Assembly: GCA_963722255.1 (NCBI GenBank)
Contig: CAVRJO010000002.1
Span: 232,169 to 296,168 of the forward strand
DNA: 64,000 nt
Direction of reading: 5' to 3'
Source of the DNA: Candidatus Babeliales bacterium
Lineage (GTDB): Bacteria > Babelota > Babeliae > Babelales > JANWKD01
Part shown: positions 1-64,000 of the stretch, piece by piece
Layout: each line of letters opens with the position of its first letter
Position numbering within the stretch: position 1 is the stretch's first letter
Program-made: the position numbers and the translations under genes
The notes under the pieces: generated by a model
What the model saw: only the letters and a program-made list of their open reading frames with translations
What the model was told of the DNA's origin: nothing
The model's database searches: none

Positions 1-245
1 TCAGCATTAGCTAAGCAACCATTCTTGACCATAGCAATAATAAGACTATCAGAAACAAGTTTACCAGATTTTATAGCAAAATCTATCTGTTTGCCTATTT
101 CTGTTTGTTCAGCAATATGCTTACGGCATAAATTACCAGTTGAAATTGATTCCAACCAAACTTTTTTACACATAGATGGGATAATGTACCCTTTACCTGA
201 CCCTGGAGGCCCAATAAAAATATAAATATCTTTTTGTGAGTTCAA
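1..245 (-). CDS. adk: adenylate kinase, 5' part only (gene continues beyond window start)
   Basis: Minus-strand reading from TTG 245-243 gives NSQKDIYIFIGPPGSGKG (P-loop) ...ISTGNLCRKHIAEQTEIGKQIDFAIKSGKLVSDSLII. The TTG overlaps the secY stop (TTGA). Usual position downstream of secY. Confidence 0.75.
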   Translation of the reverse strand, partial: MNSQKDIYIFIGPPGSGKGYIIPSMCKKVWLESISTGNLCRKHIAEQTEIGKQIDFAIKSGKLVSDSLIIAMVKNGCLANA

Positions 246-1567
246 CGTACAGCCCTACTTTTTAATCTTCCTGTTGTTAAAAAGCCTTCATAACGATGCT
301 CAATTAAATATGATTCTATCTGAGCAGATGTTTCTAAGAGCAACACCAACCACAATCAACAGTGAAGTTCCACCTAAATAAAATGGCATTCTGAACAAAT
401 GCATTTAAAATATTAGGTGCTAAGGACAAACAATGCTAAATAAATTGCACCAACTAAACCAATACGAGTTAAAATATAATTAAAAAATTCAGCAGTTTTC
501 TTACCTGGACGAATTCCCGGAATAAAGCCACCACTTTTTTTAATATTTTCTGCCAAGTTCATCAGGATTAAATACCAAAGCAGTATAAAAGAATGAGAAA
601 AAGATAATCAACACAAATTCAAAACATTAAATAAAATTCCCTGTGGTGCAAACCATTCAGCAAATCTGTCTAAAAATTTCAACTTTTTGCAGATAAGCAT
701 AGCCTGCAATAATCAAAGGAATATTCAAAACTGAAGAAGCAAAAATTACAGGCATAACACCAGCAGTATTAATTTTAAAAGGAATATAAGTACTTTGACC
801 ACCATAAACACGTTGACCAACAACTCGACGAGCATATTGAACAGGAATTTTACGTTCACCTTTTTCAAGAAAAACAATACATGCCGTAATCATAATAAAA
901 ATAGCTAAAATAAGTAATGCTTGCCAAAGTTCTAAGCTTCCAGCATCAATTAATGCTTATTGTTTTAATAACATACTCAGGAAATCTAGCAACAATACCT
1001 GCAAAAATAATCATTGAACTACCATTACCAATACCAAAAATGAAATCTGCTCACCAAGCCACATAACAAACATAGAACCAACCGTTAATGAGAGAATAAA
1101 CATAATTCTGAAAGCCCCATCCTGGAGTTAAAGACTAATCCTTGACTTTCAAGATAGACCGCATAACCAAAACTATACATAATACTCAAACCAGAACGTT
1201 AAATACCGTGTATATTGATTGATTATTTTACGACCATATTCACCTTCTTTAAGCAAGTTGCTCAAGATAAGGAACTGTCATACTAAACATTTGCATCATA
1301 ATAGATGCAGTAATATAAGGGCATAATACCTAAAGCAAAAAGGTACATGAAGCTAATGCACCGCCAGAAAAAATATCAAGATAACCTAAAAAACCACCCA
1401 AGACTCGTTGCTCGCTTCATATGTTCACCAAGCAAAGGAATATTAACCCCTATAACAGGAATAAACGTACCAAGACGATAAACAATCAGAACACCCAAGG
1501 TAAAAAATACTTTTCTTCTTAATTCTGGAATAAAAAATATATTTTTAAAATTTTTTAACAAAACCAC
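242..1567 (-). pseudogene. secY: preprotein translocase SecY, reading frame broken repeatedly as sequenced
   Basis: Track fragments 1376..1567 (IPELRRKVFFTLGVLIVYRLGTFIPV) and 657..893 (RKIPVQYARRVVGQRVYGGQSTYIPFKINTAGVMPVIFASS). FALGIMPYITASIIMQ is readable only after frame changes near 1319-1340. The 1326-nt span equals the expected SecY length. Confidence 0.8.
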
Positions 1568-1570
1568 TAC

Positions 1571-2032
1571 TTTAACTCTCCTTAGTTAAATGAACTTCTC
1601 CACCACAACTTTCAATCTTTTCTGTTGCACTGTTTACTAAAAGCATCTGCCATAAACAATAAATTTTTTAGTAAAGTTCACCACTTCCCAAAATTTTAAT
1701 TATGGCATTACTTTATACCTTTTACAAAGTCCTTTTTCAACTAAAAGTTCTTTAGTAATATCTGCACCATCTTCAAAAACTCGATCTAAATCATCCAAAT
1801 TAACAATCGCATATTCTGTTGCAAAAGCTTATTATTAAATCCTCGTTTTGGTAATACGACGAGCTAAAGGCATTTGACCTCCTTCAAAACCAAAGTCGAA
1901 CTTTTAACACCACCTGAACGAGCTTTTTGTCCTTTATGCCCCTTACCAGAGGTACCACCTCGGCTACCACCACGACCAATTCTTTTTCTTTTTTTACACA
2001 GAGGGGTTAAATTATTAAGCTGTTGTACCATG
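1571..2032 (-). pseudogene. rplO: 50S ribosomal protein L15, frameshifted as sequenced
   Basis: From ATG 2032: MVQQLNNLTPLCKKRKRIGRGGSRGGTSGKGHKGQKARSGG, then the frame is lost. Ends IESCGGEVHLTKES* at 1571, directly upstream of the secY GTG. Confidence 0.75.
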
Positions 2033-2041
2033 AGCATCCCT

Positions 2042-2533
2042 TTATAATTTGTTCAATTGTTTTACCTCTGAAATGAGCCAATATCCTGAACTGTTCTAAT
2101 TTTGCAATGCATTCAATGTTGCTTTAACCACGTTTTGATCTGATTAGATAGATCCAAGAGATTTTGCCAAAATATCTTTAACTCCTAATGCTTCCATAAC
2201 TGCACGAACTGCACCACCAGCAATAACTCCCGTACCTTTATATGCAGAACGAATAACAACTCGGCTTGCACCATGATGCCCATGAACATTATAAGGAATA
2301 GTTGTACCACGTAACGGATACAGCAATCATGCTCTTGCGAGCTTTTATTGTTGCTTTAGCAATAGCAGAAGAAACTTCTTTGCTTTTACCAACCCAATAC
2401 CAATATTACCTTGTTGATCACCAGAAACAACAAAAGCTGAAAAAGAAAAACTTTTACCACCTTTAGTAACTTTTGTTACACGACTTACACTGACAACAGA
2501 ATCTATAAATTCTTTTTCTTTGTTTTCAGCCAT
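2042..2533 (-). pseudogene. rpsE: 30S ribosomal protein S5, frameshifted as sequenced
   Basis: Track ORFs 2345..2533 (VTKVTKGGKSFSFSAFVVSGDQQGNIGIGL) and 2144..2326 ([54 protein letters not shown]). They are joined by 1-nt homopolymer changes near 2389 and 2315. Confidence 0.8.
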
Positions 2534-2559
2534 TTATATCCTATCTAAATATCGTACAA

Positions 2560-2927
2560 TTAAACTTGTAATCCACCTTCTCTTAATCCTTCAGCAAGAT
2601 TTTACTCTTCCATGAAATAAGATAACTGTCCACGATCAAAAACAACTCTTTTAATGCCTTTTTCTAAGCTCGTTTTGCCAATTCAAGACCAACAGCATTA
2701 GCAATATCTGTCTTATTACCAGAAAGATTCTTAAGTTCTAATGAAGAACAACTTACCAATGGTTTGATCCTTAGCATCATCAATAAGTTGGGCATAAATA
2801 TGATTTAGACTTCTAAAAACAGAAACTCTTGGTAATTTACCAGGATTTTAATCTACTTCTAACACGCAATTGACGTCGTTTTAGTTCTTTGTTTAATACC
2901 TTTTTTAATGACACGTTAAATACTCAT
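2560..2927 (-). pseudogene. rplR: 50S ribosomal protein L18, frameshifted as sequenced
   Basis: Minus-strand pieces [31 protein letters not shown] and LAEGLREGGLQV* lie in different frames. Position between rplF and rpsE. Confidence 0.7.
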
Positions 2928-2930
2928 CTC

Positions 2931-3474
2931 TTATGCAGATTTTGTTTTACCAGCTTTACGCAATATAACTTCACCTTCTATATTTAATACCTGTACCTTT
3001 ATAAGGCTCTGGCGGTCTTAATGCTCGAATTTTACTAGCAAACAAAACCAACTGCTTCTTTATCCATACCTTTTACTGTAATAAGTTGGCCTGTTTTATC
3101 AATTTCAATCGTAATCCCTTGAGGCAATATCAAAATCAATTTTATGACTAAACCAAAGAAAAAACAATTTTACTTCCGGTAGAATGCAGCTTTAAACCCA
3201 ATCCATTAATTGATAACTTTTTGCTCAAAACCGTCTGAAACACCTTTAAGTTCATTAGCCAACAAAGCTCGATGCAAACCCCATAACACATTGTTTTCTC
3301 GAGCGTTCTATCTTCACATACAATTTTAATTGTTGATCGGTTAGTTCTGCTTTAAGAACAGCTGGAAGAACATGGACTCTGAACCCTTTTTCCCTTTGTA
3401 AGCTGTACTTCTTGTCCTTTAATCTCAATTTGTACATTATTACGATCTATTGGTTTTCTTCCAATCTTTGACAT
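2931..3474 (-). pseudogene. rplF: 50S ribosomal protein L6, frameshifted as sequenced
   Basis: Starts MSKIGRKPIDRNNVQIEIKGQEVQLTKGK. Track ORF 3255..3437 lies within it. Ends PYKGTGIKY / GEVILRKAGKTKSA* in shifted frames. Confidence 0.7.
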
Positions 3475-3483
3475 ACTTTACCT

Positions 3484-3879
3484 TTACCAAACTGAACAAA
3501 TTACTTCGCCACCAACAGACAATTCTTTAGCTTTTTTATCAGTCATAATCCCTTTATTTGTAGATAATACGGAAATCCCTAATTCACCAATAACCGGAAA
3601 TAGTCTACCTGATTTGCATAAATACGTCTCCCTGGTTTACTTATTCTTGTAATTTCATGAATAACAGATTCACCATCAACATATTTAAAAAAACTTTAAT
3701 CATTTTTTTTGATGTATCTTCTTCCATCACAGTAAAACTCTTTAATAAAGCCTTCTTCTTTCAAAATTTTTGCAATTTCTAACTTAATCTATAGAATAAG
3801 GAACTACTACTGAACGTTTAGATACCATTAATCCATTGCGAATAATTGTTAAAAAATCTCCAATAGCATCAATTGACAT
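3484..3879 (-). pseudogene. rpsH: 30S ribosomal protein S8, frameshifted as sequenced
   Basis: Starts MSIDAIGDFLTIIRNGLMVSKRSVVVPYS, then a premature stop. The C-terminus GEVICSVW* is readable in another frame. 396-nt span. Confidence 0.75.
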
Positions 3880-3896
3880 TATTTCCTTCCTACAAT

Positions 3897-4082
3897 TTAC
3901 CAACTAGTTTTCTTAACACCAGGAAGAACACCTGCTAAAGCAAGTTTTCTAAAACAAAGACGACACATCATAAAAAATCTCATATAACCACGCGGTCTTC
4001 CACAAAGCTTACATCTATTTCTTTGTCTAACAGAAAATTTTGGTGTTCTATTAGCTTTTTCAATCATTGCTTTTCTTGCCAT
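3897..4082 (-). CDS. rpsN: 30S ribosomal protein S14, short Zn-ribbon (type Z) form
   Basis: Intact 61-aa [64 protein letters not shown] with CxxC...CxxC. Confidence 0.9.
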
Positions 4083-4093
4083 TGCTCTACCTT

Positions 4094-4646
4094 CTATTTC
4101 TTAATTTTTTTAAACGGCATACCAAATCCTTTCAGCAATTCTAGTGCATAAGTCATCTTTGCCAGCAGTAGTATGAATGGTAATATTTAACCCATGTACA
4201 TTTTCAAAAGAACTTTTTTCTGCTTCAGGGAAAATAGTCCATTCTTTTATTCCAAGATTATAGTTTCCACGACCATCAATCTTTAAAGATACCCTTGAAA
4301 ATCTCTGACATTAGGCAATGACAAATTAATGAGCTTATCAAGAAAATTATACATGTTATCACTACGTAAGGTAACCATAACACCAATAGGCATGCCTTCA
4401 CGAATCTTAAAACCTGCAATAGATTTCTTGGCAATAGTTCTCACTGGTGCTTGACCAGCAATTTTTTCAATAACATCAGCAACAATTTTTAAAACTTTAC
4501 TATCAGCAACAGCTTCTTTCACCCCAACATTAAGAACAATTTTTGAAAGTTTGGGAACTTCCATAATATTATTTAATTCCCAATTTTGTTTTTAATTCAG
4601 GACGAATTTTTTTATTATATAGTTCTTCTAAACGAGATTTTTCCAT
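4094..4646 (-). pseudogene. rplE: 50S ribosomal protein L5, frameshifted as sequenced
   Basis: [25 protein letters not shown], then track ORF 4283..4564 ([19 protein letters not shown]...[19 protein letters not shown]). Tail DGRGNYNLGIKEWTIFPE and [10 protein letters not shown] lie in other frames. Confidence 0.8.
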
Positions 4647-4662
4647 TAAATATCCTTAATAA

Positions 4663-4982
4663 TCAAAAAACTTCTTCACAACGATTACACATACGTGCTT
4701 TTTTATCCTTCAACCACTGTTGCATTTAAACGACATGGTTTTTTACAAGAAGCACATATGGCATTACTTTAGAAACATCAATAATATCTTTCTTCTTTTT
4801 TAATAGCAGAAACTTCACCTTGTTTACGTGCTTTTGCATGCCGTAGCAACAAGACCAAGTCCTTGAATTCTTACTTTATTAACTTTACCTTTTTTTGATA
4901 AAACATCAATAACCTAACCTTGTTTATCTTTTTCTTTTCCTGAGATAACCACAACCGTATCATTTTTTTTTATACGCATCAT
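4663..4982 (-). pseudogene. rplX: 50S ribosomal protein L24 (Zn-ribbon C-terminus), in-frame TAG plus frameshifts as sequenced
   Basis: MMRIKKNDTVVVISGKEKDKQG*VIDVLSKKGKVNKVRIQGL (KOW) with TAG at 4914..4916. C-terminal PICASCKKPCRLN...RMCNRCEEVF* resembles the Thermus-type CxxC...CxxC L24 (recalled from memory). Confidence 0.7.
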
Positions 4983-4998
4983 GTCATAAGCAAACCTC

Positions 4999-5390
4999 TT
5001 ATAAAACTTCTGGTGCTAAAGAAAAATTTTTGAATAGCCTATCTCGTAATTCACGGCAACAGGACCAAAAATACGTGTTCCAATCGGTTCTGCTTCACCC
5101 TTTTATCATTTTTTCAAAATCACAGCAGCATTTTCACCAAAACGAATATAGCTGCCATCTTCCGTCGATATTCTTTTACTGTTCTCACAATAACCGCATC
5201 TAACAACTTCTTTCTTTTTTACCATTCCACCCGGAATTGCATCTTTTAACTGAAACAATTAACTATATCACCAATGTATGCAAAACGTTTTCCGGTACTA
5301 CCTACCATTTGAATTCATTACACGAATTACCATTACTTTTATGCACCTGAATTATCTGCAACTTCTACAACATGATTGTTCTTGTATCAT
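4999..5390 (-). pseudogene. rplN: 50S ribosomal protein L14, frameshifted as sequenced
   Basis: RBS AGGAGA, then MIQEQS. Pieces VEVADNSGA, KVMVIRV, GKRFAYIGDIV, GSYIRFGENAAVI and PIGTRIFGPVA lie in alternating frames. Confidence 0.75.
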
Positions 5391-5402
5391 AATTATCTCC
5401 TC

Positions 5403-5677
5403 TTATCCTTGCACGATGCTTAACGACGCGAGATAAGTACATATATTTTGTTTTTGAAACAGGACGACCTTCATAAAACTTCAACAATATCCCCAATTTT
5501 AGCTTGTTCATTTTCATCATGAACTTTATATTTTTTAATAGAATTCACAACTTTATGCAATAATGGCTCTTTGAAAGTTCGCTTCACTTTAACAACTATT
5601 GTTTTATCCATTTTATCAGAAACAACTTCTCCGACAATCGGTTTTTTAATTTTATCTGCTTTTTGATTAGCAACCAT
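5403..5677 (-). pseudogene. rpsQ: 30S ribosomal protein S17, 3' end frameshifted as sequenced (3' boundary uncertain)
   Basis: Track ORF 5471..5677 ([67 protein letters not shown]). Continuation EGRPVSKTKYMYLSRVVK lies in the next frame. Confidence 0.75.
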
Positions 5678-5687
5678 TTGATTACCT

Positions 5688-5897
5688 TCATATTATCGGA
5701 CATTTATTCTTTTGATTCAAATACGTTAATGCTCGCGCAATATTTTTCTTTAATTTTGTTAAATTGAGAATAATCTTTAACATGCGTTGTAGCAACATTA
5801 AGTTTCAAACCAAAAAGTTCTTGTCTATAATGCTTCAACTTTTTCTTTGAAGTTGTTCTATGCTCATAGTCTTTAATTCATTTTTTTCTTTATTCAT
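5688..5897 (-). pseudogene. rpmC: 50S ribosomal protein L29, frameshifted as sequenced
   Basis: MNKEKNELKTMSIEQLQ, then RQELFGLKLNVATTHVKDYSQFNKIK and KNIARALTYLNQKNK in shifted frames. The ATG overlaps the rplP stop. Confidence 0.65.
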
Positions 5898-6309
5898 GCT
5901 CTTCTGCTCTCTTTACAATTTTAGTTTTCATCGGAAGCTTATAAGCTGCAAGTCGAAGAACATCTTTAGCTTCTTGTTCAGCTAAGCCCTTCAATTTCAC
6001 AAATAACACGACCACGTTTTACAACAGCAACCCAAAATTCAGGATTACCTTTACCTTTACCCATACGAGTTTCAGCAGGTTTTTTGGTAACTGGTTTATC
6101 AGGAAAAACACGTAAAAACAATTTGCCAACTTTTTTCAATTACGTGAAATAGTAACACGCATTGCTTCAATTTGCTGAGCAGTAAGCCATGCAGGTTCAA
6201 CTGCTTGTAAGCCCATAATCACCAAACGCAACATCACGAGCACCTTTAGAAAGACCTTTACGGTTCCTCTTTGAACTTTTCTATATTTAGTTTTTTTTGG
6301 CATTAACAT
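5890..6309 (-). pseudogene. rplP: 50S ribosomal protein L16, frameshifted as sequenced
   Basis: Pieces [53 protein letters not shown] and [32 protein letters not shown] are spread over three frames. Confidence 0.8.
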
Positions 6310-6967
6310 GATTTATATTCTTTCAACAATATTAAACTAATTGGATATTCACCTTTACAAATCCATACTTTAACACCAATAATACCATAGGTAGTTATTG
6401 CTTCAGCAAATCCATAATCAATATCTGAACGTAAGGTATGCAAAGGAATTGAACCAACACGATACCATTCATCACGTGCAATTTCTGCACCACCTAAACG
6501 TCCTGCACAGCAAATTTTAACCCCTTTAGCACCACTACGAATAGATGAAGCAGCTGCTCGTTTCATAGCTTTTTTAAAACTTGCTCGTTTTTCTAACTGA
6601 TCTGCAATATTTTTAGCAACTAATGTAGCATCTAGTTCAGGACTTTTAACTTCTTGAACAGAAACTTCAACATTTGCACGATTTAAGAAGTTTAGCTAAT
6701 TCTTTACGCAAGGTATCAATTTCTTGTCCTTTTTTACCAATAACAACACCAGGACGAGCAGAATGAATAATAACTTCGAACATTTTCACCAGCTTTTTCA
6801 ATTTCAATACGTAGCAATTTCAGCAGTTTCAAGAACTTCTTCTAAAATTTTCTAATTTTTAAATCTTCAAGAACCTGCATTCCATACGATTTTCTTGCAA
6901 ACCAACGAGCATCCCAATCGCGATAAACACCCAAACGAAATCCTATTGGATTAACCTTTTGTCCCAC
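6303..6967 (-). pseudogene. rpsC: 30S ribosomal protein S3, frameshifted as sequenced
   Basis: GTG start, [24 protein letters not shown]. Track ORF 6303..6566 ([57 protein letters not shown]). Confidence 0.8.
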
Positions 6968-6978
6968 ACTATACCTCT

Positions 6979-7316
6979 TTAGCTTTCTAAAGTTACATCT
7001 TAATATGACTAAATCGTTTTCGTTAAAACAGTTGGCCGACCCATAGCACCTGGTTTAAAATACCGAAATATAGGACCTTGATCAACACGAAAATCTTTAA
7101 TAACAAGATTTTCAGTTCAATACATTACTTATATTCTTTGCATTTGCAACAGCAGACTTCAAGCACCTTTTCTATAGGCTTCTGACACGTTGTGACCGAA
7201 TAAGTTGCAAGCCAATTAAAAGCATACTGAGCATTTTTTCCCCGTAATAACATCAACCAATGGTCGTAATTTATAAGGCGAATAATGTATATATTTGCTT
7301 TAGCTATAAATTGCAT
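6979..7316 (-). pseudogene. rplV: 50S ribosomal protein L22, frameshifted as sequenced
   Basis: Track ORF 7125..7316 starts MQFIAKA...[40 protein letters not shown] lies in another frame. Confidence 0.75.
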
Positions 7317-7347
7317 TTTTATCCTTAATTATGTATATTAAGCAGGA

Positions 7348-7632
7348 CTAGTTCCTTCGCAACCCAGCTTTTCGTTGACCACTATGCAATCTAAATGTTC
7401 TGGTTGGAGCAAATTCACCAAGATAATGTCCAACCATATTTTCTGTAACAAACACTGGAATAAATTTTTTCCCATTATGTACAGCAATAGTCAACCCAAC
7501 AAAATCAGGTATAACCATACTTCCGCGAGACCATGTTTTAATAACTTCTCTTTTACCACTTGCTTTTAAACGTTCAACTTTTTCTAAGAAGCGATTCAGC
7601 AACAAAAGGACCTTTTTTGTTGATCTTGCCAT
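7348..7632 (-). CDS. rpsS: 30S ribosomal protein S19
   Basis: Intact 94-aa ORF with ...[50 protein letters not shown]. Confidence 0.9.
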
Positions 7633-7652
7633 ATTTTATTTATCTTTCTCAA

Positions 7653-8483
7653 TCACATTATTTTCTTCGTTTTCAAAATCAATGGATTTTTACGCTTACT
7701 TGTTCGTGTATCCTTTAGCACCTTTACCCCATGGACTTTACTGGATGAGAACCAGATTTAGAACGACCTTCACCACCACCATGTGGGTGATCAACTGGGT
7801 TCATAGCCATACCACGAACTGTTGGTCTAATTCCCATATGACGCGATACTACCTGCTTTACCAATACAATATTCTTATAATCAGCATTACCCAAGAGTAC
7901 CGACGGTAGCCCAACAATCCAAGGTGTAACAATTCGAATTTCACCAGAAGGCATTTTTAAAGTTGCATACTCATCTGTTTTAGCCATAATCTGAACTGAA
8001 GTTCCAGCACTACGAGCAAATGTACCACCTGAATTCTGGACTAATTTCAACATTATGAACCGTAAAACCAACTGGAATATTACGCAAAGGCAAACGAATT
8101 TCCGACTTTAGCTTCAGCATCAGCTGCATGCCAATATCGTATTACCAACTTTTAAACCTTCAGGCATCAAAATATATCTTTTAGCACCATTTTTAAAAAC
8201 AACTAACGCAATATGAACATTACGATTTGGATCATATTCAACAGCAGTAACTTTTCCTTCAACATCTCGATCAAGTACGTTAAAATCAATCATGCGATAT
8301 TTTCTTGCAGCACCACCACCACGATGACGACGTTGTAATACGTCCATAAGCATTTCGTCCGCCCGTTTTTTTCAACCCGATAACAAGAGATTTTTCAGGA
8401 CTTTTTTTTGTTAAGTCACTTGAATCGATAAATGTTTGAAAACGTAAAGAAGCACTTCTTGGTTTTCTACTAATAATTGCCAT
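7653..8483 (-). pseudogene. rplB: 50S ribosomal protein L2, frameshifted as sequenced
   Basis: Track ORFs 8286..8483 (MAIISRKPRSASLRFQTF...GGRNAYGRITT), 8120..8353 (RRHRGGGAARKYRMIDF...) and 7724..8071 (...GMAMNPVDHPHGGGEGRSKSG). 831-nt span. Confidence 0.85.
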
Positions 8484-8842
8484 TATATATCCTTAAAATC
8501 ACTCTCGTGTTGTTTCGGTATCATTGGAAGCAGCATTGTTCCCATAACTAATCCTCCTGATACTAACTGTGCTAGTGTATCAAAAGATTGAGAATCTTTC
8601 AATGTGACAATTGCTTGCTTAATTAACGGACCTTATGATTTCACTCTTTTAAAAACTACGATTCTTACCTTTACGATCGTTAATATTAACGTTTTTAACT
8701 TTTACATTAAAAAGCTTTTCAAGGGCTTCCTTAACTAAAGCTTTATTTGCTTCAGGATGCAACTTCAAAAGTAATTTTTTGCTAATTTATTAATACGATC
8801 TGAAGCTTTTTCAGTAACAACAGGGCGTCGTATAATAGTCAT
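8483..8842 (-). pseudogene. rplW: 50S ribosomal protein L23, frameshifted as sequenced (alternative start 8857)
   Basis: MTIIRRPVVTEKASDRINKLAKNY, then KQAIVTLKDSQSFD in another frame. Its stop overlaps the rplB ATG. Confidence 0.65.
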
Positions 8843-8847
8843 AAATT

Positions 8848-9509
8848 TTAAAGCCATTTTGAAACCATTTCTTTAAAAACATGGTAAATCTTTTTGCAAA
8901 ACAATCCAATGCTTACCATTCATCAAATCAAATGCATTTAGCTTCATCAAATAATAACAACCTGGACATTAGGAATATTTATAAAAGAAGAATACACTAA
9001 AACATCATCCAAAGAAACAAATAGAACAACCTTTGTTATGAGCTAAATTAGCTTGTTTTAAAAGGTTATATGCATATGAAGTTTTAGGAGCATTATCCAT
9101 CGAAATGCCCAAGGCAAAGATAAATCTTTCCCTTATCCAAATAATCACATACAGATATATTAAAAATACCACTGTCTTAGCTTTTTTGATACTTTTAAGC
9201 ATTCTTACACGTGGTTGTGGTCCAAAAATCACACCACCACCTCGCCATAACGGAGATCGAGCTGACCCTGCACGTGCTCTACCTGTACCTTTTTGCTTCC
9301 AAGGTTTTCTGTTAGAGAAACTAACATCAGATCTGCCTTTACAGCCAACAGTTCCTTGACGCCAATTTTGCAAAAGCTGACGAATATAAATAGCAAACAC
9401 CAGCTGAAGCAATTTCTCTTTGTTGAATCTCAAATCCTAAGTCATTGCGTGTTAAAGCTGCACCGTTTAAGTCGCTTGAGTATTATTTGTTATTTTTCTG
9501 AGCAGACAT
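8848..9509 (-). pseudogene. rplD: 50S ribosomal protein L4, frameshifted as sequenced
   Basis: Track ORF 9005..9433 contains [36 protein letters not shown] (L4 signature). ATG at 9509 just after the rplC stop. Confidence 0.75.
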
Positions 9510-9516
9510 CGTTTAC

Positions 9517-10143
9517 CTACACTTTTCGCATGAATACTAATGAACCAGATCTGCCAGGAACAGATCCCTTAATCAAAACAACATGTGCTTCCGGTTCAAT
9601 TCTAATACCTTAAGATTTCGCATCACTCGTTGTACATCACCCATATGACCAGGCAGTTTCTTACCCTTAATAACACGTACCTTGAGATCTCATAAAACTC
9701 AATGATCCTGGAATTCTACCAAAGCGTGGACCGTGACTTGCGCGACCACCTGTGAAATCCATGACGTTTAACAACACCTTGAAATCCATGTCCCTTAGTT
9801 GTTCCAAACACATCAACAGTTATCACCAATTTGTAAACAGAGAACAAAATCAACTGGTTGCCCAACTACTGCATCTTTCGATATTTTCATGAGTATCAAT
9901 TTCTCTTAATGCATAAAAATAATGCATTTGGCTTTTTTAACCCAATCATTTGAAAATTGCTTACCTGCATATTTTTTTCTGACAAGACCAATTTGCACAG
10001 CATCATAGCCATCTTTTTCTTTAGATTTAAATTGAGTAACAACCCAATTATTCAACATCAATAACAGTAACAGGAACAACTTTATCGTTTTCAGAAAAAA
10101 CTTGAGTCATTCCGATTTTTTTACCCAAAATACCTTTTAACAT
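9517..10143 (-). pseudogene. rplC: 50S ribosomal protein L3, frameshifted as sequenced
   Basis: [46 protein letters not shown] and GGRASHGPRFGRIPGSL lie in different frames. Confidence 0.8.
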
Positions 10144-10161
10144 TGAAATACCTTTCTGATT

Positions 10162-10467
10162 CTATTTAATTTCTACATCAACACCAGATGATATATTCAA
10201 TTTCATAAGAGCGTCCATAGTTTGATCTGAAGGAGAAACAATATCCAAAATACGTTTATGCGTAGTCAACTCAAATTGCTCCCGTGATTTTTTATCAACA
10301 TGAGGTGATCTTAAAACAGTAAAGCATCGCTTTTTATTAGGCAAAGGAACAGGCCCCATAACTTCGGAGCCTGTTCTTTTTGCTGTCAAAACAATTTGTT
10401 TCACTGCTTTATCAAGCAATTGATGATCATACGATTTCAAAGTTAAGCGAATTTTTTGTTTTTTCAT
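10162..10467 (-). CDS. rpsJ: 30S ribosomal protein S10
   Basis: Intact 101-aa [69 protein letters not shown]... Confidence 0.9.
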
Positions 10468-11699
10468 TACAGTTCCATTAACCTATTTACTTTAATAATT
10501 TCAGTTACAACACCAGATCCAACAGTTCTACCACCTTCACGAATAGCAAAATGTAAATCTTTTTCCATTGCAATTGGTGCAATCAAATCAACAGTCAAGT
10601 CAACGTTATCACCAGGCATAACCATTTCACGTCCTCAGTCTAAAGTTACAATACCAGTAACGTCTGTTGTTCTGAAATAGAATTGCGGACGATAGCCATT
10701 AAAGAATGGACTATGACGTCCACCTTCATCTTTAGACAAGAATGTAAACTTCACATTTGAATTTTTTATGAGGGTTACAGTACCTGGTTTTGCAATAACC
10801 ATACCACGTTCAATATCTTCTTTTTTAACACCACGAAGAGAAGACCCAACGTTATCGCCAGCTTGACCTTCTTTAAGTTCTTTTTTAAACATTTCAACGC
10901 CGGTAACCGTTGTTTTGATGTTATTACCAAAACCAACAATTTCAACTTCTTCACCAACTTTAACTTTACCACGTTCAATACGACCAGTAGCAACAGTACC
11001 ACGTCCAGAAATAGAGAATACACCTTCAACTGCCATCAAGAATGGTTTATCAATTTCACGAATTGGTTCAGGAATATAGGTATCAACAGCTTCCATCAAT
11101 TTTATGAATAGCCTGGTTCACCAATTTCACTTTTATCGCCTTTTAATGCTTTAAGAGCTGAACCACGAATAAAAGGAATTTTATCACCAGGGAAATCATA
11201 TTTTGTTAAAAGATCTCTGATTTCTTCTTCAACCATATCCACCATTTCAGGGTCATCAACCATGTCAATTTTATTTAAGAAAGACAACAAATGAAGGAAC
11301 GCCAACATTTTTTGCAAGCAAGATATGTTCACGAGTTTGAGGCATAGCACCATCAGCTGCAGAAACAACCAAAATTGCACCATCCATTTGTGCTGCACCG
11401 GTGATCATGTTTTTTACATAGTCAGCGTGACCAGGACAGTCAACGTGCGCATAGTGACGTTTTTCTGTTTCATATTCAACGTGTGATGTAGCAATAGTAA
11501 TACCACGAGCTTTTTCTTCAGGCGCATTATCAATTTGATCATACGCTCTGGCTTGTGCCAAACCTTTTTCTGCTAATACTTTAGTAATAGCAGCGGTTAA
11601 CGTTGTTTTACCATGGTCAACGTGACCAATAGTACCAATATTAACATGTGGTTTTTTACGTTCAAAAATTTCTTTTGCCATTGTAATTTCTCCTAACAA
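10467..11699 (-). pseudogene. tuf: elongation factor Tu, frameshifts plus in-frame TGA as sequenced
   Basis: Track ORFs 11271..11699 ([10 protein letters not shown]...[26 protein letters not shown]), 11102..11398 and 10635..11099. Breaks at homopolymers near 11280, 11112 and 11100. TGA at 10635..10637, followed in-frame by [11 protein letters not shown]...[19 protein letters not shown]. Confidence 0.9.
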
Positions 11700-11731
11700 C
11701 CGTTTTACAATTAATTAAACACTATTTCTTT

Positions 11732-13797
11732 TCAACAATCTTCTTCTTGGACATTCTTTGGAACTTCTCTATAACACTCAAATTCCATAGAATAACTCGC
11801 ACGACCTTTAGTCATAGAACGTAATGCAGTTGCATAGCCAAGCATTTCCTCTAATGGTACTTCTGCAGCAATAACTTGAGCTGCCACCCTTTGCTTCCAT
11901 TCCCAAGATTCTTCCTCTTCGAGAGTTAAATCGCCCATCACATCACCCATATATTCATCAGGTGTATCAACTTCAACCTTCATAATAGGCTCTAAAAGAA
12001 CCGGAGATGCTTTTGACATACCAGCTTTAAATGCCATGGATGCCAGCAATTTTAAATGCCATTTCAGAAGAGTCGACATCATGATATGAACCATCTGTTA
12101 ATGTAACCTTTAACATCAACAACAGGATATCCACCCAAAACACCAGCTGTAAGTGCTTCTTTAATACCTTTTTCAATGCCGGGAATAAATTCTCTAGGAA
12201 TAGTACCACCAACAATTTTATCTTCAAAGATAAATCCTTTACCGCGTTCTAAAGGCTCAAGATTCAACCAAACATGTCCATATTGACCTTTACCACCAGA
12301 TTGCTTAATATATTTACCTTCAGATTCAACTGGCTTTTGAATAGTTTCTTTATAGGCAACTTGCAATTTACCTTGAGCAACTTCAACTTTATGTTCTCGC
12401 TTTAAGCGATCAACAACAATTTCAAGATGCAACTCACCCATTCCTGAAATAACTGTTTGAGCTGTTTCTTGATCATATGAGAATCTAAACGAAGGATCTT
12501 CTTGCATCATTTTTCGTAATGCAATCACCATTTTTTCATGGTCAGCCTTTATTTTTAGGCTCAATGGAAGTAGAAATAACTGGATGCAGGGATATCAATT
12601 GATTCAAGCAATAATGGATGACCTTCTTCAGCACAAGAGTATTTCCCGTAATAACATCTTTAATACCCACAACTGCAGCAATATCGCCCGCTTCAGCTGA
12701 TGCAATTTCTTCTCGCTTATTAGCATGCATCTTAACAAAACGGCTTACTCGTTCTTTATTGCCAGTACTTGCATTATAACATATGACCCAGATTTAACTT
12801 CTCCAGAATAAACACGAATAAAGGTAAGAACTCCAACAAAAGGATCTGTCATAATCTTAAATGCTAAAGCACAAAAAGGAGCTTTAGGATCAGCAGCTTC
12901 TCGTTTCTTCTTTATTTGTTTGAGGATTGATGCCTACAACAGGAGGAATATCAAGTGGCGAAGGCAAGATAATCAACAACACCATCAAGCATTAATTGAA
13001 CACCTTTATTTTTAAAAGCAGTTCCAGCAAAATGCCAATGCAATTTGACGTTTTAATCGTACCTTTACGCAATGCTGCTTTTATTTCTGGAATTGAAATT
13101 TCTTCTTCATTTAAATATTTTTCAGCTAAAACATCATCAAAATCGCAAGCTTTTTCAACAAGCTTATTACGTAAATCTTCTACTTGATCAACATATTCTG
13201 CAGGAACATCATGCCATGTAACAGCAATCCCTTGATCACCACCAAAAATTGCCATTTTGCGCGTCAACAAATCAATAATACCCGATAAAATTTTCTGATT
13301 CACCAACAGGAAGTTGCGCTGCAACAGCATTAACCTTCAATTTTTCATTGATATCATCTAACAACACGAAGATAATTACCACCAATACGATCAAGCTTAT
13401 TAACAAAAATAATTCTTGGAACACCATAACGATTTGCTTGGCGCCAAACCGTTTCAGATTGAGGCTGAACTCCGGCAACCCCACAAAAAACACCGACCAT
13501 CCCATCAAGCACACGCAAAGAACGACCCACTTCAATAGTAAAGTCTACGTGACCTGGCGTATCAATAATATTAATGGTAGTGTCTTTCCATTCACAAGTT
13601 GTTGCAGCAGATTGAATCGTAATACCACGCTCACGCTCTTGCTCCATCCAATCCATGACCGTTTCACCTTCATGAACTTCACCAATCTTATGCGTTACGC
13701 CGGTATAAAACAAAATTCGTTCTGTTACGGTGGTTTTACCTGCATCAATATGAGCAGCAATACCTATATTTCTTAATTTTTCGAGCTTTGAACTCAT
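11732..13797 (-). pseudogene. fusA: elongation factor G, frameshifted as sequenced
   Basis: Track ORFs 13354..13797 ([24 protein letters not shown]...[14 protein letters not shown]), 12992..13330, 12542..12730, 12079..12564 and 11732..12094 together tile EF-G domains I-V. Confidence 0.9.
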
Positions 13798-13811
13798 CAG
13801 ATTCCTTTATA

Positions 13812-14296
13812 TTACCATGCATAATGAGAGAATGCTCTGTTAGCTTCTGCCATTCTATGGACTTCAATTTTCTTTTTGATTGCGTTACCACGACCTTCAA
13901 CAGCTCGCTTAACTCATTTGCTAATCTCATGCCCATCGTTTTATCAGTTCTTGATTTTGCAGCATCGATCAACCAACGAATGGCAAGAGCACGCTGCTCT
14001 TTCAGGGCGAACTTCCATAGGTATCTGATACACACTACCACCTACACGTCGAGGACGAACTTCAACTGCTGGGATCAATTGCTCAAATGCTTTATAAAAT
14101 GCATTAAGGCCTTTATTTTGTATCTCCGCCATTTCTTTTTATTAGAACATCAATAGCTTCATACACAATTCTACGAGCAACATTTTTCTTACCACGCCAC
14201 ATAATTACATTAATAAGCTTTTGTACCAACTCTGATCCAAAACGCTCATCAGGCAGTAATTTCTCTTTTATAGCTGACAGCTTTACGCCTTGACAT
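13812..14296 (-). pseudogene. rpsG: 30S ribosomal protein S7, frameshifted as sequenced
   Basis: ATG at 14296 (MSRRKAV...). Track ORFs 13944..14132 ([27 protein letters not shown]) and 13745..14041 ([29 protein letters not shown]). Tail [13 protein letters not shown]. Confidence 0.85.
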
Positions 14297-14318
14297 AATT
14301 CAGTTCCTCAATTATTTT

Positions 14319-14699
14319 TTAGGATTTTTTTGGTTTTTTTGCACCATACAATGAACGACCTTGCTTTCTATTTTCAACACCAGCTGTATCCAAGGCTCCA
14401 CGAACAATATGATATTTTACACCTGGTAAATCTTTAACCTTTCCACCACGAACCAAAACCACAGAGTGCTCTTGCAAGTTATGACCTTCTCCTGGAATAT
14501 ACGCGGTCACTTCAGCTCCTGTTGAAAGTTTTACACGAGCTACTTTTCGAAGTGCTGAGTTTGGTTTTCTGGGGGTCATTGTTTTTACTTGCAAACATAC
14601 GCCACGAGCTTGAGGAGCACCTTTTAGGGCTGGACTCTTGGTTTTAAAAAGATGTTTTTTTGTGCGCCCTTTACGAGCAAGTTGTGTCACGGTAGGCAT
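14319..14699 (-). CDS. rpsL: 30S ribosomal protein S12
   Basis: Intact 126-aa [15 protein letters not shown]...[59 protein letters not shown]. Confidence 0.95.
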
Positions 14700-15010
14700 A
14701 ATTAAAAATTCCTAAATTAAATTGAAATTGAACTAAAAATACTCATGTGTTTTATCGCCTGTTACCTGAATCTTGTTGATGAATCATATAGGAGGATGAG
14801 TTTATTTTAACCTTTTTATTAATTTTTTCAAGTGGAATTGAAAAAAGGTTTTTTATTACAGAGAAAGAATCTCTCTTGTAGCAGTGCCAAAAAATTAAAC
14901 CTGGAATTTTTACCCGGGACTATGTTTACATAAATCCCTTCTTACATTACTCTAAATTTGCAATCCAATACGTAAAAATTCATATTAACAGATCTTTTGT
15001 AGGAGTATTT

Positions 15011-16171
15011 ATGTTTTCAGATCAACTTTTATCACTAGCACAAAGCCTATTTTTTATTATTATTGGAATAATGGGAATTGGATTCTTAATTGGATTCCAT
15101 GAATTTGGCCATTTTATTTTTTGTAAAATTTTTCACATAAGAACACCCTCATTTTCAATTGGAATGGGTCCACGTATTTTTAAAAAGAAAATAGGCGAAA
15201 CTGAATTTGCACTCTCACTCTTGCCCCTAGGCGGTTATGTCGAAATTGCCGGGGCGGCTGAAGTCGGGCAAGGCGAACAAAAGGAAGCCTACAGCACAGA
15301 TCAAAATTCATTTGCTTCTAAACCCTACTATCAAAAAATGCTTGTTATGGCAGGTGGCATAGTCTTTAATCTTATGTTTGCTTATGCAGCGCTTTCTTTC
15401 CTTTATTTTATTGGTATGCCAAAAACGTTGCTTTATCCCCTGCATGCATCTAACCAAATAAGTTCAATTGAACCCGAGACTCCTGCAGCTCACTCAAATC
15501 TTAAACCATTAGATAAAGTTTTAGAGATTGATAATCGTTCGGTCAATAATGCCGCCGATATAATAGGGATTATACATACTATTCCCAATAAAACAGTTCA
15601 TATGCTCATTGAACGGGATGGCAAACAGGAAGATATTTCACTTACCATAGGATCTCGAGAAATAAATAAGAAGGAACTGGGCTTTCTAGGTGTTGAATTT
15701 TCCATTCCTAAGTTTGGGTTTGTAGAGTCAATTAAAAATGGCATTCAAGCCACTAATTTCCTCATTAGCCACGTTGTAGGTGCATTCAAGAAGCTTTTCA
15801 CAGGCAAGGAGCTTGAAAACCTTGGTGGACCATTGATGGTAATTTCGCAAACAATAAAGGGAGCAGAAAAAGGTTTTAAAATATTTTTACTCCTTCTTGC
15901 TTTCATTAGCGTTAATTTAGCAATTTTCAATATCATTCCTTTACCTATTATGGATGGTGGCCAGGCCTTATTTTATACCATTGAAGCTATCTTAAGAAGA
16001 CCTCTTAATGAAAAAATACGTGAATATATTCATATTGGTACCTGGATCCTTCTTCTAGTACTTGTTGTCTACTTAAGCATCAAAGATGTCATAATGATTT
16101 TTGGCTTAAAAGAAATTATGAGCGCTACATCAACAAAAATTAAAGAATTAATCAGCATATTCTGGAAATAA
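15011..16171 (+). CDS. rseP: RIP/site-2 zinc metalloprotease (M50), RseP-like with one PDZ-like insert
   Basis: 386-aa ORF. HEFGHF (HExxH) lies in the first TM region, followed by a central soluble segment and a C-terminal NLAIFNIIPLPIMDGG motif. Confidence 0.85.
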   Translation: MFSDQLLSLAQSLFFIIIGIMGIGFLIGFHEFGHFIFCKIFHIRTPSFSIGMGPRIFKKKIGETEFALSLLPLGGYVEIAGAAEVGQGEQKEAYSTDQNSFASKPYYQKMLVMAGGIVFNLMFAYAALSFLYFIGMPKTLLYPLHASNQISSIEPETPAAHSNLKPLDKVLEIDNRSVNNAADIIGIIHTIPNKTVHMLIERDGKQEDISLTIGSREINKKELGFLGVEFSIPKFGFVESIKNGIQATNFLISHVVGAFKKLFTGKELENLGGPLMVISQTIKGAEKGFKIFLLLLAFISVNLAIFNIIPLPIMDGGQALFYTIEAILRRPLNEKIREYIHIGTWILLLVLVVYLSIKDVIMIFGLKEIMSATSTKIKELISIFWK

Positions 16172-16187
16172 TTATTTCACATAAATT

Positions 16188-16236
16188 AAAAAGCAAACAT
16201 CCTCAAAGTTGAATACTTTGAGGATGTTTGCTTTTT
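16188..16236. terminator. Perfect 21-bp hairpin flanked by A5/T5 (bidirectional Rho-independent terminator candidate)
   Basis: AAAAAGCAAACATCCTCAAAG-TTGAATA-CTTTGAGGATGTTTGCTTTTT, 17 nt after the rseP stop. Confidence 0.75.
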
Positions 16237-16238
16237 AA

Positions 16239-18128
16239 ATCGGGTAGGAGCGAGTGATTAACTCGCGTCCTCCCACACCACCGTACGTACCGTTCGGTAT
16301 ACGGCGGTTCATGTCGATACTTTCGCGAGCATCTCATAATATCTTTCAACAAGACTTACAAGCCCTTGCTCTCGCCAATAAGCGAGGCCGAGGGCTTTGT
16401 TTATTTGTGGAGTATTTGCCAGCCGCCAGTATTTCTTGTCTGAGAATGCTATGCGTCCTGCCCATTTTCCTTCGATTCCTAGGTCTTTTAACTTTGCAAG
16501 CTTGGTTTTCCCTAACTTCCATTGTTTCAATAAACACATTCTCAATCTTCTGCGTATCCATTCGTCAAGTTCCTGGAGCACACTCTTTGTTTCGATAATA
16601 CCGAAATATCCAATCCATCCAATGAGATACTCATTGAGCTTCTTCAGTCGTTCTTTCATAGATATACCCCAATTGCGCTTCGTTAACTCGCGAATCTTCT
16701 CCTTAAACTTTATTCTGGTTTTGGGAGCGATTCGCAGCTTTACTTGCCAGCCAAAGGTGAATGAGAATCCTAGGAACTTTCTTCTCGATGGATAGTCTAT
16801 TGCACTCTTTTGTACATTTATATTGAGCTTCAATCGTTCTTGTAGAAACTTCATTATACTTGCATACACTCTTTGTCCCGCTCGCTTGCTTGCTACGTAG
16901 ATGTTGCAGTCATCGGCGTATCGAACAAAAGAGTGTCCTCTTTGTGTAAGTTCTTTATCAAGATCATTCAGTATGATATTTGATAGCAGGGGACTTATTG
17001 GGCCACCTTGCGGTGTCCCGTCCTCTGATCTCACATGACATCCATTGAGCATTACTCCCGATTGCAAGTATTTGCGGATAATTGCGTGTATGCGTTTATC
17101 TTCGACATGTTGTGCTATTTTCGACATCAGTATGTCGTGATTTACACGGTCAAAGAATTTCTCGAGATCGATATCCACCACAATTTTCTTTCCGTGTTGG
17201 ATATAGGTTTGGGCTTTATGCACAGCTTGCCGTGCACTTTTGCCTGGTCTAAATCCATAACTGAATTCTGAAAATGTAGCTTCAAATATTGGTGTCAAGA
17301 CTTGTTGGATTGCCTGTTGGATAAAGCGATCAAGTACCGTTGGAATTCCTAATTCACGCACTCCACCGTCTTGTTTCGGAATTTCGACTCGACGTACGGG
17401 AGCTGGTTTATAGGTTCCGTCAAGAAGCTCTTGTTTGATGCGATTCCAATGCTCATTCAGATATGGAAGCAGTTCATTGACCTGCATATTATCCACACCC
17501 GCCGAGCCTTTGTTTCTTTCCACTCGTTTGAGTGCCTTCTTGAGATTATCGTACTCTACCACTTTCTCCATCAGTTGATTATTATGATTTGCCAAGATAT
17601 GTTTGTTGATTTGTGTCATAAGTTTGCTCAGTACCTCATCAGGACCTGGTAGAATTCACTACCGCCTCTCAGTGATGGTTCGATTTTTTTTTTTCGATTT
17701 TCTACTTTCATTGCATTCTCGATGTACGTATCAATCATATCTTTATCGCTCATGTTCAGGCCTTCCCGATTTTTTTTTTCGGTACTATGCCATCTGCTGA
17801 CTTCTGTCCCTCAACCTCTATTTTCACAGAGGGTTGCCAACTTAGTCGGCGTGGAAACAGATCTCCCCGGGTAATTGCGCGCCCTTTCACCTCATCTACC
17901 TGCTCTATTTACTCTCGATAGTTTTGGCAACCATGGCTTTTGTCTTACTTGGCAGACTCATCCGCTATCGCTAGCCTCGCATAGAGTTCGTATACCTCAG
18001 GCCAAGGTTTTGCTGCCGGCTTCCTTCAGATTTCACCTCGCGATGAACACCCTTGCCTTAGGCTAATGACTTCGTTGCCTTCGTCATTCCGGACTTTCAC
18101 CGGTAGGTCGCGCCCATGCCGGGCGCAC
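16239..18128 (-). mobile_element. Group II intron, bacterial class C-like (about 1.89 kb)
   Basis: Minus-strand 5' end GTGCGCCCGGCATGGGCGCG at 18128. Domain V-like hairpin at 16310..16276 (GAACCGCCGTATACCGAACGGTACGTACGGTGGTG). Domain VI-like stem with bulged A at 16274..16242, 3' ...CCCGAT. RT/maturase ORF inside. Located 10 nt behind a terminator stem. Confidence 0.85.
16309..17619 (-). CDS. ltrA: group II intron-encoded reverse transcriptase/maturase (no endonuclease domain recognised)
   Basis: 436-aa ORF with an RT block (GSAGVDNMQV...) and the YADD motif (FVRYADDCNIYV). Maturase-like tail LIGWIGYFGI...IRRRLRMCLLKQWK. Its stop abuts domain V. Confidence 0.9.
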   Translation of the reverse strand: MTQINKHILANHNNQLMEKVVEYDNLKKALKRVERNKGSAGVDNMQVNELLPYLNEHWNRIKQELLDGTYKPAPVRRVEIPKQDGGVRELGIPTVLDRFIQQAIQQVLTPIFEATFSEFSYGFRPGKSARQAVHKAQTYIQHGKKIVVDIDLEKFFDRVNHDILMSKIAQHVEDKRIHAIIRKYLQSGVMLNGCHVRSEDGTPQGGPISPLLSNIILNDLDKELTQRGHSFVRYADDCNIYVASKRAGQRVYASIMKFLQERLKLNINVQKSAIDYPSRRKFLGFSFTFGWQVKLRIAPKTRIKFKEKIRELTKRNWGISMKERLKKLNEYLIGWIGYFGIIETKSVLQELDEWIRRRLRMCLLKQWKLGKTKLAKLKDLGIEGKWAGRIAFSDKKYWRLANTPQINKALGLAYWREQGLVSLVERYYEMLAKVST

Positions 18129-18129
18129 C

Positions 18130-18158
18130 AAAAAAAAGGCGAAGAAAGATTCTTCGCC
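18130..18158 (-). terminator. Rho-independent terminator of rplM
   Basis: Minus strand GGCGAAGAA-TCT-TTCTTCGCC followed by T8. The intron 5' end follows 2 nt after the T-run. Confidence 0.8.
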
Positions 18159-18183
18159 CTAAATTTACTGACCAGATTAAAAG

Positions 18184-18639
18184 TTATGCTTTTTTGATAG
18201 CTTCAGCTTTCTTTTCAGCATTAACTTGTGCTTGGTGAGGATGGTCTTTACCAATATACACTTTCAATTTATCTAACACGGCACGACCCATTTTAGACTT
18301 TGGCAACATTCTTTTTACTGCAAGTCTAATTACTTCAGTAGCATCCTTTTCCATCATTTCTCTTGCGGTTTTAACTTTATAACCACCAATCCACCCTGAA
18401 TAGCTATCATAAATTTTTGTATCTAATTTATTGCCACTCAAAACGATTTTTTCAGCATTCGTAACAATTACGTAATCACCGGCATCGGTATGAGGGGTAT
18501 AACTTGGAAGATGTTTACCACGCAGCATATCTGCAATTTTTGTAGCAAGCCTACCCAAGATCTCGCCTTCTGCATCAAGCTCAATCCAATGAGGCGCTCT
18601 ATCCTCTTTCCTGACATAGAATGTTCTATTCATACTCAT
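18184..18639 (-). CDS. rplM: 50S ribosomal protein L13
   Basis: Intact 151-aa ORF ...WIELDAEGEILGRLATKIADMLRGKHLPSYTPHTDAGDYVIVTNAEKI... Confidence 0.9.
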   Translation of the reverse strand: MSMNRTFYVRKEDRAPHWIELDAEGEILGRLATKIADMLRGKHLPSYTPHTDAGDYVIVTNAEKIVLSGNKLDTKIYDSYSGWIGGYKVKTAREMMEKDATEVIRLAVKRMLPKSKMGRAVLDKLKVYIGKDHPHQAQVNAEKKAEAIKKA

Positions 18640-18842
18640 AGTAAAAAAATTCCTTACCGATAAATATTTGTTTAATTTTTAATTTTTTGCTTACAAACGA
18701 ACAGGTTAATAGCTTTTATAGTAAATAAAATTTGGAACAAGGTCAAATAAATAGTTCAAAATACTATGCATACGCATTCTTTATTTATATACTATTAGTA
18801 ATGTTAGTTTATTAAAGCATCATCCAATCTTAAGGAATTAGA

Positions 18843-20438
18843 ATGCACACCAGTTGGATTGTCCTTGTACCGCCTATTGCCGTCTTGGCAACGTCATTCA
18901 TAACAAAAAAAATTTTACCATCGTTGATGCTTGGTATTGCGTTATCAGCATTCATTGTAAAAGATTTTAATCCTTTAAACACCTTATTAAAAATCGGTGC
19001 TGTTTTTCTAGAACAACTTACCACTTTAGATACCCTCTATATTTTTCTTTTTTTGCTCTTTTTGGGTGCATTGATTTCTCTCATTACCATTACGGGCGGA
19101 ACTCAAGCCTATGCAAATCTCATACAAAACAAAATTAAAACCGCTCGGGGGGCAGAATCAGCTACCATCCTTCTTTCACTTGTTCTTTTATTTGATGATT
19201 TTTTTAGCAGCATTACCGTTGGTTCTATTATGAAACCAATAACCGACACTTTTAGCATCGCTCGAGTAAAATTGGCCTTTTTGATCGATTCTATGGCAGC
19301 ACCGCTTGTTGTCTTAATGCCCATTTCTAGTTGGATTGCAACGCTTACTATGCAACTTTCAAAAGCAGGCATCGGGCATAATCTCGCTCAAAATCCTCTT
19401 GTTCTAGGCGAACCTTATTGGATTTATCTTAACATAATACCTTATATATTTTATTCACTTTTTCTAATTGTATCGGTATTTATTATTGTCACGCTGCAAT
19501 TGTCATTTGGACCTATGAAACGGCACGAGCTCATTGCTCAGCAAACTAAAGATCTTTTCGGCGGAAAAAAACCGGTAAGCAGTATTATTGAAACACTTCC
19601 ATCACGCAAAGGCTCTTTAAGCGATTTTCTCATTCCCTTAATAATGTTGCTTTTTACAACATTTTCTGCCCTACTTTATTCGGGAAACTACCGTTTATTC
19701 CATGGACATAATTCATTTTTACAATCGCTCCATCAAGCAAATATTTTTTATTCTCTTTTCTTAGGAAGCCTCATTACCCTTGCTCTTTGCATTATCTATT
19801 TTTTAGCACAAAAAAAGATTAACTATTCGGATGTTATTATCATTAACAAATCAAGTATAGATCTTATGGGAACTTCTATTGCAATTTTATTTTGCTCGTG
19901 GGCATTCAGTAGTCTTTTGCTTAATGACTTACAAAGCGGTAGCTATCTAGCTCATCTTCTAATTGGAAACGTTTCAATTAACTTTTTGCCTTGCATTTTT
20001 TTTATTGCATCATCAATAACTTCAATTAGCATCGGTTCATCGTGGGGTACGATTGCAATTTTAACACCCCTTGCAATTCCCATGCTCATTGATTTTGCTG
20101 CATTACAGACTCCAACAACCCCAGAAATGTTGCCTCTGCTTTTTCCACTGTTAGGTGCAATATTTGCAGGCGCCGTAGCAGGCGATCATGTTTCGCCGCT
20201 TTCTAGCACAACCATAATGTCAGCTCTAAGCAGCGGAACACATCTTGAAGACCATATACATACGCAAGCGCTTTACGCGCTTCCGGCATTTGTTGCAACA
20301 ATCATAGCATATCTTTTAGCAGGATTTTTAGCACCATATAACCGCACGCTAGGTTGGTTATTCAGTATTATTGTAGGACTCGTTATATGTGCATATCTCT
20401 TACTGCAAGCACATTATAGTTCAAAAAAATCAAAATAA
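18843..20438 (+). CDS. polytopic membrane transporter, Na+/H+ antiporter NhaC-family-like
   Basis: 531-aa ORF, hydrophobic throughout (more than 10 predicted TM segments). The N-terminal SWIVLVPPIAVLATSFITKKILPSLMLGI pattern resembles NhaC-type antiporters (from memory, not searched). Confidence 0.5.
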   Translation: MHTSWIVLVPPIAVLATSFITKKILPSLMLGIALSAFIVKDFNPLNTLLKIGAVFLEQLTTLDTLYIFLFLLFLGALISLITITGGTQAYANLIQNKIKTARGAESATILLSLVLLFDDFFSSITVGSIMKPITDTFSIARVKLAFLIDSMAAPLVVLMPISSWIATLTMQLSKAGIGHNLAQNPLVLGEPYWIYLNIIPYIFYSLFLIVSVFIIVTLQLSFGPMKRHELIAQQTKDLFGGKKPVSSIIETLPSRKGSLSDFLIPLIMLLFTTFSALLYSGNYRLFHGHNSFLQSLHQANIFYSLFLGSLITLALCIIYFLAQKKINYSDVIIINKSSIDLMGTSIAILFCSWAFSSLLLNDLQSGSYLAHLLIGNVSINFLPCIFFIASSITSISIGSSWGTIAILTPLAIPMLIDFAALQTPTTPEMLPLLFPLLGAIFAGAVAGDHVSPLSSTTIMSALSSGTHLEDHIHTQALYALPAFVATIIAYLLAGFLAPYNRTLGWLFSIIVGLVICAYLLLQAHYSSKKSK

Positions 20439-20441
20439 TTG

Positions 20442-20714
20442 TTAGCTTTCAGCTGTAGTTTCAGCATATTTCTTTTCGAGCTCTTCCCATCTATTTTGCG
20501 CTTTTTCACCAAAATATGGAATTCCATTCACAAGCGCAAAATAGATTGCACCATCCTCGTACCGATATTGTTTTGCTGTATAAACCTCGTCATATAATGT
20601 CTTATAGATTATCCAATCATTGTATTCTACATACATGATTAGATCCCCTTCAGTAGCTCTCAAGGGCAACAAAAAAAATGACACTACAAAAGTAAGCTTT
20701 ACTAATAACTTCAC
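20442..20714 (-). CDS. small secreted hypothetical protein
   Basis: 90-aa ORF with an N-terminal hydrophobic leader MKLLVKLTFVVSFFLLPLRA. Confidence 0.5.
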   Translation of the reverse strand: MKLLVKLTFVVSFFLLPLRATEGDLIMYVEYNDWIIYKTLYDEVYTAKQYRYEDGAIYFALVNGIPYFGEKAQNRWEELEKKYAETTAES

Positions 20715-20794
20715 AAACGTCTCCTTTTATGACTAACAAAGCAAACACAATTGTTTTATTCATTTCAATATTGATACTCTCAATTTTATTCTTT

Positions 20795-22183
20795 CTACTT
20801 TTTTTCTAATGCATAGGCAAGAGCTTTTTCAATATCTTTTGATTCTTTCGGCAAATTTTCACTAAGGCAAAGAGCACCGTCAGACACAATCCAATAATCA
20901 TCTTCAATACGTATACCGATAGATTCTTCAGGAATATAAATACCCGGCTCAATAGTAATGACATCACCCTACTTCAAAGGCTGAGAATAATCACCAACAT
21001 CATGAACATCTAATCCTAAAAAGTGCCCTATACCATGGATACAATATTCGCCATAGCCATGGTCCTCAATAAATTTTTTTGCTAAATGGTTAAGCGATTG
21101 ATCCGGTTCATTTTTATTTGAAAGCCACACGCCCGGTTTTGCCAAATTTGCAATATATGCCTGTGTTTGCAAAACAAGTTCATATACTTCTTTTTGGCGT
21201 TGCGTGAAACTACCTGAAACGGGATATGTTCTTGTTAGATCAGCGCAATAGGAATTATAGCGTGCACCAATATCAACAACTACTAAATCTCCCGAAACAA
21301 GAGTTCGCTTATTTTCCATATAGTGTAAAATTGTTGAATTTTTTCCGCTTGCAACAATAGATGAAAATGCAGCAGTTGCACCGCTAATAGTATAATGATA
21401 TTCAATAAGAGCCTGCAGCTCATTCTCTTTTTTACCCGGTTCCATCAACTGCATCGTCGCTTCTTGTGCATCAATAGTAATTTCAATTGCTTTATACAAC
21501 TGCTCAATTTCAAATTTACTCTTTTTACGACGCATTTGAGCTACAAGAGAAGAAATATCACACAGTGATTGTTTTAGCGAGGGAATAATTTCTACAATTC
21601 GCTGTAGAACGAAACGCTGTTCAATATAGTCACTGGCATTAGAAGGATTAAGCGTATAGAGTTTGCGTCCTTGTCCAATTGAATCTTCAATTAGTTTAAG
21701 CAACTGTTCATATTCACGATGTGTAAAAAAAGGATGGCATTGATAGCCAACACATTGATTACCAAGATATTTGATTTCATCAACGTGAAATTCTTGTGCT
21801 TTTTCTTCACTTGCTTCAATTGCATCCGCTACCCATTTTGCACGTTCTTTTCCAAAATTTGGAACAAATAACGTCGATCTACCAGTCTCAATATCAATCC
21901 ACAATGCCGCTGCAGGTTCTTGAAGGCCGGTATAATAAAAAAACGAGGAATCTTGTTTGAAAACATATCCATCTCGTTCAAAATTAGCAAATAAAACTAT
22001 TGTGCCTTGCGTGATTTCATATTTTTGTTTAACCAATGCTATAAGTTCAGTACGTCGCTCATGAAACATATAAAATTTATGATGAGGTGATGATGTCATT
22101 GAAAACTCCAAAAAGTAGGTTATAATCTTTGTAAGTATTCCATTCCGATTTCTTTTTTGCAAATTATCAAAACAATAAAACAA
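20795..22183 (-). pseudogene. pepP: Xaa-Pro aminopeptidase (M24B) interrupted by in-frame TAG; likely true start at 22099
   Basis: Track ORF 20969..22183 has DIGARYNSYCADLTRTYPV and HGIGHFLGLDVHD. After TAG (20969..20971) the same frame continues GDVITIEPGIYIPEESIGIRIEDDYWIVSDGALCLS...EKK*, carrying the last metal-ligand motifs. Confidence 0.8.
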
Positions 22184-22644
22184 TGAAAGGATCTTTCGTG
22201 AAATTAGTACGATTTAGCCTACTATCAATTTTTTTTGCAACTTCTCTCACAAGCCTTAAAGCTATGCAAGGTAAACCGCCATGCGACTTAAGCGCAGTAG
22301 CCAGACCTCAGGACTTAAAATTCCTCGTCGGAGTTAATGCCTATAGCCCTAATCTTTTAAAAATTGACGCTTTAATCAATGCTTTGCTTAAAAGTACATA
22401 TGAGGAAAAAATGGAAGAATTAGGAAAGTTTTCAAATACAGCTCTAGAAAATCTCGTATCAGCTATTGAACGAAATAAAAGTCTTCTTACAATAGATATT
22501 GAACGGAAAAAACATCTTTTTCAAGAAAAAGAAATCCAAGAAAAAATAGAAAATAGAAATCAACTCCGTTTTTTAGAGCTTTTCATACTCGAATATTTCA
22601 TACATCCAAACAAAGATGTCACAGAAGCTGAAAAATCCTTGTAA
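22183..22644 (+). CDS. secreted hypothetical protein, paralog of 22864..23448
   Basis: 153-aa ORF. Leader, then KAMQGKPPCDLSAVARP, a motif shared with the next gene. Confidence 0.6.
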   Translation: MKGSFVKLVRFSLLSIFFATSLTSLKAMQGKPPCDLSAVARPQDLKFLVGVNAYSPNLLKIDALINALLKSTYEEKMEELGKFSNTALENLVSAIERNKSLLTIDIERKKHLFQEKEIQEKIENRNQLRFLELFILEYFIHPNKDVTEAEKSL

Positions 22645-22671
22645 ACTACAGCAAAAAAGTTTATGTACTAC

Positions 22672-22702
22672 AGCCGGCAAGAAATTTCTTGCCGGCTTTT
22701 TT
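22672..22702 (+). terminator. Rho-independent terminator
   Basis: AGCCGGCAAGAAATTTCTTGCCGGCT followed by TTTTT. Confidence 0.8.
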
Positions 22703-22863
22703 ATGTTATACAATCGTATCTGATTTCAATTTTAAAATAATAGGCGTCCTTAAAAACAGTAATTAATATAATAATATTTGTAATTTATTGAACTAGAATA
22801 GAAATATATGCTATACTAAAAAATAATAAAATTATTTACCATTAATAATGTGAGGAGTTTATT

Positions 22864-23448
22864 ATGAAGCTATTTAAAACAACTTTTTTAATAACTGTTT
22901 TAGCTATTTCTTATGTTTCTATAGAAGCGATGGAAGGACAGCCTCCAAGGCAAAATCGACCTCCATGTGATATAAGCGCAGTCGCTCAACCTACTACTAA
23001 AGTACGTCATATTCAATATGGCTGGGAAGGACCAATCGTATACGAGTCTCTCTCACCCTCAGAACTTGAAATTTTAGCACGTAAAAAAGAGCAAGAAGAA
23101 GCCGCTGAAAAAGCCGCAATCGAACGTCAAGAAGCCCGCGCGCTCCATGCAAGAACCATGAAACCATTACAACAAGGCTCGGCCAATGTTCTTATAGAAA
23201 ATTTATTACAAAATCTTGATGACATTGATACAGTCCAAAATGCCGTCAACTCCTACGCATTAGCTATTAAAACATTACTTCTTGATCAAATTGAAACAAA
23301 AAAAGCACTTCTTGATATCAATAACGCAGAAGAAAAAAAGAAAATCGAAGAGCTGAATACTTTAGAATCTATTGTTAATCAAGCTTTAGAAAAAGAAAGC
23401 AAAGAAGCTGCAAAAGAAGAAGAAGAGTCAACGGAAAAAGAACTTTAA
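22864..23448 (+). CDS. secreted coiled-coil hypothetical protein, paralog of 22183..22644
   Basis: 194-aa ORF. Leader, then EAMEGQPPRQNRPPCDISAVAQP. Charged helical C-terminal half. Confidence 0.6.
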   Translation: MKLFKTTFLITVLAISYVSIEAMEGQPPRQNRPPCDISAVAQPTTKVRHIQYGWEGPIVYESLSPSELEILARKKEQEEAAEKAAIERQEARALHARTMKPLQQGSANVLIENLLQNLDDIDTVQNAVNSYALAIKTLLLDQIETKKALLDINNAEEKKKIEELNTLESIVNQALEKESKEAAKEEEESTEKEL

Positions 23449-23480
23449 CAATAAAAATAAAGGCTTGCATAAAATATAAT

Positions 23481-24392
23481 AGACCTCTTCTGAAACTCAT
23501 TTAACCAACTCAAAATTATAGATACCCGCAATAAGATTGAAACGGAGCCCAAATCTTTTTCGTCGATTGCGATATTTGTCAGCAACTATTTTAAAACGTT
23601 TTATCATACCAATTACATGCTCATTTAAAACACGCTGGCTTGATAATTCTCTATTTCGTTGTTTATCTGTTAATGTTAAAGGATTTTTTTTACTTTTTTT
23701 CTTTGGCATAGAAGTATTATTATGAATTTTTTTTAGACCTAAATAACCTGTATCTGTAAGAACTTCAGTAGATTTTGCGAAGTGAATTTTTGAAGTTTTG
23801 AAGAGTTTAAAATCATGTCGTTTACCATCTGAAAAATTTGTACAAACAATTTCTTTTGTTTTTTTGTTTACAACTACCTGAGTTTTTATAGTATGACGTT
23901 TTTTCTTACCGGAATAAAATTTCCGCTGTTTTTTTTAGGACGTTCAATAGGACTTTCAGTTGCATCTATTAAAATAACTTCAAATTCATTATCGCTTTTC
24001 AGTAGCGCTTTTCTGCCAGGCAATCTAAATTCTTTGCTTTGAATAAGAGTATTTTCAACCCATCGTATTGCTTCAAATGCATTGCTTTCAGCAATGCCAT
24101 AACTTGTCGCAATATGAAGATACGTTCGATATTCCCGTATATATTCAAGAGTCATCAAAAGCATTTCTTCAATACTGAGCTTATTTGGACGTCCTCCCTT
24201 TGCCTTTTTTATTTTTTGCGCTTCTTTTAAAATAGAAACCAATACTTCAAATGTTTTTCGTTTTACTCCAGTTACTCTTCTAAAGTTTTTTTCTGATGAA
24301 ATTTTTAATTTTTCATACTTCATAATCGCTTACCCTTTTTTTATAAATCGATTATGATTATGCCATAAAATTTATAGTTTCAGAAGAGGTCT
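23481..24392 (-). mobile_element. IS5-superfamily insertion sequence (912 bp) with perfect 17-bp terminal inverted repeats
   Basis: AGACCTCTTCTGAAACT at 23481..23497 and its reverse complement at 24376..24392. Flanking AAT on both sides (23478..23480, 24393..24395). Transposase inside. Confidence 0.85.
23497..24323 (-). CDS. DDE transposase in two frames joined at an A8 tract (programmed slip, or frameshift/error)
   Basis: ORF 23886..24323 (HTH part, GGRPNKLSIEEMLLMTLEYIREYRTY...DATESPIERPKK). The next frame reads QRKFYSGKKKRHTIKTQVVV...DTGYLG, continuing into ORF 23497..23709 (NEHVIGMIKRFKIVADKYRNRRKRFGLRFNLIAGIYNFE). The switch is at the T8 run (+ strand) 23929..23936. Confidence 0.8.
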
Positions 24393-24412
24393 AATGCAAG
24401 CCTTGGACTATT

Positions 24413-25803
24413 CTATAACTCAGACTTCAACTTCTGAATGCACTTATTAATCTTTCCAGCGCCTTGCAATAACACTAAATCATCAGGTTCAACAATAGAA
24501 TCTAAATAGTTTTTAATACCGCTAAATTCAGTATCATAAGGAATATAGGTTATTCTATATCCCGGTTTTAAAGCTTCTAATTCACGCGCAAATCGTTCAG
24601 CAGTAATATCTGCAATCGGCAATTCACTTGCTGCATAAATATCAGTTACCACCAAATTATCTAAAGGAAAATCTTTAAAGGTTTCTAAAAACAGATTCCA
24701 TAGTTTATCAGTTCTTGTATACCGATGAGGCTCAAAAACAACGGTTAATTTCTTTTTTTTCTTTTATAAGCAACGGCAATAGTATTTTTTATCTCTTCTG
24801 GATGATGCCCATAATCATCAAAAAGTTCAGCACCTTTATATAATCCGTTATAACTAAAGCGTCGTTCAACGCCTTTAAATGATTCCAGTGCTTTTTGAAT
24901 AACATCACAAGAGATTTCCAATTCCAAAGCGAGTGCAATAGCAGCTAAACTATTTAAAACGTTATGACGGCCTGGCATATTTGTTGTAAATAGCCCCAAG
25001 AACTCATTTTTATAATATAATGAAAACTGTGAATGATCCGATTCAAGCACAACTTCTTGAGCATAACAATCGGCCCAGCTTTCAAATCCATAGGTAATTG
25101 TTTTACTATGCGTTAAAGGTAACAATGATCGAACCTGTTCATTATCAACACACACTATAGCAACACCATAAAATGGTAAGTTATCTAAAAATTGTTTAAA
25201 AGTCGCTTTAATATCATCAATATCTTTATAGGTATCTAAATGCTCCAAATTAATATTGGTCACTACCGCAATTGTTGCTTGTAAATGCACCAATGAACGA
25301 TCACTCTCATCTGCTTCTGCAACTAAAAAATCTCCTAATCCAAACTGTGCATTCGTTGAAATAGTTTTTAATCGACCGCCAATAATTACGGTAGGGTCCT
25401 TTTGTGCTTCAATAAGAATATGGGATATCAATGATGTTGTCGTCGTTTTACCATGGCTTCCGGCAATAGCGATACTATATTTGGTACGCATTAATTCTGC
25501 TAACATCAATGCACGTGGGATCGTGGGTATTTTTCTTTCTTGTGCCGCAACAATCTCCGGATTATCTGCTTGAATTGCAGAAGAATAGACCAAAACATCA
25601 ATTGAATGATCTTTACATGCTGAGGAATTATTTCCCTGATAAATAGTACACCCTATACTTTCTAAATCATGGATACTTTGTTGATCGACATCATTATCGC
25701 ATCCTGATATTATATAGCCTTGGTAGCGCAAAATCTTTGCAATACCACTCATGCCTATACCACCAATGCCAATAAAATGCACGTGAACTTTTTTTCTATA
25801 CAT
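24413..25803 (-). pseudogene. murC: UDP-N-acetylmuramate--L-alanine ligase, split by a frameshift in an A8 tract
   Basis: ORF 24745..25803 (HFIGIGGIGMSGIA...AGSHGKTTTTSLI...). Continuation KKLTVVFEPHRYTRTDKLW...VVTDIYAASE runs into ORF 24413..24655. The frame changes at the T8 run (+ strand) 24753..24760. Confidence 0.85.
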
Positions 25804-25904
25804 TCATTTTCCTAATCTGTAATAATTCTGTAATTCCTTTTAAAATAACAAAAATATACAGATGAGAAAACTAATAAAAGACGACAAAGTACAAAAAAAA
25901 TAAA

Positions 25905-26273
25905 CTACAGCATTTCTCGAAACTTAATAAGCTTTTTTTGTAACTCAACAAGGTCGCTCATAATTGATAATGGCTTTTCATGAACTTTACTTACAACCGA
26001 TTCATTATCCATTGTTGTCATTTCTGCGACCGTATATGATTTCTCATTTTTTAATGCCTCTTTTGCACCTGCAATAGTAAATTTTTTGTCATATAAGAGT
26101 TCTTTTATCTTCTGAAAAGCCGAAAGATGTTTTTGATCATAAAAGCGTTGCCCACCTTCAGAACGCGAAGCCTTTATATTAAACTCTTTTTCCCAAAAAC
26201 GAATAACAAATGATTCAACATTTAAATTATGCGCTAATTGACCTATACGAAAGCGTTGTTTACCCATTTTCAT
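25905..26273 (-). CDS. MerR-family transcriptional regulator
   Basis: 122-aa ORF. N-terminal HTH FRIGQLAHNLNVESFVIRFWEKEF...GGQRFYDQKHL, then a coiled-coil tail. Confidence 0.7.
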   Translation of the reverse strand: MKMGKQRFRIGQLAHNLNVESFVIRFWEKEFNIKASRSEGGQRFYDQKHLSAFQKIKELLYDKKFTIAGAKEALKNEKSYTVAEMTTMDNESVVSKVHEKPLSIMSDLVELQKKLIKFREML

Positions 26274-26422
26274 TTTTTTACTCCTTTTGTAACATTAATC
26301 AATTTTATCATTCATTACATCTCTCTAGTACAAACTAATTTCCTTCTAGCCCAAAAAGCAATTCTTTGCTATCTTAAGCATGTCCAATTAAAGCAAAAAC
26401 GTATAAATAAAGGTTTATCTGT

Positions 26423-27997
26423 ATGAATTTTAAAGAACTTCTTGTTCCCTTATCATTAGCGCTTATTACCACATGGGCGTTTCAATACTTTTTTAGTGCA
26501 CGCAAAACTGGTCTTGAGCCAAAGACAGAACAAACAGTTTCCTCAGGCATGTTTGTTAAAGCGCCTAAGGACACGCATATTGAAGTTCACCAACCCCTTA
26601 AACTTGAAGTCAATTTCATTGAAAAATCTCCAACAAAGAAACCTGCCACTACTAAAGTAGAAACAGATCAAGTTCGTTACATTTTTTCAAGCGAAGGTGC
26701 TTCACTTGAAAGCCTTGAGTTTAAACGTAAATGGGGAGGCAAAGAAAGTTATCTCAATACCATTTTCCCTCCAAATAGTGCCGATCGAGAACAACGCTGC
26801 TTTCTTGTAGCACTCGACGCTAATACTCCCTACCATTTTGACCTCATTAAGCAAAGCCAGGATGATGAAACAGCCCATTTAGTCTATCAAGCGACATTTC
26901 CTGAAGGCACTCTTACTAAAGAATTTTCGGTATTCAAGCATGAATTTCGTATAGATTTGATCATTACTCTTTCCCCCGCACAAGGACTACAAGGGACTTT
27001 ACAACCGCGTATATCGTTTCCTTCCCCTTTGGTGCCACAGCTGGGTAAAGATGATTGGATAAAAGGAATTGTTGCTGATGCAAACAACAAAATTCATCTC
27101 TATGAAAAAACCGAAGATATTTTAACAGGATACTGGACAAAGCCGTCTCTTTTTGGAACTCAAGACCGTTACTTTATTAATGCTTTATATGCTGACCATA
27201 ATAACTTCATACAGCGGGCATATTACAAAGTTTTTGATTTAGAGAATATGTATTCAATTCTTGAAGGAACACCCGTTTCTACTGCTGCTACATGGAAACT
27301 TTCCTTCTATTTTGGTCCTAAAGAAGATCATGCAATAAAAAAAGTTGATGAACGATTAACGCAAGTACTCAATTATGGTTGGCTTGCCCCAATTTCAAGA
27401 CCGGTTTCAAAAATTTTACTGGATATTCTCAACGTTATTAATGATTATGTTCATAATTATGGTATTGCAATAATTATTTTAACATTACTTATGAAGCTCC
27501 TTATGCTTCCGTTTACATTCCGTAGTGAGCAAGGAATGAAAAAACGTGCCGAATTCCAAAAGAAGCTTAACTATATCCAAACAAAGCATAAAAATGATAA
27601 AGAAGCCTTAGATCTTGCACGTGCAGATTTAGTACGTAAACATGGTATGCCAGGCCTCGCAGGTTGTCTGCCAATTTTATTGCAAATTCCATTGTTTATA
27701 GCCCTAAGTTGGGTTTTGGGAAATTCAATAGAACTCTATATGTCACCATTCTTATGGATTAAAGATCTATCGGCTGCTGACCCCTATTATATTTTGCCAA
27801 TTCTGCTTGGTATATCGATGTTGTTTCATAATCCTACTCAAACAACTGATCCTAAACAGAAAATTTCAGTATTTGCCATGGCAATTATTTTTGCTGCATT
27901 TACTACAAGTTTATCAGCCGGATTAGTGCTCTATATTCTTACCAGCACACTTCTTGGTATTTTACAAACAACCATTGCACGTAGATTTCCTGTATGA
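26423..27997 (+). CDS. yidC: membrane protein insertase YidC (long form with periplasmic domain)
   Basis: 524-aa ORF. N-terminal TM, about 300-aa soluble domain, then a C-terminal 5-TM core (LLMKLLMLPFTFRSEQGMKKRAEFQKKL...GCLPILLQIPLFIAL). Confidence 0.85.
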   Translation: MNFKELLVPLSLALITTWAFQYFFSARKTGLEPKTEQTVSSGMFVKAPKDTHIEVHQPLKLEVNFIEKSPTKKPATTKVETDQVRYIFSSEGASLESLEFKRKWGGKESYLNTIFPPNSADREQRCFLVALDANTPYHFDLIKQSQDDETAHLVYQATFPEGTLTKEFSVFKHEFRIDLIITLSPAQGLQGTLQPRISFPSPLVPQLGKDDWIKGIVADANNKIHLYEKTEDILTGYWTKPSLFGTQDRYFINALYADHNNFIQRAYYKVFDLENMYSILEGTPVSTAATWKLSFYFGPKEDHAIKKVDERLTQVLNYGWLAPISRPVSKILLDILNVINDYVHNYGIAIIILTLLMKLLMLPFTFRSEQGMKKRAEFQKKLNYIQTKHKNDKEALDLARADLVRKHGMPGLAGCLPILLQIPLFIALSWVLGNSIELYMSPFLWIKDLSAADPYYILPILLGISMLFHNPTQTTDPKQKISVFAMAIIFAAFTTSLSAGLVLYILTSTLLGILQTTIARRFPV

Positions 27998-28593
27998 TTG
28001 AACATTTGCCAACATTAGTACAACTCATAAGGCACTTACAACAAGTGCCTTATCTTGCCTCAAAAAATATTTATCGAGTTGCTGATTATATCGTTTCGTT
28101 AGACCCACAAAAAGCTGAGCAGCTTTGCAAAGCAATCCTTGATGCAAAAAAAAATATCATTCAATGTAATGAATGTTGCAGCTGGCAAGAAATAAATAAA
28201 AATTGCGTATATTGTAGTTCGCCAAAACGAGACCGTTCCATTATTTGTGTTGTTGAAACATGGCAAGAACTTATCAGTATAGAAAAAACTGCAGGATATC
28301 AAGGTGTGTATCACGTTTTGGGAGGCGTAATAAGCCCGCTTGATGGCATTGGGCCAGAGGATTTAACTATTGATCATTTGGTACAACGCATCAATGATTC
28401 AACCAAAGAGATTATTCTTGCAACCAATCAAACCCCTGAAGGCGAAGCAACGGCTGCATTTATCGCAAGTAAGCTTAAAAAATTTCCGGTCATTATTTCA
28501 TGTTTAGCTCGCGGTATTCCTGTCGGATCCTCGCTTGAATATATTGATAAATTAACCGTCTATAAGGCACTTTCTGAACGTCGTCCTTTTTAA
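27994..28593 (+). CDS. recR: recombination protein RecR
   Basis: 199-aa ORF. Cys4 finger CNECCSW...CVYCSS and a Toprim region ICVVETWQELISIEKTAGYQGVYHVLGG. ATGA overlap with yidC. Confidence 0.9.
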   Translation: MIEHLPTLVQLIRHLQQVPYLASKNIYRVADYIVSLDPQKAEQLCKAILDAKKNIIQCNECCSWQEINKNCVYCSSPKRDRSIICVVETWQELISIEKTAGYQGVYHVLGGVISPLDGIGPEDLTIDHLVQRINDSTKEIILATNQTPEGEATAAFIASKLKKFPVIISCLARGIPVGSSLEYIDKLTVYKALSERRPF

Positions 28594-28668
28594 ATCATAT
28601 AATTTGATTGTAATTGCATAAGAGTTTTTGTATCTTCTTACTAAATAAAAATAGAACAGGAGATCGAA

Positions 28669-29556
28669 ATGAAAAAACTTATGCTCATTATAGTTACCTT
28701 AGCATTAACAATTCCCTATAAAAATTACCCAATGGAAACTCTTACTGCCCTTCCCTCATATTGTTATGAGTATTTCAAAACATGTGATCTTACCAAAACT
28801 ATTCTTGTTGCAACGGTTGGCATATTGGTCATTGACAAATTTTATCCTATTTTTCCAAGAAAAAAACAAATAGTGCAACCATCCCCGACATTTGATCGAA
28901 CAGAAATGATCGAACAAATTAATAGCAAAATAAACGAATATTCAGAAATTATAGCAATGCCTACAATTGCGGGAGTTATTGAAAGATTAAATGATTACGT
29001 ATCTTTACAAACTTTTAATGAGAAGGTCAGTTTCTTTGAACAAGAAAATAATGGAGTACAACAATATCTCAGAGATCATGATTACAAATCGGAGATAGAA
29101 AGAATTTCTATAGCAATTGAGGCTTTTACCAAACCGCCTCGAATACAACTTCCTTTACCAAAGGATTCATTGGAGATGTATGAAGTTGTTGGTAATAAAG
29201 ACATAGAATTTCAGCTTAAAACATTCCGTGCAGAACTTGCAGAATATCAAAAAACAGCTAATTCAATCCAAGGTTATTTAGAACTAATTAGTGAACAAGG
29301 AAAAGCTACCACACCGCGCACGTATACAAGTGACGACGATAACAATAATAGTACAATACTAGGTTTTATTGCTGAAGAAGAAGAAGAAGAAGAAAACAAC
29401 GAGCCTCCTTTTGGAACATTAGTCCCACCTCTTAAGCTTGAAGATCTTAAATTAAATAGTTCTGCAAGTCTAAAAGTGGATGAATCTAATCAGAATAGCC
29501 CTACTTCTGTAACTCCGGCACCTAATTCATATTCATATGTGCACATAAGTAACTAA
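28669..29556 (+). CDS. hypothetical exported/anchored protein with acidic C-terminal tract
   Basis: 295-aa ORF. N-terminal leader, a second hydrophobic segment, and a poly-E run AEEEEEEENNEPP. Confidence 0.55.
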   Translation: MKKLMLIIVTLALTIPYKNYPMETLTALPSYCYEYFKTCDLTKTILVATVGILVIDKFYPIFPRKKQIVQPSPTFDRTEMIEQINSKINEYSEIIAMPTIAGVIERLNDYVSLQTFNEKVSFFEQENNGVQQYLRDHDYKSEIERISIAIEAFTKPPRIQLPLPKDSLEMYEVVGNKDIEFQLKTFRAELAEYQKTANSIQGYLELISEQGKATTPRTYTSDDDNNNSTILGFIAEEEEEEENNEPPFGTLVPPLKLEDLKLNSSASLKVDESNQNSPTSVTPAPNSYSYVHISN

Positions 29557-30152
29557 TCTACTTTACCAACAGCATCAATCTTTTTACCAAGAATGATGAA
29601 AAAGATAATAGAAAATAAGTAGCTAACAATGTATTGAAAAATATGCATTCTTAAAATCCCTGCTTTCAAGGCCGGACTTGTTTTTATAATTGTTTCAGTT
29701 GAACTTTTTACTACTGTTATATTTTCGGCATTGGTAAAATCCCTAATAGCCTGTAATACCACAGGATAATAGTGTATACTGACCAACAGCCCAACTATCA
29801 AAACAAAAATCGTTCCAAGTAATAAATAAACACCTAAACGAATGCCAACCGGAAATCCCAAACAAATAAACCGTTCTATAAAATTTTTATTATCATTTTT
29901 TTGATTTATATAAAAACAATGCTGAAATCCCCACACAAGAATACCCACTTGAACACCAAAAAAAAGAGGCTTAATAAGCATTTCATACGGATTCACCGGC
30001 GTAAATGTAGAGGCTTGTTGAAAGGCAAAGAGCTGTAAAAAAGAGGTAGCCAACAAATACCTCATTTTCTCAACCTCTGTAACAATATCAGCGCGTAAAT
30101 CTTTAACTAACTGATCAACATTCCAAAAATAAAACATATAATCTCCTTTCAA
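29553..30152 (-). CDS. hypothetical integral membrane protein
   Basis: 199-aa ORF with about 4-5 hydrophobic segments. Its end overlaps the convergent neighbour by 4 nt. Confidence 0.55.
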   Translation of the reverse strand: MKGDYMFYFWNVDQLVKDLRADIVTEVEKMRYLLATSFLQLFAFQQASTFTPVNPYEMLIKPLFFGVQVGILVWGFQHCFYINQKNDNKNFIERFICLGFPVGIRLGVYLLLGTIFVLIVGLLVSIHYYPVVLQAIRDFTNAENITVVKSSTETIIKTSPALKAGILRMHIFQYIVSYLFSIIFFIILGKKIDAVGKVD

Positions 30153-30161
30153 AAAATATCA

Positions 30162-30413
30162 TTAGTGAGGAAAATCTTTTGATTCAGCCCAAGCATCATC
30201 ATTATACATAGAACAGTTACATGCCCGAACACATTCATCAGAAACAAAACGTCCTGCTTTGCAACATTGGGCACAATCAATTTCCGTAAAAGGACAACTA
30301 CCATCGACACACTCAGTTCTAATTTGTAGTATAGAAAATGATTGTACTATCAAAAAACCTACTATAACTATTTTTTTTACAAAATTTTTCATCGTAACAC
30401 TCCTTCTTTTCAA
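30162..30413 (-). CDS. small secreted cysteine-rich protein
   Basis: 83-aa ORF. Leader, then 10 Cys in about 45 aa (ECVDGSCPFTEIDCAQCCKAGRFVSDECVRACNCS). Confidence 0.55.
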   Translation of the reverse strand: MKRRSVTMKNFVKKIVIVGFLIVQSFSILQIRTECVDGSCPFTEIDCAQCCKAGRFVSDECVRACNCSMYNDDAWAESKDFPH

Positions 30414-30610
30414 ACTTAATTAATTCTTTTGAGTATTATAAGCAATACCCTTCCAGTCTCAATAGTACCAAAATTAAAATTCAAATATCAATAGTTTTAA
30501 AAAATATTTATTTATATAATTCCTTGCAGTATTGATACATCACCCTTGCTTTTGGTATCTTAATAATGATCACAGTGATCATTTTGTACCTTAATAAAGG
30601 AGTAATTATC

Positions 30611-31111
30611 ATGAAAAGAATACTGTTATTACTATTTTTTACCCTTCTATCCTTTACACAAATCTCTTCTAGAGATAGCTTTGCAGGCGGATTTATTGGT
30701 GGATTTAGCGGAAGTTTTATTGGTAATGCTATAAGCCAACCCCGACAATCACGTAGCGAATGCGTTTATCAGCAACCGGTACAAACACGCGTCGTTGAAG
30801 TTCATAAACCAACATACGTTGTACAAGAACCCCGACAAAACTATAGAAAAAAAGAAAAGAGAAGACGACGCCAACAAGAAGAAGATATATTACGCGAACA
30901 AAGATTGCGAGAAATTGCAAACAAGCGACCTGCACGTGAACGCACTGCATTTACTGAACCCTCTGTTGAACAGCGAATGCAAGAGTTAGCTTGTAAAGAA
31001 AAAGAAGTTGAAGCTAAAAAGTTAGAAGCAGAGCTTGCCAAGGTGCAAGCAGAAAATGCGCAACTCAAACTTAAACTACAACAGAACGAGATGAGAGAAT
31101 CCAAGAAATAA
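30611..31111 (+). CDS. secreted glycine-zipper / basic coiled-coil hypothetical protein
   Basis: Preferred start is ATG 30611, preceded by AAAGGAG. MKRILLLLFFTLLSFTQISS, GGFIGGFSGSFIGNAIS, then KKEKRRRRQQEED... The track ORF starts earlier, at 30566. Confidence 0.55.
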   Translation: MKRILLLLFFTLLSFTQISSRDSFAGGFIGGFSGSFIGNAISQPRQSRSECVYQQPVQTRVVEVHKPTYVVQEPRQNYRKKEKRRRRQQEEDILREQRLREIANKRPARERTAFTEPSVEQRMQELACKEKEVEAKKLEAELAKVQAENAQLKLKLQQNEMRESKK

Positions 31112-31205
31112 ATAGTTTCTTTTTTGACAACATTCCCAAGATTTTGATAAAGTTATGCCCAATTATTAGTGTGCAACAAAAAAAATTTTGGGAGCGTTTG
31201 TTTAT

Positions 31206-32672
31206 ATGAAGCAACGTATATCATTCTATTCTCTTATTCTTCTTCTCGTTATTTTTACCATTGACGCAAAATTTTTTAGTCGACAAGAAGAGCATTGGGA
31301 TTGGTCAAAAATTCCATTTCTAGACGTTGAATTCCCTTCAACTTTTTTATGGGGAACCTCAGAATCAGCTATGCAAGCTGAAGGCGATGTTTCAGCGCTC
31401 GGTAAAAGAACTCGAAATTCATGGACTCTCTGGGAATCGCAAGAAATTGTCATAAATGGCATAAAACAACCTCGCGTTCCCCTTGATAAACGTGTTGGTG
31501 ATGCATGTCAACGCTGGACACGTTATAAAGAGGATGTGCAGCTCATTAAAAAACTTGGCATGAATGCACACCGGTTTTCAATTGAATGGAGTAAAATAGA
31601 ACCCGAAAAAGGCGTTTTTGATACTGATGCAATGGATCATTATATCGATTATGCTGAAGAAATGATAAAAAACGGTATTCTACCCATTCCTACACTTTTT
31701 CATCACACTATGCCTGCTTGGCTCATAGATGTTCCAGCACCTCGAATGCCTGGCTTTGAAGATACACAAACTATTCAAGATTTTGTAGCATATGCTTTAT
31801 TTGTTATACAAGCATTTCAAAAAGCCGGTCTTCTTGAAAAAATACCTTTCTGGATCACCATTAATGAACCCCTCGCCATTCCACTATCTGGTTACATTTA
31901 TAATGTATTCCCTCCCGGCAAAAAATTTAAGGTACGTACTGCAGGAATAGTTGCAAAAAATATGCTTGATGCGCACATTGCAACCTATGATGCTTTTAAG
32001 AAAATCGATCCTACCCTTATGGTAGGCTTCACGCATATAATGCAACCAATACAGCCCTATCGTCCCTGGAATCCACTTGATCAAATTCCCGCAACAATTT
32101 TTGATTATCTTGTAAATGATGTTGCACTCGAATATTTCAAAACCGGCTACTTTAACTGGGTTTGGCTTGTAAGGGATTATAATGAAAACGCTATAAATAA
32201 GCTTGATTTCATTGGCATTAACTATTATACCCACACGCTTATTAGTATGTTTAAAGAGCGTGCACGACCTGACGAAAAACTCTCTGAAGCTTATGGCGGA
32301 AAAAAGATCAAGGCTATTTATCCTGAAGGGCTCTATGATTCATTGCAAAAAGTTGCCACACTGGGAGTTCCTATTATAATTACCGAAAATGGCTTTGCTT
32401 ATGATAATGTTGAGCTTCGTGATGAGTATATAAAAAAACATATCTATGTTCTTTATAAAGCAATGCAAGAAGGTATTGATATCCGAGGATATCTCTTTTG
32501 GACCTTAACGGATTGTTTTGGCTGGACCAGCGCGCATCAGAGCACCCATGGTATCTATAAGGTTGATTTTGAAACACAAGAAAGGACATTTAGGCCCAGT
32601 GCTCAATATCTTGTTGATGTTATTGCTCATAAAAGTTCATCCTCAACGTTAACACACCGACTTGGAAGCTAA
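31206..32672 (+). CDS. glycoside hydrolase family 1 (beta-glycosidase), exported, paralog 1
   Basis: Motifs FLWGTSESAMQAEG, HRFSIEWSKIEPEKG, ITINEPLAI (acid/base Glu), GINYYTH, IIITENGFA (nucleophile Glu), WTLTDCFGW. N-terminal hydrophobic leader. Track ORF starts from TTG 31188. Confidence 0.85.
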   Translation: MKQRISFYSLILLLVIFTIDAKFFSRQEEHWDWSKIPFLDVEFPSTFLWGTSESAMQAEGDVSALGKRTRNSWTLWESQEIVINGIKQPRVPLDKRVGDACQRWTRYKEDVQLIKKLGMNAHRFSIEWSKIEPEKGVFDTDAMDHYIDYAEEMIKNGILPIPTLFHHTMPAWLIDVPAPRMPGFEDTQTIQDFVAYALFVIQAFQKAGLLEKIPFWITINEPLAIPLSGYIYNVFPPGKKFKVRTAGIVAKNMLDAHIATYDAFKKIDPTLMVGFTHIMQPIQPYRPWNPLDQIPATIFDYLVNDVALEYFKTGYFNWVWLVRDYNENAINKLDFIGINYYTHTLISMFKERARPDEKLSEAYGGKKIKAIYPEGLYDSLQKVATLGVPIIITENGFAYDNVELRDEYIKKHIYVLYKAMQEGIDIRGYLFWTLTDCFGWTSAHQSTHGIYKVDFETQERTFRPSAQYLVDVIAHKSSSSTLTHRLGS

Positions 32673-32849
32673 AGGTAATAAATAATAGCATAAAATAGGT
32701 AAAACCACAGAATTTAAGACCTACGGAAATTAATCAGTTTTGCTTCATAAACATTATTTACAAATAGGGCTTTTGCTTCTTTATTACTATTACTATATAC
32801 TAAAAGGAAAATAGTAGTTTTAATAACCTTATACAGAGGCAACCTTTCT

Positions 32850-34481
32850 ATGAAGAAAATTTTACTTATACTAAGTTCAATCATATGTACCTCCTTACAT
32901 GCTTTTGGAGTGCATAGTCTTGTAGATCAAATAGGTACAACAATAAAAGATCATCCTTACGCAACAGCAGCATTTGTGGGCTCAACAATAGCCCTTGGAA
33001 GCCCCTGCTTCTATTTTCGTAACCATACTCTTGAAGAGCGATGGGATTGGGATTCTATCGATACAAGCAAAGTAAAATTTCCTCAAAATTTTGTGTGGGG
33101 TACCGCAGATTCAGCCTTCCAAACCGAGGGAATTGAAACAGCCAACAATAAAACTATACAAAACACCTGGACAGCTTGGGAAGAAAAGCTTGTTTCTGAA
33201 AAATACTCACTCTTTACCCCGACTGGGGTCCTTAAAAAATTAGGAATACTTAATGTTGAAAAACAGCCACGAACCCCGGTAGAAGACCGAGCAGGGTACG
33301 CCTGTCATCGCTGGACTCACTATAAAGAAGATGTCAAATTACTCAAAAAAATTGGCGTAAAAATTCACCGCTACTCTATTGAATGGGCTAAAATTGAGCC
33401 TGAAGAAGGTATTTATGATCCTGATGCACTTCAGCATTATATAGACTTCACTTGGGAATTAATCAACAATGGCATTATACCCTGCCCTAACCTTTTCCAT
33501 CATACCTTGCCGTTATGGTATGCAACCAAGGGAGGATTTGAAAAGTCTGAAAATATCGAAAAGTTTGTTGAATACGCCGTCTTTATTTTCACAGCATTCC
33601 AAAAAGACGGATTACTTGAAAAAACAAAAATATGGTTTGCCTTTAATGAAGCCATTGGGGTTGCTTTAGCTGGTTATGTTGATGGCAAAATACCTCCTGG
33701 AAAAAAAATGCAACTAATACTAGCTGGTACTGTTGCCAAGAATATGCTTGATGCTCATATCAGGATTTATGATGAATTTAATAAAATTGATAATTCAATC
33801 AAACTTGGCTTCATTCACGTTATGATGCCCATAACAGCCTACAACCCGCACAACCCAGTTCATCAACTCTTTGCACAAACCTTTAATCATCTTGTTAATG
33901 ATGTTGCTCTTGAGTATTTCAAATCAGGGACATTCAACTGGCTCAATCTTGTTAAAGATAACAATCCAAATGCTCTTAACAAGATAGATTTCATTGGTGT
34001 AAACTATTATTCTCACTTACTTCTCTCATTAACGGGCCCAGCAATCAGGCCTGATGAAGTGTGTGCTGATGGATATCCTGGAGCAAAACGAACAAAACCA
34101 ATATATGCTGAAGGATTATATCAAACTTTAAAACATGCTGCTTCATACGGATTCCCGCTGGTTATTACAGAAATTGGTTTTGCAGCAAAGCTTGAAAGCG
34201 TTGATCTAAGAACTGAATATTTCAAAAAACATTTTTATGCAATGCACAAGGCAATGCAAGAAGGTGTTGATTTGAGAGGTTGTTTCATTTGGACTGCTTT
34301 TGATTGCTTCGGATGGAATTCAGGACAACATAGTACTCATGGTATTTATGCAGTAGATCATAAAACGCAGGAAAGAACATTAAAGAAAAATGCTTGGTAT
34401 ATTGTTGAAATGTTTAATAAGCCGTTTTCAGAAAAACAAATTGAGCCTCTTGAAGCTATAAAGAAACAAACTACCATTTAG
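32850..34481 (+). CDS. glycoside hydrolase family 1, exported, paralog 2 (variant active-site motifs)
   Basis: Motifs FVWGTADSAFQTEG, HRYSIEWAKIEPEEG, FAFNEAIGV, GVNYYSH, LVITEIGFA, WTAFDCFGW. Leader MKKILLILSSIICTSLHA. Confidence 0.8.
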   Translation: MKKILLILSSIICTSLHAFGVHSLVDQIGTTIKDHPYATAAFVGSTIALGSPCFYFRNHTLEERWDWDSIDTSKVKFPQNFVWGTADSAFQTEGIETANNKTIQNTWTAWEEKLVSEKYSLFTPTGVLKKLGILNVEKQPRTPVEDRAGYACHRWTHYKEDVKLLKKIGVKIHRYSIEWAKIEPEEGIYDPDALQHYIDFTWELINNGIIPCPNLFHHTLPLWYATKGGFEKSENIEKFVEYAVFIFTAFQKDGLLEKTKIWFAFNEAIGVALAGYVDGKIPPGKKMQLILAGTVAKNMLDAHIRIYDEFNKIDNSIKLGFIHVMMPITAYNPHNPVHQLFAQTFNHLVNDVALEYFKSGTFNWLNLVKDNNPNALNKIDFIGVNYYSHLLLSLTGPAIRPDEVCADGYPGAKRTKPIYAEGLYQTLKHAASYGFPLVITEIGFAAKLESVDLRTEYFKKHFYAMHKAMQEGVDLRGCFIWTAFDCFGWNSGQHSTHGIYAVDHKTQERTLKKNAWYIVEMFNKPFSEKQIEPLEAIKKQTTI

Positions 34482-34494
34482 AAATAGGATATTT

Positions 34495-36159
34495 ATGAAA
34501 ATTATGAAACTAGTAGTAGCGCTTATTGCGCTCATTCCCTTATACACAGAGCCAATGCAAAGCGAAAAGCTTATTTCCTTTGCAAAAATTTTACCATCGC
34601 AAGCAAAACAGCTTGCCTGCATGTATCCTAAAACAACTGCTGCCCTCTTGGCAACCACCGCTTTAGGTACTACCTGGTATTATGCAAATGGCTACGAAAG
34701 GCGTGAAGATTGGGACAATCAAGAATTGGATATGACTAAATTCCCTAAGGAAACCACTTGGGGAACCGCCAACTCAGACCTTCAATTATGTGGTGTTCAA
34801 ACAGTAAAGGGCAAAAAGGTAAAAAATAGTTGGACAAAATGGCAAAAAGAATTGATTACACCAAAAGACAATCGTCCTTGGTGGCAGAAATTTTTCTATG
34901 AAAATCCAAACAGTACAAAAGTTCCTCGTATCCCTAAAAAACAAAGGATGGGAACCGCAACAGGCCACTGGGATAACTATCAAGAAGATTTTAAATTGTT
35001 AAAAGAAGCGGGAATTGAAACATTTCGAACATCAATTGAATGGAGCAAAATTCAACCAGATTCTCATAATGAGTATGATACTAAGGCAATGAAATATTAT
35101 AATGACTATCATAAAGTATCAACTGAAGCATTTAAAGAAGTTACCATCAATGGATTCCATCATGCTTGGCCCGATTGGTTTGATGAGCTCGGCGCTTTTG
35201 AAAAAAAGGAAAATATTAAATATTATGTCGACTATTATCTTTGGATGGTTGATCAATTGGCTCAAGAAGGCAATCTTAACGAAATTAAGCGATTTTTAAC
35301 CTTCAATGAACCTGCAGGTTATGTACTCGCTGCGTATGTTTATGGCAAATATCCTCCTGGCGAAAAAATGCAGCTCAAAAAAGCTGGAATTGTCTTAAAA
35401 AACATGCTTGATGCCCACGTTGAAATTTATCATAAACTTAAAGAAAAATATCAAGAACTACAGATAAGCATTGCTCATATGATGCAGCCATTACAACCTT
35501 ACAATCCTTGGAATCCTCTCGATGTATTAACAGCGAAGCTATTTAATCATTTATTAAATAATGTCACCTTAGAATATCTTTCTACCGGTAAATTTAAATG
35601 GTTATGGTACATAAATGAAACAAATGAGAAAGCTAAAGGAACTTTAGATTTTGTAGGTGTTAATTATTACACCCATACACTCCTAAACTGGTTTAAGCCA
35701 AAAGTTCGCCCTACTGAGATTAGTTCTGATGCTTATGAAGGTGAAGAAGGAAAAGCACTCTATGCAGAGGGTTTCTATGATTCCCTTAAAACGGTTCATC
35801 GTTACTTTCCAGACAAGCCTATCATGATTACAGAATTAGGTTTTGCCTCAGAGAATAATGAAAAACGAACTGAAGCTTTCAAAAGATTTTTCCTTGTTCT
35901 ACAAAGAGCAATACATAAAGATAACATGAAAATTCTTGGCGTTGAAATCTGGGAATCATTTGCCGGTTATGGCTGGAACCAAGGGAATGGTGGCAAACAT
36001 GCTCTTTTTGATGTCGATTATACTCAAGAAGATAAACCACGAAAACTCAAACCAAGTTCCGAGGGTGTTTTAAATCTAATTGCTCAACATAAAAATTCTC
36101 GTAATGATCAACAGCAAAAAGAAACTGATACCTCAATAAACCTGGAAATAAAAACATGA
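34495..36159 (+). CDS. glycoside hydrolase family 1, exported, paralog 3 (most divergent)
   Basis: Motifs TTWGTANSDLQLCG, FRTSIEWSKIQPDS, LTFNEPAGY, GVNYYTH, IMITELGFA, WESFAGYGW. Starts 13 nt after paralog 2. Confidence 0.75.
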   Translation: MKIMKLVVALIALIPLYTEPMQSEKLISFAKILPSQAKQLACMYPKTTAALLATTALGTTWYYANGYERREDWDNQELDMTKFPKETTWGTANSDLQLCGVQTVKGKKVKNSWTKWQKELITPKDNRPWWQKFFYENPNSTKVPRIPKKQRMGTATGHWDNYQEDFKLLKEAGIETFRTSIEWSKIQPDSHNEYDTKAMKYYNDYHKVSTEAFKEVTINGFHHAWPDWFDELGAFEKKENIKYYVDYYLWMVDQLAQEGNLNEIKRFLTFNEPAGYVLAAYVYGKYPPGEKMQLKKAGIVLKNMLDAHVEIYHKLKEKYQELQISIAHMMQPLQPYNPWNPLDVLTAKLFNHLLNNVTLEYLSTGKFKWLWYINETNEKAKGTLDFVGVNYYTHTLLNWFKPKVRPTEISSDAYEGEEGKALYAEGFYDSLKTVHRYFPDKPIMITELGFASENNEKRTEAFKRFFLVLQRAIHKDNMKILGVEIWESFAGYGWNQGNGGKHALFDVDYTQEDKPRKLKPSSEGVLNLIAQHKNSRNDQQQKETDTSINLEIKT

Positions 36160-36710
36160 AAATAATCAATACAAATTATTTCACTTCGTTGCTTGGCTTA
36201 TTATTTGGCATAAGCCTTCTAATGCCAATATCAGCATTTGAACGCAAAGCAGGCTATTGGAATGGTCCTTCTGATGAAAACAACACCAGCTTTTTTGGTA
36301 CATTAACTAACCCTAAAAGCCAACGGGAAGATTGGTATAAGGTTACTCCCTATATTGCCGAATTTTGGTGTACCATTTCAAACATTGGATTTATAGCTGC
36401 CGGGATCCACTGCAAATCTCCTGAACTTTTATTTGCAGGAGCTGCTTCGATTGTAAGTCATAGTATTCCTAAACAATGGCTTCTCTATGTTGATAAAATC
36501 GGTGTACTCATTGTTCTTTCCAAAGTTATTAGAGAACATAAGACGTTGACCAATAATCCTTGGCTTCTAATTCCAGTGGGTATTGCTGGCGCCATCAATG
36601 TAACAGATGCATATCTTGCACGAAATAAAGGGTTAACATGGCCTCATGTGGTTTGGCATTTATCTTCGGCATTATTAGCCTATGATTTTTTACGACGCAC
36701 ACAACAATAA
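36156..36710 (+). CDS. short alkaline ceramidase (ACER/YPC)-like membrane protein
   Basis: 184-aa ORF. GYWNGPSD...DWYKVTPYIAEFWCTISNIGFIAAG and C-terminal PHVVWHLSSALLAY resemble, from memory, human ACER3 GYWGP...YIAEFWNTVSNL and FHAWWHIL (HxxxH). Several hydrophobic helices. ATGA overlap with GH1 paralog 3. Confidence 0.6.
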   Translation: MKIINTNYFTSLLGLLFGISLLMPISAFERKAGYWNGPSDENNTSFFGTLTNPKSQREDWYKVTPYIAEFWCTISNIGFIAAGIHCKSPELLFAGAASIVSHSIPKQWLLYVDKIGVLIVLSKVIREHKTLTNNPWLLIPVGIAGAINVTDAYLARNKGLTWPHVVWHLSSALLAYDFLRRTQQ

Positions 36711-36769
36711 TTTACGTGAATTCGACGTAAGCAAAAACTAAAAAAAGAATATTATTCAATAACGGAAAT

Positions 36770-36884
36770 GTCACCCAGAGGGCCTTCATGCAATGAAGCC
36801 CGTGGGGTCCAGCTATAAAAAAAGGTCAAAATAATAAATCTATAAACTGGATTCCACGGATTTCGATGAAATCCTCTGAATGAC
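36770..36884. repeat. GC-rich MITE-like element with imperfect 12-bp terminal inverted repeats
   Basis: GTCACCCAGAGG (36770..36781) versus the reverse complement of CCTCTGAATGAC (36873..36884), 10/12 matches. Internal hairpins GGGCCTTCAT-GCAA-TGAAGCCC and GGATTTC-GATG-AAATCC. Ends are related to the element at 46700..46878. Confidence 0.5.
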
Positions 36885-37114
36885 AATTGTCAATGTATAA
36901 AAAGCTTCCGGTAGCTACACGTGGTCCCGAAAACTTAATGCTGTAAGCATTAATGTTGAAGTGGGCCATATTGGAGCGGGAGAGCAATCCAACAGCATGT
37001 TGGTGTCCTTGTAGTTAAGGTATATTGGACACACAATATACCTTTAATAAAAAAATTTTAGACAAGTAAAATACTGTTAAATAAAATTCTTTTTTTGTAG
37101 TTAAGGAAAGATCT

Positions 37115-37148
37115 AAAAGAAAACGCCCTAATATGGACGTTTTCTTTT
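37115..37148 (-). terminator. hairpin terminator candidate for the rplS-lipoprotein transcript
   Basis: AAAAGAAAACG (37115..37125) pairs with CGTTTTCTTTT (37138..37148) around a 12-nt loop. It overlaps the stop codon of 37147..37551. Confidence 0.45.
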
Positions 37149-37551
37149 AATCATAGTTTTTCTGGCCAATAAAAATAATCACTCGAGAGATTTTTTTCAA
37201 AGGCCGAATAGAAATTGAGCAATACTTATTTGGCTTTTCAAAATTTAAAAGCGTTTCTGAACCCTTAAAGGCAGCAGTTTGCCACCAACCAAGACGCTCC
37301 ATCTCTTCTTGATAATAAATCGCAATAGATTCATGAGAGACTTCAGCTTCATATGAAATAATGCTGCTTTCATCAACACATGCTGTATTATTTATATTTT
37401 GCACCAATTGAGCGTTCAAAAGCACAGGCACATCATATAACCTCGCTTCAAGATGCTTACTTTTCCAGCGTTTTGCAACAAGATCTTTATCTTTCTTGCA
37501 TGAACTCAGAATAAGTATCATTACGCAAAGGGACAGAAATCGAATTTTCAT
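37147..37551 (-). CDS. putative lipoprotein
   Basis: 134-aa ORF. MKIRFLSLCVMILILSSCKKD (lipobox-like LSSC). Confidence 0.6.
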   Translation of the reverse strand: MKIRFLSLCVMILILSSCKKDKDLVAKRWKSKHLEARLYDVPVLLNAQLVQNINNTACVDESSIISYEAEVSHESIAIYYQEEMERLGWWQTAAFKGSETLLNFEKPNKYCSISIRPLKKISRVIIFIGQKNYD

Positions 37552-37555
37552 CTAG

Positions 37556-37936
37556 TTAAGCAGCTTGAATACCGGTTAGAACCTTAGGTTTAACACGGGC
37601 AGCTTTACCAACTCGGCCTCTCATATAATAGAGCTTTGCTCTTCTAATTTTACCGGATCTTACAAACTTAATAGAATCAATAAGCGGTGAGAAATAAGGG
37701 AAAATCTTTTCAATAGCAACGGTATTTGAACCAATTCTACGAACCATAAAGGTCGTTGAAATACCATTATTATTGAAAGCAATAACATCGCCTTCAAAAT
37801 CTTGGATACGTTCTTTATCGCCTTCTTTAATTTTTTGGGAGACTATGACGGTATCTCCAATCGTAAACTTCGGAAAGTTACGATCTGTCATACCGATATT
37901 TTTAATGGTTTCTTTTGTATATTTTTTAGCCTTCAT
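37556..37936 (-). CDS. rplS: 50S ribosomal protein L19
   Basis: 126-aa ORF ...FPKFTIGDTVIVSQKIKEGDKERIQDFEGDVIAFNNNGISTTFMVRRI...AIEKIFPYFSPLIDSIKFVRSGKIRRAKLYYMR. Confidence 0.9.
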   Translation of the reverse strand: MKAKKYTKETIKNIGMTDRNFPKFTIGDTVIVSQKIKEGDKERIQDFEGDVIAFNNNGISTTFMVRRIGSNTVAIEKIFPYFSPLIDSIKFVRSGKIRRAKLYYMRGRVGKAARVKPKVLTGIQAA

Positions 37937-38090
37937 GAAGCTTTTTCCTCGAGTGAATAGTTTACCTTACTAGTAACAATTAATTTGTATATATACAGTA
38001 TATGCAAAAACTTTACTTCTGCCAATAACTGTCGCGATAATTTTTAATCACCAACAAAACCACTCATTTTGTATATTTTCAGCTTGTAAT

Positions 38091-40061
38091 TTAAACCTGG
38101 GTCCATTCCTGTTCTTCATTGCTCCATTCTTCATTTTTTCGAGCTTCCTCCTCATATTCCTTAACCTTTGCCATCAACTGTCTATCAAAAGAATTAGAAC
38201 CTGTACCTTCCGCAATTGGTTGCACCCTACCAATCTGCGGCTTCAAAAGAAGCAATGCTGCAAGAGCATCTACATGATCTTGATTAGGAATAAGCGCTTG
38301 CGTTTTAATATCTAAAAGAAACTGCTCTAAGGCTGTTTTATAGTTCTTGTTTTTTGCATTAACTCTTACTCGTTGATTATTACCAAGGAGGTTAATTGCT
38401 TCAACATTTCCATGCTTTAAAGCATAATAAAACAAGGAATTCTCTGGTTCATCAACTGCATTCCAATTGCACTCTTCCTGTAAAAGCAGTTCTAATTTTT
38501 GATTATCGCGCTTTTCTAAAAGCTTGATCGGAGAAATTTTAGAACGAAGCGCTCCCTTTGCTCTTAATACATCAATTGCTGCTTTACAATTATAACTATA
38601 CGCATAATCCAACAATGAATTACCCAGTTCATCAGCACAGCGAAGCGAAAAATTCATTTTTTCAAACTTTTTAATCAATTTCTCAATTTGATCTGGCATT
38701 TCTCTCGATAACGCCTGCAAATAACTCTTCCGTAACATTTCTAATCTCGGATTTTTTAAGCGATATTTATATGATGGAACGCCATTAAAAGTTTCATTAA
38801 AATATACTCGGGTAGAATTAAAGAGTTCTTTATATTTTTCTTTTTCATCCCTATTATATTGAGTACCAAAAATTAAACTTGTTATCTTTTCATTATAACA
38901 AGGTGCAATATTAAGGCCTTTCATAGTACCAAAATTTTCATATATAATATTGCGAACAATCTGCGCATGCTCCTTTCCTGTAGCTGGATACAAGGCGATT
39001 ATTGGTACAATGCCGTCGCAACTACGTTCTTGCAATTGCTGTGCAATCTCTTTTGATGATAACGAAAAATCTACATCCGTATAAACTTTGAAGAGGCTTA
39101 GAGACTCCCGAAATTGTTTATTATTTTTTACAAGATTTATTAATGAATAAATTAAAAATATATAATCTTCTAAAGATTTTGGCATTAAATGTTCTTTATA
39201 ATTTCCACTTACCCGGCTCACAAGTTCTAAGTCAATTCTTCTATTAATCTTATTATTCACCAAGTTTTTTAAATCACCTTCGCGATCATCTCGTATGCCC
39301 TCAAAAAGTTTTGTTTGACGAGTTGAATCATTACCAAATATAAGATAATGTTTATAATATAAAACAGTTATTCCATAGTGAGAAAATTCCAGATCTTTTT
39401 TTATATTTTTAACAATCTGTGCAAGAGGCTGAACCAGCCTTCCTTTTATACATGAACCAAAATCATCAATAACATCTTCTTTGAGTTGATGCAATGGCGC
39501 AGAAATAGTTCCTACTGTGCTCATTGTATTTGGTATATTGCCCAACATAGAATCTATACCTTCAGGTAGAGGTAGATAATTCTCAATGGGCTCTATTGAT
39601 GCTCTTATTAATTGCGATTCAACACCCAAGGCGGGAATTATGCTTTCCTCAATAGATACTTGCTGCGGCTCAATGCATAATGCACTGTGATATTGCTTTG
39701 GAGCATTAAAGGCAAATGGTACATTATGATCAATATCCTTCTTTGTATGCCTCAACCAGAAAAAATTCGAACTCTTAAACCATGACCAACGCTTAAACAG
39801 ATCATTTGTAAAAGTAAGAGTGTATCTTTTTGGCACTTCCTCTTGCTTTTTGGATTGATCCCCCGATGTATACCAGTTTTTTATGGCAACCATAGAATAA
39901 ATGGCATAGTGTGCTACAAAACTGTTTTTGATCCTATCGCGATAAGGTTGAGTCAAACCTGGAATAATAGAAAAAGTCGTTTTAGTCGCAAAAAGTAACC
40001 CTGCAATGAGGATACCACAATACAAGCGATATTTTTTACTATAATGGTAATTTATTTTCAT
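38091..40061 (-). CDS. large hypothetical protein with C-terminal ankyrin repeats
   Basis: 656-aa ORF. N-terminal TM/leader and about 450 aa without recognised motifs. C-terminal ANK-like units (GNSLLDYAYSYNCKAAIDVLRAKGA; ENSLFYYALKHGNVEAINLLGNN...VNAKNKNYKTALEQ). Confidence 0.65.
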   Translation of the reverse strand: MKINYHYSKKYRLYCGILIAGLLFATKTTFSIIPGLTQPYRDRIKNSFVAHYAIYSMVAIKNWYTSGDQSKKQEEVPKRYTLTFTNDLFKRWSWFKSSNFFWLRHTKKDIDHNVPFAFNAPKQYHSALCIEPQQVSIEESIIPALGVESQLIRASIEPIENYLPLPEGIDSMLGNIPNTMSTVGTISAPLHQLKEDVIDDFGSCIKGRLVQPLAQIVKNIKKDLEFSHYGITVLYYKHYLIFGNDSTRQTKLFEGIRDDREGDLKNLVNNKINRRIDLELVSRVSGNYKEHLMPKSLEDYIFLIYSLINLVKNNKQFRESLSLFKVYTDVDFSLSSKEIAQQLQERSCDGIVPIIALYPATGKEHAQIVRNIIYENFGTMKGLNIAPCYNEKITSLIFGTQYNRDEKEKYKELFNSTRVYFNETFNGVPSYKYRLKNPRLEMLRKSYLQALSREMPDQIEKLIKKFEKMNFSLRCADELGNSLLDYAYSYNCKAAIDVLRAKGALRSKISPIKLLEKRDNQKLELLLQEECNWNAVDEPENSLFYYALKHGNVEAINLLGNNQRVRVNAKNKNYKTALEQFLLDIKTQALIPNQDHVDALAALLLLKPQIGRVQPIAEGTGSNSFDRQLMAKVKEYEEEARKNEEWSNEEQEWTQV

Positions 40062-40247
40062 ATTTTAGCTTACTTCTATAGCTTTTTTTCAAGACTATTC
40101 TATACAACACTACCATAAATTCTGCAAAGAGGAAAATAAATGGAACTTCTTCAAAAAATACTATACGCTATTCCCGCTTGTTTTATTGATTAATTCACAT
40201 TAAAACGGTGTTTATCAATAATTTAATAGTTTTTGAAACCCTAAGCT

Positions 40248-43200
40248 ATGCACAACAGATCAAAACTCATACTTATTCCTTTATTTCCTCTTTTCTTTCA
40301 ACTCTTTGCTATGGAAAAAGAGCTCGGAAATGACTTCTATTTAAGTCAACTGGAAAAACAGGTACAACCTGCCCTGGGTCACAGATTATATGTACCAGGA
40401 TTTAACAGCTCTATAAAAGAATCAAAAGATAAAAAAAAGCAAGAAGATCAGTCTCAACTTGATCCTTTTAAAAGCCAACCATTCAAGCATTTAAAATATC
40501 AAAACAAAGCAGTAGGCAAAGTTACAAAATTTTCTGATAATTTCAGCGAAGGAGTTTCATCACATGATCAACCAATGTCTTTGGATTCTTTTATTAGCGG
40601 ACTAGCCAATGTAAGTGCAAATATTATCATTACCAGAGCAGTGGGTCCTTATGCAAGTGCGGCGATTAGCGCATGCTCAGAAGCCAAATATCTCAGAGAG
40701 AAATTTGATGAATTAAATACTGAAATCAGTAATAACGCAATAACTGATAATTGGTGCACAATGAATCTTGGATGTACATACCAAGAATCAATTGAAGCTC
40801 TTAGAGTCGTTCTTAGTGCAGCAGAAAAACTCGATCAACAAAAAAGAAAAGTTATTGAAACACATAAAGCAAAGCTCAGGCAATTTGCTGATTTTGTTCT
40901 CGAAGGTTATAAATCTGCTCAAGAAAATTATCCGGAGCTATTTAAAACAAAAGTAAAAAAAGACAATAGTTTGAGAATTTCTAACATCCCCGAATTTGAT
41001 CTTGAAAAATCTCACCAAGAATATTGGGCGCAGCATCAACGAGACATACAACAATTTGAAAAAGAATCAAAAGTTCGCATTGCTACATCTAAAAGCAAAA
41101 AACCAGCAAATTCAAAATCACAAAAAACTAGCGCAAAAAAAGATAGTAATAGCAAAAATGCAGCAGCAACTGACACACCTCAAATGCTCACTCCTGAAAT
41201 GCTTGAAGAACATGCTAAAATTTTTGCTGAACAAATAAAAAAACTAGACGCGTTGTCCAAATATAATGAATTCAAATCAGAAATGGAATATCAAGAAACA
41301 ATGGGCAACATTGCGGGTGGGTTCAATGGCATAGCGGCCATTGCAGGTATTTTTGGTCACAAAAAAGAAGCGTACGCGATTAGAACTTTTGGTGCTGCAG
41401 GAATTCAAGCTGTTGATAGTATGCGAACTATTATGCAAAAAGGTCTGGCTGGCGCCGGAATTCATCCTTATGTTGGCATACTTATGGCAGTTGAAGGGTT
41501 ATGTGAGTTAATGTTTCAAGAAGAAGATGATTCTCAAGCAAAAAATACAGAAGCAATCATTAATGCCATAACACAAGGCATTATGCATTTATCACAACAA
41601 ATGTACCAAATGCGTGAAGAAATGCGCGAACAGTTTGAAGAAGTTCGCAAAAGGGACACCAAGCATCATTTTATTGTACTTGAAAAATTCTTTGCGCTTC
41701 ATTTAGATCAAAAAAATATCTTGCACAACTTACAAGATCTGCATAACTATATAGCTCACAACCACAAAGCAATTCAAAGTGGCCTTGAAGCATTGCATGC
41801 ACGAGTTGATAGTAATTTTAGAATGACTCTTGATAACTTAAATGGTTTGCGCGTAGAAGATATTGATGATGATATTCAAGAAGCATTATTGTTACCCGAT
41901 GATGCTTCACCTGAAGAATTTGGTAAATGCATACAAAATCTCTTTATCAAAGGAACAAGTCGCGCTTCGGCCGATTCATTAACGGGCGGTTCGATTGATA
42001 TACATTCGCCAACGGCACTCCAAACAACACTGGAAGGCCCTATAGTTCAACAAAATATTTTTGGGCATCCTGCTTTTCCAAATGTTAATCTTTTAAGCAG
42101 ATATCTTGAAGGAAATTTTAACAATTTTAAACATGAAAAGTTAGTTAATCCTTTAATTTGGATTAAATGCGTCGATACGATTGTGCCTATGCTTAGTCAA
42201 AAACTTGCGCGTGATAAAGAATATCCTCCAACAAAAAACATGAAAGATTCAGATATCGAAAAATTACTGCTTCTCAAAAAACAAGGGAAAAAAATACGCG
42301 CGTTTATTAACAGAGTTTACGAGAATAACTATTTAGAGAAAATTGCTCAAAAATATTACAAGGCTTTATCGCAACTTTCTGCAGCAGTTCAGCAGGAGCA
42401 AGAAAACTTTGAAAAAAAAGGTAAGAAACTACTTCGTAGAGAACTAAGCGCTACTATAGAAGCTGAAAAATCAAAAACAAATGGAATAGTAAATTCGTAT
42501 GAATGTAAAAAATGCGTTGAATATATAACCAATGCATTAAAAAACGCAAAGACAGCAAACGCTTATACCGTACAAGTACAAGGAGCGGGATACTCCTGTC
42601 CAACTTATTTGAAAGGACAATCAAAACGAATTGATTATAAAGAATCAAAATTGATAACAGTAGAAGATGTTCATCAACCCTCTGAAAATTTTAAACGGAT
42701 CTATGAAGAATACCTAGATGAAAGACAAGCAAAGAACGAATCGTTACTCAAAGCAACAAAAGTTGACCTTGAGCAAAGTTCTTTCAAACCTATTGGAGAT
42801 GGTATGAGCACTCTGATCTATCCAGCTGGACAAAATAGTGATTTGCCTAAACTTATGCGACCTCGCCAGCCATTACCTATAAACCCATTATATATTATAG
42901 CAGAAAATAAAGGCCTAGGAATTATTACACATACCTATCATCTTACAGATGAACGTTTCCACCTTGAATCTTTTTTTTGCTTTAAAACAGATGATCCTAA
43001 AATAAAAATTTTACATTTATCTTTAGAGCATGATTTTCAAAAAGAGATGTATACGCTCAATGAAAATATAAACCACTTCTGGGAAGGAGGACGTTTTCCA
43101 AAGTCTATTGATACTTTTACAACTAACGGAGTATATCCTAGTAGTGCTTTTACAGTACGGTTTGATGGTGCTCTTGGCCTTATATCTTCAGGGTATTTTC

Positions 43201-45137
43201 CGCCTGATTGCCCATATCCAGCAGCACGAGATACTTTTGTCAGTAAAGCGCGCAACGAAAGCGATCAAGCCGACCAGTTTTTGCCTTTCTTTCAACAATT
43301 AATACAAGAAGATGAACCGTGCATTCATTTGGGACCCACCACCCACAAAAGATCTAATCAATCACAAGATTTTTTGCCCTTAGTTCAACAGTTGATACAA
43401 GAAGATCAACAAGAAAAAAGATTGCAGTTTAACCAAGAAATAATGACGCAGGTAAGTTCAAAATCACCAACTTCGGATATTTTTAAAGCAGCACAACAAG
43501 TCGATGTTAGTTTTAAAATTTTGGATAGCTTGTTAACGCTTATGTATCATGATTTTATGAACGAAGGTCAACGCAAAAAGCATCCAGAGCTTGCAACAAT
43601 TACAGGCAATGATGATAAATATTGCATTAAAAATAATGCTGCATTAACACGATATTTACAAAATTATTCTTCAAAGCATGATTCAGAACATAAACAAGGT
43701 GACTATCTTCCCTACCACTTAAAATATAATACATTCTATAAACTGAGAAGAGCACTTGGTACTATTACTAAAACACACTTTCAACCCCAGTTTAAGGCTG
43801 TAACACAAGTGATTGATAACATTAATATGCTTGTTGCTAATTATACAAAGAGAAAAATTACGCCAGGAACAATAGCAATAGCCCCCAAAAAAATTCATGA
43901 AGACTCTCAGTTATTGGCAATTGTAATCCAGCAAATTAAAGAAAAAGATAAAAAAATTGATCAACTCATACAAAGCAACGAAGAGCTCGAACAAAGTAAT
44001 AAAAAGCTCGCAACAGAAACAAAAGGACTTAAACAAGAAGTCGCAGGATTGAATGAACAGATGCAGAAGATGATGGCATTGTTAATAGCTATGAACAATG
44101 GAAAACAAACAACCGACAATCTTTCTAATGTTTATCTTGCTCAAAAACCTTCTGTTGTTGATAGAAAATCTTCACCTTCGCGATACATTATTAAATCCTA
44201 TATAACTCATGTAAAAAGAGTTAAACAGCAAGTAGCAGCGGAATGCGGTTATCATGCACTTTTCAATGCATTAGGATGTTTTACAAGCGATATTTTATTT
44301 GAACAGTTTATGCAAGAAAATAAGCAACACATTAAAGACTCCCGTCATTCTGCTGATGATCAATGGTTAAGCGAAGATGAGGTTGCCGCTTTAGTACAAA
44401 AAAACAAAACAGAAACAATGAACATCACGGTGATTCCTGATATTACACGCTATAAAGATGGTAAAAGTGGACTTGAACATTCTGTCTTGGTTGCTTTTGC
44501 TCAATCGCAAGCTGCTCTAGGAAACAGACCGGAATTGTATAAACATGTTTTTATACTGCGCACGGGAAAAACAGACGAAACAAGAACTCACTGGGTTGCT
44601 GTTGAACAAACGATAAAAAAGGATAGTACTACAGAGTATGCGATTATGAATTCACTACCCGGTCATGCTTATAAAGAATATGTAACTATGCTTCAAGATA
44701 TCTTACATAACCGCGACAACCAATATGCCATTTCAGTATTCGATCCAATGGTTGAAGAAACACTATCATATGCAATTTCTCAGTTACACTTAAGTACGAT
44801 TTTTAAAGCACGATCATATGCCCGCACGGGCGAATCAAAGGCTTCTGATTATCGAATTGTTGATAAAAATCATGAAAAGATTGTTGATGATATTCTTCAA
44901 GCTGCACAACAACTGCTTGATATAACAGAAGGTTTAAGCTTTTGGTCAACTTGTGGACATATTGAACCAAACATATCAGTTCTAGATGCACTTAGCCATA
45001 TAGTGGATTGTGATGGTGAAGCTCTTACTTATAAAAATAGTATTGATGATAAAGAAGAACATAAAACTGTTTTACACATAACAAATGAGCAAAACCGACA
45101 TATCGAAAATCTTATAAGTTCATTAGAGAATCTTTAA
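40248..45137 (+). CDS. giant (1629 aa) secreted/effector-like coiled-coil protein with C-terminal Josephin-like cysteine protease domain
   Basis: Single uninterrupted ORF. Leader MHNRSKLILIPLFPLFFQLFAMEKE and long helical/charged regions. Internal repeat QFLPFFQQLIQED / DFLPLVQQLIQED. C-terminal catalytic signature (see domain feature). Confidence 0.85.
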   Translation: MHNRSKLILIPLFPLFFQLFAMEKELGNDFYLSQLEKQVQPALGHRLYVPGFNSSIKESKDKKKQEDQSQLDPFKSQPFKHLKYQNKAVGKVTKFSDNFSEGVSSHDQPMSLDSFISGLANVSANIIITRAVGPYASAAISACSEAKYLREKFDELNTEISNNAITDNWCTMNLGCTYQESIEALRVVLSAAEKLDQQKRKVIETHKAKLRQFADFVLEGYKSAQENYPELFKTKVKKDNSLRISNIPEFDLEKSHQEYWAQHQRDIQQFEKESKVRIATSKSKKPANSKSQKTSAKKDSNSKNAAATDTPQMLTPEMLEEHAKIFAEQIKKLDALSKYNEFKSEMEYQETMGNIAGGFNGIAAIAGIFGHKKEAYAIRTFGAAGIQAVDSMRTIMQKGLAGAGIHPYVGILMAVEGLCELMFQEEDDSQAKNTEAIINAITQGIMHLSQQMYQMREEMREQFEEVRKRDTKHHFIVLEKFFALHLDQKNILHNLQDLHNYIAHNHKAIQSGLEALHARVDSNFRMTLDNLNGLRVEDIDDDIQEALLLPDDASPEEFGKCIQNLFIKGTSRASADSLTGGSIDIHSPTALQTTLEGPIVQQNIFGHPAFPNVNLLSRYLEGNFNNFKHEKLVNPLIWIKCVDTIVPMLSQKLARDKEYPPTKNMKDSDIEKLLLLKKQGKKIRAFINRVYENNYLEKIAQKYYKALSQLSAAVQQEQENFEKKGKKLLRRELSATIEAEKSKTNGIVNSYECKKCVEYITNALKNAKTANAYTVQVQGAGYSCPTYLKGQSKRIDYKESKLITVEDVHQPSENFKRIYEEYLDERQAKNESLLKATKVDLEQSSFKPIGDGMSTLIYPAGQNSDLPKLMRPRQPLPINPLYIIAENKGLGIITHTYHLTDERFHLESFFCFKTDDPKIKILHLSLEHDFQKEMYTLNENINHFWEGGRFPKSIDTFTTNGVYPSSAFTVRFDGALGLISSGYFPPDCPYPAARDTFVSKARNESDQADQFLPFFQQLIQEDEPCIHLGPTTHKRSNQSQDFLPLVQQLIQEDQQEKRLQFNQEIMTQVSSKSPTSDIFKAAQQVDVSFKILDSLLTLMYHDFMNEGQRKKHPELATITGNDDKYCIKNNAALTRYLQNYSSKHDSEHKQGDYLPYHLKYNTFYKLRRALGTITKTHFQPQFKAVTQVIDNINMLVANYTKRKITPGTIAIAPKKIHEDSQLLAIVIQQIKEKDKKIDQLIQSNEELEQSNKKLATETKGLKQEVAGLNEQMQKMMALLIAMNNGKQTTDNLSNVYLAQKPSVVDRKSSPSRYIIKSYITHVKRVKQQVAAECGYHALFNALGCFTSDILFEQFMQENKQHIKDSRHSADDQWLSEDEVAALVQKNKTETMNITVIPDITRYKDGKSGLEHSVLVAFAQSQAALGNRPELYKHVFILRTGKTDETRTHWVAVEQTIKKDSTTEYAIMNSLPGHAYKEYVTMLQDILHNRDNQYAISVFDPMVEETLSYAISQLHLSTIFKARSYARTGESKASDYRIVDKNHEKIVDDILQAAQQLLDITEGLSFWSTCGHIEPNISVLDALSHIVDCDGEALTYKNSIDDKEEHKTVLHITNEQNRHIENLISSLENL
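44190..44720 (+). other. Josephin (MJD/ataxin-3 type, papain-fold) deubiquitinase-like domain
   Basis: QVAAECGYHALFNAL (Q1328, C1333; Cys codon 44244..44246) versus ataxin-3 QEGSLCAQHCLNNLL. THWVAVEQ...YAIMNSL (H1448 codon 44589..44591; N1468 codon 44649..44651) versus ataxin-3 HWFTVRKLGKQWFNLNSL. Spacing is C-115-H-20-N here and C-105-H-15-N in ataxin-3. Confidence 0.6.
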
Positions 45138-45145
45138 TCTATGAC

Positions 45146-45175
45146 TTGACGTTAAAAACCCAGAAAAGCTATAAT
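45146..45175 (+). promoter_or_regulatory. sigma70-like promoter candidate upstream of abiEi
   Basis: TTGACG (45146..45151), 18 nt, TATAAT (45170..45175). Found by eye only. Confidence 0.35.
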
Positions 45176-45179
45176 AAAA

Positions 45180-45214
45180 GCCAAAGGTAAGGTTTTTTCT
45201 GACCTTTGGCTTTT
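45180..45214 (+). terminator. hairpin plus T-run (terminator of the giant gene, or leader structure of the abiE operon)
   Basis: GCCAAAGGT (45180..45188) pairs with ACCTTTGGC (45202..45210), followed by TTTT. Confidence 0.5.
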
Positions 45215-45240
45215 ATTTATAGTACTATGGAGGAATTCAT

Positions 45241-45834
45241 ATGAAAAGAAATTTTTTGCAAGAACTATTGCGATCACCGGAAACAGTATTTTCTTTTAAA
45301 GAGCTGTTGCTCAGATTCAGAACCACAGATGTTCAAACGCTTAAATCCAAATTAAATTACCATGTAAAAAATGGGGATTTACATCATATTCGTCGTGGTC
45401 TCTATTCAAAAGATGCCAATTATAATCACTTAGAATTAGCAACAAAAATCTTAACGCCATCTTATATAAGCTTTGAAACAGTTCTTAGTTCAGCAGGAAT
45501 CATTTTTCAATATTATAGTCAAATATTTGTTGCTTCATATCAATCAAGAGATATCATGTGCGATGGAACGACCTATACATTTAGAACAATAAAATCTGCG
45601 ATCCTTACAAATTCACTGGGAGTTGAAATAGTTCAAACATACAGTATTGCTACACCCGAAAGAGCTTTTTTAGACAGTATATATTTGAATAAAAATTATC
45701 ATTTTGACAATCTTCAGCCATTGAATTGGGATAAAGTCTATGAGATAGTACCAATATATAAAAATAAAAATATGCAAAAAAGAGTTGATCTGTACTATGA
45801 TTCATTTAAAAAAGAAGTAGGAAAACTCTCATGA
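45241..45834 (+). CDS. abiEi: type IV toxin-antitoxin system AbiEi-family antitoxin/regulator
   Basis: 197-aa ORF with an N-terminal wHTH-like region. Has a 4-nt ATGA overlap with a nucleotidyltransferase toxin gene, the typical AbiE arrangement. Confidence 0.65.
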   Translation: MKRNFLQELLRSPETVFSFKELLLRFRTTDVQTLKSKLNYHVKNGDLHHIRRGLYSKDANYNHLELATKILTPSYISFETVLSSAGIIFQYYSQIFVASYQSRDIMCDGTTYTFRTIKSAILTNSLGVEIVQTYSIATPERAFLDSIYLNKNYHFDNLQPLNWDKVYEIVPIYKNKNMQKRVDLYYDSFKKEVGKLS

Positions 45835-46532
45835 CAATAGACATAATCACTCATAAAACTATTCTTATTAAGATCCTTAAAGACATTTTTACTGAGCCAA
45901 ACATAGCACAATATTTAGGGTTTAAAGGCGGGACTGCGGTTCTTTTATTTTATAATTTGAGTCGTTTTTCAGTTGACCTCGATTTTGACCTTTTGGATAA
46001 AGAAAAAGAAGATCTTGTTTTTACTACGATCAATGAAATTTTAATAAAACATGGCCAAGTCAAAGCACAAAAAAAAAGGTATAGTTTATTTTTTTTATTG
46101 TCATATAAAGATAAATCATATGGTGCTCAAAATATAAAAGTAGAAATCAATAAAAGATCTTTTGGATCAAGATACGAAGTAAAACAATATTTAGGTATAG
46201 CTATGCAAGTCATGGTTAAAGAAGATATGGCCGCTAATAAATTGGTAGCAATGCATGAAAGAATTGGTAAAACTAATCGTGATATTTTTGATGTTTGGTT
46301 CTTCTTACATAATAATTGGCCTATTAACAAAAAAATCGTTGAATTAAGAACCAATATGACCTACAAAGCTTTTTTGCAAATATGTATCAATGATCTTGAA
46401 AAGATGAGTAATCGCAACATATTATCTGGTATAGGTGAACTTTTAGATGAAAAACAAAAAGTTTGGGCAAAATCAAAATTGATACCAGAAACCTTATTTC
46501 TATTAAAATTGGCCCTTAGCAATGAAAATTAA
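45831..46532 (+). CDS. abiEii: AbiEii/AbiGii-family nucleotidyltransferase toxin
   Basis: 233-aa ORF. LGFKGGTAVLLFYNLSRFSVDLDFD matches the family GGTA...R.S.DlDf NTase motif. Confidence 0.75.
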   Translation: MTIDIITHKTILIKILKDIFTEPNIAQYLGFKGGTAVLLFYNLSRFSVDLDFDLLDKEKEDLVFTTINEILIKHGQVKAQKKRYSLFFLLSYKDKSYGAQNIKVEINKRSFGSRYEVKQYLGIAMQVMVKEDMAANKLVAMHERIGKTNRDIFDVWFFLHNNWPINKKIVELRTNMTYKAFLQICINDLEKMSNRNILSGIGELLDEKQKVWAKSKLIPETLFLLKLALSNEN

Positions 46533-46699
46533 TAACATTTTAGAACCTAATAAACTCATGAGGTACCGGCTAATTTTTGAAGTTAATTACACTTTAATAA
46601 GCACAGGGCAAACGCATCAAAAATTCAGGTTTTAAGCTTACTATATTAACATAAGATTATTGTGATTTATCAAAGCAAAGTTAACAAATTAACCACAAT

Positions 46700-46878
46700 G
46701 TCATCACGAGGAACACAGTGACGTGGTGACCCAGTGATTAAAATGAGAAGTCTTCATAACTGGGTTGCCCAGCCTCCACTTATCCACGCCTTCAGGCTTG
46801 GCAAGTTTCGGCGGGCAGGCCGCGCCCGCTTTGCGTGTCCGAGCGAAGCCTTGGCGAAGTCGAATCGCTCGCAATGAC
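46700..46878. repeat. GC-rich MITE-like element (179 bp) with GTCATYRCGAG-type inverted ends
   Basis: GTCATCACGAG (46700..46710) versus the reverse complement of CTCGCAATGAC (46868..46878) = GTCATTGCGAG. The internal stretch is strikingly GC-rich (GGCGGGCAGGCCGCGCCCGC) in an AT-rich genome. Ends resemble the element at 36770..36884. Confidence 0.5.
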
Positions 46879-47107
46879 AATCGTGAATTTAGCTGCCGTT
46901 CCAAACGTATTTTTCTCTCATTAATTCAATCTTTATAGTGCGGTTGCCCTGTTGCATATATGCCTTGAATTAGGCAGTTCTCAACATCTTTAGATTATTA
47001 CCTATTATGTAGAATCAATCAGAATTCTGCTATCTTGATTTAGATGATTTTTTATATATACTTGTATATAAGTTTGTATATAAATATTTATAAAATAGAG
47101 GTATATT

Positions 47108-47662
47108 ATGGCATCCCCCGCGCGTTTATTAGTATTAGGAATCCTTAACTTCGAGCCCGAAAAACCAAAAAATGGCTATGAAATATTACAAACTTTGGTT
47201 TCATGGGACGCAGAAAATTGGACAACAATTACCTATGGCTCTATCCATTTTGCGCTAAAAAAAATGGCGCAAGAAGGGTTAGTTAGAATTACCAATGATT
47301 CAACTATAGAAGATTCAGGCTGTATCCTCTACCAGATAACTCCTGAAGGCCAAGAAGAATTTAAAAAAAGGTTACGCCAACAATGGTGGGAGGTTAAGCC
47401 GCACATCGATTCTCTTCAAGTAGCTGTGGTGTTTATGCATCAAATGCCAAGAGAAGACCTTTTATTGGCTTTAGAACATCGCGAACAACAGTTAAATTAT
47501 ATGGTTAAATCGATGAAATACCTTATTCCAGTTAAAATGGAAAGGACTGGAGCTCCACGACATATAGAAGAGTTGTTTGCCATTACTGAAGCACATATGA
47601 ATACTGAGCTTGCTTGGATTGAAAAGGTAAAAAATAAGATTCATAACAACCAATTGCCCTAA
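47108..47662 (+). CDS. PadR-family transcriptional regulator
   Basis: 184-aa ORF. LLVLGILNFEPEKPKNGYEILQTL...GSIHFALKKMAQEGLV winged-helix pattern. Confidence 0.75.
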   Translation: MASPARLLVLGILNFEPEKPKNGYEILQTLVSWDAENWTTITYGSIHFALKKMAQEGLVRITNDSTIEDSGCILYQITPEGQEEFKKRLRQQWWEVKPHIDSLQVAVVFMHQMPREDLLLALEHREQQLNYMVKSMKYLIPVKMERTGAPRHIEELFAITEAHMNTELAWIEKVKNKIHNNQLP

Positions 47663-47698
47663 TTTTTAGTTTATATAAGTCGTAATGGAAGGCTATTT

Positions 47699-50312
47699 AT
47701 GTTAAGAAAAAATTTTGTTTGTACTATTTGTAAAGATGTCATATCCGTTATTCGTAAACCAGATACTATTCTCGTTCATGGTGCAAAAGAGCGCAATTTA
47801 AAAAATATTTGTTTTGAATTTCCCAAAGGCAAATTAATTGCATTAACGGGACCCTCAGGGTCAGGTAAATCCTCTATTGCAACGGGCATCTTGCAAAAAG
47901 AATGCATACGGCAATATTTGGAATCACTGGGCATGGTTACGGATCATATAGAAAAAGCAAAAGTAGATATAATTATGGGGCTATCCCCTTCTATTGGCGT
48001 TACGCAGCGAGTAACGGATTTTAACCCCCGTTCCACGGTCGGCACAAGATCAGGTATTCTTACCATTTTAAGGAATATGTTTGCGGCTATGGGGCATCAG
48101 CCGTGTACAGGTTGTGGAAAAATCGTCAAACAACCCTTGCAAGACAAAAATAAATTAACAACCATTGAGATAGAAAAAGATGAAACAAGTTCTTCTTCAA
48201 AGAAAATAAAAAAAAGCTATTTTAATTGTCCGCATTGTTGCCGGCAGCTAGAAAAATTGAAAATGAATCATTTTTCATTCAATGCGTTAGCGGGAGCTTG
48301 TGAGACTTGTAAAGGAGTCGGCCAAATCATCAGCGTTGATCTATCGCGTTTACTTAACGAAGAAAAAACGATGAGAAACGGCGGAGCGGATTTTTGGGGC
48401 GAATCGCTTGCAAAGTATTACGAGAGCGTTATCCTTGCTGCAAGTAAGCATTATAATTTTCCCTTTGATCCAGCTATTCCAATAAAGAATTATACTAAAG
48501 AACAGAGAAATTTTTTACTTTATGGAATCACGTTTCCAGATTTTGTAAAGGCATACAAGAATATCCAAACGCCTAAAAAAGTGAGTGAAGGAAATTTTGA
48601 AGGTATAATTCCGCATTTACTCAATCTCTATAAGAAGAATCCTGCAAATGCTTCAAATGATGTCAAGAAATATATTGTACATGAGCCGTGTACCGAGTGT
48701 AAAAATTCACGGTTGGCAAGACTTGGAAGAGAAGTAACAGTCAGTGGAAAAACTATTATTGATCTGGTCGGACTTAATCTACGTGAACTGCTCCAATGGA
48801 TACAAGAGTTGGATCACCATGTTCCAGAGGATGAATTGCAAGTTCTTTCAGCCCTTTCAGGCGCATTGAAAGAACGAACATCACATTTAATTGAAGTTGG
48901 GCTGGATTATCTAACATTAGAACGTACACTTCCTTCGCTTTCAGCAGGAGAGTCTCAACGAGTAAGGTTAGCTGGTTTACTTGGTAGCGGTCTTACCGGA
49001 GTTTTATATGTTCTTGATGAACCAACCACAGGTCTACATCCTCATGATAATGCAAAATTATTAAAAACAATGAGGATGATACAAGAAACCGGCAACACCG
49101 TTTTAATCATTGAACATGACATGGATATTGTTAAGCATGCTGATTACATACTCGATGTAGGGCCTGGAGGAGGCAGCAAAGGCGGGAAAATCGTGGTTTC
49201 TGGCACACCCGCTGATGTTATGGCTTGTGAAACATCTATTACTGGCACCTATTTGGCTAAAAAAGCGGCTATTAAACTAAATCATCCTTCTGCGAAAAAA
49301 TAAAGCTTTAATTATACGTGGTGCTTGCGAACATAATCTACGAAATATTGACGTTAGTATTCCTATAAAGCAGCTTGTTGTAATGACCGGTGTATCCGGT
49401 TCAGGAAAATCAACGCTCCTATTTGATATTTTGGATAAAGTGGCAAGAAAGCATTTCAATCATGCAAGTGAAGTTCCGGGAAAATATGCTTCTGTTGAAG
49501 GCTTAGATTATTTTAATCGCGTAGTAACCGTCGACCAAGTCACGATAGGCAGCTCAAAATCAACACGTTCCAATGTAGCAACCTATACAAAACTTTTTGA
49601 TTTGATTCGAGATTTATTTGCTTCTATGCCGGAAGCAAAAGCTCGTAGCTTTAGTGCGGAGACATTTTCCTTCAATACATCCGATGAACGCTGTGAGAAC
49701 TGTAATGGCGCAGGCGTAGTAGATGTTGACATGACCTTCATGCCTGATATTGAAACAGAATGTCCTGTCTGCAATGGGATGCGATTCACTGATGAACTGT
49801 TATCAATACAATTTCAAGGACATACTATCGCGAACATTTTAGATATGACGATAAGCGATGCTATCCCCCTCTTTAGGCAAGAAAAGAAGATTTTTGCACT
49901 CCTAGATTTAATGAGACAAGTTGGTTTAGAATATTTGACATTAGGGCAGTCTACTTCGACATTATCAGGAGGAGAAGCGCAACGAATAAAATTGGCGACT
50001 GAACTATCCAAATCTGAAACGGGAAATACGTTGTACTTATTGGATGAGCCAACAACAGGATTGCACCCACAGGAAGTGGAAAAATTGCTTAATATCTTGA
50101 GAAAGCTAGTATCCAAAGGAAATACGGTGGTAGCAATTGAGCATAACTTAGATGTTATTTGTAATGCGGATACGATTATTGATTTTGGTCCAGGTGGTGG
50201 GCTTGCAGGTGGAAAAATTGTTGCAACAGGTACACCTCAAGAAATTATTGCAAATAAAGATTCGTTAACTGGGCAATGCTTGAAGGCTTATATAGCAGAT
50301 AATCAATCATAA
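47699..50312 (+). pseudogene. UvrA-like (class II / UvrA2-like) double ABC ATPase split by a +1 frame change at an A-run
   Basis: ORF 47699..49303 (GPSGSGKSS..., Zn-finger Cys pairs, LSAGESQRVRLA, LYVLDEPTTGLH). The second half is readable from 49281 (ALIIRGACEHNLRNIDVSIPIKQLVVMTGVSGSGKSTL), continuing in ORF 49383..50312 (LSGGEAQRIKLA, LYLLDEPTTGLH). The frames meet at GCGAAAAAATAAAG (49293..49306). Confidence 0.8.
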
Positions 50313-50482
50313 TATTGTCTATGCTAATCAATATTATTCCTTAACATTTGCTGAAAAAGTATTTACCAATCGACAACAAGAGCTGCATGAACATTTGTAT
50401 TCTGTTTGTTTTAAGTTAGCAAAGATTCATGAAGAACGCTCAGCTTTACGTGATCAAGGAAACAAATAAACACTTATTTTCA

Positions 50483-64000: not shown

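Follow-up and report, generated by a model that had tools for sequence, protein, structure and literature searches.

A fragmented str-S10-spc operon in a Babeliales contig: very likely a low-quality, strain-chimeric piece of metagenome assembly

The left end of the window (the whole 64 kb stretch of DNA analysed here) holds an str-S10-spc operon on the minus strand. Its genes were located by frameshift-aware protein-to-DNA alignment, with the 26 proteins encoded intact on the short-read contig L092 as queries. The noisy stretch as a whole rests on this alignment together with DNA alignments to L004/L088, L092 and L094, and rpsL on its exact protein in other assemblies.

1-14296, minus strand, noisy stretch, adk' to rpsG
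10-245, minus strand, adk'
245-1567, minus strand, secY
1575-2031, minus strand, rplO
2018-2533, minus strand, rpsE
2563-2914, minus strand, rplR
2934-3474, minus strand, rplF
3487-3879, minus strand, rpsH
3900-4082, minus strand, rpsN
4097-4646, minus strand, rplE
4666-4988, minus strand, rplX
5002-5390, minus strand, rplN
5407-5677, minus strand, rpsQ
5696-5897, minus strand, rpmC
5893-6309, minus strand, rplP
6336-6967, minus strand, rpsC
6972-7316, minus strand, rplV
7349-7632, minus strand, rpsS
7662-8483, minus strand, rplB
8502-8857, minus strand, rplW
8851-9509, minus strand, rplD
9520-10143, minus strand, rplC
10165-10473, minus strand, rpsJ
10491-11681, minus strand, tuf
11725-13797, minus strand, fusA
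13815-14296, minus strand, rpsG
14319-14699, minus strand, rpsL, intact, 126 aa, at the switch point between two alleles
4914-4916, minus strand, in-frame TAG, rplX codon 25 (alignment)
6993-6995, minus strand, in-frame stop, rplV codon 106 (alignment)
8633-8635, minus strand, in-frame stop, rplW codon 74 (alignment)
10635-10637, minus strand, in-frame TGA, tuf codon 348 (alignment)
14254-14495, minus strand, transition zone between alleles (comparison with a long-read contig and L003)

Between adk' and rpsG (1-14296) the alignment finds at least 137 frameshifts (at least 102 of +1 and at least 35 of -1, extending from 14254 to 29 with a mean spacing of 105 nt) and four in-frame stops, against three lesions in the remaining 49.7 kb of the window. 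Frameshift density is thus about 10 per kb in the 14 kb block versus about 0.06 per kb elsewhere on the same contig. Only rpsL, rpsJ and rpsN are free of frameshifts, the other 23 of the 26 genes being hit, and ORFs of at least 150 aa cover 6.7% of positions 1-14300 compared with 78.8% of the rest. As the noisy stretch touches the left edge of the window, 14.3 kb is its visible part only. Rfam and tRNA scans of the stretch returned nothing bearing on the fragmentation.

These results bear out much of the first-pass annotation, made from the sequence alone: the gene order and the span of each gene, the fragmented ORFs of the first 14,300 nt, the open rpsL, the breaks in secY (about 1319-1324) and rpsE (2315 and 2389-2395), which the alignment places as frameshifts, and the stops in rplX and tuf, to which those in rplW and rplV are now added. 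Its phrase "near-perfect peptide conservation", on the other hand, was too strong, EF-Tu and SecY being 90% and 89% identical to relatives. Both proteins of contig_118075 (ENA ERZ25039473; L004/L088), an independent long-read contig, reach 96% identity with the same proteins of L092, and the SecY of other relatives is 94-98% identical to that of contig_118075. The sequence beyond 15 kb, described as clean, is nearly so, with three isolated exceptions.

20967-20974, minus strand, M24 aminopeptidase glitch, loss of a C and gain of a G at a distance of 7 nt, creating a TAG
24754-24761, minus strand, MurC frameshift in a T8 run of the plus strand (A8 in the coding sense)
49293-49298, plus strand, frameshift at an A6 run in a UvrA-like ABC ATPase

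The first truncates the aminopeptidase (PLQVGDV becomes PLK*GDV), and the short-read contigs L005 and L006 are intact there. In MurC, A9 instead of A8 would restore ...KRKKKKLTVVFEPHRY..., while the third lesion splits the ATPase into ORFs 47699-49303 and 49383-50312. Outside the noisy stretch, the residual errors at A/T runs are of the long-read type.

Inside it, the spectrum of lesions is of another kind. Relative to the intact allele, 82 of the 86 indels are single-nucleotide events (57 insertions and 25 deletions) and the other four are of 3 nt. The first-pass annotation had read the individual breaks as length changes in short homopolymers, a claim that fails: only 16 of the 57 insertions (28%) extend a run, against 42-45% by chance, and the three tuf sites that it had listed are non-homopolymer insertions (plus strand C at 11097, T at 11114 and G at 11279). 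Run-associated deletions number 12 of 25, with 51% expected by chance, and 54 of the 82 single-base indels lie outside any run. Counted over the full operon, 143 columns are insertions and 49 are deletions, a ratio of about 3:1, and all four bases are involved in both. Placement is random, as judged by the Poisson-like spacing (mean 104.6, SD 105.9), the spread over genes and the distribution of the excess substitutions over codon positions. Indels and excess substitutions occur at about 1:2, with a ts:tv below 1. Indel columns make up 1.2% of tuf, 1.4% of fusA, 2.3% of rplD and 2.7% of rplW; cross-mapped reads from distant taxa were rejected as the main cause because lesions are no denser in the most conserved genes.

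Independent assemblies place an intact operon at this very locus. From 14.5 to 20.1 kb the long-read contig_118075 and the window agree at about 99.9%. Over 14.3-20.1 kb they are separated by 4 mismatches and 3 indels; across 8.2-14.3 kb the count rises to about 450 mismatches and 86 indel events, and there contig_118075 encodes full-length rpsG, fusA, tuf, rpsJ, rplC and rplD. L090 and L091, both short-read contigs, match this intact L088 version at 100.000% and the window at about 89.8%; L090 comes from sample ERR10755947, in which two further contigs (L003 and L006) match the window flank at 99.9%. In a sister species, the short-read contig L092 (48.8 kb) has all 26 genes intact in the same synteny, with no operon frameshift, and the JGI contig L094 requires 5 gap openings against L088 and 80 against the window. 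With L089 and L174, which are also intact at the locus, the accurate assemblies of the same bacterium carry an intact operon, and the roughly 140 frameshifts are therefore assembly errors.

Long-read-style relatives, on the other hand, show operon frameshifts of their own: 28 in contig_118075, about 43 in L008 and about 59 in L009. The latter two, related GTDB species representatives, are Microflora Danica MAGs, which were assembled with metaFlye from nanopore reads only and given a single round of Medaka (PMC12313526). Noisy patches thus occur in three other long-read-style assemblies, at differing positions, and never in short-read ones. Even the nearest GTDB representatives reach just 60% identity in L3, and they are noisy themselves.

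The noisy stretch also differs in allele from its flank. From 14496 to about 16267, past an M50 protease gene (15.0-16.2 kb), the window is exactly identical to L003 and L088; its last departures from both the long-read contig and the short-read L003 fall at 14494-14495, in rpsL, and the first indel at 14254, in rpsG. Identity to L088 drops abruptly at this point, from 99.9% right of 14.5 kb to about 92% left of it. The second allele, which we call W-op, diverges from allele A (the intact L088 version) by about 6-9%, mainly at third codon positions, and superimposed on it are about 2.5-3% of codon-position-independent substitutions and about 1.3% of indels. Substitutions in fusA number 104, 18 and 31 at codon positions 3, 2 and 1. 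In a four-way alignment the window has 93, 53 and 113 unique substitutions at codon positions 1, 2 and 3 and allele A 18, 7 and 74, so that the window combines a normal third-position divergence with a position-independent excess. In this alignment, unique indel columns number 72 in the window versus 2, 2 and 3 in the others, and the window ts:tv is 116:148. Unique third-position changes between the window and allele A are symmetric (32 versus 32).

A noisy patch of contig_118075, in which A-allele and W-op variants are interleaved, decisively separates the allele from its lesions. Where this patch departs from the clean short-read contigs L089 and L174, 21 of 28 and 11 of 37 of its substitutions recur in the window, about one being expected by chance, but its indels do so in only 0 of 7 and at most 1 of about 9 cases. 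Across the whole operon, 192 indel columns are found only in the window, 36 only in L088 and 8 in both. The lesions are not inherited with the allele: that substitutions are shared and indels are not makes the allele real and leaves each assembly with frameshifts of its own. As judged from third-position bias, symmetry and variants common to another assembly's patch, W-op is a genuine allele, and the contig, whose noisy stretch is allelically foreign to its flank, is for that reason a chimera of two co-occurring sister populations. Exact look-ups of the unbroken S14 and S10 of the stretch matched no record, no member of 17 protein clusters was closer to the window than to allele A, and a JGI metagenome scan for an accurate W-op copy returned only the more distant relatives L094 and L095. 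Because no accurate (short-read) W-op contig was found, we only infer that W-op is intact.

Taken globally, positions 1-14.3 kb of the window are very likely a low-quality, strain-chimeric piece of metagenome assembly, and very probably a long-read one. To the right of about 14.5 kb the contig follows the consensus of population A, which is well supported. Within rpsL/rpsG, a region of near-identity between two co-occurring sister populations, it switches to the operon of the second population; as this conserved operon behaves like a near-repeat shared by the strains, the assembly path probably crossed there. The W-op stretch would be poorly supported, or built from a mixed pile-up. Its consensus errors of a few percent combined (about 2.5-3% substitutions and about 1.3% single-base indels) break every reading frame. 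The organism's own operon is normal and intact. Collapsed alleles are known to yield artefactual frameshifts in consensus assemblies (PMC8445201). The first-pass preference for a poor consensus or patched stretch is supported in this form, given that assemblies with the same flank are intact and the frameshifts are private to each assembly; the locally poor consensus stands, homopolymer slips give way to random single-base indels and substitutions, and chimerism is added.

Two observations run against an artefact. The usual nanopore bias favours deletions, and the excess here is of insertions, by 3:1. Also, polishing failed to bring the stretch onto the dominant allele.

The alternative that best survives, although very unlikely, is that a redundant str-S10-spc copy, duplicated or from a sister lineage, was recently inactivated and is decaying while an intact copy works elsewhere. 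The underlying allele is real, symmetric with allele A in its third-position divergence and present in two assemblies; the window is only 64 kb of the genome; and a gene content rich in ankyrin and BTB domains may point to life in association with a host, where decay of genes is frequent. The broken operon, however, occupies the exact locus, with a 99.9% identical flank, where contig_118075 is intact, and its lesions did not travel with the allele, as the near-absence of shared indels shows. Bacterial pseudogenes show deletion bias, broad indel sizes and slippage at runs. None of these is seen here, 82 of 86 indels being of 1 nt with an insertion bias of 57:25 and no homopolymer association, and the indel to excess-substitution ratio of about 1:2 and ts:tv below 1 also argue against decay, as do the similar patches elsewhere in three other long-read-style assemblies (two of them documented as nanopore-only) and in none of the short-read ones. 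Slimmer still is the chance that a real, recently inactivated second copy, or a xenologous replacement of the whole str-S10-spc operon, was put by the assembler where the functional copy belongs. An uncultured, deep-branching and possibly host-associated bacterium would then have a pseudogene of an essential operon that is unusual in its size and odd in its bias towards insertions.

Plain homopolymer-length error, as known from 454, Ion Torrent or nanopore data, affecting the correct allele and free of chimerism, is extremely unlikely. It would suit two of the three isolated lesions beyond 15 kb, which lie in A/T runs, and some operon lesions within short runs, but not the 54 of 82 single-base indels off runs, nor insertions that extend runs below chance. 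Neither does it account for the roughly 7% of substitutions against the own population's allele, whose third-position concentration and partial sharing with another assembly mark them as real allelic differences. Recoding, in which mass programmed frameshifting, transcriptional slippage or insertion/deletion RNA editing would restore the frames, has a negligible probability and is effectively refuted: conserved peptide does resume in another frame past each break, its sole support, but shift sites are absent in relatives (including the same allele in another assembly), most sites have no slippery motif or homopolymer, let alone a conserved one, shifts of +1 and -1 involve all four bases rather than one edit type at lineage-conserved sites, four in-frame stops and excess amino-acid replacements in EF-Tu and SecY come on top, and the DNA of relatives encodes intact genes.

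The preferred reading, an assembly artefact with a strain switch, resembles the spurious pseudogenes of long-read assemblies (Kastor PMC12007338; Homopolish PMC8011154; nanopore-only MAGs PMC12313526), where single-base indels or premature stops in conserved genes vary between assemblies and are missing from short-read assemblies of the same organism. It differs in that about 10 frameshifts per kb are packed in one block, are not homopolymer-bound and coincide with an allele switch. The collapsed T. brucei assembly (PMC8445201) is also alike, one sequence standing for two related alleles and yielding a mosaic or foreign allele with artefactual indels. That case is diploid, whereas here a metagenome with sister populations is affected in its most conserved operon only, and the role of assembler and polisher is inferred.

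Pseudogene decay in Mycobacterium leprae and Rickettsia likewise leaves many frameshifts and stops in recognisable genes. Decay in reductive genomes is deletion-biased, varied in indel sizes and common to related genomes, and it spares essential single-copy operons; none of these traits holds for the noisy stretch. The fragmentation of the operon is no biological feature and is biologically immaterial, but it is a warning about data quality. The affected block holds ribosomal proteins and elongation factors that underlie marker-gene phylogeny and completeness estimates, and the defect is also present in two GTDB species-representative MAGs of this little-known lineage (L008 and L009) and in a further public long-read metagenome contig. 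Automated annotation would report dozens of pseudogenes in the stretch, and marker placement, completeness scores and claims of pseudogenisation or recoding for such MAGs would be misled. The case further shows that long-read metagenome contigs can pass from one co-occurring strain to another at conserved operons.

A decayed paralogue of the operon was also considered for the upstream part of L004. This was rejected, as its nucleotide identity of about 65% in tuf marks it as the operon of another organism, and contig_118075 is therefore chimeric as well.

Within positions 1 to ~14300 of the window (~34% G+C), the minus-strand open reading frames are fragments of 40–160 aa only, and beyond 15 kb frames reach 1629 aa; frames of 150 aa or longer make up 6.7% of the first stretch versus 78.8% of the remainder. 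Using a frameshift-aware dynamic programme, we aligned to the window the 26 proteins of L092, a sister-species contig of 48.8 kb built from short reads, in which 26 of 26 genes are intact and syntenic with the window. The str-S10-spc gene order read by the first-pass annotation holds, with normal gene spans, as do the in-frame stops it had pointed out (TAG 4914–4916 and TGA 10635–10637). Between 14254 and 29 the alignment contains at least 102 frameshifts of +1 and at least 35 of −1, besides four in-frame stops, leaving only rpsL, rpsJ and rpsN unbroken. The spacing between frameshifts is Poisson-like (mean 104.6 nt, SD 105.9), the noise extends to the window's left edge, and lesion density is ~9.6 per kb in the operon versus ~0.06 per kb in the rest of the window.

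The flagged stretch is not a real biological feature; we are highly confident that it is a strain-chimeric, probably poorly supported consensus, on the grounds that the locus is intact elsewhere, that the allele switches at rpsL/rpsG, and that the lesions fall at random and are assembly-private. A poor consensus or patched assembly had been the explanation preferred at first pass, and it is supported here with corrected details.

Related contigs were retrieved by exact-protein look-ups with the intact neighbouring genes. The 165 kb contig_118075 of ENA ERZ25039473 (L004/L088) shares the window's flank, with 4 mismatches and 3 indels over 14.3–20.1 kb versus ~450 mismatches and 86 indel events over 8.2–14.3 kb, where it encodes full-length S7, EF-G (687 aa), EF-Tu (396 aa), S10, L3 and L4. 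Two Logan contigs from short reads, L090 and L091, agree with this intact version at 100.000% identity, against ~89.8% with the window; L090 comes from sample ERR10755947, also the source of L003 and L006, short-read contigs matching the window flank at 99.9%. The JGI contig L094 opens 5 gaps against L088 versus 80 against the window. At the boundary, the window, L088 and L003 are the same from 14496 to ~16267, L003 and L088 concur against the window at 14494–14495 (rpsL), and the first indel lies at 14254, in rpsG. Because rpsL and rpsG are almost identical between the two alleles, an assembly path could readily have crossed between populations there.

Mismatches with the intact allele cluster at third codon positions (in fusA, 104, 18 and 31 at positions 3, 2 and 1), and third-position changes unique to one sequence are balanced (32 each in the window and in L004, with L001 as outgroup). 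This concentration and symmetry show that the window's operon, W-op, is a genuine sister-population allele, ~6–9% diverged. An excess sits atop this divergence, as seen in a four-way alignment with gap-adjacent columns left out for substitution counts.

Unique substitutions at codon positions 1/2/3, four-way alignment
Window: 93/53/113
Intact allele (allele A, L088): 18/7/74
L092: 36/23/202
L094: 46/23/191

Unique indel columns number 72 in the window and 2, 2 and 3 in the other three sequences, and window-unique changes have a transition:transversion ratio of 116:148. The window-specific excess thus amounts to roughly 2.5–3% position-independent substitutions and ~1.3% indels. In protein comparisons the window sits on a long branch, with a SecY ~89% identical to that of each relative, and SecY of the other relatives is 94–98% identical to that of contig_118075.

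Contig_118075 carries a noisy patch of its own, with 28 frameshifts limited to L088 11549–17607 (rplW to rpsE) and clean sequence on both sides. Short-read contigs of its strain, L089 and L174, coincide with it as far as the patch (L089 with 0 differences over 9608–11549) and stay intact across the patch itself. Where L088 departs from clean short-read contigs, the window has the same substituted base at 21 of 28 sites in L088 12246–13196 and at 11 of 37 in 15050–17959, against a chance expectation of ~1. Of the patch indels, the window has 0 of the 7 from the first interval and no more than 1 of ~9 from the second; across the operon, 192 indel columns are window-only, 36 L088-only and 8 shared. 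Substitutions shared without the indels show that W-op is real, being found in two assemblies, and that the frameshifts are private to each. The first-pass annotation had proposed asking whether independent reads reproduce the indels; in the nearest equivalent, a second assembly rather than reads, they were not reproduced, and the artefact reading survives.

A real decaying duplicate of the operon is improbable. The broken copy occupies the same locus as the intact one, its lesions do not travel with the allele, indels are numerous relative to substitutions, and the patches occur only in long-read-style assemblies, at a different place in each. The indels, moreover, are nearly all of 1 nt (82 of 86), biased to insertion (57 insertions to 25 deletions) and unlinked to runs, a spectrum that looks like noise. 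Insertions extend runs in 28% of cases versus 42–45% by chance, and deletions lie in runs in 48% versus 51%, so the earlier description of the breaks as homopolymer changes fails; its three tuf sites are non-homopolymer insertions. Pure homopolymer error is accordingly still less probable, with most indels outside runs and a stretch allelically foreign to its own flank. Recoding or RNA editing can be practically dismissed, as the sites are not conserved, slippery motifs are absent, shifts have both signs and involve each of the four bases, and there are stops and surplus amino-acid replacements as well.

For the chimeric consensus, the conserved operon would have behaved as a near-repeat shared by co-occurring sister populations; the path of the contig may have strayed into reads of the rarer population or into a mixed pile-up, and polishing would have been unable to repair the result. 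Artefactual frameshifts are known to arise from collapsed alleles (PMC8445201).

The nearest GTDB representatives are two 'uncultured bacterium' Microflora Danica MAGs, only 60% identical in L3; the nearest named relatives by L3 are Opitutales (~47%). These two MAGs are nanopore-only metaFlye assemblies with one Medaka polishing round (PMC12313526). Both, each a GTDB species representative within the same deep lineage as the window, carry frameshifts in the same operon with intact flanking genes: ~43 in L008 (CAVXAV010000002.1, MFD02579.bin.2.17) and ~59 in L009 (CAVTVH010000001.1, MFD04967.bin.2.36). Their marker-gene phylogeny and completeness estimates may be affected, and the sole value of the present case is as a warning on conserved marker operons in long-read MAGs, GTDB representatives included.

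Outside the flagged stretch three further lesions stand alone; they are of the type usual in long-read data, and two of them lie in A/T runs.

Lesions in the rest of the window
20967–20974: −C/+G pair giving TAG in the M24 aminopeptidase gene, intact in two short-read contigs
~24754–24761: MurC frameshift, 8-nt A/T run
49293–49298: split UvrA-like ATPase gene, A6 run

The related Logan contig L005 also has a MurC frameshift, nearby but at a different place (T run after ...LTVV). Contig_118075 is itself chimeric: in L004 1–8550, an inverted and frameshifted S10/str operon that belongs to a quite different organism (tuf ~65% identical in nucleotides) is joined at the equivalent of window 20090, inside a Na+/H+ antiporter gene.

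Elsewhere the window encodes several proteins with ankyrin repeats, and one of 800 aa that weakly matches BTB/POZ and beta-propeller domains (38091–40061, 50483–52885, 54556–55308, 56891–57598, 57622–58374); such eukaryote-like domains and the ~34% G+C hint that this uncultured lineage may be host-associated. Pfam gives no match at E ≤ 1e-3 for the 1629-aa frame (40248–45137). At 31188–36159, three full-length paralogues of glycoside hydrolase family 1 (494, 543 and 554 aa) stand in a row. Mobile or defence-type content (22914–24420, 23886–24323, 45241–46532, 63142–63954) comprises a ~1.5 kb segment that contains a transposase fragment (HTH_Tnp_4) and is replaced by ~0.5 kb in L005, an AbiEii-type toxin gene with a 197-aa frame without Pfam match ahead of it, and an IS4/5-family transposase. 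A group II intron separates the M50 protease gene from rplM.

Group II intron features
~16171–18208: intron
16309–17619, minus strand: intact 436-aa RT-maturase (RVT_1 and GIIM)
17759–17836: Rfam RF01998
17876–18047: Rfam RF02001

Contig_118075 and Logan contig L007 carry the same intron; L001 and L092, both from sister species, are without it and have ~115–160 bp between the M50 protease gene and rplM.
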